In this document: positions 1-57,080 of the stretch, piece by piece
Numbering within the stretch: the stretch's first letter is position 1
How the letters are laid out: each line of letters starts with the position of its first letter
Program-made: the position numbers and the translations under genes
Virus record (IMG/VR): IMGVR_UViG_3300034104_001340
Coordinates: 1-57,080 of that record
DNA length: 57,080 nucleotides
Direction: 5' to 3' (one strand)
Source: a virus
Taxonomy: Duplodnaviria; Caudoviricetes
Notes under the pieces: model-generated
Told to the model about the DNA's origin: nothing
Databases searched by the model: none
What the model saw: only the letters and a program-made list of their open reading frames with translations

Positions 1-109
1 GACCAGAGACTAGTGCAATGACCATGACTAGGACAGAGACACACAGCGTGGCGGAAACCATCAGCGTTACGGCGAATGTCAATTTGCCTTTGATGTCACT
101 TTCGTTCAT
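1..109 (-). CDS. Membrane protein, 5' part only (possible holin/lysis-region gene)
   Basis: ATG at 109 reads MNESDIKGKLTFAVTLMVSATLCVSVLVMVIALVS..., a long hydrophobic stretch; the frame runs off the window. Confidence 0.55.
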   Translation of the reverse strand, partial: MNESDIKGKLTFAVTLMVSATLCVSVLVMVIALVSG

Positions 110-113
110 CTAT

Positions 114-590
114 TTACCCCAGATTTAAAATTATGCCGATACCGAAAGCGACTATTGCCGCAACGAGGCCAAGAATCGCAGTAATTGTTAGGACGTTAGC
201 AATAAGCTTTCTCATCTTGCGCCGTTGGTTTTGGATGGCCTTGGCGCGGGTGTCTTTAATCCTTGTGCGATCTCGCATCATTGCTGTGTATTCTTCAACG
301 CCCCACCGCCAGACGATAAGCTCACGCAGCTCTTTCTCCTGCTGCTCAATTTTCTTGCGAGCCAAGAGTGCTTGCATAGCCTCCTGCTCAACACTGCCGC
401 TGGAGATCAGCTTCCTGAATAGCGGCGGGTCGTTGGCTTCTTCCTCTGCGGACTTGACATCACTGACTGCGCCGAACCACGTTCCCAGTTGGCCTGCCAT
501 GTCTTCCAATTCTCGACCTGCGGATATTCCCTTTTTTAGCAGATTAAACGCAGACGTAGCTATGGCTAAGGCTGAGACCGGATCAAGCAT
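114..590 (-). CDS. Hypothetical protein with coiled coil and C-terminal TM helix
   Basis: 158-aa ORF abutting the upstream gene; hydrophobic C-terminus VLTITAILGLVAAIVAFGIGIIL. Confidence 0.75.
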   Translation of the reverse strand: MLDPVSALAIATSAFNLLKKGISAGRELEDMAGQLGTWFGAVSDVKSAEEEANDPPLFRKLISSGSVEQEAMQALLARKKIEQQEKELRELIVWRWGVEEYTAMMRDRTRIKDTRAKAIQNQRRKMRKLIANVLTITAILGLVAAIVAFGIGIILNLG

Positions 591-835
591 TACTCGCTAC
601 CGCCACCATTAAATTTGCCCCATGCACCGAGCATCAGCAGGCCAAGGACGAACAACGTGCCAGCTTTCGCCAGCGTGTTCAGGACAGTTTTCTTGATGCC
701 CCGCCAATCGGTAATTAGACTACGCAAGTCGCGTACATCGTCACCGGCCTCTTCATCGTGCAGACCGACTTCCTTCAGAGCCGACTTCATTTCTTCTCTG
801 ATGATCTTGCGTAACGCGAGTTCGTCTATGTCCAC
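590..835 (-). CDS. Small membrane-anchored protein (DUF6127/holin-like)
   Basis: 81 aa, amphipathic N-terminus plus one C-terminal TM segment. Confidence 0.6.
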   Translation of the reverse strand: MDIDELALRKIIREEMKSALKEVGLHDEEAGDDVRDLRSLITDWRGIKKTVLNTLAKAGTLFVLGLLMLGAWGKFNGGGSE

Positions 836-843
836 GATTCACT

Positions 844-1113
844 TCACTCTGGTTTTGGATACTTGGCTTTTACGGCCAAGCAAGCATCAATGTATGCCTG
901 CACCTGAGCTAGGTCGCCCTTAACAACACCGTCAAGGTAGTCGGTGATGGGTGGGTACTCGGCGGCTCGTTGGCGCTGGTACGCGGTTGCTGCAAGTTCA
1001 GCATCTTTAGCGTCTTGAATTGCTTTCGCTTGAGCAAATGCCGCTAACTCAGCTTCAGTTAAAGGTGTTTGAGTTACTTCGCCTGTGGTGACATTTACTG
1101 TAGTGGTATGCAT
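844..1113 (-). CDS. Tail fibre assembly/chaperone-like protein
   Basis: YQRQRAAEYPPI...VKAKYPK pattern typical of small fibre-associated phage proteins; directly downstream of a fibre gene. Confidence 0.6.
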   Translation of the reverse strand: MHTTTVNVTTGEVTQTPLTEAELAAFAQAKAIQDAKDAELAATAYQRQRAAEYPPITDYLDGVVKGDLAQVQAYIDACLAVKAKYPKPE

Positions 1114-1122
1114 GGTAAATCC

Positions 1123-1839
1123 TTAAATGTAAGCAATGTTGGCTTTGCCATCGTCAAAAGTCCCGCCCGATATAGATATTCTGTCAAGTACTTGTGTCAA
1201 CGATTTTCTACCCCCTACAAAAGTTCCATAATCTACGGACGACAGACCAAATACCCCGCTATATGAATATGTATTAGTAGCAGATTCAAGCAAAGTAAGC
1301 GTAAGCACCCCACTATAAGTTGTTCCTGCTGTTGCACCACTACGCAACAACTTTATGTTGTTTGTGCTGTCAATAGTTAACGCAAGAGAATTATCGTATA
1401 CCTGCCCGCCATAGCTTAAATAGCCACTTGTCTCCAATCCACCTGCATCACCAATGGTTATTAGCAGATCCACTCCTCCAGTAAAACTTACGTTTGCCAA
1501 AGACAAGAAAATTACTTTAGCCGAACTAGGGATTCCAGTAAAAGTAAATGAAGTACCAGAAGTTGTTGCAACGGCAGTGCCGAGCGTAAATCCGCTTGCT
1601 GGCAAAGCGTATTCCAACGCCGTAGCACCAGAGTTAACAGTAAGCACCTGACCAACAGTGCCAAGTGCCGTCAATCCTGTACCGCCGTTAGCGACAGGTA
1701 GTGTACCCGTCACACCCGTACTCAAAGGCACGTTGGTGACTGTGTTGCTAGCTGCGTTAATCGTCTTATTCGTCAGCGTAGCCGTACTCGTTGCTGTAAG
1801 CACATTCGACGGGGTGATAATTCCAGATAGTGTTGCCAT
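1123..1839 (-). CDS. Short tail fibre-like protein
   Basis: Thr/Gly-rich; [23 protein letters not shown] and GQVLTVNSGAT shaft motifs shared with the fibre at 3961-5979. Confidence 0.7.
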   Translation of the reverse strand: MATLSGIITPSNVLTATSTATLTNKTINAASNTVTNVPLSTGVTGTLPVANGGTGLTALGTVGQVLTVNSGATALEYALPASGFTLGTAVATTSGTSFTFTGIPSSAKVIFLSLANVSFTGGVDLLITIGDAGGLETSGYLSYGGQVYDNSLALTIDSTNNIKLLRSGATAGTTYSGVLTLTLLESATNTYSYSGVFGLSSVDYGTFVGGRKSLTQVLDRISISGGTFDDGKANIAYI

Positions 1840-2035
1840 GTTTTACTCCTCTGACTCTGTTCCAAATTCGTTCATGTACATAATATAAAAGGGTGTTGGA
1901 GACTATCTGTACTACCGCGATTGCACCCGCTGCCGAAAAACTGCCAGAGACAACATAGGATATCAAAAAAGTTGCTGTGCTACCTGTTATTCGCCATGTA
2001 ATCGTTTTAATGATGCTGCGTTTCTTAGACTCCAT
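1766..2035 (-). CDS. DUF2061-like small membrane protein
   Basis: RSIIKTITWRI...LLYYVHERIW signature with two hydrophobic segments. Confidence 0.75.
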   Translation of the reverse strand: MESKKRSIIKTITWRITGSTATFLISYVVSGSFSAAGAIAVVQIVSNTLLYYVHERIWNRVRGVKHGNTIWNYHPVECAYSNEYGYADE

Positions 2036-2858
2036 CGTAGGCGTAACCCGTCTTTACCGCAAAGTCAGGCTCCGGCTCCGCTGGAACACGCCAAAACTCT
2101 TTATCTGCGTACTTCTCCCAGACTGATCTTGGCAGTATGGTGGGTCGCTCTTCCCACGTTACCTTGCGTCTTACGGTGTGCAGGCTCTTCATGTTCAGCG
2201 CCCTGTCAAACACCTCGTTCTCGTACTCCACGTTGTCAAAGTCGTGGTCAAAGTACGGCTTGCCGATAAACTGGTAAATCTCGCGCAAGACGCTCTCAGG
2301 CTTTTTACACAGCGACTCATACTCCATCAACATAATCATGTCGGGGTTAAGCAGCATACCCTCTTCAAGGAAGTAGTACGGCTTGACTACCTGTCCCTCT
2401 TTCTTAACATCCATCAGCGCATCGCAGCGTGTGGTTACCGTCTGTCTTGCCTCATCATCAGTCAGGGCAGCGTTGTACAGCGTGTTCTTGGCAGCAATGC
2501 GCTCAAAGCTGTCTAGTATCCACGGCAGGTCGCGCACACAGCAGATAATCTTGGTTTGCGGGTAAAGCTCTTTTAACAGCGAGGTTTTGGCCGTCCAGCC
2601 TCGGCTTGTGTCAAACACGGTTTGGGGCGCAACTGCGTCATAATAGGACTGCACTAATGCTCGTAAAATGTGCTTCCTGCGCGGCTCATCAATCAGGTGG
2701 TTGCTCTCGCTGCCGGTGATGACGTTAATGGTCGATGCCACCAAGCCCTGAACCGGAGAGGAGATGTCCGCGTAAAAGTCAGGGTTCTGCCGCAGAATAG
2801 CCGACAGAAGTGTAGAGCCTGATCTAGGCAGCCCTGATATAAAGAAAAGCTCCTTCAT
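2025..2858 (-). CDS. PAPS-dependent sulfotransferase family protein
   Basis: N-terminal FFISGLPRSGSTLL loop, KIICCVRD motif and YESLCKKPE motif. Confidence 0.85.
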   Translation of the reverse strand: MKELFFISGLPRSGSTLLSAILRQNPDFYADISSPVQGLVASTINVITGSESNHLIDEPRRKHILRALVQSYYDAVAPQTVFDTSRGWTAKTSLLKELYPQTKIICCVRDLPWILDSFERIAAKNTLYNAALTDDEARQTVTTRCDALMDVKKEGQVVKPYYFLEEGMLLNPDMIMLMEYESLCKKPESVLREIYQFIGKPYFDHDFDNVEYENEVFDRALNMKSLHTVRRKVTWEERPTILPRSVWEKYADKEFWRVPAEPEPDFAVKTGYAYDGV

Positions 2859-3292
2859 GCCGCAGTCTCTTGTGGAACCCAGTTAACGGTTGCCTCATCC
2901 CACTGGTAGCGCACATTACCGCCGTTCATCACAGCGTCAGCAGGTCTTGCTACAGGGGCAGCCCAGCTCATGGTGTCCAAATAACCGATCCATGATGGGT
3001 AGGGCCTACGCGCCTCAAGCTCTGCCGCTTTAAGTGCCATCCAAGCAGCCTCGGTCAACACCTCCAACACGCCAGCTATGGTCGTGTCAGCGTCATCGTC
3101 GCAGGTGCAGTAGTACTTAGCCGCCCGCAGATACCTGCCTTCTGAGTCAGTGCTGACAGGCCATGTTGATCGCTCGTCCCAACTGTACGCCAGACCCTTA
3201 ACATTGGGCATGGATGGCCCCGTGCGCTGCGGCTCTTCGGTGCAGGGTATCTTGGTGACGGCATCTACTTCGGTTACACATATGTATTGCAT
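2855..3292 (-). CDS. Tail fibre-associated hypothetical protein
   Basis: 145 aa; PYPSW...WAAPV...YQWDE motif common in fibre-module proteins; overlaps the next gene start. Confidence 0.65.
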   Translation of the reverse strand: MQYICVTEVDAVTKIPCTEEPQRTGPSMPNVKGLAYSWDERSTWPVSTDSEGRYLRAAKYYCTCDDDADTTIAGVLEVLTEAAWMALKAAELEARRPYPSWIGYLDTMSWAAPVARPADAVMNGGNVRYQWDEATVNWVPQETAA

Positions 3293-3310
3293 TGTTGCCT
3301 CCTTGTTAAA

Positions 3311-3964
3311 TTATACGGCAACACGGCGGATGGCTCGGACTTTAAGTGCAGTGGTTTTATTGAAAACGCCGTAAGTACCCTGATAGCCAGTATCGAAATT
3401 TTGCCCACGGGCCCGACCTGCGGAAAACTCAGTACTAGTCCAGTAATTATCAGCATTAAACGCTTCTGAACCTCCAGACTGGAACGCAACCACGGATGTT
3501 TGTGCAGGGTTTCCACTGGTGTAGACACTTGCCCTAGCCGGTACGGCATTAGGATTTATGCCTGAGCTACCATTGTTGCTTGTCGTTGTAGGTTTGAGAT
3601 TGAAGTAACATACATCTAGCTCGTTTTTCGCGGGCATGTACCAGTCCGTTTGACCGCCCGTGGATAAGTCGTTGCAGAAGTGAGCGCAGGGGAAAACTGT
3701 TGCGTTACCGGCAGCGACCATATCCGCAGTATTTTGAGGGCCATCTATGTCGCTATCTGTACCGGGAGTTGTCGTGGCATCGTTTTTCCACGCAAGAGTA
3801 GATTGAGCCGTGGACAGTGGACCGACGACTAGGTCGTGGGTGGCAATGCTGTTTGCTGTTGTTGAAATTTGACCCGCATAGAAACCACCGCCAAACGCTG
3901 CCCCAATAGCAGGTGGCCCAAACGACCTTTGATTCATAAATGTAACTTGACCAACACCACTCAT
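3311..3964 (-). CDS. C-type-lectin-fold (Lcl/DUF1566-like) receptor-binding candidate
   Basis: Start moved to ATG 3964 (ATGA overlap with the upstream stop). Motifs [29 protein letters not shown]. Confidence 0.7.
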
Positions 3965-5979
3965 GTTAAGCCACTCCCGCTGATCAGCCATTGGGTAGAA
4001 GTAATCTTGATGCAGGTTGCAGAGCCGTTTGTAGCCAAGGTTCGTGAACCTGTTGTCCCCGCCGATGACAAAGTTAATGTGTCAGACGTTATGGCAATCG
4101 TGACGTTAGCCACTGCCATGTTGATGAACGTAATAGCCGTACCGATAGGGAAAGCCACTGAACTGTTTGCAGGGATCGTAAATGTCCGTGCATTGTTGTC
4201 CCCAACAGGGTGAAAGATATGTTTGCCAGCGTCTGCCAGAACCAGTGTGTACGCCGCAGACTGCGAGTTTTGCGGTACGTTCCTAAAGCCCACAGCGTCT
4301 GTGCCGTCTACAGTACAAGATGAGAGTGTGCCGCTAGAAGGTGTGCCTAATACTGGAGTAACCAGCGTAGGAGATGTGGCAAATACCAAAGCACCTGAAC
4401 CTGTCTCATCAGTCACCGCCGCCGCCATTTGTGCAGATGTAGCTACAAGCGTGTTAGAGGTTAAGTTGATGGTCTTATTCGTCAGCGTTTGTGTACCATC
4501 CAGCGTTACAACTGTGCCGCCGTTACCACCTACCTGAGCGTAGACTTCCCATGTAGAGCCGTCATAGACAAACTGCACACTTGCGCCGGTAATGTCGCAG
4601 ATCAAGTTTTCAGCCAAGCCGCCGATGGTAGAGCCGTTTCGGCCAACCGTGAGGTTATTCGTACCCCAGTTTGCCCCTGCGTCAGCAACGACTACCTGTG
4701 CGCCTGTTGCCGGAGTTGCCGGTAGAGTAACGGTAAACGCACCACCAGAGGTGTCAGCAAGTACGCCTTCTTTGTCGAAAGTCGTGTAGTTGGCTGTCTT
4801 AACAACGTAGGTCAAACCACCCGCCGGAAGCACCGCAGAAGCCCACGTTGTGCCGTTTGATGTCAGGACGTTACCGTTTGAGCCGGGTGCTACAAACAGC
4901 GGGGCTGATGTGCCGTTGCCCAAGATCACGTTGTTCAGAGTCAGCGTTGTCGCGCCTGTGCCGCCGTTGCCGACGGGTAGAGTACCCGTGACGCCTGTTG
5001 TAAGAGGCAATCCCGTAACATTAGTAAGTACACCCGAGGCGGGTGTGCCCAAGGCGGGAGTGACCAGTGTGGGGCTTGTTGCAAAGACAGCCGCACCCGA
5101 GCCTGTTTCATCTGTAAGCGCACCCGCTAGGTTGGCAGAAGTGAACGATCCGAGAACAGTTGCATTACCCGTGGAGGTTACCGCACCCGTCAGGTTGGCA
5201 TTTGTTGTGACGTTTCCTGCCGTTAAGCCTGCTGCGGTGCCAGTGATGTTTGTACCGACCAGCGCGGAGGGCGTCCCCAGCGCGGGGGTAACCAGAGTAG
5301 GTGAATTAGCAAATACCAGAGCACCTGTGCCCGTTTCATCTGTAACTGCGGAAGCCAAGTTTGCGCTTGAGGGAGTGCCGAGGAACGTAGCTACACCAGC
5401 GCCCAACGAGGTAATACCTGTACCGCCATTTGCTACTGGGAGCGCAGTGCCAGAATAAGTAAACGCCAATGTGCCAGAGGACGTAATTGGACTGCCAGCA
5501 ATGCTTAGAAGACTAGGGACTGTCGCCGCTACGCTTGTCACCGTGCCGCTTGTAGTGGTTGGGTTGGCGCTAAACACCGCCGCACCTCCACCCGCGCCAT
5601 CAGTTACTACCATCACTTTCGTGCCTGTCGCAATGGTTACCGTGGCACCTGAGCCCTGCGCAATTGCAATAGACTGACTGCCTGTAGTGGCGTTCTCAAT
5701 GATCCAGACCTTGGACACCGTGTTAGGCCCAAGCGTTACCGTGCGCGTCGCAGTTAGTGATACAGCCGAGGTGATCTTCAGGTACAGCGAGCGCGTACCG
5801 TCAGCCGACGCATCCGGCATCGTGAAGGTCTCGTTGGCGTCCGCAGCCATCTGCTTGGTGCCAAGGCTGAACGCGTCAGCAATCAGAGACAGGTTGGTGT
5901 TGGTGCTTGTGCCCCAAGTGCCTGATTCGTCACCTGTGCCAATCTCCTTTAGCCGGAGGTCGTTCGTGAAAGTTGCCAT
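3961..5979 (-). CDS. Tail fibre protein
   Basis: 672 aa, Thr/Gly/Ala-rich; three copies of TDETG(S/T)GA.VFA.SPTLVTP.LGTP; globular blocks ([25 protein letters not shown]). Confidence 0.8.
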
Positions 5980-5989
5980 GCTTCAGCTC

Positions 5990-7327
5990 CTACGCTGCCT
6001 TGTTCACATCGACCCACGAGGGGGTTTGCGTGTCTGTTACGTTAATCCAATTCGGGTTCTGGGCGTCGTTGATATTGGTCCACCCGGCTATTCTAACGGT
6101 TCCCACTGCGCCAATACTAGCTACACCGGTAGGTATGACGGAGTCGCTTACTTTAAAGGCTACAGTGCCAATGCTACCCGTGCTGGACACGCCTACAAGT
6201 AGGATCGTTGCCCCTATGCCTATACTAACAGAACCTACAGCACCGGTACCGGCTACACCAGACACAGCCGTAGTAGCGTCATAGGAGACTACCGGCGTAC
6301 CTACCTGCCCCGTACCTTGCACTCCGACGGGCAGCACGGTCAAATTTATCTGGATGTTCGGGGTACCTATTGCACCCGTAGCGGACACCCCGGTGGGTAT
6401 TTCATCGTGGCCTATGGAGAATGCAACGGCACCAACGGCACCTGTCCCAGCTACACCGGTCACCAGCACCGTTTTACTTATGCTGGCAGTAACGATACCC
6501 ACTGCGCCAACGCCCGCAACACCCACCGGAGTTATTGTATCGCTGATAGCTAGGGCTACGTCCCCTACGGCACCTGTCCCGGATACGCCCGTGGGCACCA
6601 CAGTGTCGTTAACCGATAGTGCTACATCACCAACGGCACCTGTCCCAGCTACACCGGTCACCAGCACCGCTTTGCTTATGCTGGCAGTAACGATACCCAC
6701 TGCGCCGACGCCTTCAACGCCTACGGGGGTTATTGTATCGCTGATAGCTAGGGCTACGTCCGCTACGACACCTGTCCCGGATACTCCGGTGGGGGCTTCA
6801 ACGTGGCCTATGGAGAACGCAACGGCACCAACGGCACCTGTCCCAGCTACACCAGTCACACTGACAATTTTTGCAGTGGTGATGGATACGGTACCTATCT
6901 CGCCGTTAGCGGACACACCAACAGGAATAACAATATCGTCTACTTGGACGATAAACCCGCCTATCTCGCCAACGCCTTCTACGCCAGTTGGGACAACTAC
7001 CGCGCTAACTGAGAACGAAACAGAACCCACTTGCCCCGTGCCCACGACGGACACCGAGTCTGTACCCCAGCGCAACTCACCCCACCCTGCGCGGCCCCAG
7101 CCGTCAAGGGGTACTAATTTTGAGGAAGATATTACTGGGGAAACGGTCCCAACAGCCCCAGACGCGGAAACGCTGGGCGCTACTTTTGTCGTAGATATGG
7201 CAAGCGCAACGCTACCGACAGCCCCAGACGCGGAGACGCCGGTTACCTCCACCTCTACGTTTATTACGGTGGATGTACTGGGTACAGCGCCAAAAGGCGT
7301 CTCCGCAAAGCTGCTAAAGCCAAACAT
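5990..7327 (-). CDS. Val/Gly-rich repeat virion fibre protein
   Basis: About 22-aa repeats with core (V/P)TGV(A/S)GTGAVG; N-terminus MFGFSSFAETPF. Confidence 0.8.
   Translation of the reverse strand: MFGFSSFAETPFGAVPSTSTVINVEVEVTGVSASGAVGSVALAISTTKVAPSVSASGAVGTVSPVISSSKLVPLDGWGRAGWGELRWGTDSVSVVGTGQVGSVSFSVSAVVVPTGVEGVGEIGGFIVQVDDIVIPVGVSANGEIGTVSITTAKIVSVTGVAGTGAVGAVAFSIGHVEAPTGVSGTGVVADVALAISDTITPVGVEGVGAVGIVTASISKAVLVTGVAGTGAVGDVALSVNDTVVPTGVSGTGAVGDVALAISDTITPVGVAGVGAVGIVTASISKTVLVTGVAGTGAVGAVAFSIGHDEIPTGVSATGAIGTPNIQINLTVLPVGVQGTGQVGTPVVSYDATTAVSGVAGTGAVGSVSIGIGATILLVGVSSTGSIGTVAFKVSDSVIPTGVASIGAVGTVRIAGWTNINDAQNPNWINVTDTQTPSWVDVNKAA
6406..6853. repeat. Intragenic super-repeat, 198-bp period
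   Basis: 6430-6471 recurs at 6628-6669 (offset 198); 6406-6457 recurs at 6802-6853 (offset 396, one mismatch). Confidence 0.85.
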
Positions 7328-7406
7328 CAGTGCACCACCTCAGACTCACCCTTGGGCGGCGTTATTGGATTTTCGTACCCGTTGGTTGTAAACGTCTGTC
7401 CATGAT

Positions 7407-7664
7407 CTACTCCGTGCCGGTGGTGGCGTCAGGTTCTTCCCATGCCGGGTTGAGTTCCCAAGCAGTGTCTTTGTAAAAATACTTACCGCCTACCCAATCT
7501 TCTGGAGGAGTTACATTCTCATGGAGAACAGTGTCATTACCGCTACAGTCTCCGATAACAAACCACAGTGGCGCTCCAACTTCTATCGTGGTATCGCCCA
7601 GCACAATCGGCGTATTATCCGGCACTACATACAGGGAAATATCATCTCTAGTCAGCGTCTTCAT
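7407..7664 (-). CDS. Small fibre-associated protein
   Basis: 85 aa, ENVTPPEDWVGGKYFY...WELNPAW motif; follows the spike gene. Confidence 0.65.
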   Translation of the reverse strand: MKTLTRDDISLYVVPDNTPIVLGDTTIEVGAPLWFVIGDCSGNDTVLHENVTPPEDWVGGKYFYKDTAWELNPAWEEPDATTGTE

Positions 7665-7668
7665 ATAC

Positions 7669-9612
7669 TTACTCAGCCCCTACTATAAGTTGTGATGCTG
7701 ACGCCGATATTCCCGCAGTTATTAACGGGGGTGTCCCTGTGGGGGAGGGGCTAGTAAGGTTCGCGTCTATAGTTCCGTCCAACCTACGTACATAATACTT
7801 ACGCCCGGGGATAAATACGCCTCCATTATAAATGGCTAGCGTCGGTGTGGAATACTCTACTATCCCCCCTACGGATGTAATGGTCGCTGTAGCGCCGTCT
7901 GCCACGGCTGTACTACTAATCCCAGCGAAACTACCAAGTGCTCCTCGCGCTCCATTGTTTGACTGGATACGTACGAACCGAGCAGCTGTGCCTAGCGTGT
8001 TATCGTAGTAAAGAATGGAACCCTGCCCAATTGCGGTGTCACCGGAATTTGTTTGCCCCAGCGGATTAGCGTTAAGCGCCGCAAAGGGCCCAAACGCGCT
8101 TATAGTGTTACTGCTAAGTGTGTACAGTGTGGTACCTGTTCTAAATGGCTGAAATGTTACCGTAAGACCACTAATCGTAAACCGGAATACATAGCCAAGA
8201 TTATCAGAGGTGCTGCGTATAACCGCGTATGTGGTTCCGCTGAGTGGATCACAAAATGCCCCCAGACCGCTGTTGTTAACGATTTTACCCGTAGATACGG
8301 TCGAATCCGTAGTTCCCGCAGTTATCGCGTTGGTCGCTGCATTTATAGATATTGCGGTATAGTTTGTATACCCGGCGTTAGTCAGCACAAGCATTCGATT
8401 GGAAACCGCATCGTATACTGTTTCTGTTTGATAGAAAGTGAACCCAGTTAGGCTTTGCACAACTACCGCCGTGCCTACTGTGAAGCTAGAAGATGTAGGT
8501 TGCAAAACAACTGCTTTAACACTAGGGCCGGCTACCCCGTAGGTTACGATTACCCGTCCTGTACTCGGGTCTGCCGTGGCAAATGTCTGACCGCTAACTG
8601 CAGACGCCGTATCAATTACTGTCTGAATACCGGGTACTTCTGGTACTAATGTAGGGGGTACTCGCACAGGTACTGCAGCAGGGCGATAGTCAGAAGTACC
8701 TGACCTAAAAAACTGCCCACCTACTACTGTAAATTGCGCAGTGCCACCTGCGCTAGTAGAGGGTTCAGTGTTATCGGGGTCCTGCCCTAAAAGAATGGAT
8801 GGGGCCGCAGATATTTGGCCTTGGAAAGTACCCAGTGCGCTAACAGCGAGAGCACTTCCCAGAGTGATTACACCACTGGTGTTGATGGTCCCTGCTTTAA
8901 CAGTTATAACACTACTAGCCGCAGTATTTATGTAGGCGAACAACAATACTCCACGGTATGTTGTCACCACAAGTTCACTTACAGCATGCGACGCTATAAC
9001 TATGGTAGATACCGACCCACTTCCAGAACTTACGATGGCTGTCGGATAGTTACTATTAGATGTATTGCGGTATACAAACACAAGCCGCTGACTATACGGC
9101 TCGTAAACATATCTCTGATGTTTGTTGGTCGTACTATCGTTAGTAGTGATTGCAAAGTCGTAAATGCCTGTTGTACCCAAACTCGAAGTCCCCATTGTAG
9201 CGGGGGACGTCGGTCGCATTGTCGATACGGTGCCGGTAGCATTTACTACTACGGGATCACCGGCTGCGATAGCCCCACTAGCCGTTGCAGTAAACGCGGT
9301 TGGCGCTGCTGCTCGTTCTGCGGGGTAAGTGACAAATACGTCCTTGGCACCCGCCGCAAACGAGACGGCGGTGCCGCCGCTACTAGACTCAAGAATAGTA
9401 TCGCGGGACAGCGTAGTACCGCTCGACGTGTAGGTGCCGATGCCGACTTCCCACGTGTTCGCCGTGGAATCGACGATGGTGTAGTAGGTAGTGTTCGCGT
9501 TCCCGATAACAGAAAACGATTGGAACCCAGCAACCGCTCCGGCCAGCGTTAGGGTGCCAGTCCCGGTAGTCGTAGATGTCTCTTTGACTCGATCTTTCAG
9601 GACCAGCGCCAT
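7669..9612 (-). CDS. Tail spike/fibre with beta-rich head
   Basis: N-terminus MALVLKDRVKETSTTTGTG...WEVGIGTY typical of virion anchor domains; visibly AT-richer beta-rich C-terminal part. Confidence 0.75.
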   Translation of the reverse strand: MALVLKDRVKETSTTTGTGTLTLAGAVAGFQSFSVIGNANTTYYTIVDSTANTWEVGIGTYTSSGTTLSRDTILESSSGGTAVSFAAGAKDVFVTYPAERAAAPTAFTATASGAIAAGDPVVVNATGTVSTMRPTSPATMGTSSLGTTGIYDFAITTNDSTTNKHQRYVYEPYSQRLVFVYRNTSNSNYPTAIVSSGSGSVSTIVIASHAVSELVVTTYRGVLLFAYINTAASSVITVKAGTINTSGVITLGSALAVSALGTFQGQISAAPSILLGQDPDNTEPSTSAGGTAQFTVVGGQFFRSGTSDYRPAAVPVRVPPTLVPEVPGIQTVIDTASAVSGQTFATADPSTGRVIVTYGVAGPSVKAVVLQPTSSSFTVGTAVVVQSLTGFTFYQTETVYDAVSNRMLVLTNAGYTNYTAISINAATNAITAGTTDSTVSTGKIVNNSGLGAFCDPLSGTTYAVIRSTSDNLGYVFRFTISGLTVTFQPFRTGTTLYTLSSNTISAFGPFAALNANPLGQTNSGDTAIGQGSILYYDNTLGTAARFVRIQSNNGARGALGSFAGISSTAVADGATATITSVGGIVEYSTPTLAIYNGGVFIPGRKYYVRRLDGTIDANLTSPSPTGTPPLITAGISASASQLIVGAE

Positions 9613-9620
9613 AACCTACC

Positions 9621-10076
9621 TCACGAAATACGGATGATAGCCGTCGATGCTGCAGCTGCAGGGAACTGAATCTGGAAATCACCAGAACTCACCTGCTGGT
9701 CACCACCAAAGCTCAGTACTGCGCAAGCTGCGCCAGCATCGGTGTCGTTGTAGATCAGAGCACCACAGGAGGTGAAGGTAGCCGAGGACCACGTGGTATC
9801 CGCAAAGTCACACACGGCAGTAGTGCCGTCTGCAACGGGGGTTACTGAGGTCAGCGTGTTGCCGCCCGTGGTGTAGCCGCTGCCGCTACCAAGCTCATCG
9901 GTGCTCAAGTTGCTGTAGTTGGTCGTGGCGGCGCCGAACGTGCCGGAGCCCGCAGCGGTAGCCTTGAGCAACGCGATCTTGAACGTATCGCCGGTAGACG
10001 CGGTGAAGTTGTGTACGCCCTTGAACAGCTCAACTTTGAAGCTGGTGGGCATTGCCGTAGTGATTGTGATAGCCAT
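9621..10076 (-). CDS. Virion structural protein
   Basis: 151 aa; SFKVELF...FKIAL...GYTTGG...DFAD..W...ALIYN pattern common in phage structural modules. Confidence 0.7.
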   Translation of the reverse strand: MAITITTAMPTSFKVELFKGVHNFTASTGDTFKIALLKATAAGSGTFGAATTNYSNLSTDELGSGSGYTTGGNTLTSVTPVADGTTAVCDFADTTWSSATFTSCGALIYNDTDAGAACAVLSFGGDQQVSSGDFQIQFPAAAASTAIIRIS

Positions 10077-10077
10077 A

Positions 10078-10365
10078 TTAGCTCTCCAGTAAGGTTACAA
10101 GTTCCGGGTGCCCAGCGGCGCGGAATTTATTTGCTAAGGTGGTGTGGTTAGACCGCACCGCTTGTTTCATGTAATGCACCAGCACCCCACGAATTTGGTC
10201 TTTAAACGCTTCGGCTTGGTCACGGATGACCGGGTGGCAGTTACCGCCCACTGAGACGATCTTGGTAAGCGCTTGCTCAGCTATTTCCTCGGGGGTGAAG
10301 CCGCGACCCGAAACGGAGGATGCTTTGATGAGGCCGAGTGCTGCGCCGCCTGATGTGCTGAACAT
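10078..10365 (-). CDS. Conserved hypothetical protein
   Basis: 95 aa, tightly packed in the late operon. Confidence 0.7.
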   Translation of the reverse strand: MFSTSGGAALGLIKASSVSGRGFTPEEIAEQALTKIVSVGGNCHPVIRDQAEAFKDQIRGVLVHYMKQAVRSNHTTLANKFRAAGHPELVTLLES

Positions 10366-10994
10366 TAGAACACCCTCACTTTGACTTGACCATCGCGGTA
10401 CATATCCTGACGCAGCTTGCCGTCGCCAAGGTTCTTCAGCAGCTCAATAGCCTGCACGTACAGCTTCTCATAGTTTGCCACCACGTCAGGCTCGCCTTTC
10501 TGGAAGCGGATGGCTTCTACCAACGCACCGTTGAGTAGTGCTGAGTCGAACTCATCGCCCAGCCACGTAGTACCTGCAGTCACAATAGACTCGGGGTAGT
10601 ACCCGAAGTGAATCTCTGAGGCGTAGTTGGCGTTGGGTGTCGGCCCTACAAGAAACGTGTTCTGGTCAAATATAGCGTAGTGCTGTGGCTGCCCCGTGGA
10701 TGCTGCACTTGGGTATGCCTCACGGATAAAGTTCACATCTTTGTTCAGGAGAAATATGTAGTCCCCGTCACCGTCGATCACTGCCAGTGAGTACACGTAC
10801 AGCATGTTTGAAGGCATCGTCAGGTACTTGTTACCCAACGTGAACGAGCCCGTCTGATTCTTACGCAGCGCCGGAAGCTCTACAGTCGCATACAGCTTCT
10901 GTTCGGCTTGCTTAGTGAACATCGCAAGCTGATCTTCCGTGAACGTTTGCTCACAGATATCTTGGATGTTCTGCTTCAGCTCAACATAGTTCAT
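10365..10994 (-). CDS. Head-tail adaptor-like protein
   Basis: MNYVELK...G.P.HYA...LLNGALVEA pattern; position after the head genes. Confidence 0.65.
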   Translation of the reverse strand: MNYVELKQNIQDICEQTFTEDQLAMFTKQAEQKLYATVELPALRKNQTGSFTLGNKYLTMPSNMLYVYSLAVIDGDGDYIFLLNKDVNFIREAYPSAASTGQPQHYAIFDQNTFLVGPTPNANYASEIHFGYYPESIVTAGTTWLGDEFDSALLNGALVEAIRFQKGEPDVVANYEKLYVQAIELLKNLGDGKLRQDMYRDGQVKVRVF

Positions 10995-10997
10995 ACG

Positions 10998-11195
10998 TTA
11001 TGCCATGGGGCCCATAGCCATAGTGCCCTTGGTAGCTGCACCGGTGCCGCGAATTTTCACGCCGCCACCTTTCTTCATGCCGTGCATGCGCTTCTCGTGT
11101 GCCTTGACCTCAGTCTTGGCAATCTTCTTCGCGCCGACGTCGCCGCCTTTCTTCATCTTGACCATCTTGGTGCCACAGCTGGACTTGCCTTTCAT
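10998..11195 (-). CDS. Small basic protein with GG motifs
   Basis: 65 aa, Lys-rich, MKKGGDV and MKKGGGV; GGAGG RBS upstream. Confidence 0.7.
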   Translation of the reverse strand: MKGKSSCGTKMVKMKKGGDVGAKKIAKTEVKAHEKRMHGMKKGGGVKIRGTGAATKGTMAMGPMA

Positions 11196-11203
11196 GGTGC
11201 CTC

Positions 11204-11515
11204 CTAAGTGATAACTATCTTTACCGAGCCAATTGCCGGGATAAGCGCAGGGGTCGATACCGGCAAAGTAAGCTCTCTACTCTGCGGGTACCCAGTGAAA
11301 TCGGGTCTTGGGTTACGAATAGCTTGCGGATCACTGACCGGATACTCACCTAAATGCAGCTGAGGGTGGTCGGGGTTCCAGCATTCCGTACACGCGAGTA
11401 TGTTCGTATTTTTGCCCTTGATAATCAAGGCTTGCAGGTCGCGCAGCTTGTATCGGAAGCCGCACACATCGCACTCCGATATTGCCTTTTGACCTGAGGC
11501 GAACCTATTGGTCAC
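11204..11515 (-). CDS. Cys4 zinc-binding virion-module protein
   Basis: CDVC...CTEC pairs; PQAIRNPRPD. Confidence 0.7.
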   Translation of the reverse strand: MTNRFASGQKAISECDVCGFRYKLRDLQALIIKGKNTNILACTECWNPDHPQLHLGEYPVSDPQAIRNPRPDFTGYPQSRELTLPVSTPALIPAIGSVKIVIT

Positions 11516-11518
11516 GGC

Positions 11519-12223
11519 TTACCTCGGGAACATGACACGCGGGACGAAGCGAACCGCTGCCTTTTCACGATCTTCGCCAGCAGCCAGTTCAAACTGACGT
11601 TCATACTCGGTCTGCAGCATCGGAATGCGCTGCATCAAATCAGGCTCTTTCTGGGCGATATAGTACGCCAAACCCGCCACGAGGGCAGGGAAGAACCTGA
11701 AGTTCATATCCGGCGTCTGCACCCCTGCCCCAGCATCCTGAATACGCCGTAGGCGCCAATAGATCATCTGGTAGTATGGGGCGAGCAGGGTGCCTTGGTC
11801 AGGCACCGGCCATACGGTGACAGTGGGGTTGTCCCGGCCTCGGTCAATATAAACCTGAATCGGGCGCCCCTGCGTCTGCTTGTTGGGGATGCTTGAGTAC
11901 GTGGACACGCTGATACGCGAGATACTGAGGTCAGACTGCGTTGAGTAGTTACCCGCGCCCGTACGTATCACGTGCTCTAGCAGGTCGATGGTGTTGTCCG
12001 GGAGGTTATATGTGGCGGTGCCTTGAACAAGGTTAATAGACCCCTGCTCGATGGTCCACATGTTGATGCCACGGTTCTGCCACTCGATCGTCAGCAGGTT
12101 CATCGAACGACGCGCAGTACGCAGGTCGTAACCACTGCGCATTTCCCGTCCAGCACGCTCCCACGCTTCCTCGGCTATTTCCGTGAAGTCCATGTTGAAT
12201 GCGTATGTGCCGGACGTCGTCAT
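11519..12223 (-). CDS. Head-tail connector (adaptor)
   Basis: 234 aa; ARRSMNLL..EWQNRGIN.W...GRP...VWPVPD; adaptor position. Confidence 0.65.
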   Translation of the reverse strand: MTTSGTYAFNMDFTEIAEEAWERAGREMRSGYDLRTARRSMNLLTIEWQNRGINMWTIEQGSINLVQGTATYNLPDNTIDLLEHVIRTGAGNYSTQSDLSISRISVSTYSSIPNKQTQGRPIQVYIDRGRDNPTVTVWPVPDQGTLLAPYYQMIYWRLRRIQDAGAGVQTPDMNFRFFPALVAGLAYYIAQKEPDLMQRIPMLQTEYERQFELAAGEDREKAAVRFVPRVMFPR

Positions 12224-12225
12224 CG

Positions 12226-12462
12226 CTATTTCCTGTACGCCGCAGTCTTCTTGGCGACCTTCTTGGGCTGTGCTACAAACTGCTTACCCTGCTTCTTGCC
12301 TTCTCGCTTCGCTTTCGTAGTGGCTGCGTATTCCGCAGGACTCAGCGCCTTGATGGCCGCCTCAGGCAGGTACCGCTCACCAGTCTTACTGGACGGCTTA
12401 CCAGACTTGGTAGTCCACTTCTGCTCGGTCCATTTCTTCAGGGACGCTTGCGGCTTCTTCAT
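12226..12462 (-). CDS. Small basic protein (DUF5872-like, C-terminal half)
   Basis: SLKKWTEQKW...ERYLP...TTKAKREG...KQFVAQP. Confidence 0.65.
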   Translation of the reverse strand: MKKPQASLKKWTEQKWTTKSGKPSSKTGERYLPEAAIKALSPAEYAATTKAKREGKKQGKQFVAQPKKVAKKTAAYRK

Positions 12463-12713
12463 TAGTCTCGGTACCCGCCACCTGCAGCTTTGTACTTCTT
12501 AGCCAGCAGCTGTGCCTTGCGGGCTGACCACTGCCCTGCCTTTGTACCTTGCGTGGCCGCGCCTTTCACTTGATTAAACAAGCTTTTGCGGAGCTCGGGC
12601 TTGGTGTAGTTACCGGCCTCATTGACCTTCGACTTCACCTTGCCCCCCTTCTTGAGTGCAGCGCCCGGCAGCTTCTCGGGGTTAGTGGCCCCCATGCCTC
12701 GGCAGGACATCAT
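12462..12713 (-). CDS. Small basic protein (DUF5872-like, N-terminal half)
   Basis: YTKPELRK...GQWSARKAQLLAKKYKAAGGGY. Confidence 0.65.
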   Translation of the reverse strand: MMSCRGMGATNPEKLPGAALKKGGKVKSKVNEAGNYTKPELRKSLFNQVKGAATQGTKAGQWSARKAQLLAKKYKAAGGGYRD

Positions 12714-12716
12714 GGC

Positions 12717-12980
12717 TTACACCATCTTGCCTTTGGTGTGGCCTTTCTTCACACAGCCATCTGCACGGGTTACGCTACCGCCTTTTTTGTAGGCTTTGGC
12801 CATGCCGCCACCCATCATGCGCTTGGTACCGCAAGACCCACCCGTGGCGTACTTCTTACCTTTATCAGCTTTCATGTACTCTTCTCCTACAGACTTGGAA
12901 ATGCCCAGACGCTTTGCAGCTTTGGGGTCGTTTGCCACCATCGCCATCAAGTTGTGCTGGGCTTTGCTCTTGGATGGCAT
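12717..12980 (-). CDS. Small basic protein with GG motifs
   Basis: Start moved to MPSKSKAQ (12980), just after the upstream stop; ends RADGCVKKGHTKGKMV. Confidence 0.7.
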   Translation of the reverse strand: MPSKSKAQHNLMAMVANDPKAAKRLGISKSVGEEYMKADKGKKYATGGSCGTKRMMGGGMAKAYKKGGSVTRADGCVKKGHTKGKMV

Positions 12981-12981
12981 A

Positions 12982-13233
12982 TCAAACCATGCGGCCCTTG
13001 GTGTGGCCTTTAGTGCAGATACCGTCGCCACGAATCACGCCACCTTTGGCCTTGCGCTGGACTTTACCGGAGTACTCGGTATTCATCTCCATGCGATCCT
13101 TCGGCTTCATTTTTGCCCGCATGGCTTCGATTTCTTCGCGGGTCATGGCACGCTTAGGGGCGTTCCTGCTCGGGGGCGGGGCGGTATCGGGCAGTGCTTC
13201 CATGTTTACTGCGTCACTCGGTCGTCTCGGCAT
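12982..13233 (-). CDS. Small protein with GG motif and paralogous tail
   Basis: GAGG RBS; ends RGDGICTKGHTKGRMV. Confidence 0.7.
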   Translation of the reverse strand: MPRRPSDAVNMEALPDTAPPPSRNAPKRAMTREEIEAMRAKMKPKDRMEMNTEYSGKVQRKAKGGVIRGDGICTKGHTKGRMV

Positions 13234-13243
13234 TGTCTAATCC

Positions 13244-13504
13244 TCAGCAATTCCAAGCCCTAAGGCTTTTATTTATGCGACTATTCGGGTCATTCTTGGT
13301 CTTCTCACTAGTGTTCTTGGCCTTCATCCCAGACATCCGGGCACAGAATGACTTCCTGCGTCCAGCGTCTTTCTTGGTTTTGGGCTTCGGCGCGGGGGGT
13401 TTCAGGTTCATACCTTCTGCCTTAGCAGATGCACGACCCTTGGCGTTCAAGCCGCCCTTGGGGTCTTTGCCTTCCTTCCTAGTCCACGCCGGAGACTTAG
13501 CCAC
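13244..13504 (-). CDS. Small basic protein (DUF6321-like)
   Basis: GGLNAKGRAS...RRKSFCARM...SRINKSLRAWNC. Confidence 0.7.
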   Translation of the reverse strand: MAKSPAWTRKEGKDPKGGLNAKGRASAKAEGMNLKPPAPKPKTKKDAGRRKSFCARMSGMKAKNTSEKTKNDPNSRINKSLRAWNC

Positions 13505-14090
13505 AGAACACCGTTATCTTAGTAACTTCGGTCAACGTCAACACCGCGAAGTCGGTTACGCCGCTACGTGTAGTGAGCACCCCGTCCGCCGGAACAAACA
13601 AGCTGTCGGCAAACGCAGCGGAGCCCGCAGGGGTGTCCAGTTGGAGCAACGTAATACCCGACGGCCCGTTCAGGTTGAACTTGATACTTCCTGCGTTGGT
13701 TGTGCCAACGTAGTACAGGCTTCGTATACGAGTGCGAGGGAACGCAATAGCCCCCGTCGTACCAATACTCACGTTACCCGCTGAAGCCCCACTTGCGGTG
13801 ATGCTCTGTACGGCAGTGTAGAAATTGGTAGACGATGCTGTGGTCGCGTTAGCACCGGTAACCACTTCAGTTGTAATAGCCCCTGTGAGGTCGCCTACTT
13901 TTACACCGCGAATAGTAAACGTAATACCGCTATCGTTGCCTGCGGAAGTGAAGAGTAGCTTATACCCCGTGCCACTAATTGACACGTCGTTGATAAGCAA
14001 CGTTATTGCACCAGCAGCCGCGATACTTGCAGCGGTTCTGAGCAGTGTAGCACTTGTAGAGGGCGTAATAGCCCAGATATCACCCTGCAT
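13497..14090 (-). CDS. Virion structural protein
   Basis: 197 aa, beta-rich; GAGGAGG RBS. Confidence 0.7.
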   Translation of the reverse strand: MQGDIWAITPSTSATLLRTAASIAAAGAITLLINDVSISGTGYKLLFTSAGNDSGITFTIRGVKVGDLTGAITTEVVTGANATTASSTNFYTAVQSITASGASAGNVSIGTTGAIAFPRTRIRSLYYVGTTNAGSIKFNLNGPSGITLLQLDTPAGSAAFADSLFVPADGVLTTRSGVTDFAVLTLTEVTKITVFCG

Positions 14091-14112
14091 AACCTACCTC
14101 CTCAAGTGGACC

Positions 14113-14625
14113 TTACTGGTCAGCAAAGGTCGGTGCGGTTGTGCTAACGACGGTGCCAAACACCTGATAGGTCGTTGCGCTCGTACCAACAAACGTGATG
14201 TTCATGGCAGCGGGCAAGTTAACCTGCAGCTTGCTGTTGGAGTTACCATCGGAAAACACCATCGCCGGTTGCGCGGTAGTGTCGGTATCGAAGAAGGTTA
14301 CTCCGCCTACGAAAAACAGCAGGTCAGAACCAGTGGTAAAGATAGCGTCGTGGCCATCAGCTGCGCCACCGCCGTAAATGAAGTTGAACGAAGAGCCCGC
14401 GACCGGGGTCGGAAGGGTGTAAGTGCGATCAGCCGAAACGTCAGCAACGATGTTCAATACGCCAGAGTTAGCGGCAGTAGTGATAGTGACGTTCTCGTTA
14501 GGCAGGGCTACGGGAGCCAGACCTGCGTTGTTCAGTACAGTAACAGCGCCGGTAGTGGAGTTGACCGAGATGTTCTGGAAGCCGTTCTGAGACCGGACGG
14601 GACCCGAAAATGTAGTATTCGACAT
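14113..14625 (-). CDS. Putative head fibre/decoration protein
   Basis: N-terminus MSNTTFSGPVRSQNGF; YTLPTP motif; first gene after the capsid gene. Confidence 0.7.
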   Translation of the reverse strand: MSNTTFSGPVRSQNGFQNISVNSTTGAVTVLNNAGLAPVALPNENVTITTAANSGVLNIVADVSADRTYTLPTPVAGSSFNFIYGGGAADGHDAIFTTGSDLLFFVGGVTFFDTDTTAQPAMVFSDGNSNSKLQVNLPAAMNITFVGTSATTYQVFGTVVSTTAPTFADQ

Positions 14626-14631
14626 TGCAAA

Positions 14632-14710
14632 TTCCTCTCATGCGAGTTTGGGGAAGCAGTCTGCATGACGTCGGCCCGGAGCCGTCTGCTTCCCGGGTTG
14701 TTCCGGGGTT
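14632..14710 (-). ncRNA. Structured leader RNA, Mu-gpT-DE-like candidate
   Basis: Three interleaved pairings: 14702-14707/14675-14680, 14686-14694/14651-14659 and 14663-14668/14638-14643. Lies downstream of a Mu-gpT-like capsid gene. Confidence 0.65.
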
Positions 14711-14716
14711 GTGGTC

Positions 14717-14745
14717 TTTATATCAGGGTGTTGCAGCTACGTCAA
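14717..14745 (-). promoter_or_regulatory. Sigma70-type promoter
   Basis: TTGACG-17 nt-TATAAA on the minus strand. Confidence 0.7.
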
Positions 14746-14752
14746 CGGACAT

Positions 14753-14776
14753 AAAAAAGGGCCCCGAAGGGCCCTT
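14753..14776 (-). terminator. Intrinsic terminator after the major capsid gene
   Basis: AAGGGCCC-TTCG-GGGCCCTT followed by a T-tract on the minus strand. Confidence 0.85.
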
Positions 14777-14792
14777 AAGCATCGTGCTGTAT

Positions 14793-15710
14793 TTAGTTTG
14801 CGCCGGGGGAGCCGAAGATACCCAGAGAATCAGAAACTCCGAAACTGTATCTTTCTCGTGCCTTGTAACGAGCGTTGCCCGTATCGAAGTCCGCGTCCAT
14901 CCCAGTCTGCATCGGGGTACGAACGAAGTGCTTCAGACCGTTGGGCACGTCAGTCGTCAGGAACCAAGCGTTGTTATCAGTCAGGTAGTGGTTGACTGTA
15001 TAACCTTCGGGGATGGAACCGTTTGACTTGAGCGCGTTCAAGTCGTTGTCGGCGGTGCCAACACGCAGCTCAGTTTCAAGCAGGCGGGTAGCAACGAACA
15101 TCAGCGACGGAGGCACGATCATCTTGCGGGGCTGGGCTGCAATCAGCAGGCCACGTTCATCCGTCCAGCCAGCGATCTGAATAACGGCGGCTTCCAAGGA
15201 AGTCTCGTTAAGGTCAGCGCCAGTGGTCGGGCGGTTGCTGTTGGTACCACCGGACACCAGCGGGTGCGCAGTGGAGAACAGAACCTGACCGTCACCATAG
15301 GTCGGGTTGCCCGAGCCGGTGAAGCCTTGGTTCAGGATAGCTGCAGCCTTGACCTGTTTGGTATAAGCCATACCACGGGCCAGTGCCTTGGTGTAGCGAG
15401 CCGACAGACTGTCGTACAGGTTGTCTTCCATGGCCTCTTCGGTCAGGGAGAAGCCCATAGCGATGGTCTGGTGCGTATAGCGCGCCGTCCAAGCTTCCTG
15501 AGCGTTGTCGTAAACCATGGCAGAACCCTCGTTTTTCACGGGGGCGGCGCCAAAGCCGGACAACTTGGTTTCTTCTTCGAAGGAACGCTCGGAGGTTTCA
15601 GTCTCGAAAATCTCTTTGTGTTCTTCACGATATGTAGCGTACTCAAGGCCGAACAGGGCGTTGAGGCCCGGGAGCAGTTCCTTGAGGAGTTGAGCGCGTG
15701 AAATAGCCAT
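14793..15710 (-). CDS. Major capsid protein (Mu-like gpT family, HK97 fold)
   Basis: 305 aa, MAISRAQLLKELLPGLNALFG...DGQVLFSTAHP...AWFL; follows the scaffold; own terminator. Confidence 0.88.
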   Translation of the reverse strand: MAISRAQLLKELLPGLNALFGLEYATYREEHKEIFETETSERSFEEETKLSGFGAAPVKNEGSAMVYDNAQEAWTARYTHQTIAMGFSLTEEAMEDNLYDSLSARYTKALARGMAYTKQVKAAAILNQGFTGSGNPTYGDGQVLFSTAHPLVSGGTNSNRPTTGADLNETSLEAAVIQIAGWTDERGLLIAAQPRKMIVPPSLMFVATRLLETELRVGTADNDLNALKSNGSIPEGYTVNHYLTDNNAWFLTTDVPNGLKHFVRTPMQTGMDADFDTGNARYKARERYSFGVSDSLGIFGSPGAN

Positions 15711-15723
15711 GTCTCAGTTCTCC

Positions 15724-16335
15724 TTAAATACCGGTGTTCACAGTCATGCTGTGGAAGCCGAGGTTGATTTTCACCAGTACATCGGGATAAGCGTCGCTGA
15801 TGGGCGAAGCAAAACCGAGGATGCGGAAGGCGGCGGGGACAGTAACTACAGTTGCGTCAAGCGCACTGGTGGAATTGCCGGTCGAAGTGCTGCCAGTAGA
15901 AGTGCTCTGGGCAGCAGCGAAGAACGTATTCGCGCCAATGACAGCCTGAGTTGCAGTGCCGTCCAGCTGGGCTTGGAAAAGCACCATCGGGTCGTCTACA
16001 ACAAGCGCCTGCACTACGCCAGTGGTGCCCGAGGGGTAGTACTGACTGAAGATCAGCTGACCCTGAGCGTTAACGTAGTTGCAACCAACGAACACACCAA
16101 GACCACCGGTTACGCTGGTAGAACCAGTCGGCCAGTCATTGGTAGTGGCGTCAGCGCCGGTACCGGTAACAATGTTGATATAACCGCTGGCGTTTATGTA
16201 CACAACACTTCCGAAGAAGATGTTGGTAGAGTAGCCAGCCGGGTCGATCAAGTACGTGGAAGTGGCACCCGCGTAGGGCATGCCGTCCACGCGCTTAACG
16301 GGGCGAAGCCCGTAAGGTGATGCGGTGGTAGCCAT
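15724..16335 (-). CDS. Capsid-associated (decoration/minor capsid) protein
   Basis: 203 aa immediately upstream of the capsid gene; PYGLRPV...GVFVGC...VDDP. Confidence 0.7.
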   Translation of the reverse strand: MATTASPYGLRPVKRVDGMPYAGATSTYLIDPAGYSTNIFFGSVVYINASGYINIVTGTGADATTNDWPTGSTSVTGGLGVFVGCNYVNAQGQLIFSQYYPSGTTGVVQALVVDDPMVLFQAQLDGTATQAVIGANTFFAAAQSTSTGSTSTGNSTSALDATVVTVPAAFRILGFASPISDAYPDVLVKINLGFHSMTVNTGI

Positions 16336-16352
16336 TTTTAGCTCCTAAAAAG

Positions 16353-16799
16353 TTAACGTTTTCCGAAAGTTACCTTGGTTGACTGCTCGTTAAAAAGCGG
16401 CATCCGAGGGTCATTCTCGCGCATAAAGTTGTTGTTTACTGACGTCATCTGGCTCTTAGCCATATTGCGGTAATACTCATTCCGCTCGTCAACCATCTCA
16501 ACTGGGGCTTTGCAAAGCATCAGCCCACCCATAACGATGTTGTCCTTGAAGCGCTCGCTTTCGACGCCTACCAGCACAATCTCGGGGTGATCCGTGGCTT
16601 TTACGGGTTCCCAACCCTCACGCAGTTTCGAGGATACGTTAGTAGGATCAGCTGCCCCACGAGTGCTAAGGCGCACCCAGTGATACACATACCCCGGTTC
16701 TGGAGTAGGTGACGGAAGAAGCTCGGGACGTACCCACGATTTCGTGCGGGTGGTCGTTTCCCGGGACTCCAGTTCACGGCTCAGTCTGTTCGCAGTCAT
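16353..16799 (-). CDS. Conserved head-module protein
   Basis: 148 aa; GYVYHWVR...EGWEPV...GGLML. Confidence 0.7.
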   Translation of the reverse strand: MTANRLSRELESRETTTRTKSWVRPELLPSPTPEPGYVYHWVRLSTRGAADPTNVSSKLREGWEPVKATDHPEIVLVGVESERFKDNIVMGGLMLCKAPVEMVDERNEYYRNMAKSQMTSVNNNFMRENDPRMPLFNEQSTKVTFGKR

Positions 16800-17830
16800 T
16801 TCGTATTCCTCAGTTCAGCAACCTGTTTGGCGTATAGTTCGAGCGGCACTCCCAGCCGTTTGGCTATGGCGACCTGTGTTTGCGTTAAAGTGACCTTTCT
16901 AGGGGCCGTGCTCCGCGTAGCGGGTGCAACCACATTAGGTGCCTTGGCCTTAGCCTTGGGCGGTTCATGCTCTTCCCCATCGTCATCGTCAAACGACTCC
17001 GGGAACAATTTGCGCATACGAGAGTTAATCTTCTCGTAGTATTCGTCTGATCGAGGGTCTACACCCTCTTTCACTAGCTTGCTGTGGTATCCCAGTGCTG
17101 ATGCGGTCATCTCGTCATCTGCACCAAACCACGAATTTTCTTGTCTCCAGTTCTCTGCACGTTCATCCACTGTGGGAGCTTGCGTGGGTCGAACAGGAGC
17201 CGTTGGAGCCTGTTGTACAGGAGTTTCTCTTTCTTGTAAAGACTTGGGTTTTAGCCCAGCCACCTTGTCGCCCCTGATCTTAGCCGAGGTTAAGGCTTCC
17301 TGCGCCGCCAACAGTTGGTCAGCGTCGCCAGCTTCATACGCTTCTTTGTAGCGTTTCTTGGCGGCATCAAGCTCTAACGTAACCTGCTGCTTAGCCTGCT
17401 CAATGAGCGTGTTATGGCTACGGTCAGTCGTATTCTGGAGCTGTTTGTTTTCCTCCACCAGCTTGCGAGCGTAGGCTTCCAACTCCTGCCGTTCACGCAA
17501 AGCCTGTTCTTTGGCCCGGCGTTCGTCGTGGTAGCCCTTGCTGAAGTGCTGAAGGCGCTTCTTAACCTTGTCGGAATACTCCGCAAGCTCGTCGTCAGAA
17601 ACTTCCGCCGGAGGGTCAGATTTCTTACGGTTGCGATCCTTAGGCGGCGTATCGTCTGCTATCTCGATCTCAAACTCGTCGGTCTCTACACCGGGCTTTT
17701 CTGGCTTCTTGGTTACTTCATTGCGGCCTTTTGGCGGCTCAAGCTCAATCTTGAGCTCCTCCATCTGCTCTTGCTTGCTTGAGTCTTCTGCCTCGTGGGG
17801 GAACTCGAATGTCACTTCTTGTCTGGGCAT
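16796..17830 (-). CDS. Putative scaffolding protein
   Basis: Acidic N-terminus, long coiled coil, C-terminal LTQTQVAIAKRLGVPLELYAK; sits between portal and capsid. Confidence 0.72.
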   Translation of the reverse strand: MPRQEVTFEFPHEAEDSSKQEQMEELKIELEPPKGRNEVTKKPEKPGVETDEFEIEIADDTPPKDRNRKKSDPPAEVSDDELAEYSDKVKKRLQHFSKGYHDERRAKEQALRERQELEAYARKLVEENKQLQNTTDRSHNTLIEQAKQQVTLELDAAKKRYKEAYEAGDADQLLAAQEALTSAKIRGDKVAGLKPKSLQERETPVQQAPTAPVRPTQAPTVDERAENWRQENSWFGADDEMTASALGYHSKLVKEGVDPRSDEYYEKINSRMRKLFPESFDDDDGEEHEPPKAKAKAPNVVAPATRSTAPRKVTLTQTQVAIAKRLGVPLELYAKQVAELRNTK

Positions 17831-17843
17831 ACGCTGTTACTCC

Positions 17844-18281
17844 TCAGATAGCACGTGCAATAGCACGGGGGTTGGGGACGATGGCCTGCACGGAGTCGTC
17901 GTTGAGCAGTCGATACTCAGTAGCACCAATGCGGAATCTTGTGCCACTGTTTGGACGGAACATCACGTAGTCCCCAGTTTTGCACCAAGGGCCCGTCGGG
18001 AACCGGGTCTGGTCCGCGTAGGCTTGGTCACCCATGTCCAACACAAGACCTATCGACGACAGAATCAACTCCTCCCGCATGGTCTTTGTAGCTTTTAAGA
18101 TACCGCCATCGAACTCCTCCTCAACTTCAGGGAGTGCGATCAGCAGGTGGTATCCGGTGGGGGTGGGGATAGCTGCTTCCAGCTCCGCCAAGGCTCTCTC
18201 CTGCTCTGCATACAGCGCAGCTCGCTTCTGCTCCAGCTCAACCATAGCTGGGGTTTTCTCCGCTACTTCAGTCATCGTCAT
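17844..18281 (-). CDS. groES: GroES/Cpn10-like co-chaperonin
   Basis: PTGYHLLI...GGIL...GLVLDMG...GDYVMF...EYRLLNDD. Start placed at 18281 (18275 also possible). Confidence 0.8.
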   Translation of the reverse strand: MTMTEVAEKTPAMVELEQKRAALYAEQERALAELEAAIPTPTGYHLLIALPEVEEEFDGGILKATKTMREELILSSIGLVLDMGDQAYADQTRFPTGPWCKTGDYVMFRPNSGTRFRIGATEYRLLNDDSVQAIVPNPRAIARAI

Positions 18282-18465
18282 TCTCTCGATAGTGTCGCGC
18301 AAGGTCTGATACTTCTCGCCGTGCGGTCGCTAGACCTCGAATGACTCCGCACGTATGCCTGTACTCGTCGAAGCTTTTGGCGGCTCCTTCGGTCAGGGAT
18401 TCTTCTGAGGCCCGCTGCGCTGCAGCCAGCTTTTCTTCCAGCACGTCAAAGACGGTTTTAGCCAT
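18268..18465 (-). CDS. Small helical hypothetical protein
   Basis: 65 aa; FDEYRHTCGVIRGL. Confidence 0.7.
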   Translation of the reverse strand: MAKTVFDVLEEKLAAAQRASEESLTEGAAKSFDEYRHTCGVIRGLATARREVSDLARHYRENDDD

Positions 18466-18466
18466 G

Positions 18467-18619
18467 TTATCGACCCTGACCTCTGTAGGCTTTGTGGGAG
18501 CGCTTTTGCGCCTTATTCATAGAGCTACGTTTAACGGCACCGTCACCGATGCTCGTCCCCTTCTTAGCCTTGTGGGCCAGCTGGTCGCTGAGGCTGTTCT
18601 GACTGAACTGTTTGACCAC
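18467..18619 (-). CDS. 50-aa basic protein
   Basis: GTG at 18619 with AAGGAG upstream; ends TSIG...MNK...KAYRGQGR; overlaps the end of the portal gene. Confidence 0.6.
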   Translation of the reverse strand: MVKQFSQNSLSDQLAHKAKKGTSIGDGAVKRSSMNKAQKRSHKAYRGQGR

Positions 18620-21035
18620 TTGCTCTCTCCTTCGTTTGCTCCTTGGCCATGCCGAGAAGCTCTTTCGCTGTTTCAAGCTGCAACTTCTGCGCAGCCTGCT
18701 GTTGTTGAGACTGAATGCGCGCAGCCTCGCTGGCGGTCTGTGCGGCGATGCGCTGACGCTCGACGTCCACTTTCTCCTGTGCCAAGGCGTTGTCGGCTGC
18801 ATCTTTTGCTGCTTTGCGTTGGAGCTCGGCGCCCTTGAGCTGAAGCTCCTGCTGCTGCATCTGAATGACCGGGTCCTGCTGTTGCTGCTGGGCCGCCTGT
18901 TGCGCTGCCATAGCCTGCTTCTGCTGCGTAAGCTGCATACCCGCCTGCGACATAACCTGCGACAGCAGTACTTCGGCTTCCTCCGGCATCTCTTTGCCCG
19001 GCTCGGCCAGCGACACACCCAGCTTTTCTTCTATCTGCTTGCGGTAGGCGAAGGCCATATGCTCGGCAATGTGGGCGCTGAGGGCTGACATAATCTGCTG
19101 CGCCGCCGGATTCTGTCCGATGAACGCCGCGATCTGCGGGTCCTGCATGAACGCTTGGTGAGTCGCAATGTGGGCGTCGTGATCCTGATACATAAACGCC
19201 TTGATGGGTTTGCCCACCAGCGCTGCCATGTTCTCGCTGACCGGATCGGAGGGTTTGATGTCGTCCTTGGTCGGGACGAGCTTGTCGGCGTTCTTGATGC
19301 CCAACACCTCGATCATCTGGCGATGCAGCTGCGGCAGGTCGTATATCTGCGGGGCGTTCTGGGCCATTTGCAGCACAGCTTGGTACTGCACTACACGCTG
19401 CGCCATGGTGCTGCTGTTGGGGTCGCTGACGGGAATGACCTCGACCATCGCATAGTCCTCCTGCCTTGCACGGGCTTCCCCGCGCTCAGGTACATAGAGG
19501 TACTCAGTCGGAGCGTACTCAGCAATGATAGAGCGCAAGAGTTTGAACTCCTGCTTCATCGCGTAATGCACCCGGGCCTGCACAGCCGCCATCGGTTTCA
19601 GCGTGCGTTCCAGCAGGGCAAGTGTGGTCCCCACTGGCGCGTTGGCGCTCATATCACTGATTTTCATATCGCTGATGGCGCCGAGCCTGCGACCTTCCTC
19701 GGTGATCTGATTCAACAACGCCAGCAGGGTCTGGCTCGGCTCCTTGTAAGGCAGCGTCATGATATTGTCGCGGATCGACCCACTGGCCACGTCCACGTCG
19801 CGGAACTCGCCCGGCGGGATGGGGGTGTCGTCACCCTTGATGCGCAAGCCACGAGTCTTGAGGCCCCCGGGCAAGTTAGCCAGCGTACCTGCGTCAACTA
19901 ATTGACGGATCAGCGAAGTGCCTGCACGGGCGTAGCCACCCACGATGTGGATCAGACCAAGTCCGTAAAAGCCAAACCCCGGCACATACACGTAGTGCAC
20001 GAAGTACTGGCGCTTTAACATCAAAGCGTCATCAGGGTTCCAGTTGCGGCGTATCGCCAGCACCTTGCTCGTACCCCGGTCGATCGTCACCACGTAAGGT
20101 TTGGCGATCTCGTCGTCTTCTTCCTCATCCAAGCCCTCTATCACGAGCTCGGCATGCACCTCGTACAAGGTATAGCGATCGTCGTCGGTCAGGGTGTAAC
20201 CACCCTCCTCAGCCTTCTTCTCCTCAATGTCGGAGTGATACGGCGTCGGCTCACCAAGGTCTACGTCGATGTAGAAGCCCGACTGCTGGAGCTTCTTGAT
20301 CTCGTTCTTGGTCTTGCGCATCACGTGAGTCACACGTTCCGCAGTCTCAATGTGGGACGCACCGTAAGGCACGATCACGTCTTCCGGCGGGATAAAGAGT
20401 GCCACTTGGCGCCCAATGGCGGGGTCGTAGTAAATCTTCTTAAACGCCGAACCAGCAAGGCCGAGGGTGTACAGCATGCGCTCATGCTCGGGGCGGTACT
20501 CCACCATGACGTCGGTGAGCTCGTAGTTCATGTCACCTTTGACACGTAGCGCTGCATCCTCCTTCTCCCGGGTGGCTTCGCCCAGAATCTTGGTCTTCAC
20601 CGGACCTGCGGCGGGAAACGTCTCGCTCATGGTCTCAGCTTGGAACCTGATAGCCGCCTCAGCCAGCACGGTGCTGTACACGCCACATGCGCCCTGCCAC
20701 GGATCACTACGCTCCTCATAGCGGAAGCCCAGCACCTCAAGACCCTTGACGAACGTATCCGCCCAGTCTTTCCGGCTGTTGCGATCGGCGTCGATGAGCC
20801 CAATCAGGTCGTCGGCCAAGCCACTCATCACGCCCTCATCGAGGTACTCAGCGAGGTTGGCATCGAACGGCGCACCGGCGGCCTCATCCAACTCAAGCTC
20901 CGGCATTATCGTGATCTCCACGCTACCGTCAGCCAACGTGACCATCTCAGGGTTCACGATATCAATTTCGAGCGCCTCACCGGGCTCGCTTTCCAGCCCC
21001 ATGGGGGCGGCGTACAGACCTTTTTCAATTGCCAT
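18564..21035 (-). CDS. Portal protein (podovirus-type, long Gln-rich tail)
   Basis: About 820 aa directly after the terminase; GSAFKKIYYD, GFYGLGL; start moved to MAIEK at 21035. Confidence 0.88.
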   Translation of the reverse strand: MAIEKGLYAAPMGLESEPGEALEIDIVNPEMVTLADGSVEITIMPELELDEAAGAPFDANLAEYLDEGVMSGLADDLIGLIDADRNSRKDWADTFVKGLEVLGFRYEERSDPWQGACGVYSTVLAEAAIRFQAETMSETFPAAGPVKTKILGEATREKEDAALRVKGDMNYELTDVMVEYRPEHERMLYTLGLAGSAFKKIYYDPAIGRQVALFIPPEDVIVPYGASHIETAERVTHVMRKTKNEIKKLQQSGFYIDVDLGEPTPYHSDIEEKKAEEGGYTLTDDDRYTLYEVHAELVIEGLDEEEDDEIAKPYVVTIDRGTSKVLAIRRNWNPDDALMLKRQYFVHYVYVPGFGFYGLGLIHIVGGYARAGTSLIRQLVDAGTLANLPGGLKTRGLRIKGDDTPIPPGEFRDVDVASGSIRDNIMTLPYKEPSQTLLALLNQITEEGRRLGAISDMKISDMSANAPVGTTLALLERTLKPMAAVQARVHYAMKQEFKLLRSIIAEYAPTEYLYVPERGEARARQEDYAMVEVIPVSDPNSSTMAQRVVQYQAVLQMAQNAPQIYDLPQLHRQMIEVLGIKNADKLVPTKDDIKPSDPVSENMAALVGKPIKAFMYQDHDAHIATHQAFMQDPQIAAFIGQNPAAQQIMSALSAHIAEHMAFAYRKQIEEKLGVSLAEPGKEMPEEAEVLLSQVMSQAGMQLTQQKQAMAAQQAAQQQQQDPVIQMQQQELQLKGAELQRKAAKDAADNALAQEKVDVERQRIAAQTASEAARIQSQQQQAAQKLQLETAKELLGMAKEQTKERASGQTVQSEQPQRPAGPQG

Positions 21036-21037
21036 AA

Positions 21038-21247
21038 TTACTCCGTTGGGACCCACTTACCCAGTGGGCAGCCTGCACTTTTACGAAACACTTTTACCGG
21101 CATTATGCAGCCGCATTCTTTGCACTGACCAGTGAGCTGGATGAGCCTCGGACACTGCTTGCACACTTCCAAGCGTGCTTTAGCCATCTGTCTCACCTCT
21201 AGGGTTAAGCCCGGCACATGCTGCTGCAGCCACTCAACCGCGCTCAT
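21038..21247 (-). CDS. Small Cys-rich protein
   Basis: RLEVCKQC...QCKECGC...CPLGKW; between terminase and portal. Confidence 0.7.
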   Translation of the reverse strand: MSAVEWLQQHVPGLTLEVRQMAKARLEVCKQCPRLIQLTGQCKECGCIMPVKVFRKSAGCPLGKWVPTE

Positions 21248-22791
21248 CAGTAGTAACCTTCTCTCCGCCGTTTGTAGTAGCGCTGCTCTTCGGGCTCGTC
21301 ACTGGGCAACCGGAGGAACCCTCCCTGCCTGAACCGCAGCAACGCCATAATGCACGTATCCACATAGTCATCGTGCTCACCAGCCGGAAAGCTCGCCACC
21401 TCGTCGATGACCGCCTCCGCCCACGAGGTATTTGGTGCCCATACTATACCAGATGCAAATAGGTCTGATACTGCGTTGAGTCGGGCCATCTTGTTGTTGG
21501 GGTTGTTTGTCGTACCACGCACCGGTGTGTAGTCCTGTGCCGGTATACCCATGGCCCGCAGTTCGTAAATAAGGGGGGCACCGGAAGCTTTCTTCTCCAC
21601 GATGAGCGAGTCGGGCTTGTAGGCGTCGTACTGCTCTACTACCAGCCGCTTAAGTGTAGGGAACTCTGCTCGCTCCTTGATGGCGTTGAGCAGGATGAGG
21701 TTGGCTTGTTTCTCACCCTTGTCGTTGTTCTGGTAGAACACCCCCCACGTAGTACACGCCGAGAAGTCAGCCCGGTTGTTGGCCTCAAACGCCGTATCCC
21801 ATGCCTGCAGGATGTAGTCACAGTCCGGCGGGTCCTCTTCCTCCCACTGCTTCCACCACTCGCGCTTGATAATAGCGGAGGCATCCGAGGTGGGATTCTG
21901 CTGATACTGGGCCGTCCACTTGGCATTAGACAGGGTCTCCTTGAGCTTCTGCATGTCGTCGAGGGTCCAAAACTCGGGCCACAACGCGTTGCCAGAGGGC
22001 AAAATCGCCGGAAATTCAATGACTTCCCACGTATCCCCACCCCTCTGGGCCTCTGCTTTAAGCACTTGGGCTGTTAAGTCCCGCTGACTCCATCGGGTCA
22101 TGACCACGACTATGGCCCCGCCCGGCTGCAGACGCTGCCTTGGACCTGAGGTGTACCACTCATACACCTTATCGTAGACCTCTGGGTTAGTCTCAGCAGC
22201 CACAGCCTCCGCTTCCGAGTGCGGATCGTCGATTATCATGAGGTCGGCACCGCGACCGGTCATCGTACCGCCTACACCGATGGCAAAGTAGGTACCTTGC
22301 TTGTTGGTATCCCATCGCCCAGCAGCCTTGGAGTCTGCGGACAGCACCAACTCAGGGAAAATCTCCTTGTAAGCCTCGGAATCCACCAAGTTTCTTACTT
22401 TTCGACCGAACGTCTGTGCCAGCTCTGCCGTGTTGGACGACTGGATGACCTTTTTGTGCGGAAATTGCCCCAAAAACCACGCAGGCAGGATGTAGGAGGC
22501 AAATTCTGACTTGGTATGCCGGGGTGGCATGTTGATAATGAGGCGTTTCAGCTCTCCTCTGGCCACCCGCTCGAAGGCATTTGCCATGATGGCGTGGTGC
22601 CTACCGTGTATAAACGTAGGCCAGACGTGCTTGACGAAGGTGAGGAACCGATCTTTGCACTGCCCCTTGTGTTTCAAGGCTTCCAGCTTGGTCAACTGGG
22701 CTAGTAACAGCTCCTGCTCAGGCACGGAGAGTAACGAGAGGATGCTCGGGATGTCTTTTAGCGATATGTCGTTTAGTCGCTCAGACGTCAT
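21247..22791 (-). CDS. terL: Terminase large subunit
   Basis: Walker A-like MPPRHTKS, Walker B LMIIDD, MTRW, nuclease WDTA...HDDYVD; start moved to 22791. Confidence 0.95.
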   Translation of the reverse strand: MTSERLNDISLKDIPSILSLLSVPEQELLLAQLTKLEALKHKGQCKDRFLTFVKHVWPTFIHGRHHAIMANAFERVARGELKRLIINMPPRHTKSEFASYILPAWFLGQFPHKKVIQSSNTAELAQTFGRKVRNLVDSEAYKEIFPELVLSADSKAAGRWDTNKQGTYFAIGVGGTMTGRGADLMIIDDPHSEAEAVAAETNPEVYDKVYEWYTSGPRQRLQPGGAIVVVMTRWSQRDLTAQVLKAEAQRGGDTWEVIEFPAILPSGNALWPEFWTLDDMQKLKETLSNAKWTAQYQQNPTSDASAIIKREWWKQWEEEDPPDCDYILQAWDTAFEANNRADFSACTTWGVFYQNNDKGEKQANLILLNAIKERAEFPTLKRLVVEQYDAYKPDSLIVEKKASGAPLIYELRAMGIPAQDYTPVRGTTNNPNNKMARLNAVSDLFASGIVWAPNTSWAEAVIDEVASFPAGEHDDYVDTCIMALLRFRQGGFLRLPSDEPEEQRYYKRRREGYY

Positions 22792-23416
22792 CAACGTCGT
22801 CCTCTGACACCGCAGGGATGTCGAGTTCTTCCTTAAGCTGGTACAGGGACTCGTTGGGGTGCTCGAACACTCCAAGCTCCTCATCCAGCGCCGCCCCGTT
22901 AGGCACGGTCTCCACCACGCTGGCATTCATCAACCGCTTCACACGCTCTTTTATCTCATTTTCGAGATGAGCCGGGTCCTTATAGTTGATCGTAATCTCA
23001 CTACGGTCGGTAAACAGGCTGATGTCTTTGTGCTTACCGAGCAGCTCAAGCGCCTTAAGCTCGTACTTGGGGTCCCCGCAGTTGGCAAGCTCCATCAGCT
23101 TGTTGGTAATGGCAGCCCTAGCAGCGGCTACATCAAGGGCAAGTTGCGCACCGTACGTACGCAGGAAGGCCCCGGCAGCAAAGGCCGTGTTGGGCTGTGT
23201 AAGATTCTTGGTTTTGCCCTTCTCAACCACTTCTTTAAGCAGGGCTTGCTCGCGGGCAGTGTCTTCAGGACCAAGCGTAAGGGGTGCACCGAGTGCGTTC
23301 TGCAGCTCCGCCGTATTGGCAGCAAGAGTCATCTCGTCAAGCAGTGTGTCCACTGTTTCAGCAGAGAGGTCGTACGGGACCGGATGGTCCTTGGTGGGTG
23401 TGATGCTTACAGTCAT
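22781..23416 (-). CDS. terS: Terminase small subunit (putative)
   Basis: Directly upstream of terL; KALELLGK motif; start moved to ATG 23416. Confidence 0.7.
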   Translation of the reverse strand: MTVSITPTKDHPVPYDLSAETVDTLLDEMTLAANTAELQNALGAPLTLGPEDTAREQALLKEVVEKGKTKNLTQPNTAFAAGAFLRTYGAQLALDVAAARAAITNKLMELANCGDPKYELKALELLGKHKDISLFTDRSEITINYKDPAHLENEIKERVKRLMNASVVETVPNGAALDEELGVFEHPNESLYQLKEELDIPAVSEDDVDDV

Positions 23417-23446
23417 ATGCGCAAGTACTGGGTACTGATGGCGCGC

Positions 23447-23476
23447 AGTGTATATGGGGGGTGGGGGGCTTTGCAA
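23447..23476 (-). promoter_or_regulatory. Possible late-operon promoter
   Basis: TTGCAA-18 nt-TACACT upstream of terS. Confidence 0.4.
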
Positions 23477-23690
23477 GCGCGGGTCCCTTGACGGGGGGTG
23501 TTTGCTGAGTTGAGGGGGGTGGGGTCTGGTGGAAAAAAGTGAGTTAGTGGGGGGAGGGGGGTTGCGTTGTAGCTACAAGAGGCTTGGCTTTGTAAAGTTA
23601 ACTTGGGGGGTGGGGTGGTGTGAGTGGGATAGTATGATAGATGGCGGGGGGGCTTTTGTCTGGGCAAAGGGGGGTGGGGTATGGGTGGGG
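23456..23690 (+). repeat. G-tract array (G6-T/A-G4-6)
   Basis: GGGGGGTGGGG at 23456, 23514, 23605 and 23669; GGGGGGAGGGGGG at 23549; further G runs in between. Confidence 0.9.
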
Positions 23691-23752
23691 TAAGCGCCCC
23701 CCTAACATTGTTATGGCGGAATCTACCAAAGCGCATATTGAATTACGATATG

Positions 23753-23761
23753 TGCTATAGT
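23753..23761 (+). promoter_or_regulatory. Extended -10 promoter candidate for the first early gene
   Basis: TGcTATAGT about 50 nt before ATG 23812. Confidence 0.45.
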
Positions 23762-23811
23762 GGTTACGTCATCAAGTCGATGGCATCCAGCAACTAACTA
23801 AGGGTAAGCAC

Positions 23812-24387
23812 ATGAAAGCAGATAAGAAAGTAGTAGCAGCAGAACAGGCCGCCGTTGCACTTAGCACCATCCTTATGGCCACGCGTGAGGCGGCAATCAA
23901 TGAGGCGGCGAATCAGTATGGCGCGCTCCGCAAGTATGCAGCTGCATGCAACGAACTGTTCGGCATCCTGCCAACCTTTGATGGTAAGTATTGGTTTAAC
24001 GTGGACGGTAATGCTAAAGGTTCAGAGTTTACCGCCATTCATGCTGAATGGGCCTTGTTTCGCGAGGGACTGGTAAACAATAAGTGCAAGAATGTTAGCG
24101 TATACCGCAAGCGCCTCCGCGAACTTGCCTATGCTGAATCCGGCCTTGCACCTGAAACCACCACCGAAATTGAAGGCGCTGAGGGTGAAGGCGCTGAGGG
24201 TGAAGGCGCCGGAGACAAGGCCCGTCCCATCAAAGGCCGTATGCTTGAGGAGTTGGGCAAACTGTACAAAGCCCGCTTCAACGAAAAGTATGCTAGCGAG
24301 ATCACGGATGAAATCCGCGCCGCAACCAAGCACATTGAACAGGCGCTGCTGGCACTTGGCGCCAACCTGAATGATCTGGTGAAGTAA
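23812..24387 (+). CDS. First early protein, unknown function
   Basis: 191 aa, helical; acidic linker encoded by a 15-bp tandem repeat (24171-24209). Confidence 0.8.
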   Translation: MKADKKVVAAEQAAVALSTILMATREAAINEAANQYGALRKYAAACNELFGILPTFDGKYWFNVDGNAKGSEFTAIHAEWALFREGLVNNKCKNVSVYRKRLRELAYAESGLAPETTTEIEGAEGEGAEGEGAGDKARPIKGRMLEELGKLYKARFNEKYASEITDEIRAATKHIEQALLALGANLNDLVK

Positions 24388-24394
24388 CCACACC

Positions 24395-24420
24395 GGGGCC
24401 ACGGATGGCCCCTTTCCTTT
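24395..24420 (+). terminator. Hairpin/terminator with a CACGGATG apex
   Basis: GGGGCCA-CGGA-TGGCCCC followed by TTTCCTTT. Confidence 0.65.
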
Positions 24421-24455
24421 ACCCCTAACATTGTTACCCCATTGGAGTTATACCC

Positions 24456-24872
24456 ATGTTTACACTTAACCAACCTGTATACGATAGCAGCTATAACCTT
24501 GTTACAGTCGAAGGCGCTACCGTTGATCTTTCCACCGTTGCCGCATGGTTTGCCGACTATGGCATCGACCGTTTCATGGTTTGCTTTGATGGCCACTTGG
24601 CGCAGGTTGAAGTATCTACCCACCCCAGTGTGCAAACCTGCTTGCAAGTAACTGTGCGCCGGGATGATACCGGGGAACCGATTGTAAGCATCAAGTACTA
24701 CATGGAGCTTCCTGTATCTCAGGCGCGCATTGAGTCTGCGCAGCACATTGCGCAGCATGCCGCATACATTGGTAGGTACTTTGCCACGCCGCCCACCGCT
24801 GAGAACCTCGACTCCATCGCGTACCACGCCCGCAAGATTGCGCACCTGCTTGACCAAATGCCCGCCAAGTAA
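24456..24872 (+). CDS. Early hypothetical protein
   Basis: 138 aa; GGAG RBS; flanked by identical 20-bp repeats. Confidence 0.75.
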   Translation: MFTLNQPVYDSSYNLVTVEGATVDLSTVAAWFADYGIDRFMVCFDGHLAQVEVSTHPSVQTCLQVTVRRDDTGEPIVSIKYYMELPVSQARIESAQHIAQHAAYIGRYFATPPTAENLDSIAYHARKIAHLLDQMPAK

Positions 24873-24899
24873 CCCACCCCTAACATTGTTACCCCTTCC

Positions 24900-24926
24900 A
24901 GCCCGGCCATTGTGCCGGGCTTTTTT
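24900..24926 (+). terminator. Intrinsic terminator
   Basis: GCCCGGC-CATTGT-GCCGGGC-TTTTTT. Confidence 0.85.
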
Positions 24927-24993
24927 GTGCCTGCGATTTCCTTACGTTGTACTCGCCCTAACATTGTTAGGCCTTGCGCCATGCAGCCCGCGC

Positions 24994-25061
24994 GCAGAGA
25001 CCAGTGACTTCGCAGGTGAGTGGGTTTCGGTGCTGCATGGTGTGCAGAGACCAGTGACTTC
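24994..25061 (+). repeat. 18-bp direct repeat, two copies
   Basis: GCAGAGACCAGTGACTTC at 24994-25011 and 25044-25061. Confidence 0.9.
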
Positions 25062-25185
25062 ACCCGTGGTAGGACTGCGCAACGAGGCCTAACAATGTTA
25101 GGGCTTGACAATGACGACCCACACACCCCTTTTACATAGTGCAAATCAAGGACTTACGCGAAGTTTGCGAATCGTTCTCACCTAG

Positions 25186-25480
25186 GCGTAAGAAAGTTAG
25201 GAAGCTAAAAACGGGTTCTTACGCGCTAAGTTGTTGATTTGGCTGAGGAATTGGTAATGTTAGAATGTAAGACAAAAAAAAGGGTATGAAACCTTACGTG
25301 TCAAGTTGTGCAACTTAGCACTGTCAATATATACAGTGTAAAGTCTCGCAGGGGGGTTATATACTTTTATCTTAAAAAGATGACATTCTAACATTACACA
25401 TTTTTACATAAGTAAATCAACAACTTGCAACCGAAAACGACGTAAGAAAACGCGTAGATTTTGCCCTCTTTTTCTTACAC
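25186..25480. promoter_or_regulatory. AT-rich nested inverted repeat with IHF-type sites; candidate origin/control region
   Basis: Mirror pairs 25254-25268/25383-25397, 25228-25240/25414-25426, 25216-25223/25441-25448 and 25186-25195/25471-25480. Confidence 0.65.
25321..25336. promoter_or_regulatory. LexA (SOS) box-like site
   Basis: CTGT-caatatat-ACAG fits CTGT-N8-ACAG with an AT-rich spacer. Confidence 0.6.
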
Positions 25481-25625
25481 TATTACGCAAATTCTCTTAC
25501 GCGCACTCCTGCCTCCACCTCGAACCCTATTCCTTACGTTGTAGTCTGATATACTGATTCACTTCCTTACGTTGTACTACACCGTAAGCTTTTTCCGTAT
25601 TCTGCAAACCGACCTCACAGAACAC

Positions 25626-25654
25626 TTGATCCATTCAGCTTTTTAGAGTATAAT
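25626..25654 (+). promoter_or_regulatory. Sigma70-type early promoter
   Basis: TTGATC-17 nt-TATAAT. Confidence 0.75.
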
Positions 25655-25744
25655 ATACAAAATGGAGTTATATCTGTACAGAACGCGATCTACCCAGTGC
25701 CAACCCCCCTAACAATGTTAGGCCCAACAACGAGGAGCAACGAG

Positions 25745-25894
25745 ATGAGCAACGACAAGACACTAGCAGAGCAGCTGCTGTTCCAACTGCAATTCATGGG
25801 CATGATGCTGATGGTTGGCAGACAAGAGGAGGCCGACACGGCATACCAGAAAGCACTCACTCTTGCAAAAGAGCTTATCAAGGCGGGGCACTAA
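25745..25894 (+). CDS. Small early protein
   Basis: ATG 25745 after GAGGAG; 49 aa. Confidence 0.6.
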   Translation: MSNDKTLAEQLLFQLQFMGMMLMVGRQEEADTAYQKALTLAKELIKAGH

Positions 25895-25896
25895 CC

Positions 25897-26112
25897 ATGA
25901 ACGACAACAGCACAGCAGTGTGCAGCGACTGCGGCGACACCTACAGCAAGGAGCGCTGGAAGCTTGGGTACTACACCTGCCACCCATGCGGCGAGGAGCA
26001 TGCAGTCAACGTGCGAGCCGGGTGGTGCATAGCGCCGATGAACAAGAGCAACTACATCCTGATAACCGACAGAGCAGTGCTGGCACAACTCAACCCCAAG
26101 AGGACAACGTGA
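25897..26112 (+). CDS. Cys4 zinc-finger protein
   Basis: CSDC...R..LGY.TCHPC...PMNKSNY. Confidence 0.75.
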   Translation: MNDNSTAVCSDCGDTYSKERWKLGYYTCHPCGEEHAVNVRAGWCIAPMNKSNYILITDRAVLAQLNPKRTT

Positions 26113-26375
26113 TGAAAGTATATGTACTGCTCGAAAGTAAATACGGAGGCTCGCTGGAGTTAGCAGGTGTCTACGCCACCCGAGGTGCAGCCGGTGAGGC
26201 TGTGATTGACTCGGTACAGGAGATGCGAGGTTGCGAATACAACTGCGAGGTGCAAGAGCGCGAGGTAGTCGAAGAAAAAGACCGTTGTATAGAGTGCGCG
26301 GTTGAGTTGGTTGACGGCGGGGGTTGGGGGTACTGCCCCACATGCGCGCCTCCGTGGAGGAAGTGTGATGAGTAG
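26112..26375 (+). CDS. Hypothetical protein with C-terminal zinc ribbon
   Basis: Start moved to ATG 26112 (MKVYVLL...GVYAT); CIEC...CPTC. Confidence 0.65.
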   Translation: MKVYVLLESKYGGSLELAGVYATRGAAGEAVIDSVQEMRGCEYNCEVQEREVVEEKDRCIECAVELVDGGGWGYCPTCAPPWRKCDE

Positions 26376-26432
26376 AACAAAACAACGCGAGATTCGGTAA
26401 ACCGAAACTAACTAACCAAGAGGAGCAACAAC

Positions 26433-27296
26433 ATGGGCTTTGGAATAGACGGACGTGACCTACCACTACTGCGTAGCTATGCGCGGGCGAAAGTGCAGTA
26501 CGACAGCATCGTGCCGATCAGGGGTACTAACAATGTTAGGCCACTAGGTGACAGGCGCAAGCATCACCAGCGCATAGAGGTAGCCAAGCGCAACGGAGCA
26601 GGTGCAGCAGGGTTGGCGTGCGTGCTGTACAGCACGGCGTGTGTGACTTACTACGAGGACGGGACGCTACATCTTGCACACGGCGGCTACATATCGCAAA
26701 GCACCTGCACATTCATCAACCGTGTAGCACCTGTCTCAGGTGTGCGGATGGACAAGCAGCGAGACTGCCTCGTGGTGCGCATCAATGGCGGTGAGTACAA
26801 GTGCGGCAAGGATGGGCTGTGGCTTAAGTATGACGAGACAGCCACGGGTTACAAGCCAATAGACCCCGAGCCGTTCAAGGTCACACTTGTCAACCGCGTT
26901 GCTATGCGCGAGGTGAAGAAGCAGTACGCTGCCTTCATGCAGTATGCCGTAGGTCTGGGCAAGCTGACGCAGTGGGACAGGCCTGAGAAGGAGGGCCACC
27001 GTTGGATAGATGAGGGGGACTTGCTCAACTGTATGCGGGGTGAGGACATAGATCAGTGGGCGTGGGCATACCCGAGACTCTTGCTGTCAGCAGGCTCGTA
27101 CCGCCAGAGCTTCGACTACCAAGCGGGGTACTGGAGGCGCGGGGACTCCCTGTGGGTGTGTGACAAGAAGCGACTCGATGCCCAGCTGACCCACATGGTG
27201 AAGAAGGCATATGCAAGCGAAGTGCTCGTGCGTGAGACGCTACCACTAGGTGTGCATAAGAAAGATGCAAACTATAGGTACAACCGGGAGGTGTGA
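26433..27296 (+). CDS. Early hypothetical protein
   Basis: 287 aa; GAGGAG RBS. Confidence 0.8.
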   Translation: MGFGIDGRDLPLLRSYARAKVQYDSIVPIRGTNNVRPLGDRRKHHQRIEVAKRNGAGAAGLACVLYSTACVTYYEDGTLHLAHGGYISQSTCTFINRVAPVSGVRMDKQRDCLVVRINGGEYKCGKDGLWLKYDETATGYKPIDPEPFKVTLVNRVAMREVKKQYAAFMQYAVGLGKLTQWDRPEKEGHRWIDEGDLLNCMRGEDIDQWAWAYPRLLLSAGSYRQSFDYQAGYWRRGDSLWVCDKKRLDAQLTHMVKKAYASEVLVRETLPLGVHKKDANYRYNREV

Positions 27297-27297
27297 G

Positions 27298-27426
27298 ATG
27301 AGCAACTGGAAACTGATAGCCCTAACATTGTTAGTCAGTATGGCGTTAGCGGCGGGCATTGCATGTGCAGTGTTCGTACTGTTCGCATTGGGTGACAGCA
27401 TCTTTGCTGTAGGGAAGGGGATGTAA
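27298..27426 (+). CDS. 42-aa hydrophobic membrane peptide
   Basis: MSNWKLIALTLLVSMALAAGIACAVFVLFALGDSIFAVGKGM; GGAGG RBS; below the ORF-track cutoff. Confidence 0.55.
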   Translation: MSNWKLIALTLLVSMALAAGIACAVFVLFALGDSIFAVGKGM

Positions 27427-27500
27427 CGGGGAGTTAAGTAGTAAAAGCAGTACCTAAACCAATGTAGGGTTTCCTACATTCAACCAACGAGGATACAAGC

Positions 27501-28577
27501 ATGACCGCACAATCAATCGCAACTGAGCGTTACACCGTAACTCTGGCACAGGCAGCGAGCCTTATCCTTGCTTGCCCGGGCAACAGATACTTCCTGCGTG
27601 GCGAGCCGGGCATCGGCAAGTCGAGCATCATCAAGGAGCTTCAAGCCAAGACAGGATATCGCGCAGCATACATCGACTGCCCCAACATGGACTTGGGTGA
27701 CATAGCAATGCCGGTGATCGACCATGAGAGTAGGACAACCAAGTACTACCCCAACGGGCGCTTTCAGCTGCAACACGGCGAGCCAGTCATCATCATGCTG
27801 GACGAGTTCACCAAGGCCGCTGACCCGGTGAAGAACATGCTGCACCCACTACTCGAAGTGCATAACCCGCGCTTGGGTGATGTGAGTCTGCCCGCAGGTA
27901 GCATCGTGTTCCTGACTGGTAACTTAGACAGTGACGGCGTGGGTGACTCCTTGCTTGCACATAGCAAGATGCGCGTAACCGAGGTAGAGGTCGGTAAGCC
28001 TGACTCCGACCAATGGTTGCAGTGGGCCTCGGGCGCTGGCATCGACCCGGCTGTGATGGCGTGGGTGTACCGCAACCCCCATGCGCTTGCTTCATACCGT
28101 GACGGTGACCAAGACGGCAACCCCTACATCTTCCATCCGAACAAGGTGCAAGGTGCTGTAGTCACGCCGCGTACGCTGGAGCTTGGGTCTAACATTGTTA
28201 GGGCACGTGAGAACTTCGATGCGGGGGCATTGCAGGCTGCGCTTGTGGGTACGATCGGTGCCGCAGCTGCGGGTAGCTTGGCTGCCTTCATTGCACATCA
28301 GGACTCACTGCCGCCGTACGAGCAGATCATCAAGCATCCTGATACGACCAAGGTGCCCGAGGAGCCGGGTGCGCTTAGCGTTCTTGTCTTTGGTGCCATC
28401 GAGAGGATCAAGCATAGAGACGAGGTCACGGCGCTGCTCAAGTACTTCGGGCGTGCAGATGTCGAGTGGCAGACTATCTTCAACGTGACGCTGGTGCGCA
28501 ACAAGACCAAGGCTAGCTTCGGATACAACTGCAAGGCGTTTGCTGATTGGGTCACCAAGAATCAGGACTTGCTGTAA
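27501..28577 (+). CDS. MoxR-like AAA+ ATPase
   Basis: Walker A GEPGIGKS, Walker B IIMLDE, sensor TGN, TPRT. Confidence 0.88.
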   Translation: MTAQSIATERYTVTLAQAASLILACPGNRYFLRGEPGIGKSSIIKELQAKTGYRAAYIDCPNMDLGDIAMPVIDHESRTTKYYPNGRFQLQHGEPVIIMLDEFTKAADPVKNMLHPLLEVHNPRLGDVSLPAGSIVFLTGNLDSDGVGDSLLAHSKMRVTEVEVGKPDSDQWLQWASGAGIDPAVMAWVYRNPHALASYRDGDQDGNPYIFHPNKVQGAVVTPRTLELGSNIVRARENFDAGALQAALVGTIGAAAAGSLAAFIAHQDSLPPYEQIIKHPDTTKVPEEPGALSVLVFGAIERIKHRDEVTALLKYFGRADVEWQTIFNVTLVRNKTKASFGYNCKAFADWVTKNQDLL

Positions 28578-28599
28578 CCACAACTACGAGGAACAAAAC

Positions 28600-29874
28600 A
28601 TGAACGCAGCGGTTGAGCTGGACAAAGTAGAACGCAAGTACAAGCGGGTGCGCATCTCCATCATGCGTGATGCAACCTTCATGGCGGTAGGGCCGGTGAT
28701 GCGGCTCGGCAAGCAGTACATCGTGGATGACTTCCCGACAGCGTGTACTGACGGTGTGAACGAGAGATACGGGCGTGCCTTCGTGCGCGCATTGGAGGAG
28801 AAGCCCCTCGGGTTTGTGATATTGCATGAGACTTACCACAAGCTGTGCAGGCACATCAGTATCTATCGCAAGCTGTGGGAGGAGGATGCATGGCGAGCCA
28901 ACATGGCGACTGACTATTGGATCAACCTGAAGCTGGACAAGCTGAGCAAGACCTGCAACCTGCTCGAGATGCCACGCTACACCGAGGCACTGCTGGCACT
29001 GCTCACACCCAAGCAGCGGGCTGCGCTTGATGCAGAAGGTAAGGGGCTGGGGGATTACTTCGGCTTACTTGACTACAAGTATGACGGCATGACTGTGGTT
29101 GAGATATTTAGGGCACTGAAAGAAGAACAGAAGGAGCGCGGGGAGGGTGGTGAAGGCGAAGGCCCGAGCGGCTTCGATGACCACGACTGGGAAGGTGGTG
29201 ACTCCATACCCAAGGAGGAGCAGGAGAAGATGCGCGAGGAAGTTGAGCGTGCTATCCGTGAGGGCCAGATGCTTGCCAAGAAGTACGGCGCAGACTCGGC
29301 AGGTGCAGAGTTGGGCTTCGATGATCTGCTTAAGCCCAAGGTGGACTGGCGTGCGCAGCTGCGTGACTTCGTGCGTAGCACATGCCGCAAGATGGAGCAG
29401 AGCACATGGCGTAGGCCCAACAGGCGCTTCCTGCACCAAGGCATCATCATGCCCACCATGCAAGGCAAGCAGATCAAGTCGCTCGGTGTATGCGTGGATG
29501 CGTCAGGCTCGATGTTCTGTGGTAGCCCTACGCCGTTCAAGCGTGTGATGAGCGAGATTGATGGGCTGACCAAGCAGTTGGGTATCGACACGCTGCACTT
29601 GATCTACTGGGATGGTGCTGTGTGCGCACATGAGACGTACACGCCGACATCGGTAGGTGGCTGGCTCAAGGCAACGCAGCCGCGTGGGGGTGGGGGTACT
29701 GACCCCGCGTGTATCTCCCCGTGGCTTAAGGAGAAGGGCATCAAGCTGGATGCAGCTGTGGTGCTGACTGATGGCGAGGTGCCGGGTTGGGGGCAGTGGA
29801 CGGTGCCGGTGCTGTGGCTCATTACGGGCAAGGCAACGGCGAGTGTGGGTAAGACTATTCGTGTGGAGGACTGA
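28600..29874 (+). CDS. DUF2201-like HExxH metallopeptidase plus vWA domain protein
   Basis: PTACTDG, LHETYH, MIDAS DASGSM, GGGGTD, VLTDGE; start moved to 28600. Confidence 0.85.
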   Translation: MNAAVELDKVERKYKRVRISIMRDATFMAVGPVMRLGKQYIVDDFPTACTDGVNERYGRAFVRALEEKPLGFVILHETYHKLCRHISIYRKLWEEDAWRANMATDYWINLKLDKLSKTCNLLEMPRYTEALLALLTPKQRAALDAEGKGLGDYFGLLDYKYDGMTVVEIFRALKEEQKERGEGGEGEGPSGFDDHDWEGGDSIPKEEQEKMREEVERAIREGQMLAKKYGADSAGAELGFDDLLKPKVDWRAQLRDFVRSTCRKMEQSTWRRPNRRFLHQGIIMPTMQGKQIKSLGVCVDASGSMFCGSPTPFKRVMSEIDGLTKQLGIDTLHLIYWDGAVCAHETYTPTSVGGWLKATQPRGGGGTDPACISPWLKEKGIKLDAAVVLTDGEVPGWGQWTVPVLWLITGKATASVGKTIRVED

Positions 29875-29876
29875 GT

Positions 29877-30128
29877 ATGAAAGTGAAGATGAACATAGGT
29901 GGGCGTAGCTTGGTGGTGCCAATGGAGACCGCCGAGGAGATCATGGAGCTTGCGTTCCGTTACGGAGAGGAGTGTGAGCAGAAGTGGAACCGCGCTGTGG
30001 ATGGCGTAGAGGCTTACTACTCCACGCATGTGTACGAGATCAACCCATCGGAGTTCAAGTTCTCGCTGGACGTTATTACAGAAGGGCAGTATCAGATGTA
30101 CAAGTTGGCAGGCAAACCTAAAAACTAA
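29877..30128 (+). CDS. Hypothetical protein
   Basis: 83 aa; GGAGG RBS. Confidence 0.7.
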   Translation: MKVKMNIGGRSLVVPMETAEEIMELAFRYGEECEQKWNRAVDGVEAYYSTHVYEINPSEFKFSLDVITEGQYQMYKLAGKPKN

Positions 30129-30142
30129 ACGAGGATACACGT

Positions 30143-30490
30143 ATGAAAGACGGTCGCAAAAACAAGACGTTCAAAACTGTATGCAGTCAGAACATGAAGT
30201 CCCTGTGGAGCACTATGGCACCAGAGGAGCGAGCTGTACGGCTGGAGAAGATGCGCATAGCAAGAGACGTTGCACGCGCAGCGAGGAAAGCTGCGAAGCA
30301 AGAGGTCGCAGTTGTTCAAGTAGAGCAGCTGGCGTTGCCGTTGGTGCAGCAGGAGTACACGCCATCCACTCACGCGATGGAGGAAGCAATGGCAGCACTA
30401 GACATCCTTGTACAGGTAACGAGTACCGTGCTTGGGGTGACACTGAACCAACAACAGGCCGCTGAGTTCTGGGCCAACAGACTGAAGTAA
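30143..30490 (+). CDS. Hypothetical protein with basic N-terminus
   Basis: 115 aa; conserved leader AACTAAACGAGGATACAC. Confidence 0.7.
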   Translation: MKDGRKNKTFKTVCSQNMKSLWSTMAPEERAVRLEKMRIARDVARAARKAAKQEVAVVQVEQLALPLVQQEYTPSTHAMEEAMAALDILVQVTSTVLGVTLNQQQAAEFWANRLK

Positions 30491-30500
30491 GGAGAAGCAC

Positions 30501-30890
30501 ATGGGGTACAGAAGTAGCATCAAAGCGGCGTTCTACCCGCAGAAAAACGAGGACTTTGCGCTTATCAAACTGTGGGTGGACGAGCACATCATGAGGACGC
30601 AAGACTTTTGGCCCTACCGCATAGCGAAGCGGAGTGGGTCTAGGTTCATCTTGTTCGAGATTGATGACGTTAAGTGGTACGACAACTTCCCAGAGGTGAT
30701 TGCTTTCAACAATGCGTTAGTCGAGTTCGAGGATATGTTCGGAAATGGAAAAGACACTGACGCACCTAGGGCTTTTATGGAGTTTATCCGACTTGGTGAA
30801 GACCCTACTGATGTAGAAGAACGCAGCTCGGATAGCTTTGAAGTGCTGCAGCTGGTGCGGCACATGAACGTAGACGAAGACGTAGAGTAA
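30501..30890 (+). CDS. Conserved phage hypothetical protein
   Basis: MGYRS...VKWY...FIRLGEDPTD. Confidence 0.75.
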   Translation: MGYRSSIKAAFYPQKNEDFALIKLWVDEHIMRTQDFWPYRIAKRSGSRFILFEIDDVKWYDNFPEVIAFNNALVEFEDMFGNGKDTDAPRAFMEFIRLGEDPTDVEERSSDSFEVLQLVRHMNVDEDVE

Positions 30891-30915
30891 CAACCAACTA
30901 AACGAGGATACACAT

Positions 30916-31767
30916 ATGAGCATTGCAGCAAGCGCAGTACTGGTAAAGCTGTCCATTAGCACGTGGACGGCCAACAAGATCGACCGGGTGCAGACTGACC
31001 GTGTACTGGCAGACAACAACGCCAGCAACAGGGCAGCGCAGGTACGCAAGAACCTCATGGCAGGTACGCAGAAGATCAAAGGCCTAGTGGACTTTGCGCA
31101 GCACTGTCGAAATGAGAATTACAGGCTCACGTTGCCATGGGAGGACAGGGGCAACCGCCTGCTGCCAACCAGCTTGTTCCTCGACTACAAGGCCAAGATG
31201 AATGGGTACAAGAACCAGTTCATCCAGATGCGTGGCGACATCGCGTACAACTACGATGCCTTGCAGCAGACGGCGCGCAACTACCTCGGGGATATGTACG
31301 ATGCAGCAGACTACCCCGGTGTGGACGAGGTGATTAGTAAGTACGATTGGCAGCTGACGTTCAGCCCGGTGCCCGATGCAGGCCACTTCTACCTCGACAT
31401 CCCGGCCAGCGAGCTGGAGGAGGTGAAGCAGTCACTCAACGTGGAGAACGACCTGCGACTTAAGGACGCAACGCGCACGGCGTGGGACAGACTGCACACA
31501 CTGTTGGAAGGCATGACGGGCAAGCTGGCTGAGACTGACGAGGGCAAGACCAAACGCTGGCACGATAGCTTTGTGACCAACGCATCGGAGTTGTGCTCCA
31601 TGCTTACGCACCTCAACGTAACCCGAGACCCGGAGCTTGAGCGTGCAAGACGTATGCTTGAGGCTTCCATTGCTGGCGTGCAAGTTGATACACTCAAGGT
31701 ATCGCCTGTCGCAAGAGAGAACCTCAAGGGCAAGGTGGACGACATCATCAAACAGTTCGAGTGGTGA
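30916..31767 (+). CDS. DUF3150-like helical protein
   Basis: LVKLSISTW...TLPW...RLLP...YP...LNVTRDPEL; lies near the MoxR/vWA pair. Confidence 0.7.
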   Translation: MSIAASAVLVKLSISTWTANKIDRVQTDRVLADNNASNRAAQVRKNLMAGTQKIKGLVDFAQHCRNENYRLTLPWEDRGNRLLPTSLFLDYKAKMNGYKNQFIQMRGDIAYNYDALQQTARNYLGDMYDAADYPGVDEVISKYDWQLTFSPVPDAGHFYLDIPASELEEVKQSLNVENDLRLKDATRTAWDRLHTLLEGMTGKLAETDEGKTKRWHDSFVTNASELCSMLTHLNVTRDPELERARRMLEASIAGVQVDTLKVSPVARENLKGKVDDIIKQFEW

Positions 31768-31771
31768 GTAC

Positions 31772-32230
31772 ATGATGGAGTATGAGTTCGTAATACAAGA
31801 CATAGACACTGTGATGGGGGGCTTGAAAGCAACGCTCCCTGACGACTTCCACCGCGCTATGGACATGCGCGTGGTGCAGATGGCTGAGCACTTCTACACC
31901 GTAGCTGAGCTACTGGAGTTACCCGACAAGGATGTCGAGGCGCTGGCTGAGCAACTAAGTATCGCACTACTCAACAAGCAGGTGAAGGATGCGTGGTACT
32001 CAGGCAAAGGCAAGGTGTTCATCCGTGGGCCTGAGCTGTGGAGTGTGTATATACCAAGAGCACCCACTAGCAGGCAGGCTATATACAAGCCAGACGAGGT
32101 GCCGACTGAGTGGCGCAGGCAGTTGGGTATGCTACAGCTATTGGAAGGGCGGCGTACTCTGCTGAAGGACTGTGGCTACCGACATGACGACAAGGTGTTT
32201 TACTTACTGGAGGCAGAAGATGGAGCTTAA
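31772..32230 (+). CDS. Hypothetical protein
   Basis: Start moved to ATG 31772, just after the upstream stop. Confidence 0.65.
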   Translation: MMEYEFVIQDIDTVMGGLKATLPDDFHRAMDMRVVQMAEHFYTVAELLELPDKDVEALAEQLSIALLNKQVKDAWYSGKGKVFIRGPELWSVYIPRAPTSRQAIYKPDEVPTEWRRQLGMLQLLEGRRTLLKDCGYRHDDKVFYLLEAEDGA

Positions 32231-32468
32231 GAACAGTGCAGGGTACTCAGTTAATGTGGGTTCGCTGGTCAGAGATACGGCGGGCGTGGAGTATCGAGTT
32301 GAGGATATAACCGCTACGCAGGTGCACGTAGTGACAACTAATCCCCCGCGCAGACAGCGCAGGTGCAAGCCAGCTGAGTTGGGGTTGGTAGTGGCGTCAC
32401 ACACCGCAGACAGGACTAAGTTTGACTTAGCGCGGCAGAAGCTGCGCAGTTATTGGGAGAGCGAATAA
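32220..32468 (+). CDS. Small beta-rich hypothetical protein
   Basis: ATG 32220 after GGAGG. Confidence 0.6.
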   Translation: MELKNSAGYSVNVGSLVRDTAGVEYRVEDITATQVHVVTTNPPRRQRRCKPAELGLVVASHTADRTKFDLARQKLRSYWESE

Positions 32469-32469
32469 C

Positions 32470-32664
32470 ATGGCGCGAGGTAAGCAGAAGGAGCCAACGT
32501 GGGTGCATATCAACATCCGCGTTCCACAAGGGGTGTACGAGTACTTCTCGCAGTCTCCGAATATGTCCGAGGCTATACGTGAAGTACTAAGCGCATACGT
32601 TAATACCCCTAACAATGTTAGGGGGCCCACACAACAGGAGGCAGAAGATGGCGACGACACCTGA
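32470..32664 (+). CDS. Ribbon-helix-helix (Arc/CopG-like) DNA-binding protein
   Basis: Strand VHINIRVP followed by two helices (NMSEAIREVLSAYV). Confidence 0.65.
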   Translation: MARGKQKEPTWVHINIRVPQGVYEYFSQSPNMSEAIREVLSAYVNTPNNVRGPTQQEAEDGDDT

Positions 32665-32944
32665 AGGCAAAGTAAAAGCCAAGGTGGTCAAGCTACTCAA
32701 GGAGCGGGGGGTGTACTACTTCTTCCCCGCTACCTTTGGGATGGGGCGATCCGGTGTGCCCGATGTAGTGTGCTGCCGAGGAGGGTGGTTCCTTGCTGTT
32801 GAGTGCAAGGCTGGTAAGAACAAACCCACGGCGTTGCAGGAGAGGGAGATAGAGGCGATACGCGCAGCAGGTGGCACGGCGCTTGTTATCAACGAGGACA
32901 ACTTACATGAACTGGAGGCACACTTAGATGAACCAAGGTATTGA
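32648..32944 (+). CDS. VRR-NUC nuclease (Holliday junction resolvase-like)
   Basis: TPEGKVK...GVPD...AVECKA...PTALQ; start moved to 32648. Confidence 0.85.
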   Translation: MATTPEGKVKAKVVKLLKERGVYYFFPATFGMGRSGVPDVVCCRGGWFLAVECKAGKNKPTALQEREIEAIRAAGGTALVINEDNLHELEAHLDEPRY

Positions 32945-33170
32945 GATATTGCTGGCCCGCATGGACAGCCACCCGCAGGAGTTTGACAGCGAGGCTATGA
33001 CCGGACGCTATGGGCGCTGGACGCATACCGTAGACCTAGTGCTTGCCATAGGTGGTAGCTTCACTGACGAGGAGAGGAACGCGCTTAATAAAAAACTACG
33101 TGAGTTGGAGCGTGAGCGGTTCACACGGCGGGTGATGAAGAAGCTGTTGGACGAGCCGGAGGGTAAATGA
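32928..33170 (+). CDS. Hypothetical protein
   Basis: 80 aa; GGAGG RBS. Confidence 0.7.
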   Translation: MNQGIEILLARMDSHPQEFDSEAMTGRYGRWTHTVDLVLAIGGSFTDEERNALNKKLRELERERFTRRVMKKLLDEPEGK

Positions 33171-34993
33171 ACATACTGACCATCGACTTCGAGACCTACT
33201 ACGACAAGCAGTTCAGTCTCTCCAAGCTAACAACCGAGGAGTACCTCCGTGACACGCAGTTCGAGGTGATCGGTGTGTCGGTGCAGCTCAATGACGGTGA
33301 GCCTGAGTGGTTCTCCGGCACTATGGAAGATACGAGCGAGTGGCTGCGCAAGTTCGACTGGGCCAGCAGTATAGCTATAGCGCACAACGCTATGTTCGAC
33401 CTAGCCATACTTAACTGGCACTTCGACCTGCGACCCAAGCGCATTGTGGACACGCTGTCTATGGCAAGGGCTATTCACACGATAGAAGTAGGCGGGAGCC
33501 TCGCTGCGTTGGTGGAGCATTACAAGCTTGGGAAGAAGGGCACCGAGGTAATCAACGCGCTGGGTAAGCGGCGACTGGGCTTCACACCCGAAGAGCTTGA
33601 TGCCTATGGTGAGTACTGCAAGAACGACACAGCCCTGACCTATAAGCTGTTCTGCAAGTTGATGGAGCCGGGCTTCTCGGTTGATGAGCTGCGCTTGATT
33701 GACGTGACGGTGCGCATGTTCTCGGAGCCGGTGTTGCAGATAGATACACCACTGTTGGAAGCCCATTTGATCGGGGTCAAGGAGAAGAAGGAGAAGCTGC
33801 TGAGTAAGGCGCTGGTGGACAAGGACGACCTGATGAGCAACCCGAAATTTGCGGCACTGCTGACTCTGCTTAGCGTAGTACCACCAATGAAGACCAGCCT
33901 GACCACGGGCAAGGAGACCTACGCCTTCTCCAAGCAGGACGAGGAGTTCATGGTGTTACTGGAGCATCCAGATGTGCTGGTGCAGTCGCTGGTATCGGCT
34001 CGGCTGGGGCTGAAGTCTACGTTGGAAGAGACACGCACTGAGCGGTTCATCAACATTGCAAAGCGTGGGTCGCTCCCTATCCCGTTGAAGTACTACGCAG
34101 CGCACACCGGACGCTGGGGAGGCGATGACTCGGTGAACATGCAGAACTTGCCGCGTGGTGGGACGCTGAAGAACGCACTGATGGCACCGCCCGGGTATGT
34201 ACTGGTTGACTCTGACTCCTCGCAGATTGAGGCGCGCACGCTGGCGTGGTGGGCTGGACAAGACGATCTCGTTGCCGCATTCGAGCGTGGTGACGATGTG
34301 TATAAGATCATGGCGTCTGCTATCTACGGCAAGGTGGAGGCAGACATATCCAAGGATGAACGGTTCGTAGGTAAGACCACTATCTTGGGCGCGGGGTATG
34401 GGATGGGGCACAAGAAGTTCCATACGCAACTGAAAAACTTCGGCGTTGATTTTCCCCTTGCTGAGTGCAAGCGCATCATCAGTGTGTACCGTAGTACCTA
34501 CGAAGCTATACCGGAGCTGTGGGAGCAGGCGCAGTCAGTGTTGTATGCGATGCTCGAAGATAAATCTGCACCGCTCGGTAAAAAAGGGGTAGTTTTTGTT
34601 GAGGGTAAGCGCGGAATTCGCTTGCCTAACGGGCTTTACATCAAGTACCCTAACCTTCGGCGCGTCAAGAACGATGAGGGTAGGTCTGAGTTTGTATACG
34701 ACACCAAGAGGGGTCGAGCGGTCATACCAAACAGGATATACGGCGGTAAAGTTGTAGAGAACGTAGTGCAGGCGCTGGCTCGTATTGCTGTAGGTGAGCA
34801 GCTGCTGCGCATTGCCAAGAAGTACAAAGTTGTGATGACGGTACATGACGCAGTTTGTGCGTTGGTGCCTGAAGTAGAGAAGGAGCGCGGCCTTGAGTAC
34901 GTTGAGCTGTGCATGAAGATACGCCCCCAATGGGCACCAGATTTACCACTGAATTGCGAGGCTGGCGCTGACCCGCGTTACGGGCAGTGTTAG
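33167..34993 (+). CDS. polA: Family A DNA polymerase with 3'-5' exonuclease
   Basis: Exonuclease DFET and HNAMFD; HTGRW, NMQN; motif A DSSQIEAR, motif B RFVGKTTILGAGYG, motif C VHDA. Confidence 0.95.
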   Translation: MNILTIDFETYYDKQFSLSKLTTEEYLRDTQFEVIGVSVQLNDGEPEWFSGTMEDTSEWLRKFDWASSIAIAHNAMFDLAILNWHFDLRPKRIVDTLSMARAIHTIEVGGSLAALVEHYKLGKKGTEVINALGKRRLGFTPEELDAYGEYCKNDTALTYKLFCKLMEPGFSVDELRLIDVTVRMFSEPVLQIDTPLLEAHLIGVKEKKEKLLSKALVDKDDLMSNPKFAALLTLLSVVPPMKTSLTTGKETYAFSKQDEEFMVLLEHPDVLVQSLVSARLGLKSTLEETRTERFINIAKRGSLPIPLKYYAAHTGRWGGDDSVNMQNLPRGGTLKNALMAPPGYVLVDSDSSQIEARTLAWWAGQDDLVAAFERGDDVYKIMASAIYGKVEADISKDERFVGKTTILGAGYGMGHKKFHTQLKNFGVDFPLAECKRIISVYRSTYEAIPELWEQAQSVLYAMLEDKSAPLGKKGVVFVEGKRGIRLPNGLYIKYPNLRRVKNDEGRSEFVYDTKRGRAVIPNRIYGGKVVENVVQALARIAVGEQLLRIAKKYKVVMTVHDAVCALVPEVEKERGLEYVELCMKIRPQWAPDLPLNCEAGADPRYGQC

Positions 34994-34999
34994 CCGCTT

Positions 35000-35145
35000 G
35001 GGGTGCCTAGCGCCCCGTGCCCCAGCCGGAGGTGGGCATCGTGTGAAAAACACCGGCAGTGTGCGATGTTATGCCCTCGTGGTCACTTAGGTGACCTGCA
35101 TATAGACAGGCGCACACCGACTAGCCCACGTCACGGGCCCCTTTT
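35000..35145 (+). ncRNA. Candidate multi-stem structured RNA
   Basis: Several nested and crossing stems in the intergenic gap after polA (detailed in findings). Confidence 0.55.
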
Positions 35146-35166
35146 ACTTAACTGACGAGGTGCACT

Positions 35167-35421
35167 ATGACCGACGACCGCAACATTCTTATAGTCAACG
35201 AGTCCTTCACTGTGTTTGATGAGGTGCAGTTCGCACTCGAAGAGGCCGAGTTCCTCACCAAGACAACCAACCGACCGCACAGTGTAGTAGGTACAGCCAC
35301 GCCCGATGGGGTGATAGCTCAGTACCTTGTGATGGAGCGTAGTCGCGCTATGGCTACCGCTGCGTTGATACTTGAAACCTTTCGTGCGATGGACGAAGAA
35401 CCTGCAAGGGGGATCAACTGA
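35167..35421 (+). CDS. Hypothetical protein
   Basis: 84 aa; GAGGTG RBS. Confidence 0.7.
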   Translation: MTDDRNILIVNESFTVFDEVQFALEEAEFLTKTTNRPHSVVGTATPDGVIAQYLVMERSRAMATAALILETFRAMDEEPARGIN

Positions 35422-35633
35422 TGGACTGGCCTACAGCAGTAGTACTAATCGCAGGTATGGGGTGTTTCGCATACGTATGGGCAACTCGGCACCAGAAGGA
35501 CGAACTCAGGGTCGCAGAGATAAAACACTTGTCCGCAATGCTGTTCGATTTGCGCTCTCAAGACATCTTAGAGACGAACTACCGGAAAACAGTATTAGCC
35601 CGTATAGAACACCTGATTGGTAGAGGCAACTGA
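35421..35633 (+). CDS. Small protein with N-terminal TM segment
   Basis: 70 aa; start overlaps the upstream stop. Confidence 0.6.
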   Translation: MDWPTAVVLIAGMGCFAYVWATRHQKDELRVAEIKHLSAMLFDLRSQDILETNYRKTVLARIEHLIGRGN

Positions 35634-35803
35634 TGGTACTGAAAAAGATAAGTGAACATTTTTGGATGCTCCAGTCGGACGATGGTCTCGTGAAGCTCAC
35701 GTGGTTTGGGGCCACGCGAGGTGAAGTATTGGGTAGGTTTAACGCCTACATCCGCAGCGTTGATCTGGACAAAATCCGTTACAAGCCGAGGGTAAGTGTA
35801 TGA
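35633..35803 (+). CDS. 56-aa hypothetical protein
   Basis: MVLKKISEHFW...; stop/start overlaps on both sides. Confidence 0.6.
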   Translation: MVLKKISEHFWMLQSDDGLVKLTWFGATRGEVLGRFNAYIRSVDLDKIRYKPRVSV

Positions 35804-36108
35804 AAACAGTACAGGCCCCAAGACTTAGTCGGAGCGACTACGACTACCAGACTTCATACAAAATAAAAACTGGGGCGGCGACCATATTTTTTACAGTGTA
35901 TTTTTCACTGGATGAGTTCCAGCTTGTGCAGTTCGCCATTGCGAAGCTACCAAGGCTTGGGATGCTACGTACACCACCAAGACCTTACAACTACTATACC
36001 GTGACTATAGGACTTTTGGGCGCGGGGTTAGCATTCTGGTTTTGCCCGACAGGCGCGGGTGAAACGAGCAGCAGTTGGTATGTGAAGCGAGTAGGGGGTG
36101 GCGAGTAA
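35800..36108 (+). CDS. Hypothetical protein
   Basis: 102 aa; ATGA overlap. Confidence 0.55.
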   Translation: MKTVQAPRLSRSDYDYQTSYKIKTGAATIFFTVYFSLDEFQLVQFAIAKLPRLGMLRTPPRPYNYYTVTIGLLGAGLAFWFCPTGAGETSSSWYVKRVGGGE

Positions 36109-36136
36109 TGAAACCAAACGAACAGGAGAAAGGGGT

Positions 36137-36358
36137 ATGACAAGACGCGAATCAGCAATCATCAGTGCATTTACTGGCATCCTCTGCGGGCCTTTTGACG
36201 CCCTCCATGAGTACGTAGAGGAACTTATGGGGCGCCCTGTGTTCACGCACGAAATGGGTGATGGGAGGATAGCACAGAGAATTAAAGAGCTGGCAAAGCC
36301 TGATTTCATTGCGTTAGCAAATTCAGTGGCCGAACTTGAGAAAGAGGTGCGCGCATGA
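36137..36358 (+). CDS. Small conserved phage protein
   Basis: SAFTGIL...LHEYVEELMGRPVFTHE; start moved to 36137. Confidence 0.7.
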   Translation: MTRRESAIISAFTGILCGPFDALHEYVEELMGRPVFTHEMGDGRIAQRIKELAKPDFIALANSVAELEKEVRA

Positions 36359-36582
36359 GCATAGACAATTGCCAACGCTGTGACAAAAGGCTTGATACTG
36401 ACTTTGTTGAATACCAGCCTGACGGGAGCCTGTATTGCGGAGCGTGCGAGGATCAAAACGCTTGGAACATGGACGACCCCGGCGAGACTGCCGCGAGAGT
36501 TATACGCGCCATGATTAAGAGAGGTGAGAGCGATGGAAGTACAGGGTTAAAGCGGCACCCTTTTAAGCCGCGATCTATGTGA
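36355..36582 (+). CDS. Zinc-ribbon protein
   Basis: CQRC...CGAC. Confidence 0.6.
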   Translation: MSIDNCQRCDKRLDTDFVEYQPDGSLYCGACEDQNAWNMDDPGETAARVIRAMIKRGESDGSTGLKRHPFKPRSM

Positions 36583-36593
36583 GTTAAAACCAC

Positions 36594-36737
36594 ATGAAAG
36601 AAGTAAACGATGCAATGGCTAAAGTTTTGGCTGAAATCAAGGAAGGGGTAAAGGGAGACGAGGCGCTTAAGCTGTCGCAGGCTGCGCTAAATCTCGCGCA
36701 TGTGCAGTCCGTTCTAAGCAAGCTGAAAGACAAGTAA
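36594..36737 (+). CDS. 47-aa helical protein
   Basis: MKEVNDAMAKVLAEIKEGVKGDEALKLSQAALNLAHVQSVLSKLKDK. Confidence 0.6.
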   Translation: MKEVNDAMAKVLAEIKEGVKGDEALKLSQAALNLAHVQSVLSKLKDK

Positions 36738-36865
36738 CCAATACAGGCACACGGATGTGCCACTAATTTATGGAGGGCAACGACAATGCAGGCTGAAACG
36801 GCAGTGAAGTGGCCGCAGCAAGGCCACATCAAACAACTGCGGGCGCTGCTGCCCGAGGAATAACA

Positions 36866-36901
36866 ATGAAAGCATACGACAAGCGGCTAGTGGAGAGGTG
36901 A
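36866..36901 (+). pseudogene. Remnant 5' end of the DUF3310-like gene
   Basis: MKAYDKRLVER* with a GAGG RBS; near-copy of the start at 37352. Confidence 0.7.
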
Positions 36902-36923
36902 GAAGCGATGCGAGTGTATAGCA

Positions 36924-37355
36924 ATGACAAAAATAAAAAACAAGTTTCAACTTAAACAGTATATGCACTACAACCAGTATACGGGACAATTTACTAGGAT
37001 TCAGGCTGCTACTGCCGGCAGAGACGCCCTCGGTACCGTCAGCGGTCCAAAGGCAAAGCAGGGTCAAATACGCTTGCACGGGGTGTGGTACGAACTAAAC
37101 AGACTTGCGTTTTTATACATGACAGGGGAATACCCCAAAGGCATTGTCCGCCACATTGACGGTAGTAAAGAAAATTTAGCATGGAGTAACTTGAAGGATG
37201 TTGTGCCAATTGGTGGGCGTATAGCATGGATAGAGAGACGGGGCAGGTACCAAGTCTATTCTGGTAAAAAGTATGTCGGTAGTTACAAGACAAGGCCGGA
37301 AGCAGAGGTGGCACTTAATGTATATCTAAATTGTGACGCGGGTACAGACGCATGA
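36924..37355 (+). mobile_element. Free-standing HNH endonuclease gene with AP2-like tail (possibly degenerate)
   Basis: RLAFLYMTGEYP...VRHIDGSKEN...SNL; KYVGSYKTRPEA; visibly AT-richer than its flanks. Confidence 0.7.
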
Positions 37356-37615
37356 AAGCATATGACAAGCAGGTAGGCGGATCGCACTACAAGAAGATGA
37401 AGATTCAGCCTATGCAGTACAGCATGGCGAACGAGCTGGACGCGTGCCAGCACACGGCGATCAAGTACATAACGCGGCACGAGGACAAGGCAGGCAAGAA
37501 GGACTTGTACAAGTCGATACACACTGTGCTGCTGTTGATCGAAGAGAAGTACGAGTGGACTGATAAAGACAGCGCGATACTTGAGGCGGTGATGGGAGCG
37601 ATGAGTGATGAGTGA
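37352..37615 (+). CDS. DUF3310 (SaV/T7 gp1.7-like) protein
   Basis: QVGGSHY...IQP...IKYITR...DLYK. Confidence 0.8.
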   Translation: MKAYDKQVGGSHYKKMKIQPMQYSMANELDACQHTAIKYITRHEDKAGKKDLYKSIHTVLLLIEEKYEWTDKDSAILEAVMGAMSDE

Positions 37616-37784
37616 GGACTATGCGTTTATGGACTGTGCCAAATTTCTGGACGCACTGGAGAAGAACGCCATGTACGAAACGCTGTATGAGGACTCGGAG
37701 GGCCGGATGATTCTGGTGATAACCCCGTTTGACCTATACAGCTTTGTTAACAGACTGTGGAGAGAGCGGAATGAAACGTCCTAG
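37608..37784 (+). CDS. 58-aa hypothetical protein
   Basis: MSEDYAFMDCAKF...; overlaps the upstream stop; GGAG RBS. Confidence 0.55.
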   Translation: MSEDYAFMDCAKFLDALEKNAMYETLYEDSEGRMILVITPFDLYSFVNRLWRERNETS

Positions 37785-37879
37785 CGACACCCCAGACCGA
37801 GAGGACCGCACCCTGCTTGCGGGCAAGAGCCGTAACTACATTATTGGTTGGAACAGAGTTAAACACAGAGGAGACAAGC

Positions 37880-38047
37880 ATGAACCTGAACGAACTGCTG
37901 AACCCGTGGGCCGCGCTGCGCCGGGCAAAGCTCGAAGTGGATACACTAAGAAGAGAGCAAGCCCTGCTGGTTGAGGAGCTACGTAAGGCACAGAAGAACG
38001 ACAACAGAGGTACGGATGGCAAGTTCAAGAAGGGGGAAGGGAAATGA
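37880..38047 (+). CDS. Small coiled-coil protein
   Basis: ATG 37880 after GAGGAG; ends NDNRGTDGKF. Confidence 0.6.
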   Translation: MNLNELLNPWAALRRAKLEVDTLRREQALLVEELRKAQKNDNRGTDGKFKKGEGK

Positions 38048-38301
38048 GAGTCTCAACGATGGTCATAGCACGTTCGTTCAAGCTGCCCCCCGATGCGCCG
38101 CATGACGAGGTGGAGAAGTTCAAGATAGCTTGCGAGACATACTTCGAGGCGGACCTGAAGCGCTACGTGGTACTGGGTTGGCACATTGCCCCGGACTGGA
38201 AGTTGCAGCTTGAGGATGGTATGCACCTGCACAAGTTTCACGGGCGTCCGATTGTGCAGATAGATGACAACGGTGATCCGGTTGTGGGGGAAGGAAAATG
38301 A
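38044..38301 (+). CDS. Hypothetical protein
   Basis: 85 aa; ATGA overlaps. Confidence 0.65.
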   Translation: MRVSTMVIARSFKLPPDAPHDEVEKFKIACETYFEADLKRYVVLGWHIAPDWKLQLEDGMHLHKFHGRPIVQIDDNGDPVVGEGK

Positions 38302-38546
38302 CGGAAGAACAATACGCGAAGTTGTATTTCGGAGATGTGGAGTTGAACCGTAACGCATTCAACCCCGTGCTGCACTGCGAGATGCAAATACGGGCACTCG
38401 CGCAAATCGCCTACGACATTGGGTACTCTGCCGCGAGTCTTGGGGAACCAAGAACTGTAATCGACGGATGGGACAAAATGCCAACGCGATACATACAAGT
38501 TGCGGATGCTTACCAACTAACAAGTAAACCGGGAAACAAGAGATGA
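38298..38546 (+). CDS. Hypothetical protein
   Basis: 82 aa; ATGA overlaps. Confidence 0.65.
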   Translation: MTEEQYAKLYFGDVELNRNAFNPVLHCEMQIRALAQIAYDIGYSAASLGEPRTVIDGWDKMPTRYIQVADAYQLTSKPGNKR

Positions 38547-38713
38547 ACTACATTGCGAAGCTGCTTTGCCATTCGTTTGCCCATGACTACCAAACGATGA
38601 AAGTGGAGGGGCTTGTGTCCACGAACGTATGTAAGCGGTGCGGTGAAACAATGATTTACCGCTCTATGCTAAAGCCCCATATATTTGGTTCCTCGCTGGA
38701 GAAAAACAAATGA
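38543..38713 (+). CDS. 56-aa Cys/His protein (DUF1660-like)
   Basis: LLCHSFAHDY...CKRCG; ATGA overlaps. Confidence 0.55.
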   Translation: MNYIAKLLCHSFAHDYQTMKVEGLVSTNVCKRCGETMIYRSMLKPHIFGSSLEKNK

Positions 38714-38871
38714 TCTGCAAATGCGAAGAAGGTACGTGGGGGTCTGCTAACAAGAACCCCATCTGCCGCAACCCTGTGTACACAGAGGGCGTGCTGTGCT
38801 TGAACTGCGCGCATGACAAAGACTGCCACGAGAATACCGATGCCAAAGACCCTAAGCCCAAAGCAAATTGA
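38710..38871 (+). CDS. 53-aa Cys-rich protein
   Basis: MICKC...ICR...CLNCAHDKDCH. Confidence 0.55.
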   Translation: MICKCEEGTWGSANKNPICRNPVYTEGVLCLNCAHDKDCHENTDAKDPKPKAN

Positions 38872-39103
38872 CGCACGCAAGTACTCACGTCTGACAGACA
38901 GCAAAAGTGAGGAGAGGGAGCTACTACGCGCTAGGTTGGTTGGAGAGGTAGCGAAGTGGGAAGCCGCAGGTAATAAAGTAACCGAAGTGCCTATAGGCGT
39001 GAGTGGTATAAAAGGTAGTGTGCTTCCGTCCTACGCCAAGGCACAGGCCAGTGGGTTGAAGAAACTCAACACAGTAAAAAAGGAAGTACCCAAAGATGAG
39101 TAA
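38840..39103 (+). CDS. SutA-like small protein
   Basis: ERELLRARLVGEVAKWEAAGNKVTEVPIGVSG; start uncertain (38813 or 38840). Confidence 0.5.
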   Translation: MPKTLSPKQIDARKYSRLTDSKSEERELLRARLVGEVAKWEAAGNKVTEVPIGVSGIKGSVLPSYAKAQASGLKKLNTVKKEVPKDE

Positions 39104-39773
39104 GCCGTCACAAGCGTGGTCCTACAGCAGCATCAAGACCTTCGAGCAGTGCCCGAAGAAGTACTACCACCTCAAGATCGCCAAGGACGTTAAGGACGAA
39201 GGAGGACAGGCCAGTATCTACGGTAACTTGGTACACAAAGCCGCTGAGGACTACGTGCGTGATGGCACGCCGATGCCACCAGAGTACAGCTATATGGTGC
39301 CCGTCCTCGACGCGCTGTTGCGCATCCCCGGGGAGAAGCACTGCGAGCTTAAGCTGGGCGTAGGCTATGAGGACAACAAATACTACCCAACCGACTTCTC
39401 TGACCCTGATGCATGGTGGAGGGGCATTGCCGACTTGCTCGTAGTAGACAGTCATACTGCATACTTAGTTGACTACAAGACCGGGAAGAACGCCAAGTAC
39501 GCGGACCCCACGCAGTTGGACATGCTGGCCGGGGCGGTGTTCACCCATATGCCGTGGGTCACCAAGATCAAGTCGGGGCTGCTGTACGTGGTGAGCGGGG
39601 AGTTCATCAAGAAGGAGCACACGGCCAAGAACCGTACATCTTACTTGGCTACCTTCGATGACGCGCTGGAACGCTTGGTAGTTGCAGAAAAGGTAGGAGT
39701 ATGGAATCCTGTGAGCGGGCCATTGTGCAAGTTCTGCCCAGTGGTTTCATGTGCCCATAACCGAAAGAGGTGA
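39096..39773 (+). CDS. PD-(D/E)XK (RecB/Cas4-like) exonuclease
   Basis: WSYS...CP...GNLVH...GIADL...VDYKTG...CKFCPVVSC. Confidence 0.88.
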   Translation: MSKPSQAWSYSSIKTFEQCPKKYYHLKIAKDVKDEGGQASIYGNLVHKAAEDYVRDGTPMPPEYSYMVPVLDALLRIPGEKHCELKLGVGYEDNKYYPTDFSDPDAWWRGIADLLVVDSHTAYLVDYKTGKNAKYADPTQLDMLAGAVFTHMPWVTKIKSGLLYVVSGEFIKKEHTAKNRTSYLATFDDALERLVVAEKVGVWNPVSGPLCKFCPVVSCAHNRKR

Positions 39774-39776
39774 GCT

Positions 39777-39821
39777 ATGCCGTATGTAAACAAACCCAGA
39801 CCATATAACGGAAGACGATAA
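39777..39821 (+). pseudogene. Remnant 5' end of the HNH gene at 40046
   Basis: MPYVNKPRPYNGRR*; first 10 residues identical to the gene at 40046. Confidence 0.75.
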
Positions 39822-39822
39822 A

Positions 39823-40062
39823 ATGATTAATCACAGCAAAGAAACACTGCTTCATCGGGTCGGAATTTTTAGCGACTCTAAAGTTATTGCCATGGAGCTT
39901 TCTCGTATAGCGGAGGATATGGGGGCCGAGGACGAGCACAACTACTCATACTGGCTAAAAGAAGCTGAAGTACATATCCTAGGGCTGCACGACTTAGTTT
40001 TAGAGCTAGCCAAAATACTTAAGCAAGAGGAGGCGAAAAAATACTATGCCATATGTGAATAA
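39823..40062 (+). CDS. Inserted hypothetical protein (moron-like)
   Basis: 79 aa between the duplicated gene starts. Confidence 0.65.
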   Translation: MINHSKETLLHRVGIFSDSKVIAMELSRIAEDMGAEDEHNYSYWLKEAEVHILGLHDLVLELAKILKQEEAKKYYAICE

Positions 40063-40321
40063 ACCCAGACCGTATAAAAAAGAATACTCCCAGCAAGTAG
40101 AGCGTGGTGAGCACGATAACCGCATGGAGCGACAGCGTGCGAGGCGAGCGGTGGATAAGAAGGACACCGGTACTATCACGGAGAAGTCCCCACGTCGCAG
40201 CGGTAAGGACGTCAGCCATAACAAAGCCCTTGCTAAAGGTGGTAGCAACGCTGATGGCTACAAGCTCGAAGCCCCAAGCAAGAACCGTGCGCGTAACGGG
40301 CACACTAAGAGCAAGAAGTAA
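40046..40321 (+). CDS. Small HNH-like protein
   Basis: GKDVSHNKAL..GGSN...PSKNRARN. Confidence 0.7.
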   Translation: MPYVNKPRPYKKEYSQQVERGEHDNRMERQRARRAVDKKDTGTITEKSPRRSGKDVSHNKALAKGGSNADGYKLEAPSKNRARNGHTKSKK

Positions 40322-41880
40322 TGCAGATTATCGACAACAAAGCTCTGGTGCTGAAGACGCGCACGCCGCACAAAGTTACTGAGGTGATCGAGCGATCCAA
40401 AGACCTCGGGGCGAAGGACGGTATGCACGAAGTCGCTGTGCACTGGGGGCTTAGCGAAGCGCAGGCATTGGTGCGTGTAGGAGCCATTGAAGTACCCTCG
40501 CCCATCCTGCGTGACTATAAGTGGACGGGCAAGCTGACACCGTTCGAGCACCAGCGCATCACATCGTCCTTCCTGACACTACGTAAGAGAGCGTTCTGCT
40601 TTTCAGAGGCTGGCACAGGCAAGACTGCTTCTGTTATCTGGGCGGCTGACTACCTGATGTCCCTCGGTATTATTAAGCGCGTGCTGGTGGTGTGCCCGCT
40701 GTCCATCATGAAAGCAGCGTGGCAGAAGGACTTGTTCAAATTCGCCATGCACCGTAGCTGCGATGTAGCACACGGAGATGCCAAAGCACGCAGGAAAGTC
40801 ATCGACTCCAACGCTGAGTTCGTCGTTATCAACTTCGACGGCGTGGCGGTGGTGAAAGAGGAGCTCATCAACGGCGGGTTTGACCTTGTGGTTATTGACG
40901 AGGCTACAAGCTACAAGAACCCGCAGACCAACCGTTGGAAGATCATGAAAGAGCTATCAGGGATGATCGACTGGCTGTGGCTCCTTACTGGTACACCTGC
41001 TGCGCAATCTCCGCTGGACGCCTATGGACTAGCCAAGCTCGTATGCCCCGACCGCGCACCTAAATACTACGGACAGTACCGCGACATGGTGATGTATAAA
41101 GTCGGTCAGTTTATATGGAAGCCGAAGACCAGCGCAGAGAAGACAGTGCACTCAATACTGCAACCTGCGATCCGCTTCGAGAAGAAGGACTGCCTTGATC
41201 TACCCCCAGTAGTTATCGTATCCCGCGATGCCCCACTTACTGCGCAGCAGCAGAAATACTACAAGCTGCTCAAGAAGCAGATGACGATGGAGGCCGCAGG
41301 TGAGTCTGTAACATCGGTCAACGCAGCAGTCAACCTGAATAAGCTACTACAAGTATCGTGCGGCGCGGTGTACTCGGACACTGGCGAGGTGGTGGAGTTC
41401 GATGTAAGTAACAGACTAAACGTAGTGCTTGAAGTAATTGAAGAGTCGAACCACAAGATATTGGTGTTCGTGCCGTTCACACACACTATAGAACTACTCC
41501 GTAAATTTTTGATTGCCAACGGTATTACTTGTGAGGTTATATCTGGCGCTGTGTCGGCCAACAAACGCTCGGATATCTTCGACGCGTTCCAGACGCAACC
41601 AGACCCGCGAGTGTTGATTATCCAGCCGCAAGCCGCTGCACATGGCGTAACTTTGACTGCTGCGGATACCGTGATCTGGTACGCACCTGTAACAAGCGTA
41701 GAGACTTACCTGCAAGCCAACGCCCGCATCGACCGCCCGGGGCAGAAGCACAACATGACTGTGGTAAACATTACTGGTAGTGACGTGGAGGAGCGGTTGT
41801 ACACCATGCTCCAAAGCAACATCACCAACCACATCAAAATTGTTGAGCTGTATCGACAAGAGCTAGATAAATCTAGTTGA
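40321..41880 (+). CDS. SNF2-like SF2 helicase
   Basis: EAGTGKT, VVIDEAT, LTGTP, HGVTLTAA, QANARIDRPGQ. Confidence 0.92.
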   Translation: MQIIDNKALVLKTRTPHKVTEVIERSKDLGAKDGMHEVAVHWGLSEAQALVRVGAIEVPSPILRDYKWTGKLTPFEHQRITSSFLTLRKRAFCFSEAGTGKTASVIWAADYLMSLGIIKRVLVVCPLSIMKAAWQKDLFKFAMHRSCDVAHGDAKARRKVIDSNAEFVVINFDGVAVVKEELINGGFDLVVIDEATSYKNPQTNRWKIMKELSGMIDWLWLLTGTPAAQSPLDAYGLAKLVCPDRAPKYYGQYRDMVMYKVGQFIWKPKTSAEKTVHSILQPAIRFEKKDCLDLPPVVIVSRDAPLTAQQQKYYKLLKKQMTMEAAGESVTSVNAAVNLNKLLQVSCGAVYSDTGEVVEFDVSNRLNVVLEVIEESNHKILVFVPFTHTIELLRKFLIANGITCEVISGAVSANKRSDIFDAFQTQPDPRVLIIQPQAAAHGVTLTAADTVIWYAPVTSVETYLQANARIDRPGQKHNMTVVNITGSDVEERLYTMLQSNITNHIKIVELYRQELDKSS

Positions 41881-41904
41881 CATTGTAAACATCCCGATTA
41901 TACT
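41877..41904 (+). promoter_or_regulatory. Sigma70-type promoter
   Basis: TTGACA-16 nt-TATACT. Confidence 0.7.
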
Positions 41905-41932
41905 TATGTTCCCCAACCGAAAAGGAGGAGCT

Positions 41933-42340
41933 ATGGATTCCCTGCCCACTAAAGAAACACAAACCGCAGACAAGCTCGTGTCTGCCTACATCAACATACG
42001 CAACGCTGTTGCCGACAAGGAAGAAGAGATCAAGACGCTGAAGAAAACGCAGGAGAAGATGGCTGCAGCACTGCTTGCGCTGTGCGCTGAGCAGAACATC
42101 GACAGTATCCGCACGCCGTTCGGCACAGCGTCACGCAGAATAAGTACCAACTACTGGACTAACGACTGGCACGAGATGTACGAGTTCATAAAAAGGCATG
42201 ACGCGCTGCATCTACTCCACCAGCGTATCCACAGCACGCACATGAAAGAGTTCTTAGAAGAGAACCCGGGTAACGTACCCCCCGGACTACAAGCTGACCG
42301 TAACTACGCAATTACGGTGTATAAACCAACCAACAGGTAG
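41933..42340 (+). CDS. Conserved replication-module protein
   Basis: ATG 41933 after AGGAGG; coiled coil then DW...F...L..RI...VPPGL. Confidence 0.75.
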   Translation: MDSLPTKETQTADKLVSAYINIRNAVADKEEEIKTLKKTQEKMAAALLALCAEQNIDSIRTPFGTASRRISTNYWTNDWHEMYEFIKRHDALHLLHQRIHSTHMKEFLEENPGNVPPGLQADRNYAITVYKPTNR

Positions 42341-42348
42341 GAGGAGCT

Positions 42349-42639
42349 ATGAGCGAAGCAACACAGACTGAAGTAGTAGTTAAGAAGTCGAGAGGGCGCC
42401 CTAAAGGTGCAACGAAGAGAAAAATCGTGGTGGTTACAAGGCGCAAAGAGTGGGACGTAAAGCACTTCATTAGCATTAGTGACGCTATGGGTAAGCGCGT
42501 TACTGAAGTGAAGAACGAAACGACCGCATTGCGTAGCGACCTGTACCAGCGACTGGCTAGGGTAGAAGACTCTCTAGCACTAGCGAACGACCACATCCAT
42601 ATCATGGCCCGATACATTGACAAACTGGAGAACAAGTAA
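42349..42639 (+). CDS. AT-hook-like plus coiled-coil protein
   Basis: KKSRGRPKG; AGGAGG RBS. Confidence 0.65.
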   Translation: MSEATQTEVVVKKSRGRPKGATKRKIVVVTRRKEWDVKHFISISDAMGKRVTEVKNETTALRSDLYQRLARVEDSLALANDHIHIMARYIDKLENK

Positions 42640-43568
42640 TGAGTAACGACGTATCTATCTTTAACAACCGCAACGCAGTCGGTGTGCGTTCTGAGCAGCG
42701 CCTGACTAAACTGGGTCAGACCCTCGCGTCCTCATCCACCTCGCGCCGCATCCAGTGCAACATCAACGGCACGTTCAAGAAGCTGGTGAATGGCGAGCAG
42801 ATCGGTAACTCGGTGCGTGGCACCATCAACGTCATCATCATCGCTGCGCAGCCCAAAGTATCCCGCGTGTACTACGCTGGTAAGTACGACCCGAACGCCG
42901 AGGCTACGATGCCCAACTGCTGGTCCAACGCAGGTGATGTACCAGAAGCTTCAGCTACTGACAAACAACATGACAACTGTGCTGAGTGCCCGATGAACAT
43001 CAAGGGTTCCGGTGACAACGGTGGCCGCGCCTGCCGCTTCCAGCGCCGTGTCTCTGTGCTGCTTGAGGGCGACACTACGGGCGACATCTACCAGATGAGC
43101 ATCCCGTCCAAGTCGCTGTTCGGTAAGGGATCAGGCAACGTGCACCCCTTCGAGGGCTACGTGAAGTTCCTCGTCGCCAACGGCGAGTCCCCGGATACTG
43201 TAGTGACCACAGTGGCGTTTGATGATGAAGTCGAAGGTATGGAGCTTGTGTTCTCCCCCAGCCGCCAAGTAGAGGACGTGGAGTTTGCGCTGGTGCAAAA
43301 AGCACAGGCCCGTCCGGAAGCTGAGATGTACACGCGTATCACAGTGGCGCAGGTAGACGGCGCTACCAAAGAACCTAAGCCCCGCGCTGCAGCTGAGCCT
43401 GAGCCGAAACCAGAGCCCAAGGCAAAGGTGCAACGTTCGGACGACCCTGATGACGCCATTGAAGAACCGAAGAGGCGCGCAGGTAGGAAGCCCACTGAGG
43501 AAGCCCCTGTTACCCCTGCACCCAAGGCCGACCTTGCTGCTGCTATCGCTGAGTGGAGTGATGACTAA
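42639..43568 (+). CDS. Putative ssDNA-binding protein
   Basis: Beta-rich with CWS...CAECP...GRAC; charged flexible tail ending WSDD. Confidence 0.6.
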   Translation: MSNDVSIFNNRNAVGVRSEQRLTKLGQTLASSSTSRRIQCNINGTFKKLVNGEQIGNSVRGTINVIIIAAQPKVSRVYYAGKYDPNAEATMPNCWSNAGDVPEASATDKQHDNCAECPMNIKGSGDNGGRACRFQRRVSVLLEGDTTGDIYQMSIPSKSLFGKGSGNVHPFEGYVKFLVANGESPDTVVTTVAFDDEVEGMELVFSPSRQVEDVEFALVQKAQARPEAEMYTRITVAQVDGATKEPKPRAAAEPEPKPEPKAKVQRSDDPDDAIEEPKRRAGRKPTEEAPVTPAPKADLAAAIAEWSDD

Positions 43569-43792
43569 TGGCAGCCGGATACAGCATCACGTTGCTGCGT
43601 AAGGTGAAAGCTGCGGACCCCAAGCTACTTGGGGTTCAGCTGGGCCGGTTCTGTATCAACAACGACATTCCCGTAGCAACTGTTGCCGAGAAGTTCGGTG
43701 TATCTCGCGCTGCGGTGTATTGCTGGTTTGTGGGGGGCTATGCTCCAAACAAGACACTCCATGACAGGATCACCAAGTTCATCAGTAGGTAA
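43568..43792 (+). CDS. Cro/XRE-like HTH protein
   Basis: VATVAEKFGVSRAAVYCWFVG. Confidence 0.75.
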   Translation: MAAGYSITLLRKVKAADPKLLGVQLGRFCINNDIPVATVAEKFGVSRAAVYCWFVGGYAPNKTLHDRITKFISR

Positions 43793-43794
43793 GC

Positions 43795-46653
43795 ATGGAC
43801 AACTTCGACTTGTTGGAGGCGGTGCAACCAGCCGGGGGGTGGTTCTGCGTCGCTGGTATAGGGGCTGATGGGTCAATCAGGCCCAAGTTTGTAGAGACCC
43901 GGGGAGAGGTTACGCAGGTCGCAGAGCGCCTCATGGCGCAAGGCAGGAACGTATTCTTCGGTGTTGCGAAGTACGCAACGGGTGAGAACCGCACCAAGGA
44001 CAACGTGCTCGCGCTTAAGGCATTCTGGCTGGACATAGACTGCGGCCCGGACAAAGCACTGCTCAACCCCAAGACCGGTAGGCCCGCTGGCTATGCTTCA
44101 CAAGCGGAGGGACTAACTGCGCTGCGTGCGTTTGTGCAGGCGGTCGGGCTCCCCGTGCCTACCTTGGTCAACTCCGGGCGCGGCGTGCATGTGTACTGGC
44201 CGCTGACTGAGGCAGTGTCACGGGAGGACTGGGAGCCTGTAGCTTCTAAGCTACGTGGTCTGTGCAATGCACATAGGTTATACGTTGATGGCTCGGTGTT
44301 TGAAGTATCTCGCATACTGCGAATACCCGGCACGTTGAACTTCAAGGAAGACCCGCCGCTTCCGGTTACTGTACTGAAGGTAGGCAAACCCACGCCGTTG
44401 GAGCATCTCAAGACTGTGCTAGGGGTGGAGGAAGTACCGCAGTTAGCCCGCCCCAAACGTGAGTTAACTGCGCTGGGCAAGGCTATGCAGTCCAACGTAG
44501 AGTCCAACTTCACTACCATAATGCGTAAGTGTGGGAAGGGCGAAGGATGTACTCAGCTACTCAGCTGCTACATGGAGCGGGCTGAGCTTGCCGAGCCACG
44601 GTGGTTCGATGCGTTGTCGATCGCCAAGTTCTGCTCTGACAAGGACACGGCAATACATAAGCTGTCCGAGGGGCACCCCGATTACGACCCCGGGGCAGTG
44701 GAACGTAAGACTATGGGCATCAAGGGCCCACACTCCTGCGCTGAGTTTGAGAAGAACAACCCGGGCGGCTGCGACGGCTGCCCACATTACGGCAAGCTCA
44801 CTAGCCCTATCTCACTAGGCAAGACGATCGCACGTAGCGCACCAGAGCCGATTGAAGTAGTGGAGGAGCCTGATGAGGAGAGCGACGAGGAGCCGGTGGT
44901 ACACACGGTGCCGGCCTACCCCGATCCGTTCTTCAGAGGTAAGCATGGCGGGGTGTATTTCCTAAGCCCTTCAGAAGATGACGCTGAGCCGGAGCTGGTG
45001 TACGAGCATGACCTGTATGTCGTGAAGCGTATGCGAGACCCGATTCAGGGTGACGTGGCTTACCTCAAGGTGCACATGCCTATGGATGGGGTGAAGGAGT
45101 TTGTATTGACCAACGTGCAGCTGGCTGACAAGGCCGAGCTGCGTAAGCACTTAGCCGCACAGGGTGTAGTGTGCCCTGAGAAGCGGTTTCAACTACTGGC
45201 AATGTACCTAATGACTGCGGTGCGTGACCTACAACAACGGAAAAAGGCAGAACTCATGAGACTACAATTCGGCTGGGCCGACAAAGACAGCAAGTTCATC
45301 ATAGGAGACCGCGAGATTACCCGCGATGGCATATTCCACAGCCCGGTCTCCCTTAGTACAGCAGACGTAGCGCAGCACATGTTCCCAACCGGTACGCTGG
45401 AGAAGTGGAAAGAGGTGTTCAGTCTCTACGGGCGCGAAGGGCTTGAGCCCCATGCGTTTGCCACGCTCACTGCGTTTGGTGCCCCGCTACTAAAGTTCCT
45501 CGGGCAGAGCGGTGCGATCGTCAACGTCATCCACCCAAGCTCGGGCACTGGCAAGACCACCATCCTGCATATGTGCAACAGCGTCTACGGCCACCCCCAG
45601 AAACTCTGCGCCACGTGGGCAGACACGCTCAACGCCAAGCTGATGAAGCTGGGTCTGCTGAACAACCTGCCGTTCTGCGTGGACGAGATGACCAACATGA
45701 CTCCGCAGGACTTCTCGACACTTGCCTACAGCATGTCACAAGGCAGGGGTAAGGACAGAGTCAAGTCGTCAGCCAACGAGCTGCGCGCCAACCTCACCAC
45801 GTGGGCTACCACATCTTTGTGCAGCTCCAACTCTGCATTTACTGAGAAGATGCTGACCCTCAAGAACAGCCCGGACGGCGAGCTCATGCGCCTGATAGAG
45901 TACAAGATCGAGTTCTCCGGGGCCATCGCAACAGACTTGGCAAAAGAGATGTTCGACCATCAGCTGATGGAAAACTACGGACACGCTGGGGATATCTATG
46001 CTCGCTGGCTTGTATCCAACCTTGAAGAAGCTATGCAGACTTGCCGTGACGTGCAGCGCAAGCTGGACTCTGAGCTGCGCCTGACTCAGCGCGAGCGGTT
46101 CTGGTCCGCAGTGGTTGCCTCCAACATAGCAGGTGGCTTGATAGCCAAGGCACTCGGGCTTATCGACTGGGACATGAAGCGCATCTACGCATGGGCTACC
46201 AGCATGGTGCTTGCACTGCGCACCGAGGTTACGCCGCCTGTATCAGAAGTCAGCTCGGTCGTAGGCGACTTCGTGAACCGCCATATGCAGAACATCGTGG
46301 TAGTCAATGAGCAGACAGATGGACGTGGGGGTATGGCCAAGCTGCAAGCAGCACCGATTCTGGAGCCACGTGGTCCGTTGCTTATCCGCTACGAGCCGGA
46401 CACCAAGCGCATGTATATCAACGCCAAGGCATTCAAGCGCGACTGCGTAGACATGCAGATCAACTACAAGGACACACTAAAGCAGTTGGAGACCAAGGGT
46501 ATCTACCTTGGCGCGGGCACCAAGCGTATGTCGAAGGGCATGAGCGTTGCGTCCCCCGGTGTACATGCCATAGAGCTTGACTGCTCCAACCCGGACTTCA
46601 TCTCGCTGAGCGCACTTATACCGGGACAACCTAGTGTTAGTGGAGCGAGTTAG
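43795..46653 (+). CDS. Primase-helicase (AEP/RepB-like primase, DUF927-like domain, P-loop)
   Basis: WLDID, SGRGVHVYW, RILRIPG, CDGC, FGW, SGTGKTT, VDE. Confidence 0.88.
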   Translation: MDNFDLLEAVQPAGGWFCVAGIGADGSIRPKFVETRGEVTQVAERLMAQGRNVFFGVAKYATGENRTKDNVLALKAFWLDIDCGPDKALLNPKTGRPAGYASQAEGLTALRAFVQAVGLPVPTLVNSGRGVHVYWPLTEAVSREDWEPVASKLRGLCNAHRLYVDGSVFEVSRILRIPGTLNFKEDPPLPVTVLKVGKPTPLEHLKTVLGVEEVPQLARPKRELTALGKAMQSNVESNFTTIMRKCGKGEGCTQLLSCYMERAELAEPRWFDALSIAKFCSDKDTAIHKLSEGHPDYDPGAVERKTMGIKGPHSCAEFEKNNPGGCDGCPHYGKLTSPISLGKTIARSAPEPIEVVEEPDEESDEEPVVHTVPAYPDPFFRGKHGGVYFLSPSEDDAEPELVYEHDLYVVKRMRDPIQGDVAYLKVHMPMDGVKEFVLTNVQLADKAELRKHLAAQGVVCPEKRFQLLAMYLMTAVRDLQQRKKAELMRLQFGWADKDSKFIIGDREITRDGIFHSPVSLSTADVAQHMFPTGTLEKWKEVFSLYGREGLEPHAFATLTAFGAPLLKFLGQSGAIVNVIHPSSGTGKTTILHMCNSVYGHPQKLCATWADTLNAKLMKLGLLNNLPFCVDEMTNMTPQDFSTLAYSMSQGRGKDRVKSSANELRANLTTWATTSLCSSNSAFTEKMLTLKNSPDGELMRLIEYKIEFSGAIATDLAKEMFDHQLMENYGHAGDIYARWLVSNLEEAMQTCRDVQRKLDSELRLTQRERFWSAVVASNIAGGLIAKALGLIDWDMKRIYAWATSMVLALRTEVTPPVSEVSSVVGDFVNRHMQNIVVVNEQTDGRGGMAKLQAAPILEPRGPLLIRYEPDTKRMYINAKAFKRDCVDMQINYKDTLKQLETKGIYLGAGTKRMSKGMSVASPGVHAIELDCSNPDFISLSALIPGQPSVSGAS

Positions 46654-46828
46654 TTACAACATCAACTGGACGGAGTTTAAGGTGGGGGCGTCGTTCTTTG
46701 TCCCCTGCCTTCACCCACCCTCTGCTTGGCAAGAGATGCTCCCCACCCTCAGACGCTTGCGTTACAAAACTGTACACAAGGTAGTCATTGAGGGCGGGGT
46801 GCGAGGCATCCGGGTGTGGCGGGTTTAG
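46634..46828 (+). CDS. Small DNA-binding-like protein
   Basis: FKVGASFFVP...GIRVWR. Confidence 0.65.
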   Translation: MLVERVSYNINWTEFKVGASFFVPCLHPPSAWQEMLPTLRRLRYKTVHKVVIEGGVRGIRVWRV

Positions 46829-49800
46829 TCTTCTCGGAACTCACCGGGGCGCAACATTGGGTACAAGAACGGCGCCAACCTGTCAGTCATATCCACCCCA
46901 AGTATCGACATAGCTCTGACGCGGGCTTTACCATCCACTGACTTGAGTATAGTGTCGTTTTCGATTGGGAAGAACGCATTTACTAGGTTGAACTCTGTTA
47001 TCTCTCGTGCGTACTCCTCCCATGCAGTGCGCTTGGCTGTGTCCAGAGGGGCGTCAACGTAAGCGCGGAGTACACGATCCGCCTTAGCTATAATGCGGTT
47101 GCGCTCCCCCTCTATCTCTTGCTTCATCTGGTTGGCAAGAATACCAGCTTTCTGCAACTCCGCCTCAGTTGTACTCTGGAACCCTAACCCACGGAACAAC
47201 AACTTGGTCGTAGTATAGAACTCACGATCCATGATGACGTCACCTTGGCGCGTGAGCTGCCCTTCTTGGCTTTGGCGGTAGGAGCTGAGTAACCCACGGA
47301 ACATAGCAGGGGAGAGTTTCTCCCACCCGCGCAAGGTCTGCCCCTCCTCGAAGTCGTCCATCGCTGCAGCTATGTTGCTGCCCATTGAGAACAACGGGCC
47401 ACCGAACTTCAACGCAAACGCTTCAAACGCGCCGCGAGCCGTGTCCGAAGGAGTATCATCTGAAAACCACAGCCCGTTCAACTCGGTGGAAACTGCAACG
47501 TTCAAGTCCGTCAGAGCAGATATAGGCCCAAACTCCGCTCCCCGACTAAGCGCCTCTGCTTGTGTGCCGGACAATCCGAGTGCATTGGCAAAGTCGCTCC
47601 CCGGACCGAAGTACTGGTTAAGGAACCAGCTGCGGAACCATAGGTCAGAATTCATCCTACCAAGGGGATTAGATGGGTCGTACAAGTCGCGGAAGGCTTC
47701 CATGTCATCATCGTCTTCCATGTCAGCGCGAAGTGATTCTTTATAGGCGTCGAGTAGCCCCATCATGGCCCCGTACAACGGCAAACCAGTCGCACCAGCA
47801 AACAGCGCAGTCATCCCGACCGTACCAAACAGCAGCTGCGCGCTCTCTTTACGCGTACTACCCGGGCTGGCTTTAATCAGCCCCCACGAGTTGCGTATCA
47901 AGTACGACGTCATCTGCAGTGGGAACGTCATGAACTGAAACGCTATGCGACCCAACGGCGCCCGGAATAGACTAGGCTTATTGAACTGGGAGTAGTTGAA
48001 CAGGCCTTCTTTGATGAGCTTTTCGGCCTCTACCACGGCACTGCGGAACGCGTCCTTGGGGTCCATCTTCTTGGCGATAGCTGCGTCATAGGCGAGCTCA
48101 AACGCTGACATGCCCATAACCTCACGCGCCAGTCGCTCCGTGTGATGGAACAACCCAGACATAAAGTTAGTGACAGTGCGTAAGCTGAACAGCCCGTCTT
48201 GACTTGCTGTGGGGGCTCGACCGCGTTCGGTAAGGTCGCTGATGTACGTCTGCATGTATACACCGCGATTCTCCAACTCCTCCCACGCGTCTGCCAATAC
48301 CTTACGCTTGTTGGCGTCGGGGTTCTTCGTGATGTAGTCGGAGTTCTGTATGGACGGCGCGCCCCACTCGGTGACAACCCTGCCGTTTTGGTCAGACCGC
48401 GTAGTGCTCAAGGTCTTGAACACATTCAGGTGCTTAACTGCCATGGCCATGGACTTACCCCAGCCGTACTTGCGGGCCAACACAGGTAATCCTACGATCG
48501 GCAGCTGCGTGAACTGAATCAACGCCGTCTTAGGGGACGTCATCATGTAGTAGAACACCAGCTTGTTACCCATCGAGGCAAACTGATCTACGATGTCATC
48601 GGGAGAAGCAGGGTTCATCTCTAGCTGCACCCTACGGCGTACCTCATTTACGACGGTCTGCAAGCGCATGTCGTCCTCACCGCGCCCTTTTAGCTCGCCT
48701 TGCGCGCTGGAGAGCGCCAACTCGATAGCGTCACGGTACTTGAGCCGCGCCAACTGGTTTATCGCCGTAGTCTGAGTGGAGGCGTAGTTGCGCAAGGCGT
48801 CAGTGTTAAAGCCTGTCTTAGCCTTACGGCGGATGAACCTGCGCCGCATGGAGGAGTCGGGCAGTGTATACAGGTAAAGCTGGTACACATCACTTTTCAG
48901 CTGGGCTACGTCCTGCGTGCCGCCTTTGCCGATGAGATCGAATATGTTTTTCAACATGCTACTGGATGCAGTACCTGTGGCGGACTCTTTGCGCAAAGAC
49001 TCCAGATCATTACCGCGATCCATTTCCTCATCGGTCAACAACTCACCAAGGGTCTTACCCTGCTCGCGGGCCAACCGCTTGGCAAACACGTCCCGATCTA
49101 CACCAGACTCGAACATGTAGAACGCACCCTTTTTCCCCTTACCCACCCGCAGCCAGTAGTTGCCGTAACGAACCAGCGGGAAGTACACCCCGATCTTCTT
49201 GGCTTCAGCAAAGTCCGCGTTGATTTTAGCCAGCAACTGCGACTTGCCCGCAGCATCCATGGAAGAGTTTGCGATCATCTGCTCAAGTGTAGCGAGGCTT
49301 TCATCCAACATACGGACGTAGTCATCCCGCGCCATCTGGAATATCTCGATGCCGCGCTTGCCGCCCTGCTTCTCCAGTTTATCCTTCAGCTGGTACACAA
49401 ACTTGAAGTCGTTCTCACGCTTGGTGATGTTGCCTTTGACCACAGCTTTCTGCGCTTTGGACAGTGTGGGGTCCTGCAGCTTCTTCTGTAACTTATCCAT
49501 CTCCTCGTCGGCAGCAAGGGCGGCGGTAATCGTCGTATGCACCGTAGGGTCCGCGTTCAGTAGTGTAGTGGCGTACATCAAGTTTCCCAGTGTGCGCCCC
49601 GCTTCTGGCTTTTCTTTCTGCCACGTAGCCCACCCGTTGACCCGCTCAAACAACCCACGCATCTCCTTGTTACGGAACGCGTGCATATCATCCACGCGGT
49701 CAGGTACGTTCTTGAGATTATTGAGCCTATTTCCTGCGATACGGATAACATCGTCAGTGGTGAACACCCGCAGGATAGCGTTGAGGGAGCCGACTGCAAT

Positions 49801-52800
49801 GTTGTCAAACCTGCTAGTGAGTTTGTCCAGCACTTCGTTCTTACCCTTGCGCGTACCGTTAATGCCCGCGCCTATGGCAGAGGTAGACTCCGTAGCGCTT
49901 CTGGACTTGAGAAACTTGTCTTGCACAGCGTCCTGCTTGGTTTGCTTTCTGCTCGCGGCGGCAACAACGCTGGCGGGTATATCAGCCTCCGCAGCTATAA
50001 GTAGTTCGTCAGTGAGCACGATAAGATCGGCAAACGCATTGTTGCTGTCACCACCAAGACCGAAAAGCCTGCGCAGCAGCCGCACAAACGACGATAGCAT
50101 ACTGGGGCTATCCGGCGTGCCAATACCCGTGGGGGAGTCAATACTAAGCAGTATGCGCTGCATAGCCGGGTGGGTCATGCCGTACGTAACGAACTCGCGG
50201 GGGTCACTGAACGCCCCAACCTCAAAGAACGCTTTCTCCGCATCCGTAGCAGTGCCGGACAGAATTTTGTTTTTTACGTGCGTGGCAGCGTGAGCCCTGA
50301 GCGCCATGAAGTCATCAAGCACAGCACGCTGCGCTTCTGTTAGCGACTCAGGGCTGTCGTAGTACTGCTCAATCAAGCCAATCGTCGCTGCGTGCAGGGC
50401 TTCGTGCAGGAAAGTCAGGTTGTCTACGCCTTCTTCACCGGCAATGTTGTTCAGGTAAATGACTCTACGCCCATCACTCAGTACAGCGTACAGGCCGGCA
50501 GCATTGATGCCATCACCGGCAAACTCCGTCCGGGCTTCTTCCGGTATAACGCTAGGGTCAGTGACAATAACCAGCTCTACGCCACGCAGGAACTGCTTGA
50601 GCCTGTTAGCCAAGGCTCGTTCAAACTTATTGCCAGTGCGGGCTATGCTGTCTACCGCCTGCGTGGCGCTGCGCAAAGTAAGCAGTGTGGGGTTGGGCTC
50701 TGCACTAGCAGCTATAGGGATGCGATCTGCGCGGGCTGCTTTGCCCTTGGTGCGCGCCTTAGTTGCCTTTTTAGTCTCTAGAGTCTCGATGGACGTAAGT
50801 TCTTTGGCTCGCGCTTGGGCTGTAGTGCGCTCTTTATCAGTAACTGAAGGATGCGCAATCGTCTCTTGTGCAAGCTTACCTGCTTTAGTTTTGGCCTGTG
50901 GGTCTTGCTTCTGGATGCGGTACGCGTTGGCCAACCCAACACTGCGTTTATCGCGGGCTTCTATTACTGCCGTTGGAGTCGGGTCTGCAGCTACGTCTGC
51001 CTGCACAAACTTAAGCGCATTCGTAGCCGCATCAGTGCGCTCTTTAACAGCCCGCTTCGCGGCGTTAGCTTTATCCTCGACGGGTGCAGCTTCTGGTTGT
51101 GCCTCGTTTGCCGGGGCTACCGCCTCTGTACGACGGAACCCCTGCTTTACTACTGTGACCTTGGGTTGCGCTGGGCCTGCAGGTGCTGGCTTTGCTTTGC
51201 CTTTTAAGGTGAGCTTAGCTCTAGGCGCTGTGACTTCTGGTGCAGTGGGAGTTTCATCTACAACCTGCGTAGAGATAGTAGCTTCCGTAGGGGTTGACAC
51301 CTCAGCTGCTGGTGCGACTTCAGTGGCAGCGGGCTTCTTGGCCCGAGTGCGTTTTTTAGGCGTCGTAGCTTCTGGGGTAACCGGCGCTGCCTCCTGTACA
51401 CTTTCCGGCGTTTCTTCGACACGCTCTACAGTCGTGTCTACGGTGGCTTCACGTGCAGCGCCCTCGGCTTCGCTGCGCTCCACTTCTCTCCTCAGTGTAT
51501 CTAGCTCTTCTTGCGGGGTAGGCCCAGCTGGCGCCGTTGGTGTAGCAGGTGCAGCTTCTTCTGCTGCAACGTCTTCCTCCGCAGCGGCGCGTATGGCATC
51601 AGCTTCTTCTTGGGCGGCGGCTACGCGGAGTGCTTCCGACACATCCTCATCGGCCATATCTGGTGCAGCTGGTGCGACTTCGGGTTTTGCGGTAGGGGGA
51701 GTTTCAGCTGTAGGTGCTTCCTCCTCCACGTCTTCTTCGTCCCTAGCTTGCGCACGAGCCCTGAAGTCCGCAGCGATATCGGTCATCCCAAGTGCTTCTG
51801 CGTCGTTTGCCAAATCATCCAGCGCGTCCGCACTGCTTGGGCCCGTACCTTCCGACTCTACCTCAAGCGCACGTCGCGCACGTCCCGGCTCCGTAACTCC
51901 GGCAACTCCACCTAGTCCAGCAGCTGCAAGGCCTTCGAGCGCCGCCGCCCCAGCTACCCCGCGCATGGTGGGTACGTCGATGCCTTCACGCTGCAGCGCT
52001 ACGTTTGCTGCGTACTGTTCTTGCCCGCCTTGAGCAGCCTCTGTAGCAGTTTCAGCAGCCGCAGTGGTAAGGCCCTGACGCACTCGACCGCGCCCAGCCA
52101 TCTCAACCATTTCTCGCCGGGTCTGTGCTGCTACCGCATCTTTGGCGGCAGCGCGGCTTGCTGCTTTACCTATGGTGGTGCGGAGCAGCGAAGGCTCAAG
52201 ACCGGTACGTGAAGCAAGCGCACCCAAGGCGGTGCCGCTAAGAATGAGCCCGAGGTTTTCCCCACCGTAGGATTGCGCTTCTTCAGCCACTTGTGCAGCT
52301 TGCTCTTCAGGCACGCCGGCTTTGGTAAGCTCCTCTTTGACCGCATCATAGATGGAGCTTTTAACCACACCAGTACCTTGGGCGGCACCAAGTCCAAGCG
52401 TAGCGGCGGTGGCAGCAAGAACTGGAGCTGCAGGGGCAAGATAAGTAGCACCAATACCGCCCAAAATAGCGGGGACTGCAGTGCCCAAAGCTTGGGTGGT
52501 AAAATCAAGCGGTGCGACCATGAAAGCTTTTGCGGCGGCTTTGACCTGCTCACCAAGCCCAGCGTCCTCTACTTCGGCCATGATGCGGGCAACTTCTTGT
52601 GAGTCCTGCTTGGACTGCGCCGACATCAAATCACCGAGGTAGTCCTCCGCTCCACGCAGTGCTGTGGACACACCAGACTCTGCACCAAAGACGTCAGAGA
52701 CAAGCCTTGTGCCAGTTACGGCCCCACGGGCTAAGCCGAGCGGGAGGTCAAGGGTCTCGCGCAGTAGGTTGGATTCTACTTGAGGCTCGGGAGGCGTGTA

Positions 52801-52950
52801 GGTAGACAGGAACGCTGCTACTTCTTCTGGTTTATACCCAGACTCCAGCGCTGTCTGCACGTTGAAGTTGTACTGCTGCCCGAGAAACTCCGCGATCTCG
52901 GCATCGGAGTACCCAACGCTTTTTGCTTTAGCGTAGTCGAACTGCGCCAT
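46825..52950 (-). CDS. Large polyvalent/internal virion (ejection) protein
   Basis: 2041 aa; zincin motif LHEALH, YFPLVRYG (PLxRFG-like), Ala/Gly-rich hydrophobic N-terminal helices, Pro/Glu/Ala linker. Confidence 0.82.
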   Translation of the reverse strand: MAQFDYAKAKSVGYSDAEIAEFLGQQYNFNVQTALESGYKPEEVAAFLSTYTPPEPQVESNLLRETLDLPLGLARGAVTGTRLVSDVFGAESGVSTALRGAEDYLGDLMSAQSKQDSQEVARIMAEVEDAGLGEQVKAAAKAFMVAPLDFTTQALGTAVPAILGGIGATYLAPAAPVLAATAATLGLGAAQGTGVVKSSIYDAVKEELTKAGVPEEQAAQVAEEAQSYGGENLGLILSGTALGALASRTGLEPSLLRTTIGKAASRAAAKDAVAAQTRREMVEMAGRGRVRQGLTTAAAETATEAAQGGQEQYAANVALQREGIDVPTMRGVAGAAALEGLAAAGLGGVAGVTEPGRARRALEVESEGTGPSSADALDDLANDAEALGMTDIAADFRARAQARDEEDVEEEAPTAETPPTAKPEVAPAAPDMADEDVSEALRVAAAQEEADAIRAAAEEDVAAEEAAPATPTAPAGPTPQEELDTLRREVERSEAEGAAREATVDTTVERVEETPESVQEAAPVTPEATTPKKRTRAKKPAATEVAPAAEVSTPTEATISTQVVDETPTAPEVTAPRAKLTLKGKAKPAPAGPAQPKVTVVKQGFRRTEAVAPANEAQPEAAPVEDKANAAKRAVKERTDAATNALKFVQADVAADPTPTAVIEARDKRSVGLANAYRIQKQDPQAKTKAGKLAQETIAHPSVTDKERTTAQARAKELTSIETLETKKATKARTKGKAARADRIPIAASAEPNPTLLTLRSATQAVDSIARTGNKFERALANRLKQFLRGVELVIVTDPSVIPEEARTEFAGDGINAAGLYAVLSDGRRVIYLNNIAGEEGVDNLTFLHEALHAATIGLIEQYYDSPESLTEAQRAVLDDFMALRAHAATHVKNKILSGTATDAEKAFFEVGAFSDPREFVTYGMTHPAMQRILLSIDSPTGIGTPDSPSMLSSFVRLLRRLFGLGGDSNNAFADLIVLTDELLIAAEADIPASVVAAASRKQTKQDAVQDKFLKSRSATESTSAIGAGINGTRKGKNEVLDKLTSRFDNIAVGSLNAILRVFTTDDVIRIAGNRLNNLKNVPDRVDDMHAFRNKEMRGLFERVNGWATWQKEKPEAGRTLGNLMYATTLLNADPTVHTTITAALAADEEMDKLQKKLQDPTLSKAQKAVVKGNITKRENDFKFVYQLKDKLEKQGGKRGIEIFQMARDDYVRMLDESLATLEQMIANSSMDAAGKSQLLAKINADFAEAKKIGVYFPLVRYGNYWLRVGKGKKGAFYMFESGVDRDVFAKRLAREQGKTLGELLTDEEMDRGNDLESLRKESATGTASSSMLKNIFDLIGKGGTQDVAQLKSDVYQLYLYTLPDSSMRRRFIRRKAKTGFNTDALRNYASTQTTAINQLARLKYRDAIELALSSAQGELKGRGEDDMRLQTVVNEVRRRVQLEMNPASPDDIVDQFASMGNKLVFYYMMTSPKTALIQFTQLPIVGLPVLARKYGWGKSMAMAVKHLNVFKTLSTTRSDQNGRVVTEWGAPSIQNSDYITKNPDANKRKVLADAWEELENRGVYMQTYISDLTERGRAPTASQDGLFSLRTVTNFMSGLFHHTERLAREVMGMSAFELAYDAAIAKKMDPKDAFRSAVVEAEKLIKEGLFNYSQFNKPSLFRAPLGRIAFQFMTFPLQMTSYLIRNSWGLIKASPGSTRKESAQLLFGTVGMTALFAGATGLPLYGAMMGLLDAYKESLRADMEDDDDMEAFRDLYDPSNPLGRMNSDLWFRSWFLNQYFGPGSDFANALGLSGTQAEALSRGAEFGPISALTDLNVAVSTELNGLWFSDDTPSDTARGAFEAFALKFGGPLFSMGSNIAAAMDDFEEGQTLRGWEKLSPAMFRGLLSSYRQSQEGQLTRQGDVIMDREFYTTTKLLFRGLGFQSTTEAELQKAGILANQMKQEIEGERNRIIAKADRVLRAYVDAPLDTAKRTAWEEYAREITEFNLVNAFFPIENDTILKSVDGKARVRAMSILGVDMTDRLAPFLYPMLRPGEFRED

Positions 52951-52963
52951 GCGTTACGTACTC

Positions 52964-54664
52964 CTACTGTTTGAACATAGACTCTAGGGGCGGTCTTTGC
53001 CCTTGCGGCACTGTGCTTTGGTCCTGCTCTGGGTCCATACCCGCCGCTATCAGGAGCGCTTTGTACTGCCTGTTAGTCTCTGTATCTATCTCTTGGCTAG
53101 TAGGCCTAAAATTACCTTGGCCACTAAGGTATTCAAGCGCGCTCTCCTGCGCCTGAGTGCGGAGGTCTGTAAGAAGCGTAGACTCCTGTAGGGGGAGCCG
53201 CGTACCAGCAGCTGCCCGTGACTGTGCCATTGCGTTGGCTTGGATATACTCACGCGCCTTAAATCTAGCCTCCACTTCCGACATCTCGGGGTTCTCTGCC
53301 ATGAAGTAATTAACATAGTCGTCAACCGTCAGTGCAGTGTCAGTCGGACGCTGCTGGTTTTGACTCTGGACCCTAGCCACGGCCAACTGATTCTCGCGGC
53401 TCAACCTTGCCTGCTCGTCTTCGGACGCCATCTTCTCGCGCTCCAACTGCAGCGTCTCGATGTTTTTAAGCGTCTGAGTCATCTCATCTCTAATACGGGC
53501 GTCACGAGCTTGAATGCCTGAGCCACCACCCAGCAGCGTTGCACCAAGGTTAGTACCACCACTTGCGCCAGCACCCTGCAGGAACGCAATCAACGCACCG
53601 AGCTTGTCCGTCTCCTCTGCCTCAAGGCGAGCCAGCTGGGCTTCATAGCGGCTCATGCGTGGGTCTTGGGGTGCTTCGCGTTGTGCAGTGCGCATCGGGG
53701 TTACATCTTCCCCGAGCATGGAGGCTAGGTCTTGGTCAGTGCCTTGGCGCATAGGAGCCACACGGGGTGCGACAAGGGCCCCAAGTCCTGCGGAGGGCTC
53801 CTCTCTGCTACGCGCAAGTGACGCATCGGGACCAAGGGGTGTATAGGGCCTCTGCGCCGGGGGCTCCTCTCTGCTACGCGCAAGTGAAGCATCGGGACCA
53901 AGGGGTGTATACGGAGCTCGCGGGGTACTGCCGATACGATCCATCTGCGCTCGCAGCTCAGCTATATTAGCCGGGGGGTTAGCCCCCTCCCTGCGCTCAT
54001 CAAATCGACGAAGCGCATCCATAGACACGGGGATATCGCGGGCGGGAGTGCCTTCGCTTAAAACAGACGCAACCCCAGTTGGGGCTTCACTGGGCATGTT
54101 ACGGACGTTCATGGTACTGCGCAGTACGTTCTGCGCACTGGCGGGGTCTTGCGCTAGAGCCCTTGCCTCTTCTTCGGCCAAGCCAGCAGCTCTAAGCTCT
54201 TGCTCCAACCGGCGACGCTCATCAAACGCACGCAGTGCATTCATGGAGTACGGGACTTCTTTCGCCTGTACATCCCCACCCGGTGCATAACCAACAATCC
54301 CACCGCGAGCCATGCCGACCATGTTAGGTGCGGGCTGGGATGCTACACCACCACCCATAGCTTGCTGCATCTGCTGTGCTTGCATCATCTGACCTTGCTG
54401 CTGGAGACCCGGAGCGAGCGAAGCTGCTACTTCCTGCTTGGTAGCCTGCATCATCTGGCCTTCGAGCTGGTCCTTCACGGTGCCGGACTCAGGCTGCATC
54501 TGCATCTGCAGACTACGCTGCGCAGCTTCCTTGTCCTTCTTCAGCTTCTGCAAGGCGAGCAGGTCCAGCAAATCTTGATTCATGGCGTAACGCTGCTGGA
54601 GCCCCTGCGGGTTCGCAGCAAACATATCAGCGCGGGAGTTTACGAGGGAGTCGATGCCTGCCAT
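52964..54664 (-). CDS. Internal virion protein
   Basis: Start moved to MAGIDSL (54664); Gln/Met-rich; MARGGIVGYAPGG; internal repeats. Confidence 0.72.
   Translation of the reverse strand: MAGIDSLVNSRADMFAANPQGLQQRYAMNQDLLDLLALQKLKKDKEAAQRSLQMQMQPESGTVKDQLEGQMMQATKQEVAASLAPGLQQQGQMMQAQQMQQAMGGGVASQPAPNMVGMARGGIVGYAPGGDVQAKEVPYSMNALRAFDERRRLEQELRAAGLAEEEARALAQDPASAQNVLRSTMNVRNMPSEAPTGVASVLSEGTPARDIPVSMDALRRFDERREGANPPANIAELRAQMDRIGSTPRAPYTPLGPDASLARSREEPPAQRPYTPLGPDASLARSREEPSAGLGALVAPRVAPMRQGTDQDLASMLGEDVTPMRTAQREAPQDPRMSRYEAQLARLEAEETDKLGALIAFLQGAGASGGTNLGATLLGGGSGIQARDARIRDEMTQTLKNIETLQLEREKMASEDEQARLSRENQLAVARVQSQNQQRPTDTALTVDDYVNYFMAENPEMSEVEARFKAREYIQANAMAQSRAAAGTRLPLQESTLLTDLRTQAQESALEYLSGQGNFRPTSQEIDTETNRQYKALLIAAGMDPEQDQSTVPQGQRPPLESMFKQ
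53795..53911. repeat. 51-bp intragenic direct repeat
   Basis: 53795-53845 versus 53861-53911, one mismatch; encodes YTPLGPDASLARSREEP twice. Confidence 0.9.
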
Positions 54665-54680
54665 GTTATTTAGTCTCTTA

Positions 54681-55553
54681 TTAACCTGTTTTAGCGCCGC
54701 CGCTGGTAACAACGGGTTTCGTGCCGTCGCCGGTACCGCCCAAACCTTTCAGCTTACTAAGCAAGTCCAATATGCCCCCCGCACCACCCATCAACGAGCT
54801 CAACCCGGTAGGTTCTTGGTAGCTGTAAGACTGGGTGGCCAGAGGCAGCCCTTGGAGCAGGGACTGCATGTACTGGACTTGCTTGTAGGGGTAGTCGCGC
54901 TCCTGCTCAAACTGCGTGATATCAGCACCTATGCCTTCGCTCTCAATGCCACGCTGCGTTCCACCTGCACCAAGCTGCGCACCCAATCCTGCAAGCCCAT
55001 ACTGCTGAGCTTGCCCGGTAGCCGCCATGCGACGTGCTTCTTCGGTGTTGAACTGGTTCTGCGCGGCAGTGAACGCATCTTGGTATCCACGGCCCGTGAT
55101 GTCAGCAAGGTTACGGGTCAGGTTCCGATCCATCTCGGACTCCATAATCGCTTGGCGCCCACCACCGTACGCACCTGCACGAGTCATGCGGCCTGCATTG
55201 TTCACACGACTTATCTCTGCCTGCCTACGTGCTTCGGCCATCTGGGGTTCCAGTGCTGCCGTAAGATATGGTGACATGTAGGAAGCTGCAGTGCCCGCCG
55301 TAGTGAAGGAGCCCGGAGTGTACGAGGTCTGCGCCGTAGTAGGCAAAGTAAGCCCTGCCAACCCCGAGAACGCTTGGTTCTGCAGGTTGCTTGCACCCGC
55401 AGTGAGGGGGCCGGAGTATTGCTGGTAAGGCATCTGGGCAAGTGCTTGGCCCTGCCCCAACATTTGGGTTACGTAAGGGCCCGCCCACGACGAAAGGGAA
55501 GACTCCGTGCCGGTTTGATTACCTGCCATGGGGTCTACATAGGGATCAGCCAT
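54681..55553 (-). CDS. Internal virion/DNA-pilot-like protein
   Basis: Gln/Gly/Ala-rich; YMSPY...GAYGGGRQAI; amphipathic C-terminus. Confidence 0.72.
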   Translation of the reverse strand: MADPYVDPMAGNQTGTESSLSSWAGPYVTQMLGQGQALAQMPYQQYSGPLTAGASNLQNQAFSGLAGLTLPTTAQTSYTPGSFTTAGTAASYMSPYLTAALEPQMAEARRQAEISRVNNAGRMTRAGAYGGGRQAIMESEMDRNLTRNLADITGRGYQDAFTAAQNQFNTEEARRMAATGQAQQYGLAGLGAQLGAGGTQRGIESEGIGADITQFEQERDYPYKQVQYMQSLLQGLPLATQSYSYQEPTGLSSLMGGAGGILDLLSKLKGLGGTGDGTKPVVTSGGAKTG

Positions 55554-55561
55554 TACTCACC

Positions 55562-56341
55562 TCACGCGGGGGTATATTTATTGGGGTTTATCTGTCGCCC
55601 TTGCTCCGGGCGTCCGGTGCGTGCTCTGCGCACTCGGTCCATCATGTCATACAGAACTTTAGCCCCAGCTTCGGAGTTACCGTTACCGAGGTGGCTCACA
55701 ATATCTGCAGGCATGACGAATTCACCGTCTGACAATGCAGCTTCCTGTGCGCCGTCGATTCTAGCAGGAACCTTGTCTGCCATGCCATCAGTGGGGCCAC
55801 CGAGGTAGTAACCACGGGACTCGGGCAACGACATCAGGCCACCTTGTGCGGCTTTAACTACGGGCTCGTAAGTAACGTCAGAGAAATAACGGCGTCCACC
55901 AGAACCGGGACGACGGGAAGGCATAGCGGCCTGTGGGGTGTAGGGCTTTTTGTTCTGCGCAGCGTACCCCATCAGCTGATCGAAGCTCGTACCCTGACTC
56001 ATAGCCTTCTGCGCCTCAGCCAACTGGATATCGGGGTTCATACCGTACTGGGTAGCCCAGTCCCGAATCTGCGAGTTTTGCAGGTTAGTGTCCACCATAG
56101 GCAGTGCGGTACGTTTAGCCGTGTACTCCGGGATGCCACCTTGGTAACCACGAGGCTCGTTAGTATTGGCTCCGCCGATACCTATAAACTTTTTAACATC
56201 ATCGTTGCCTAGTAAACCGATAAGCCCAGCAGCCCCAGCGCCAGTACCGAGGATTTTGGACCAGTCAAAAGTGCCGTCTTTGTCTTTCCAGTCGGTGAAG
56301 AAGTCTAAAAAACCGCTACTCAGCTCTTTAATTCCAGCCAT
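55562..56341 (-). CDS. Internal virion protein
   Basis: Start moved to 56341 after GAGG; GPTDGMADKVPA...LSDGEFVMPAD motif. Confidence 0.72.
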   Translation of the reverse strand: MAGIKELSSGFLDFFTDWKDKDGTFDWSKILGTGAGAAGLIGLLGNDDVKKFIGIGGANTNEPRGYQGGIPEYTAKRTALPMVDTNLQNSQIRDWATQYGMNPDIQLAEAQKAMSQGTSFDQLMGYAAQNKKPYTPQAAMPSRRPGSGGRRYFSDVTYEPVVKAAQGGLMSLPESRGYYLGGPTDGMADKVPARIDGAQEAALSDGEFVMPADIVSHLGNGNSEAGAKVLYDMMDRVRRARTGRPEQGRQINPNKYTPA

Positions 56342-56342
56342 A

Positions 56343-57080
56343 TCAACCTCGCAGGAGCTGCATAGCCAGCTCAACAATATCTACTTGCCCACCTTGTGCG
56401 TATCCTACACCACGTAGGTTCTTGATCCTAGCCAAGTTCTTGTCCTCTTCGCTCTCGGGTTCCATCTTTGGTGCAAAGATACTCTCGCCACCGATATCAA
56501 ACAGGTAGTCGATCTCGGCCAGCTCGCCCGGAGTAGTTGTCACGGTGCGGTACTGGGGCTGCATAGAAAGCAGGGCATCGAGGTTGAACCCACCACCCCC
56601 GCCGTTTTCGGGTGGCGGAGGTGGCGGAGGTGGTTGCGTAGTTTTGCATTTCTCCGGGTTGTTCATGGCATACACCGGATCGCTGCAGTTCTCAACCACT
56701 AGACCGCACTTAGCCGGGTTCTGAGCGGCGTAGGCGGGGTTGTCGCAATTCTGAGGCGGAGGTGTAACTATCGGCACGCAATTACCAGCCGCGTCGCGCT
56801 CATAGCCATCTTGGCACCGAGTAACTACCGGTACGCATTTACCACCTGCATTACGAACATACCCCGCGTCGCAAGGCTTAGGCGGCTCAGGGTCCACAAC
56901 TACCGGTACGCATTTACCAGCCGCGTCACGCTCAAAACCCGCGTCGCAAGGCTTAGGCGGCGGAGGTGTACTTAAGCACTCTTCCGGATGTTGAGCTGCA
57001 TAAACTGGATCGCTGCAATCCTGAGGCGGAGGCGGCGGAGGTGTACTTAAGCACTCTTCCGGATGTTGAGCTGCATAAAC
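56343..57080 (-). CDS. Cys/Pro-repeat protein, 3' part only
   Basis: Frame is open to the window edge; repeated two-Cys modules with poly-Pro linkers; ends YAQGGQV...LLRG. Confidence 0.78.
   Translation of the reverse strand, partial: VYAAQHPEECLSTPPPPPPQDCSDPVYAAQHPEECLSTPPPPKPCDAGFERDAAGKCVPVVVDPEPPKPCDAGYVRNAGGKCVPVVTRCQDGYERDAAGNCVPIVTPPPQNCDNPAYAAQNPAKCGLVVENCSDPVYAMNNPEKCKTTQPPPPPPPPENGGGGGFNLDALLSMQPQYRTVTTTPGELAEIDYLFDIGGESIFAPKMEPESEEDKNLARIKNLRGVGYAQGGQVDIVELAMQLLRG

Follow-up and report, generated by a model that had tools for sequence, protein, structure and literature searches.

The lake-water phage genome analysed here, a window of 57,080 nt that spans the whole virus record, contains an early block that is driven by consensus sigma-70 promoters, holds internal terminators, and adjoins G-rich repeats at a divergent junction. 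Scattered over this block are ten copies of a palindrome consisting of two 5-bp half-sites, CTAAC and GTTAG, which flank an A/T-rich spacer of 3 bp in this phage and 4 bp in sister lineages (Table 1). The first site precedes the start of g1 by 97 nt, and g1 is flanked by sites 1 and 2. Site 3 sits immediately 5′ of a terminator, sites 4 and 5 together form a 20-nt perfect inverted repeat, and site 6 starts 54 nt past the −10 element of the promoter upstream of it. Site 10, which is retained in two relatives at 95% identity, lies 25 nt upstream of the ATG at 32648 of an Hjc-like nuclease.

Table 1. Palindrome sites and neighboring features of the early block (window coordinates)
Feature	Coordinates	Strand	Remarks
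Site 1, CCTAACATTGTTATG, 1 mismatch	23701..23715	.	Directly after G-rich repeats; first site
g1, first early protein	23812..24387	+	191 aa, all-helical, no known family
Terminator-like hairpin and T-run	24395..24412	+	3′ of g1
Site 2, CCTAACATTGTTACC, 2 mismatches	24424..24438	.	17 nt upstream of ATG at 24456
Site 3, CCTAACATTGTTACC, 2 mismatches	24879..24893	.	6 nt past stop of second early gene
Terminator-like hairpin and T-run	24900..24921	+	
Site 4, perfect	24957..24971	.	
Site 5, perfect	25088..25102	.	Opens 600-nt AT-rich noncoding stretch
Sigma-70-like promoter	25626..25654	+	TTGATC-17-TATAAT, 10/12
Site 6, perfect	25708..25722	.	Leader, 22 nt upstream of ATG at 25745
Site 7, 1 mismatch	26526..26540	.	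Within gene 26433–27296; encodes TNNVR
Site 8, 1 mismatch	27321..27335	.	Within small membrane ORF 27298–27426; encodes LTLL
Site 9, 1 mismatch	28188..28202	.	Within ATPase gene; encodes SNIVR
Small ribbon-helix-helix (RHH) protein, candidate reader	32470..32664	+	Arc/Mnt/BrnA kind, 64 aa; gene contains site 10
Site 10, perfect, last site	32608..32622	.	3′ end of RHH gene

The preliminary description had reported ten copies at these positions, none in the other ~48 kb, a maximum of density at 23.7–25.7 kb, placement mostly off promoters, and in-frame readings as TNNVR, LTLL, SNIVR, and PNNVR, all of which are borne out. At up to two mismatches, the 15-mer CCTAACAWTGTTAGG matches ten times between 23701 and 32622 and nowhere else in the 57 kb (four perfect copies, four with one mismatch, and two with two), whereas shuffled sequence averages 0.07 matches and never gives more than 1; six of the ten fall in the densest stretch, and translation reproduces the four peptides. 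The count is the same when the whole 57,080-nt record is searched, and the pattern read backwards has no match there. The core CTAACAWTGTTA yields 17 strand matches, which correspond to the same 10 places, compared to a mean of 0.00 in 100 shuffles. Isolated half-sites, numbering 17 in 57 kb, are not enriched, and none of the promoter-like sites in the window is overlapped by a palindrome.

Conservation and variation among relatives

The array is conserved across a large lake-phage family whose members are uncultured, with hundreds of relatives carrying 10–25 copies and doing so only in the early-gene block; at least three copies of the same kind of palindrome occur in 74 of 80 related loci. 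Among fully covered arrays (n = 28), the median is 18 sites (range 11–25) over a median span of 12.2 kb. The proposed restriction to the early block extends beyond this phage: rather than being spread evenly over the genome, all 10–16 sites lie in one 8.9–12.6 kb block in each of the five complete genomes of 60–66 kb.

The motif itself varies by lineage, as CTAACA-N1-TGTTAG, its N2 counterpart, and forms with CTGACA, GTAACA, ATAACA, or CTTATA, and switches between lineages affect whole arrays. A 1-bp change of spacing, as between N1 and N2, is unusual for a rigid dimer. Some relatives do without arrays altogether, and close relatives at 84–87% DNA identity carry 7 sites versus 1. The existence of lineage-specific variants argues that the reader of the sites is encoded by the phage.

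Selection and probable recognition at the DNA level

The site within the ATPase gene separates selection on nucleotides from selection on protein. The SNIVR peptide is retained across the family, yet it is written as CTAACATTGTTAG in 33 of 34 unique N1-type genes, whereas N2-type genes do this in 6 of 24 cases and few-site genes in 1 of 8; only 2 of the 864 synonymous encodings of the peptide create a site. The position of site 9 is thus kept among N1-type relatives through fixed synonymous codons, and selection at this site acts on the nucleotides rather than the protein, as had been proposed from the window.

How the two arms vary indicates what form of nucleic acid is read. At the outer pair of 754 unique sites, both positions are consensus in 552, only the left in 99, only the right in 89, and neither in 14, close to the ~15 in the last class expected if the arms change independently; 6 of these 14 are complementary. 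Changes at the inner pair are likewise one-sided (A..A 49 and T..T 24, versus 1 complementary double change), the preferences of the left and right arms mirror each other, and the spacers AAT, ATT, AAA, and TTT are used freely within one relative. As RNA, two of the ten window sites lack any fold and two fold weakly. The independent, mirror-symmetric changes of the arms argue that half-sites on double-stranded DNA are read, and not a hairpin.

Placement relative to promoters, genes, and terminators

Sites avoid open reading frames to differing degrees, with 24% of N2 and 58% of N1 sites lying inside ORFs as opposed to 86% of random positions. Translation starts host 90 of the 116 N2 sites with an AA centre, versus 23% of controls, and 92 of the 173 N1 sites with an A centre; in 40 and 37 of these translation-start sites, respectively, the start codon lies within the motif, after a Shine-Dalgarno sequence. 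On the coding strand, the N2 spacer at gene starts is AA in 87 cases versus TT in 5, and A-rich spacers prevail over T-rich ones in 75 versus 33 orthogroups, a bias explained in part by strand composition and by the internal ATG serving as start codon. A symmetric dimer leaves the A-rich coding-strand spacer at gene starts unaccounted for.

None of the 93 unique strong sigma-70-like promoters overlaps a site, and 79 of them are followed by a site 20–110 nt past the −10 element (median 55). At the far end of the block, a terminator and then a new consensus promoter come after the last site; 34 unique promoters begin 16–66 nt past the last site.

Candidate readers

Family-level evidence singles out the two readers named first in the preliminary description, the RHH protein and the first early protein; an ejected virion protein gained no support. 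The RHH protein is the likeliest candidate. Of the early-block proteins scanned, it alone shows a recognised DNA-binding fold, and it occurs in all 49 first-set loci having at least 7 kb downstream; of 71 unique array genomes, 68 have it (the model missed 3). Its gene is always the next-to-last of the early block, so that the protein would be made last, and the last site commonly lies 440–830 nt downstream of it. In structure comparison, the best 50 of 48,161 chains are nearly all RHH proteins (Z 2.0–3.2), among them Arc, Mnt, omega, CopA, ParD, ParR, and AmrZ, although the scores are low in absolute terms (Z at most 3.2, Foldseek E at least 5). The Pfam model BrnA_antitoxin matches the RHH protein of a relative below the cut-off (E 1.8e-4), and homologs bear the JGI label DUF4415 family. 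Its layout is strand-helix-helix, the strand following x-N/S-x-R-x-P (HINIRVP in the window); among phages sharing the CTAAC motif, the residues expected to face DNA vary (C/H/N/S/A/Y/L at the first position and S/N at the second, with the R fixed). No residue-to-base code was found. Furthermore, the presence of the RHH protein is less closely tied to the array than that of g1, as it is retained in two of two array-less genomes (L019, L189) and missed in the 3 of 71 above.

On balance, we think that the palindromes are probably operator sites on double-stranded DNA, forming a roadblock array akin to stoperators and to the conserved inverted repeats (CIRs) of phiC31, with a phage-encoded reader. 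Such an array would mark the single genome block that host sigma-70 RNA polymerase transcribes first, with one site ~45–55 nt downstream of each strong early promoter, further sites at gene junctions and gene starts, and a last one just 5′ of the terminator that closes the block. Bound protein would stop RNA polymerase soon after its start and again inside operons, shutting or throttling the early block, while the next sigma-70 operon, which is site-free and carries replication genes, would keep running. The RHH protein, made last, would read the sites and switch the early genes off, and g1, tied to the array, may be a cofactor, the main controlled gene, or an alternative reader. The stoperator-like silencing suggested earlier fits the layout of sites after promoters, at gene starts, and before the closing terminator. 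A roadblock at site 1 would have nothing to block, since this site precedes the first early promoter.

Alternative explanations

A less likely possibility is that g1 reads the sites or acts as an effector on elongating RNA polymerase, for instance as an activator or as a processive antiterminator that loads at the sites and carries transcription through the internal terminators of the early block, in which case the RHH protein would be an unrelated local regulator. Sites ~45–55 nt past a promoter lie where elongation-factor loading sites such as nut, qut, and ops are found. Of 59 unique array genomes having at least 6 kb upstream, 58 carry g1, which is absent from two of two array-less (L019, L196) and two of two few-site genomes (L036, L077), a co-occurrence with Fisher p 0.0016, uncorrected for phylogeny and resting on only 4 genomes without g1, perhaps 3–4 lineages. 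In L019, L196, L018, and L189, the family profile gives no match up to E 10 (positive controls 5/5); other ORFs occupy the g1 position in L019 and L196, that of L196 showing no relation to g1. A site also ends a median of 11 nt before the g1 frame, and the next follows its stop at a median distance of 35.5 nt (no more than 120 nt in 61 of 68 cases). However, g1 bears no DNA- or RNA-binding likeness (no match in Pfam or in the PDB profile search, Foldseek E at least 1.6), and structure alignment returns generic helical bundles only (Z at most 5.6). Strand-specific loading sites do not look palindromic and orientation-free, and with antitermination the site directly 5′ of the closing terminator would defeat that terminator. 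An unlikely alternative in our estimate is a structural mark, on which an array-bound protein bridges, condenses, protects, or helps pull in the DNA that enters first. Confinement to one block beside the G-rich repeats at the divergent junction, a 6-1-6 geometry resembling matS, the presence of ParR, ParG, and omega among the RHH structural look-alikes, and the sole PDB sequence match of the RHH profile (2q2k_A, E 0.071, which we take to be the ParR–centromere complex of plasmid pSK41) all speak for it. Against this, and against the parS/matS-type positioning first considered, the proteins scanned yielded no ParA/ParM-type partition ATPase, ParB, or MatP, some relatives dispense with arrays, and the sites follow promoters (79/93), gene starts, and the terminator closing the block, a pattern not required of a pure mark.

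The abundance of both site classes at translation starts, the A bias of the centre on the coding strand, and the folding of perfect copies at −5 to −12.6 kcal/mol would suit an RNA hairpin in early messages, serving as a translational operator or processing site near ribosome-binding sites. We regard this as quite unlikely, given an outer pair that shows 188 one-sided changes versus 6 complementary double ones, the absence of wobble bias, the freely varying loop, the two window sites that do not fold, the equally good conservation of sites in opposite orientation (the ATPase and closing sites), the location of site 1 upstream of the first promoter, and the lack of an Rfam family match. That a host transcription factor reads the sites, with the phage using decoys or borrowing host regulation, is very improbable. 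One marine Dinoroseobacter metagenome-assembled genome holds at least 4 copies of the 15-mer, inside longer palindromes, but the other genome matches listed are mostly scattered single ones in unrelated taxa (2–4 in a few taxa), at an estimated frequency about as chance predicts; the array-wide changes of motif and spacing between closely related lineages, and the 7 versus 1 sites at 84–87% identity, likewise leave a host reader without support. Barely credible is a set of N4-type hairpin promoters for a virion-carried RNA polymerase, although a 6-bp stem with a 3-nt loop is the geometry of N4 early promoters (checked in the N4 sequence), the phage shares with N4 a gp24/gp25-like gene pair and overall layout, and a PHROG named "virion RNA polymerase" matches the giant protein. 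That match corresponds to an HExxH domain that is not part of the polymerase (N4 gp50 residues 2213–2322, hhalign probability 74.5%); the best PDB match of the giant-protein profile is an internal virion protein, followed among phage proteins by an ejection protein; phmmer against the PDB returned nothing, and no N4 polymerase subunit matches the window. By these searches no phage RNA polymerase was found. The sites moreover come after Shine-Dalgarno sequences, the stems lack covariation, and consensus sigma-70 promoters drive the block, so that the N4 model is refuted as far as sequence can go.

Comparison with known systems

The suggestion of an undescribed system holds insofar as no published description of this array was found in the literature. 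Operator arrays at gene junctions are already a known kind, represented by cluster A stoperators and the phiC31 repeats, and the array is thus not wholly new. It shares with the stoperators of the L5 repressor gp71 and its relatives a high copy number and lineage-divergent specificity; specificities reportedly diversify between cluster A lineages. In cluster A genomes, a single phage repressor has more than 20 copies of its 13-bp site, located at promoters and in small gaps between genes, and both initiation and elongation are proposed to be stopped there (PMC9283540). Stoperators lack symmetry, depend on orientation, and occur genome-wide, whereas the sites here are palindromic, confined to the early block, and also fixed 45–55 nt past sigma-70 promoters. 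The reader of stoperators is a two-domain HTH monomer that serves temperate actinophages as immunity repressor, as opposed to an RHH candidate in what is apparently a lytic podophage, with no integrase among the ORFs scanned.

In the Streptomyces phage phiC31, repressor c binds the CIRs, and the perfect palindrome CCTACTCACGTGAGTAGG occurs at no fewer than 15 intergenic places of the phage record. The likeness lies in a highly conserved palindrome at many gene junctions. Motif, motif length, and host phylum all differ, phiC31 is temperate with repeats genome-wide rather than in the early block only, and its 683-aa repressor is unlike the 64-aa RHH protein and unrelated to g1 (hhalign probability 0.2%).

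The candidate reader is similar in size and strand-helix-helix layout to Arc and Mnt of phage P22, omega, CopG, ParR, and BrnA, with sequence similarity below family cut-offs. As dimers of dimers, RHH proteins recognise short palindromes or arrays of repeats, and the strands of Arc and Mnt resemble that of the candidate. Known RHH regulators serve one or a few promoters or a compact centromere, in contrast to 10–25 sites over 12 kb. As a precedent for such an operator, the array core also shares an identical 11-bp palindrome, TAACATTGTTA, with the operator of MtvA, a small dimeric antitoxin of plasmid pPAD8 that binds this sequence in gel shifts and loses binding when one arm is mutated (PMC11826091). 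MtvA is MazE-like rather than RHH, and it regulates itself through just one site, located on a plasmid. The phage early block yielded no MazE/AbrB-like protein, and the match is probably a coincidence. Finally, the likeness to matS/MatP and parS/ParB consists in a 13-bp palindrome with 6-1-6 geometry that recurs across a defined domain of the DNA. The present array differs from matS/MatP and parS/ParB in sequence and in a placement that is tied to promoters, gene starts, and the terminator.

Genome organization and transcription machinery

The window, an entire IMG/VR record of 57,080 nt (91% complete), is partitioned into a rightward block of early and replication genes and late genes that run leftward and include the large terminase, the portal, and head and tail genes. 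The 24 sequencing runs listed for the region are all DNA, with none of RNA, and come from lake-water or unlabelled metagenomes. The early ATPase, together with its DUF2201-type neighbor, resembles the gp24/gp25 pair of phage N4 at ~20–27% identity, and its matches among cultured phages are N4-like phages only. By DNA polymerase, the nearest cultured relatives include Rhizobium phage RHph_TM3_14A and Pseudomonas phage KPP25, each with 37% identity, and megablast of the early region returned no match. The palindrome array that marks the early block of the window is absent from KPP25, which repeats AAAATTTCGTAACA in two noncoding regions of its own, and the record of L087, a relative 91% identical in the giant protein, does not include the early region. 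CxxC...CxxC zinc-ribbon motifs occur in two small early proteins; of the 80 loci read, 51 conserve the first of these proteins (71 aa). Neither an integrase nor an HTH immunity repressor was seen among the ORFs scanned, which covered part of the small ORFs.

A 2041-aa virion protein is encoded where N4 has its virion RNA polymerase. Its family keeps an HExxH motif in a zincin-like domain, and hhalign matches it to N4 gp50 at residues 2213–2322 only, that is, the HExxH domain (probability 74.5%); the polymerase domain of gp50 we take to span residues ~1000–2100. The profile of the protein against the PDB gave an internal virion protein as its best match and an ejection protein as the next phage protein, phmmer against the PDB gave no match, and, in addition to an LPD39 domain being present, the C-terminal half corresponds to the PLxRFG/DarB-like region of 60-kb podophages. 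The N4 polymerase subunits found no match in the window, in which tblastn of N4 proteins recovered gp24, gp25, and, weakly, gp21. Judged by these comparisons, the protein is no polymerase; it resembles an ejection protein in which a polymerase was either lost or never present. Lacking a phage RNA polymerase, the phage must then rely on that of its host, and consensus-like sigma-70 promoters are present in the window and its relatives.

Features of the window and of loci read for comparison
Record	Feature	Position	Strand	Remark
Window	Late genes	1–23.4 kb and 46.8–57 kb	leftward	
Window	Early and replication genes	23.8–46.8 kb	rightward	
Window	G-rich repeats	23455–23690	+	TGGGGGGTGGGG and similar, ~8 copies
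Window	Palindrome array, sites 1–10	23701–32622		
Window	First early protein (g1)	23812–24387		191 aa
Window	AT-rich noncoding stretch	24938–25579		range of the second repeat family; TTCCTTACGTTGTA three times
Window	YCTTACGY matches	24940–25572		8 of 17 in the window
Window	Sites 4 and 5	24955–25104		perfect 20-nt inverted repeat, 110 nt enclosed
Window	Promoter, with site at 25708	25626–25654		example of a promoter–site pair
Window	Two zinc-ribbon proteins	25897–26375		
Window	ATPase	27501–28577		holds site 9
Window	RHH protein	32470–32664		64 aa; candidate reader
Window	2041-aa virion protein	46825–52950	−	
KPP25 (L125)	AAAATTTCGTAACA repeats	11400–11830 and 43260–43550		noncoding
L074	Tandem ~19-nt unit	1038–1620		with AAAAATAGGCA
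L077	Tandem ~19-nt unit	6508–7054		with AAAAATAGGCA
L193	Half-site-like AATGTTAT repeats	4486–5640		~1.1 kb, noncoding
L141	g1 family gene, two copies	1601–2185 and 3401 onward		
L270	Two 15-mer copies	1551–1688		Dinoroseobacter contig

A palindromic array in the early block

The preliminary description had reported ten copies of a 15-bp palindrome (array site CCTAACAATGTTAGG), and all ten were recovered where it had placed them. A search for the core CTAACAWTGTTA gave 10 places versus none in 100 shuffles, and the 15-mer CCTAACAWTGTTAGG with up to two mismatches has 10 matches versus 0.07 expected (four perfect, four with one mismatch, two with two), while a reversed control pattern has no match in the whole 57,080-nt record. 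Translation likewise confirmed four sites within ORFs, in frames reading TNNVR, LTLL, SNIVR, and PNNVR. Site 10 is retained in two relatives at 95% identity.

The array is accompanied by other repeats. Within the 110 nt enclosed by sites 4 and 5, GCAGAGACCAGTGACTTC occurs twice as a direct repeat, 50 nt apart. G-rich repeats fill the divergent late/early junction and directly precede site 1, and the same G-runs precede the first site in relatives; they could represent genome ends, a packaging signal, or G-quadruplexes. A second repeat family, in the AT-rich noncoding stretch, could comprise iterons, an origin, or sites for another protein.

Among 263 confirmed ATPase relatives in IMG/VR, the best 80 loci were analyzed, and 74 of these 80 carry the same kind of palindrome in at least three copies. 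The motif is CTAACA-N1-TGTTAG (N1) in 44, CTAACA-N2-TGTTAG (N2) in 24, CTGACA-N2 in four, and GTAACA-N2 and ATAACA-N1 in one each; in one of the other six, five homologous places are occupied by CTTATA-NN-T(A/G)TAAG. With 75 further loci read as a second set, clades using ATAAC-N3-GTTAT and GTAAC-N3-GTTAC were added, and the largest arrays reached 25 sites. Twenty-eight fully covered unique arrays have a median of 18 sites over 12.2 kb. The proposed restriction to the early block extends to all five complete genomes (60–66 kb), where all 10–16 sites fall in one block of 8.9–12.6 kb.

Arrays are also lost. Among three genomes 84–87% identical, one has seven sites and two have one. Six of the seven are altered by ~4–6 substitutions each between flanks that are mostly 80–95% identical, and all three share an identical closing site. 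Because relaxed constraint and codon preference could account for how heavily each lost site is substituted in L018 and L019, positive selection is not claimed. Different repeats occur in other relatives: L074 and L077 bear 7–9 copies of a tandem ~19-nt unit upstream of the early block, and in L193, which is without g1, 12 of 14 half-site-like repeats are packed in noncoding DNA.

Placement relative to genes and promoters

Only 24% (N2) and 58% (N1) of the sites lie inside ORFs, compared with 86% of random positions. Read by the center on the coding strand, 90 of 116 N2 sites with an AA center and 92 of 173 N1 sites with an A center lie at translation starts, versus 23% of controls, and the start codon at A-centered sites is often an ATG within the motif itself. 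Both orientations of the N1 center occur (A, 216; T, 166), with only a bias that depends on context. Grouped by the gene family downstream, sites are mostly A-centered in 75 families and mostly T-centered in 33, with 19 tied. T-centered sites are mostly away from translation starts, and approximately 18 of 28 N2 TT contexts read by eye have a GC-rich hairpin and T-run within ~40 nt, followed by a TTGACA promoter.

None of 93 unique strong promoters inside the arrays overlaps a site, and 79 of the 93 have a site 20–110 nt past the −10 element (median, 55 nt). The last site is succeeded by a terminator and then by a new promoter that has no sites behind it.

Selection on double-stranded DNA

The ATPase peptide SNIVR is kept across the whole family, and only 2 of its 864 synonymous spellings create a site. 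Its codons form CTAACATTGTTAG in 33 of 34 unique N1-type genes, compared with 6 of 24 N2-type genes and one of eight few-site genomes. The expected conservation at synonymous positions is thus present, and codons so fixed bear out the earlier proposal that selection targets the DNA and not the protein. Over 754 unique sites, the outer pair is fully consensus in 552; 99 keep its left base alone, 89 its right base alone, and 14 have neither (six of them complementary). The inner pair has A..A in 49, T..T in 24, and a complementary double change in one. The two arms vary independently, with mirror-image preferences and no wobble bias, and one relative uses AAT, ATT, AAA, and TTT centers. The conserved object, on this evidence, consists of two half-sites, CTAAC and GTTAG, separated by an A/T-rich spacer of 3 or 4 bp, and it would be read as double-stranded DNA, not as a hairpin.

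These patterns bear on two alternatives in which the sites would fold. That they are RNA operators is decidedly improbable: covariation is absent, two of the ten window sites do not fold as RNA and two fold weakly, and searches for Rfam families and tRNAs gave nothing above chance and none, respectively. That they are N4-type hairpin promoters, with a 5–7 bp stem and a 3-nt loop, is barely credible despite the N4-like ATPase pair, as phmmer, tblastn, the PDB profile, and hhalign reveal no encoded virion RNA polymerase, there is no compensatory change in the 754 sites, and the same two of ten fail to fold.

Candidate readers

The switching of motif across whole arrays between lineages indicates a phage-encoded reader. 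The first candidate, and the most likely one, is the RHH protein; of the early-block proteins that were scanned, no other has a recognized DNA-binding fold. Members of its family (consensus KGRGxGKKPAL-xTSLRLP-EVMDYF...KQAKMREVLTEYV) are present in 68 of 71 unique array genomes and in all 49 first-set loci that reach at least 7 kb downstream, where the RHH gene comes next to last ahead of the closing site. Of the strand–helix–helix unit of ~45 residues typical of RHH proteins, an AF2 monomer has helices at 20–27 and 32–45 after an extended, confident segment (pLDDT 83–93), with the strand not formed; nearly all of its 50 best structural matches are RHH proteins, at low Z (2.0–3.2). Foldseek gave none at E ≤0.001, its four weak matches including an RHH regulator and TCP domains. 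A complex prediction of the homodimer (score 0.39, mark 0.42) speaks neither for nor against a dimer. At the sequence level, the protein does not pass curated family models (RHH_1, E 0.03–0.18), its PDB matches fall below the cut-off, and Pfam BrnA_antitoxin reaches 22.3 bits versus a cut-off of 26.1 for a relative only; homologs bear the JGI label DUF4415. The candidacy is weakened by presumed DNA-facing residues that vary among phages with the same motif and by the persistence of the protein in two array-less genomes. By eye, ~100 sequences revealed no residue-to-base code that would link variants of the motif to the RHH strand.

The protein g1 tracks the array better than the RHH protein does, as all but one of 59 array genomes (58) have it and neither the two array-less nor the two few-site genomes do. 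It is bracketed by sites in the family, is all-helical, and has no informative match in PHROGs, Pfam, the PDB profile, Foldseek, structure alignment, or the protein atlas. An atlas lead (0.80) to "Streptomyces phage repressor c" was rejected, since hhalign gave a probability of 0.2% when the g1 family was aligned with phiC31 c; Pfam Phage_Repressor_c likewise has no match in 34 g1 members. One relative, L141, carries the g1 family gene twice.

Proposed mechanism and alternatives

With slightly better than even confidence, we infer that the sites form a roadblock operator array read by a phage protein. The most likely binder would be the RHH protein, encoded at the far end of the early block. 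Bound at gene junctions and a short way past every early promoter, it would stop the host polymerase and silence the early block, and the following site-free operon would continue running.

Several other readings compete with the roadblock array. That g1 is instead the reader, or an elongation factor, is unlikely, although g1 tracks the array closely. A structural DNA mark, in the manner of parS or matS, is improbable: confinement to one block would suit it, but the sites follow promoters, gene starts, and the closing terminator. Neither ParB nor MatP was found among the phage proteins scanned, nor a MatP chain by the RHH profile at E ≤10. A host factor as reader is very improbable, given that whole arrays switch motif between phage lineages. 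The search of prokaryote genomes for the motif, a check that the preliminary description had proposed for candidate host genomes, produced no host lead among the matches listed, where the 15-mer occurs as scattered singles in unrelated taxa (two to four copies in a few). One marine Dinoroseobacter metagenome-assembled genome has four exact copies of the 15-mer, distributed over three long contigs (L270, L233, L263). The two copies read, those of L270, form the centers of longer palindromes and are flanked by genes for an Lrp-like protein and a P450; this element is probably unrelated to the array.

A further suggestion, rather doubtful, builds on the roadblock array: array and reader may constitute an immunity-like exclusion among lytic phages, whereby the reader of a resident silences the early block of same-motif late arrivals, and g1 would be a second component (site reader, anti-repressor, or elongation factor) gained and lost with the array. 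Such pressure would drive both the lineage motif switches (N1, N2, CTGACA, GTAACA, ATAACA, CTTATA) and the wholesale erasure of sites, as in the six of seven rewritten between genomes 84–87% identical.

Significance

To our knowledge, the logic of many operators inside operons is confined to temperate actinophages (L5 stoperators and phiC31 CIRs). If our reading holds, it extends to a large, uncultured, apparently lytic, sigma-70-dependent family of lake podophages. These N4-related genomes have no virion RNA polymerase and so need some other timing of early genes. The array is also a concrete, cheap test system, with a site of 13–15 bp and two proteins, of 64 and 191 aa. Switches of motif and spacing, array loss, and synonymous-codon fixation are natural experiments within the family and make it a good case for the joint specificity change of a DNA-binding protein and dozens of its sites.

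Comparison with known systems

We found no description of the array in the article texts searched, and none of the papers listed for the motif strings concerns phage arrays or contains the 14-mers. Its 11-bp core is also a proven operator of the plasmid antitoxin MtvA (PMC11826091), a match that is probably a coincidence.

The closest systems are the stoperators of cluster A mycobacteriophages and the conserved inverted repeats (CIRs) of phiC31. The former are many copies of a short repressor site at promoters and in short intergenic spaces, where the bound repressor is proposed to halt elongating RNA polymerase (PMC9283540). As with stoperators, a single short site recurs many times in the array, preferentially at gene junctions and outside ORFs, and to this extent the stoperator-like part of the interpretation first offered stands. 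It does not carry over in three respects. The stoperator site is asymmetric and its orientation follows transcription, whereas the array site is a palindrome with both center orientations; stoperators are spread over the whole genome, whereas the array occupies one 9–13 kb block in the window and in five of five complete genomes; and stoperators are read by the HTH immunity repressors of temperate phages, no such protein being seen among the array-phage ORFs scanned.

The phiC31 record has its own palindrome at 15 or more gene junctions, presumably bound by repressor c. The window family shares with these CIRs a highly conserved palindrome repeated at gene junctions, but the g1 family is not homologous to their reader, repressor c (hhalign probability 0.2%). 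Relative to both systems, the array is distinguished by a palindromic site restricted to the early block at a fixed distance after sigma-70 promoters, by a probable RHH reader, and by its occurrence in a family of apparently lytic lake podophages.

Follow-up and report, generated by a model that had tools for sequence, protein, structure and literature searches.

The repressor c of the Streptomyces phage phiC31 is known for its conserved inverted repeats and the C1 repressor of P1 for its dispersed operators, and both systems maintain lysogeny. A search of the open-access literature on the phiC31 repeats found nothing relevant. In the cluster A mycobacteriophages, which have an L5-type repressor, one short motif occurs in more than 20 copies per genome (PMC9283540). 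These stoperators are found at promoters and in the short spaces between genes, with an orientation that correlates with transcription, and have been proposed to stop both initiation and elongation; they are asymmetric 13-mers, spread genome-wide in temperate phages and read by a monomeric HTH repressor (PMC9283540).

The array described here is similar to the cluster A stoperators in that many copies of one motif (10-20) lie at the promoters and intergenic spaces of transcription units, many of them in gene junctions. Orientation may be a further parallel, as relatives with asymmetric centres show an orientation bias (AA 252 vs TT 62 among the 2-nt centres, compared to a flank AA/TT ratio of 1.48). 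It differs in that the sites are palindromes of 13-15 bp with mirror-symmetric degeneracy and are found in the early region only. An HTH was not detectable in the candidate reader. Lysogeny genes were not found in the phage, and neither an integrase nor a repressor family was matched by the ORFs compared with PHROGs (52) and Pfam (47). Like the phiC31 and P1 repressor systems, the array has one inverted repeat that recurs many times in the early region, in part away from promoters. Because multi-copy operator arrays are already known in phages, the suggestion of the sequence-only reading that the system is of an undescribed kind was too strong.

The window, that is, the whole stretch of 57,080 nucleotides that was analysed, is the entire record of an uncultured virus (a phage; 57,080 b, 91% complete), and the absence of the motif elsewhere is therefore valid for the whole record. 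A search with CTAACAWTGTTA gave 17 strand-matches, which make up 10 sites between 23701 and 32622 (core starts 23702, 24425, 24880, 24958, 25089, 25709, 26527, 27322, 28189 and 32609), and 0 matches in each of 100 shuffles, where about 0 are expected by chance. The 15-mer CCTAACAWTGTTAGG with up to 2 mismatches recovered the identical 10 sites (0.07 expected), and four of them, at 24957, 25088, 25708 and 32608, are perfect. When the 13-mer with up to 2 mismatches was searched over the whole window, only the same 10 sites were returned (0.71 expected), and hence the other ~48 kb contains no weaker copies. Ten copies in the early region only, including the four perfect ones, had been claimed from the sequence and were reproduced here; the coordinates given then were right overall, but starts of the 15-mer and of the core had been mixed, with offsets of 1 base. 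The density was also correctly described as highest on the left and declining rightwards, with six sites within the first 2 kb, followed by intervals of ~800-870 bp and a gap of 4.4 kb. All window sites have a centre of 1 nt (6 T, 4 A) and are therefore unable to show an orientation relative to transcription. The sites and the features around them are as follows.

23701..23715: site 1, CCTAACATTGTTATG, 1 mismatch; divergent intergenic region, ~97 nt 5' of the start of gene 23812
23812..24387, + strand: first early gene, 191 aa, orphan helical family; best candidate reader, flanked by sites
24395..24412, + strand: terminator-like hairpin 3' of gene 23812; site 2 starts 12 nt further
24424..24438: site 2, CCTAACATTGTTACC, 2 mismatches; 18 nt 5' of ATG 24456; no RNA fold
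24879..24893: site 3, CCTAACATTGTTACC; 7 nt past the stop of ORF 24456-24872, terminator-like hairpin directly after; no RNA fold
24900..24921, + strand: strong terminator-like hairpin with T run; ends the first small transcription unit
24957..24971: site 4, perfect 15-mer
25088..25102: site 5, perfect 15-mer
25626..25654, + strand: sigma-70-like promoter, TTGATC-17-TATAAT, 10/12; likely the main early promoter
25708..25722: site 6, perfect 15-mer; putative 5' leader, 22 nt 5' of ATG 25745
26526..26540: site 7, within ORF 26433-27296 (TNNVR)
27321..27335: site 8, within the 42-codon ORF 27298-27426 (LTLL), 5' of the ATPase gene
28188..28202: site 9, within the ATPase gene 27501-28577, in the SNIVR codons; position also occupied in same-motif relatives
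32608..32622: site 10, the last of the array, perfect 15-mer; in the last codons of the RHH ORF 32470-32664 (PNNVR)

Sites 4 and 5 together form a 20-nt inverted pair with 110 nt separating the arms, and site 6 begins ~47 nt past the predicted transcription start of the promoter at 25626..25654. Site 10 is also 26 nt 5' of ATG 32648, the SD-preceded start of an Hjc-like gene. The location of four copies within ORFs, pointed out before, was confirmed for each ORF.

The array is a family-wide trait. Most of 124 non-redundant related loci contain 10-20 copies per locus, and in the 8 relatives that were searched over the whole genome, every copy falls in a single early stretch of 9-13 kb, so the early confinement noted for the window is found in relatives as well. 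There are 11-17 sites in each of the five complete type-A relatives, within 8.9-12.6 kb of 60-63.5 kb, and 8-15 sites within 11-12 kb in three type-B relatives (two complete, one 83% complete). Lineages have their own 'dialects' of the motif, with a 1-nt or 2-nt centre, TGAC arms, ATAAC arms or unrelated palindromes such as CGTGGGAATTCCCACG, and a change of dialect alters both arms together. In one relative (L248), an unrelated palindrome stands at the same junctions around the ATPase gene. No cultured member of the phage group is closer than about 37% DNA polymerase identity. The Rhizobium phage RHph_TM3_14A carries an array of TTACC-N5-6-GGTAA (34 copies vs 0 for the control) and is syntenic for the ATPase, metallopeptidase-like protein, DNA polymerase, helicase, primase and giant virion protein. 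It differs in having other arms, a variable centre of 5-6 nt and copies across its whole 60.9-kb genome, and no member of the 23812 family was found in the 36 kb of it that we examined.

Selection on the sites acts at the nucleotide level. The peptide ASNIVR is kept in 80/80 ATPase homologues, and the motif is present in the codons for this peptide in 43/44 loci of type A, 7/26 of type B, 0/4 of type C and 1/6 of the array-poor loci; in most phages of a dialect other than type A, these codons vary freely. Among 30 distinct type-A versions, all motif columns but one are invariant and the neighbouring third positions take 2-4 bases. The earlier argument that selection concerns the DNA rather than the protein is borne out by these synonymous codons, which are fixed in type-A loci.

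The sites also tolerate change in a symmetric way. In 196 sites with one mismatch, the outermost pair was most often changed, with left C>A (57) about as frequent as right G>T (53), and wobble-type changes numbered 4 on the plus strand and 21 on the minus strand. The changes tolerated in one arm are thus the mirror image of those in the other, and they do not keep the bases paired; in the aligned sites the arms are invariant and the centre is variable. Folding of the ten window sites as RNA left 2 without a fold (0 kcal/mol) and 1 at -2.1 kcal/mol, and gave 7 at -5.1 to -12.6 kcal/mol. Because the changes are mirror-symmetric and non-pairing and 2 of 10 sites have no RNA fold, the pattern favours two independent half-sites in double-stranded DNA, probably read by a dimer. 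On the other hand, orientation-biased 2-nt centres and a centre length that varies within one genome were both observed, and neither follows from a rigid symmetric dimer on DNA.

The product of 23812-24387, already named among the candidates before, is the best candidate for the reader of the palindromes. An ejected virion protein or a host protein, two more of the candidates named then, may also be the reader. Its family occurs in 53/53 array-bearing loci that cover its position (44/44 + 9/9) and in 0/6 array-poor loci, and is the only array-tracking family within +/-10 kb that the window also carries. Sites stand on both sides of the gene in the window and in three relatives (L009, L230 and L248). 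Another relative (L250) carries an array in another dialect, and no member of the family was detectable in it. An ATPase tree of 62 rows has 4 changes of the 23812-family state and 3 of the array state, with only 2 independent pairs on supported branches, which is not significant; the co-occurrence comprises only 3-4 evolutionary events. The protein had no match in Pfam or PHROGs, nothing in a PDB sequence search and nothing in Foldseek at E<=0.001, and its best VIA hit (Z 6.3), a helical bundle, is uninformative; these searches thus gave neither a fold nor a family that binds DNA. As a whole, the members of the family are mildly acidic, with pI values of about 5.3-8.5. A language model gave a weak lead to Phage_Repressor_c with a score of 0.80, which is chance level, and the Pfam family of that name was matched by no member of alignment A1. 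A cryptic HTH may be compatible with this absence of family and fold matches.

The sites are real, early-only, conserved, selected as nucleotides, mirror-symmetric and rewritten in concert between lineages. Our main reading, to which we give a probability of roughly 0.5, is that a phage-encoded dimeric regulator, the product of 23812-24387, binds them as double-stranded DNA and represses early transcription as an operator-bound protein and a roadblock. The ten palindromes would be the recognition sites of a sequence-specific, two-fold symmetric phage regulator; the identity of the reader, its binding to DNA over RNA and its repressive effect are what we infer. Gene 23812 appears to form a small promoter-to-terminator unit of its own with sites on both sides, which suggests autoregulation. 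Further sites follow ~47 nt past the sigma-70-like, probably main early promoter and from there on recur along the early operon, either between genes or where the codons permit the motif. The order of a promoter, a site at about +47 to +62 and the first gene of the operon is found in the window, L009 and L031. Protein bound at such places could act both as an operator and as a roadblock to elongation ('stoperator-like'), and while accumulating it would throttle or shut off transcription of the early region by the host RNA polymerase. A stoperator-like role had been one of the original suggestions, and it is the best fit among the readings for early-only, conserved and DNA-selected sites.

It is also conceivable, though rather unlikely, that the sites are hairpins in early transcripts or single-stranded DNA, read by a phage RNA-binding protein, possibly the 23812 product itself, with a role in antitermination, in the processing or stability of transcripts, or in controlling the translation of early genes. 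In the sense strand, A-rich centres are well above local composition, and the leftmost sites, 5' of gene 1, are reversed, as expected if orientation tracks local transcription. However, in L031 the first site is 5' of the gene-1 promoter, which therefore would not transcribe it. Type-B and type-C relatives have nearly all sites in gene junctions, 1-38 nt 5' of start codons and in some cases over the Shine-Dalgarno sequence, and 13% of sites lie 10-20 nt before SD and start, compared to 3% of random positions. The junction positions in types B and C can be explained without RNA reading because their motif has stop codons in two of three sense frames. More than half of the type-A sites are within long ORFs. 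The first operon site in a 5' leader, the terminator-like hairpins that sites adjoin in the window and relatives, the variable centre length and the seven window sites with a fold agree with a hairpin, but the one weak and two absent folds do not, and the mismatches are neither compensatory nor wobble-type. Invariant arms with variable 'loops' are the opposite of the pattern in known hairpin readers.

A host protein, either nucleoid-associated or one that recognises extragenic palindromes, might instead be exploited by the phage on its early DNA, which we regard as improbable. One bacterial genome among the matches listed (G006, a MAG titled Dinoroseobacter sp., 3.8 Mb) is enriched, with 21 CTAACAWTGTTAG sites vs 0 for the reversed control. 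The sites inspected there are all intergenic, often at 3' ends of genes, with 4 pairs 81-113 bp apart, and the window likewise has its pair, with the arms 110 nt apart. Rhizobium, also an alphaproteobacterium, is the host of the closest cultured relatives, and the motif is identical across phages with only ~55% ATPase identity. This is reminiscent of REP/REPIN elements, as G006 has 21 intergenic copies of the identical 13-mer, partly in pairs about 80-110 bp apart; unlike such elements, 4 of the 10 phage copies lie in ORFs, where codon choice keeps their positions. A Pfam scan found no Y1 transposase (Y1_Tnp) in the window, and the motif does not flank the single Y1-transposase gene of G006. 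In 300 other genomes of the same bacterial family there was no enrichment, and one of them had 1 site; for a palindrome with arms of 6-7 nt, a coincidence with a repeat in some genome is possible by chance among 185,579 species. G006 has no 23812-family homologue. Since closely related phages have different dialects or none, a phage-borne reader fits better than a host factor.

A very improbable reading is that, as in phage N4, an RNA polymerase carried in the virion uses the palindromes as hairpin promoters. They are early-only and hairpin-shaped, and a 2041-aa virion protein (46825-52950, minus strand) partially matches the PHROG 'virion RNA polymerase' (E 1.7e-16, residues 765-1057); yet this protein matched no solved chain at E<=1 in a bank that includes N4 polymerase structures, and its sole Pfam match is LPD39. 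N4-type promoters all form a hairpin and have a conserved downstream start region, whereas here two window sites do not fold and the flanks of 444 aligned sites show no asymmetric or initiation-region conservation. Distances to the start codon go down to 1-4 nt in relatives, and sigma-70-like promoters are present.

The RHH protein was called by eye from ORF 32470-32664, which has no Pfam match. Its family is found in 56 array-rich and 3 array-poor loci with similar strand residues in both groups, and in most loci examined its gene is not directly upstream of the Hjc-like gene; as the reader it had been favoured before and is now disfavoured. A parS/matS-like centromere or condensation array, or one read by this RHH protein, is highly doubtful: the sites are palindromic, clustered in one region and partly intragenic, with a perfect one inside the RHH ORF, but the analogy is one of shape only because no ParB, ParA, MatP-like or other partition gene was found among the ORFs scanned (52 with PHROGs, 47 with Pfam), and the matS consensus is not matched by the TAAC/GTTA arms of the window motif or by those relatives that have TGAC/GTCA arms, then with a 4-nt centre.

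More broadly, and only tentatively, we suggest that abundant uncultured aquatic podophages possess a self-contained, fast-evolving dialect system, in which an orphan, all-helical early protein of a new DNA- or RNA-binding fold and its 10-20 sites, placed in junctions and even in codons of the early region, are rewritten together, up to unrelated palindromes at identical junctions, as a lytic counterpart of the stoperators, a timer that would silence the early DNA of the phage or a mark that would label it. The codon imprint in the ATPase gene is a clean case of a regulatory motif inside a conserved peptide. If our main reading is true, a small orphan protein and a 15-bp site make up a testable pair with natural specificity variants, which would control early expression in a large and environmentally common phage group and extend many-site roadblock regulation beyond temperate actinophages. 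The protein would then represent a new nucleic-acid-binding family, and its dialects a natural series of orthogonal protein-site pairs.

The palindrome CTAACAWTGTTA occurs at ten sites, all of them between positions 23701 and 32622 of the window (0 in 100 shuffles), and no further copy with two or fewer mismatches to the 15-mer or the 13-mer was found in the whole record. Four of the ten sites are perfect 15-mers and four are located inside ORFs. These counts, and the restriction to the early region, agree with the sequence-only reading, as does a density that is highest at the left and falls rightwards. Six sites are crowded into the leftmost 2 kb, near the first two ORFs of the plus strand and a non-coding stretch of 0.8 kb; the next three are spaced by about 0.8 kb, and the tenth lies 4.4 kb beyond the ninth, directly before the genes for the Hjc-like nuclease and the DNA polymerase. 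We suggest, with a probability of about 0.5, that the array consists of operator or roadblock sites.

The window is the entire IMG/VR virus record (57,080 b, completeness 91%, class linear). PHROG and Pfam scans divided it into three gene blocks:

up to ~23.7 kb, minus strand: structural and packaging block
18564-21056, minus strand: portal
21247-22926, minus strand: large terminase
23.8 to 46.7 kb, plus strand: second block, which also holds a DUF2201_N protein, exonuclease, helicase and primase
27501-28577, plus strand: AAA ATPase
32648-32944, plus strand: Hjc-like nuclease
33167-34993, plus strand: DNA polymerase
46825-52950, minus strand: 2041-aa virion protein, in the third block

From gene content and layout, we infer that the plus-strand region carrying the array is early. 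Domain scans of the 2041-aa virion protein gave LPD39, DarB-like PHROG matches and a partial match to the PHROG 'virion RNA polymerase'; a sequence search against solved structures returned no match for it. A 71-aa zinc-ribbon protein with four cysteines (25897-26112) is present in 47 of the 47 genomes compared, array or none, and its pattern recalls TraR/DksA-type zinc fingers by eye, with no match in Pfam. Megablast detected no nucleotide similarity between window positions 22000-34000 and GenBank phages; judged by DNA polymerase identity, Rhizobium phage RHph_TM3_14A (37.2%) and Pseudomonas phage KPP25 (36.8%) come closest among them.

Relatives were collected with the ATPase protein as the query, using the best 80 of 263 in IMG/VR (identity 54-58%) and 80 of 408 in metagenome contigs, 67 of which were new beyond the IMG/VR set. 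Most relatives maintain the same palindrome in 10-20 copies. The copies were clustered in all eight genomes searched whole. In five complete genomes (60-63.5 kb), all 17, 17, 15, 17 and 11 copies fall within 12.6, 8.9, 9.2, 10.6 and 9.7 kb, respectively; in three genomes with a 2-nt centre (two complete, one at 83%), all 8, 11 and 15 copies are inside 11-12 kb. A logo of 444 non-redundant sites confined the information to (C)CTAACAWTGTTAG(G), and an asymmetric flank was absent. The arms themselves differ among the relatives, in which several dialects could be distinguished.

Dialects among 124 non-redundant loci, grouped by their commonest 5-nt arm
TAACA or CTAAC arms: 88/124 loci, including types A and B and a few with CTAAC and a free 3-nt centre
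Type A: CTAACA-W-TGTTAG, as in the window
Type B: CTAACA-WW-TGTTAG
Type C: CTGACA-AA-TGTCAG, 3/124 loci
ATAAC arms: 3/124 loci
CTTAAC-N3-GTTAAG: 2/124 loci
GTTAC/GTAAC arms: 1/124 loci
Unrelated palindrome CGTGGGAATTCCCACG: 1/124 loci
No array: 26/124 loci, many of them short

When the dialect shifts, the two arms always change in concert. The unrelated palindrome (locus L248) is present in six copies, with sites on either side of the ATPase gene (64 nt upstream, 7 nt downstream), and the same junctions are occupied in types B and C. Elsewhere, L230 carries GTAGGCTTAAGCCTAC three times alongside ATAACA-type sites, L250 has eight copies of CTTAAC-N3-GTTAAG, L235 has four of GTTAC..GTAAC, and some type-B phages place 1-nt-centre sites around gene 1 and 2-nt-centre sites downstream. 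The syntenic RHph_TM3_14A (MN988472.1) contains TTACC-N5-6-GGTAA 34 times, genome-wide (control 0), and several of its right arms run into a Shine-Dalgarno-like AGG/GAGG; its record annotates a primase-like gene as 'putative integrase' and places attL inside the ATPase gene. No comparable array was found in KPP25.

The site inside the ATPase gene, 28188, reveals what is being selected. ASNIVR is encoded at this position in all 80 ATPase homologues. In type A, the codons TCT AAC ATT GTT AG- spell the motif in 43 of 44 loci, and in the single exception (1/44) they spell the phage's own variant. Of the other loci, 7 of 26 in type B, 0 of 4 in type C and 1 of 6 among the array-poor spell the motif at this position; the remainder use other synonymous codons. 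Across 30 distinct type-A versions, the motif columns are invariant save one; the adjacent third positions take 2-4 bases. Selection acts on the nucleic acid, and the earlier proposal that DNA rather than protein is its target is borne out by synonymous codons fixed for the motif.

The sites are interspersed with transcription signals in the window and in two relatives, L009 and L031, where the order of promoter and then site is repeated:

24395-24412: terminator-like hairpin downstream of gene 23812-24387
24900-24921: strong terminator-like hairpin downstream of ORF 24456-24872
25626-25654: sigma-70-like promoter (10/12), upstream of site 25708 and of the ORF that opens the long plus-strand block
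L009: promoter 7133-7161, site 7230
L031: promoter 7596-7624 (11/12), site 7683

Array sites stand before, between and after the two hairpins and their genes. Together, sites 24957 and 25088 make a perfect inverted pair (20 nt, with 110 nt separating the arms), and in many relatives site pairs 112-132 bp apart flank the start of gene 1. Other repeats are also found here. The divergent intergenic region left of the first site (23455-23690) has many G-rich repeats of type TGGGGGGTGGGG, including a 19-mer present three times and one 37-nt pair, and a minus-strand sigma-70-like match lies at 23662-23634. At 24930-25700 is an AT-rich 0.8-kb non-coding hub that may serve as an origin or as a cluster of sites for a second regulator. 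TTCCTTACGTTGTACT is found there three times and CTTACG/CGTAAG words are numerous; a 25-nt sequence is directly repeated (24994 and 25044), and there are several inverted repeats over long distances. In two relatives (L076 and L079), iterons of TGCCTATTTTTTA are arrayed in tandem at the corresponding position.

We weigh a duplex read by a symmetric dimer higher than a strand-specific element. The centre varies freely between invariant arms. Among 196 one-mismatch sites, the common left-arm change C>A (57) has its mirror in the right-arm G>T (53), and few changes leave a wobble-type pair (4 on the sense strand, 21 on the other). Window sites 24424 and 24879 lack any RNA fold and one more folds at -2.1 kcal/mol; more than half of the type-A sites are inside long ORFs, and the first site of L031 is upstream of the gene-1 promoter. 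Possibly the sites are instead strand-specific and perhaps read as RNA, because the 2-nt centres are AA in 252 cases vs TT in 62 (flank AA/TT = 1.48) and, in stretches without a long ORF, AA in 107 vs TT in 30. The leftmost sites in reversed orientation, the position of type-B and type-C sites in junctions beside Shine-Dalgarno sequences and the different centre lengths within one genome point the same way. However, part of this support follows from coding: the type-B motif has stops in two of three sense frames and is thus pushed into junctions, and its in-frame centres are AAT (Asn) in 42 cases vs TTT (Phe) in 2.

As for the protein that would read such a duplex, we clustered, for 46 loci and the window, the ORFs that lie from the small-terminase homologue up to the ATPase gene. 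The family of the first early gene, 23812-24387, was present in 44 of 44 array-bearing genomes (25 type A, 17 type B, 2 type C) and in none of the 3 array-poor genomes; in the metagenome set, which is independent, it was present in 9 of 9 array-bearing loci covering the position and 0 of 3 array-poor loci. Among plus-strand ORF clusters within +/-10 kb, only this family was widespread in array-rich loci, absent from array-poor loci and represented in the window. The unrelated palindrome of L248 is accompanied by a very divergent member (E 4e-5), the member in L230 is bracketed by its own ATAACA variant, and L250 has no member. On an ATPase tree of 62 rows, gene and array changed 4 and 3 times, with two independent pairs on supported branches. 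With so few changes and pairs, the association is suggestive and not significant; the earlier nomination of this protein as one of several candidates holds as to presence. We regard it as a tentative reader, at somewhat under even odds.

In the structure model (pLDDT 81), an acidic disordered linker joins an N-domain of four helices to a C-domain of three, and conservation in the family is highest at a turn and the W-x-R-[VI]-[RK] that comes after it. The family's proteins are mildly acidic. A perfect tandem 15-nt repeat (24171-24200) encodes acidic EGAEG repeats in the linker. Foldseek against PDB gave nothing at E<=0.001, a PDB profile search nothing below E 0.2, and Pfam nothing below cut-offs for all 28 aligned members. 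The best VIA-align hit in a wide search, a KaiA-like helical bundle (Z 6.3), is in the chance range for helical proteins, and the ESM Atlas leads (DUF3102, 0.81; Phage_Repressor_c, 0.80) are at chance level. These outcomes speak neither for nor against binding of nucleic acid by the family. The family has 215 members at E<=0.001; among the best 120, none is named beyond 'hypothetical protein' or has a Pfam domain, and all but one are from metagenome collections. The single protein as the query found no relative among viral contigs. L270, L272, L285 and L304 are among the relatives with two paralogues ~1-1.5 kb apart or with mixed centres in type B.

A host factor may also read the motif. Among the matches listed for reference genomes, the perfect 15-mer is present as scattered singles, save in one MAG titled Dinoroseobacter sp., in which the 13-mer CTAACAWTGTTAG occurs 21 times (control 0). 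Every copy inspected falls between genes, usually at the 3' end of one, and four site pairs are 81-113 bp apart. The flanks of paired sites there are GC-rich and extend the palindrome, and GTTAAC-like words lie nearby. The motif is not enriched in any of 300 other genomes of the MAG's family, and the MAG has no homologue of the 23812-24387 protein. With a sequence space as small as that of 6-7-nt arms and a collection of 185,579 species, the copies may also be a coincidence. A RAYT link was rejected, the sole Y1 transposase having no motif beside it.

The putative ribbon-helix-helix (RHH-like) protein at 32470-32664, named first among the candidate readers in the sequence-only reading, is disfavoured, for its family occurs in 56 array-rich and also in 3 array-poor loci and, in most loci examined, is not the direct upstream neighbour of the Hjc-like gene. 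Another family, of ~79 aa (39 array-rich loci vs 0), was set aside as a reader common to all arrays: by eye, its members resemble no ORF of the window. Integrase, repressor, ParA/ParB and RNA polymerase families were all absent from the 52 (PHROG) and 47 (Pfam) ORFs scanned; the lack of ParA/ParB disfavours a parS-like partition array as once considered. A promoter reading was rejected, as no conserved -10-like or start element lies at a fixed distance from the 444 sites.

Literature searches on KPP25/phiR18 promoters, Rhizobium phage repeats and phiC31 inverted repeats brought up nothing that bears on the array. The phiC31 and P1 repressors are among the close known kinds. The closest is the many-site operator/stoperator arrangement of cluster A mycobacteriophages (PMC9283540). 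The two are alike in copy number, in placement at junctions and, for the relatives, in orientation bias. Unlike those stoperators, the sites here are palindromic and restricted to the early region, in a phage with no lysogeny genes among the ORFs scanned, an orphan candidate reader and wholesale dialect turnover. The array would be a variation on an already known many-site operator arrangement, one that at the ATPase site is spelled within the codons of a conserved peptide.
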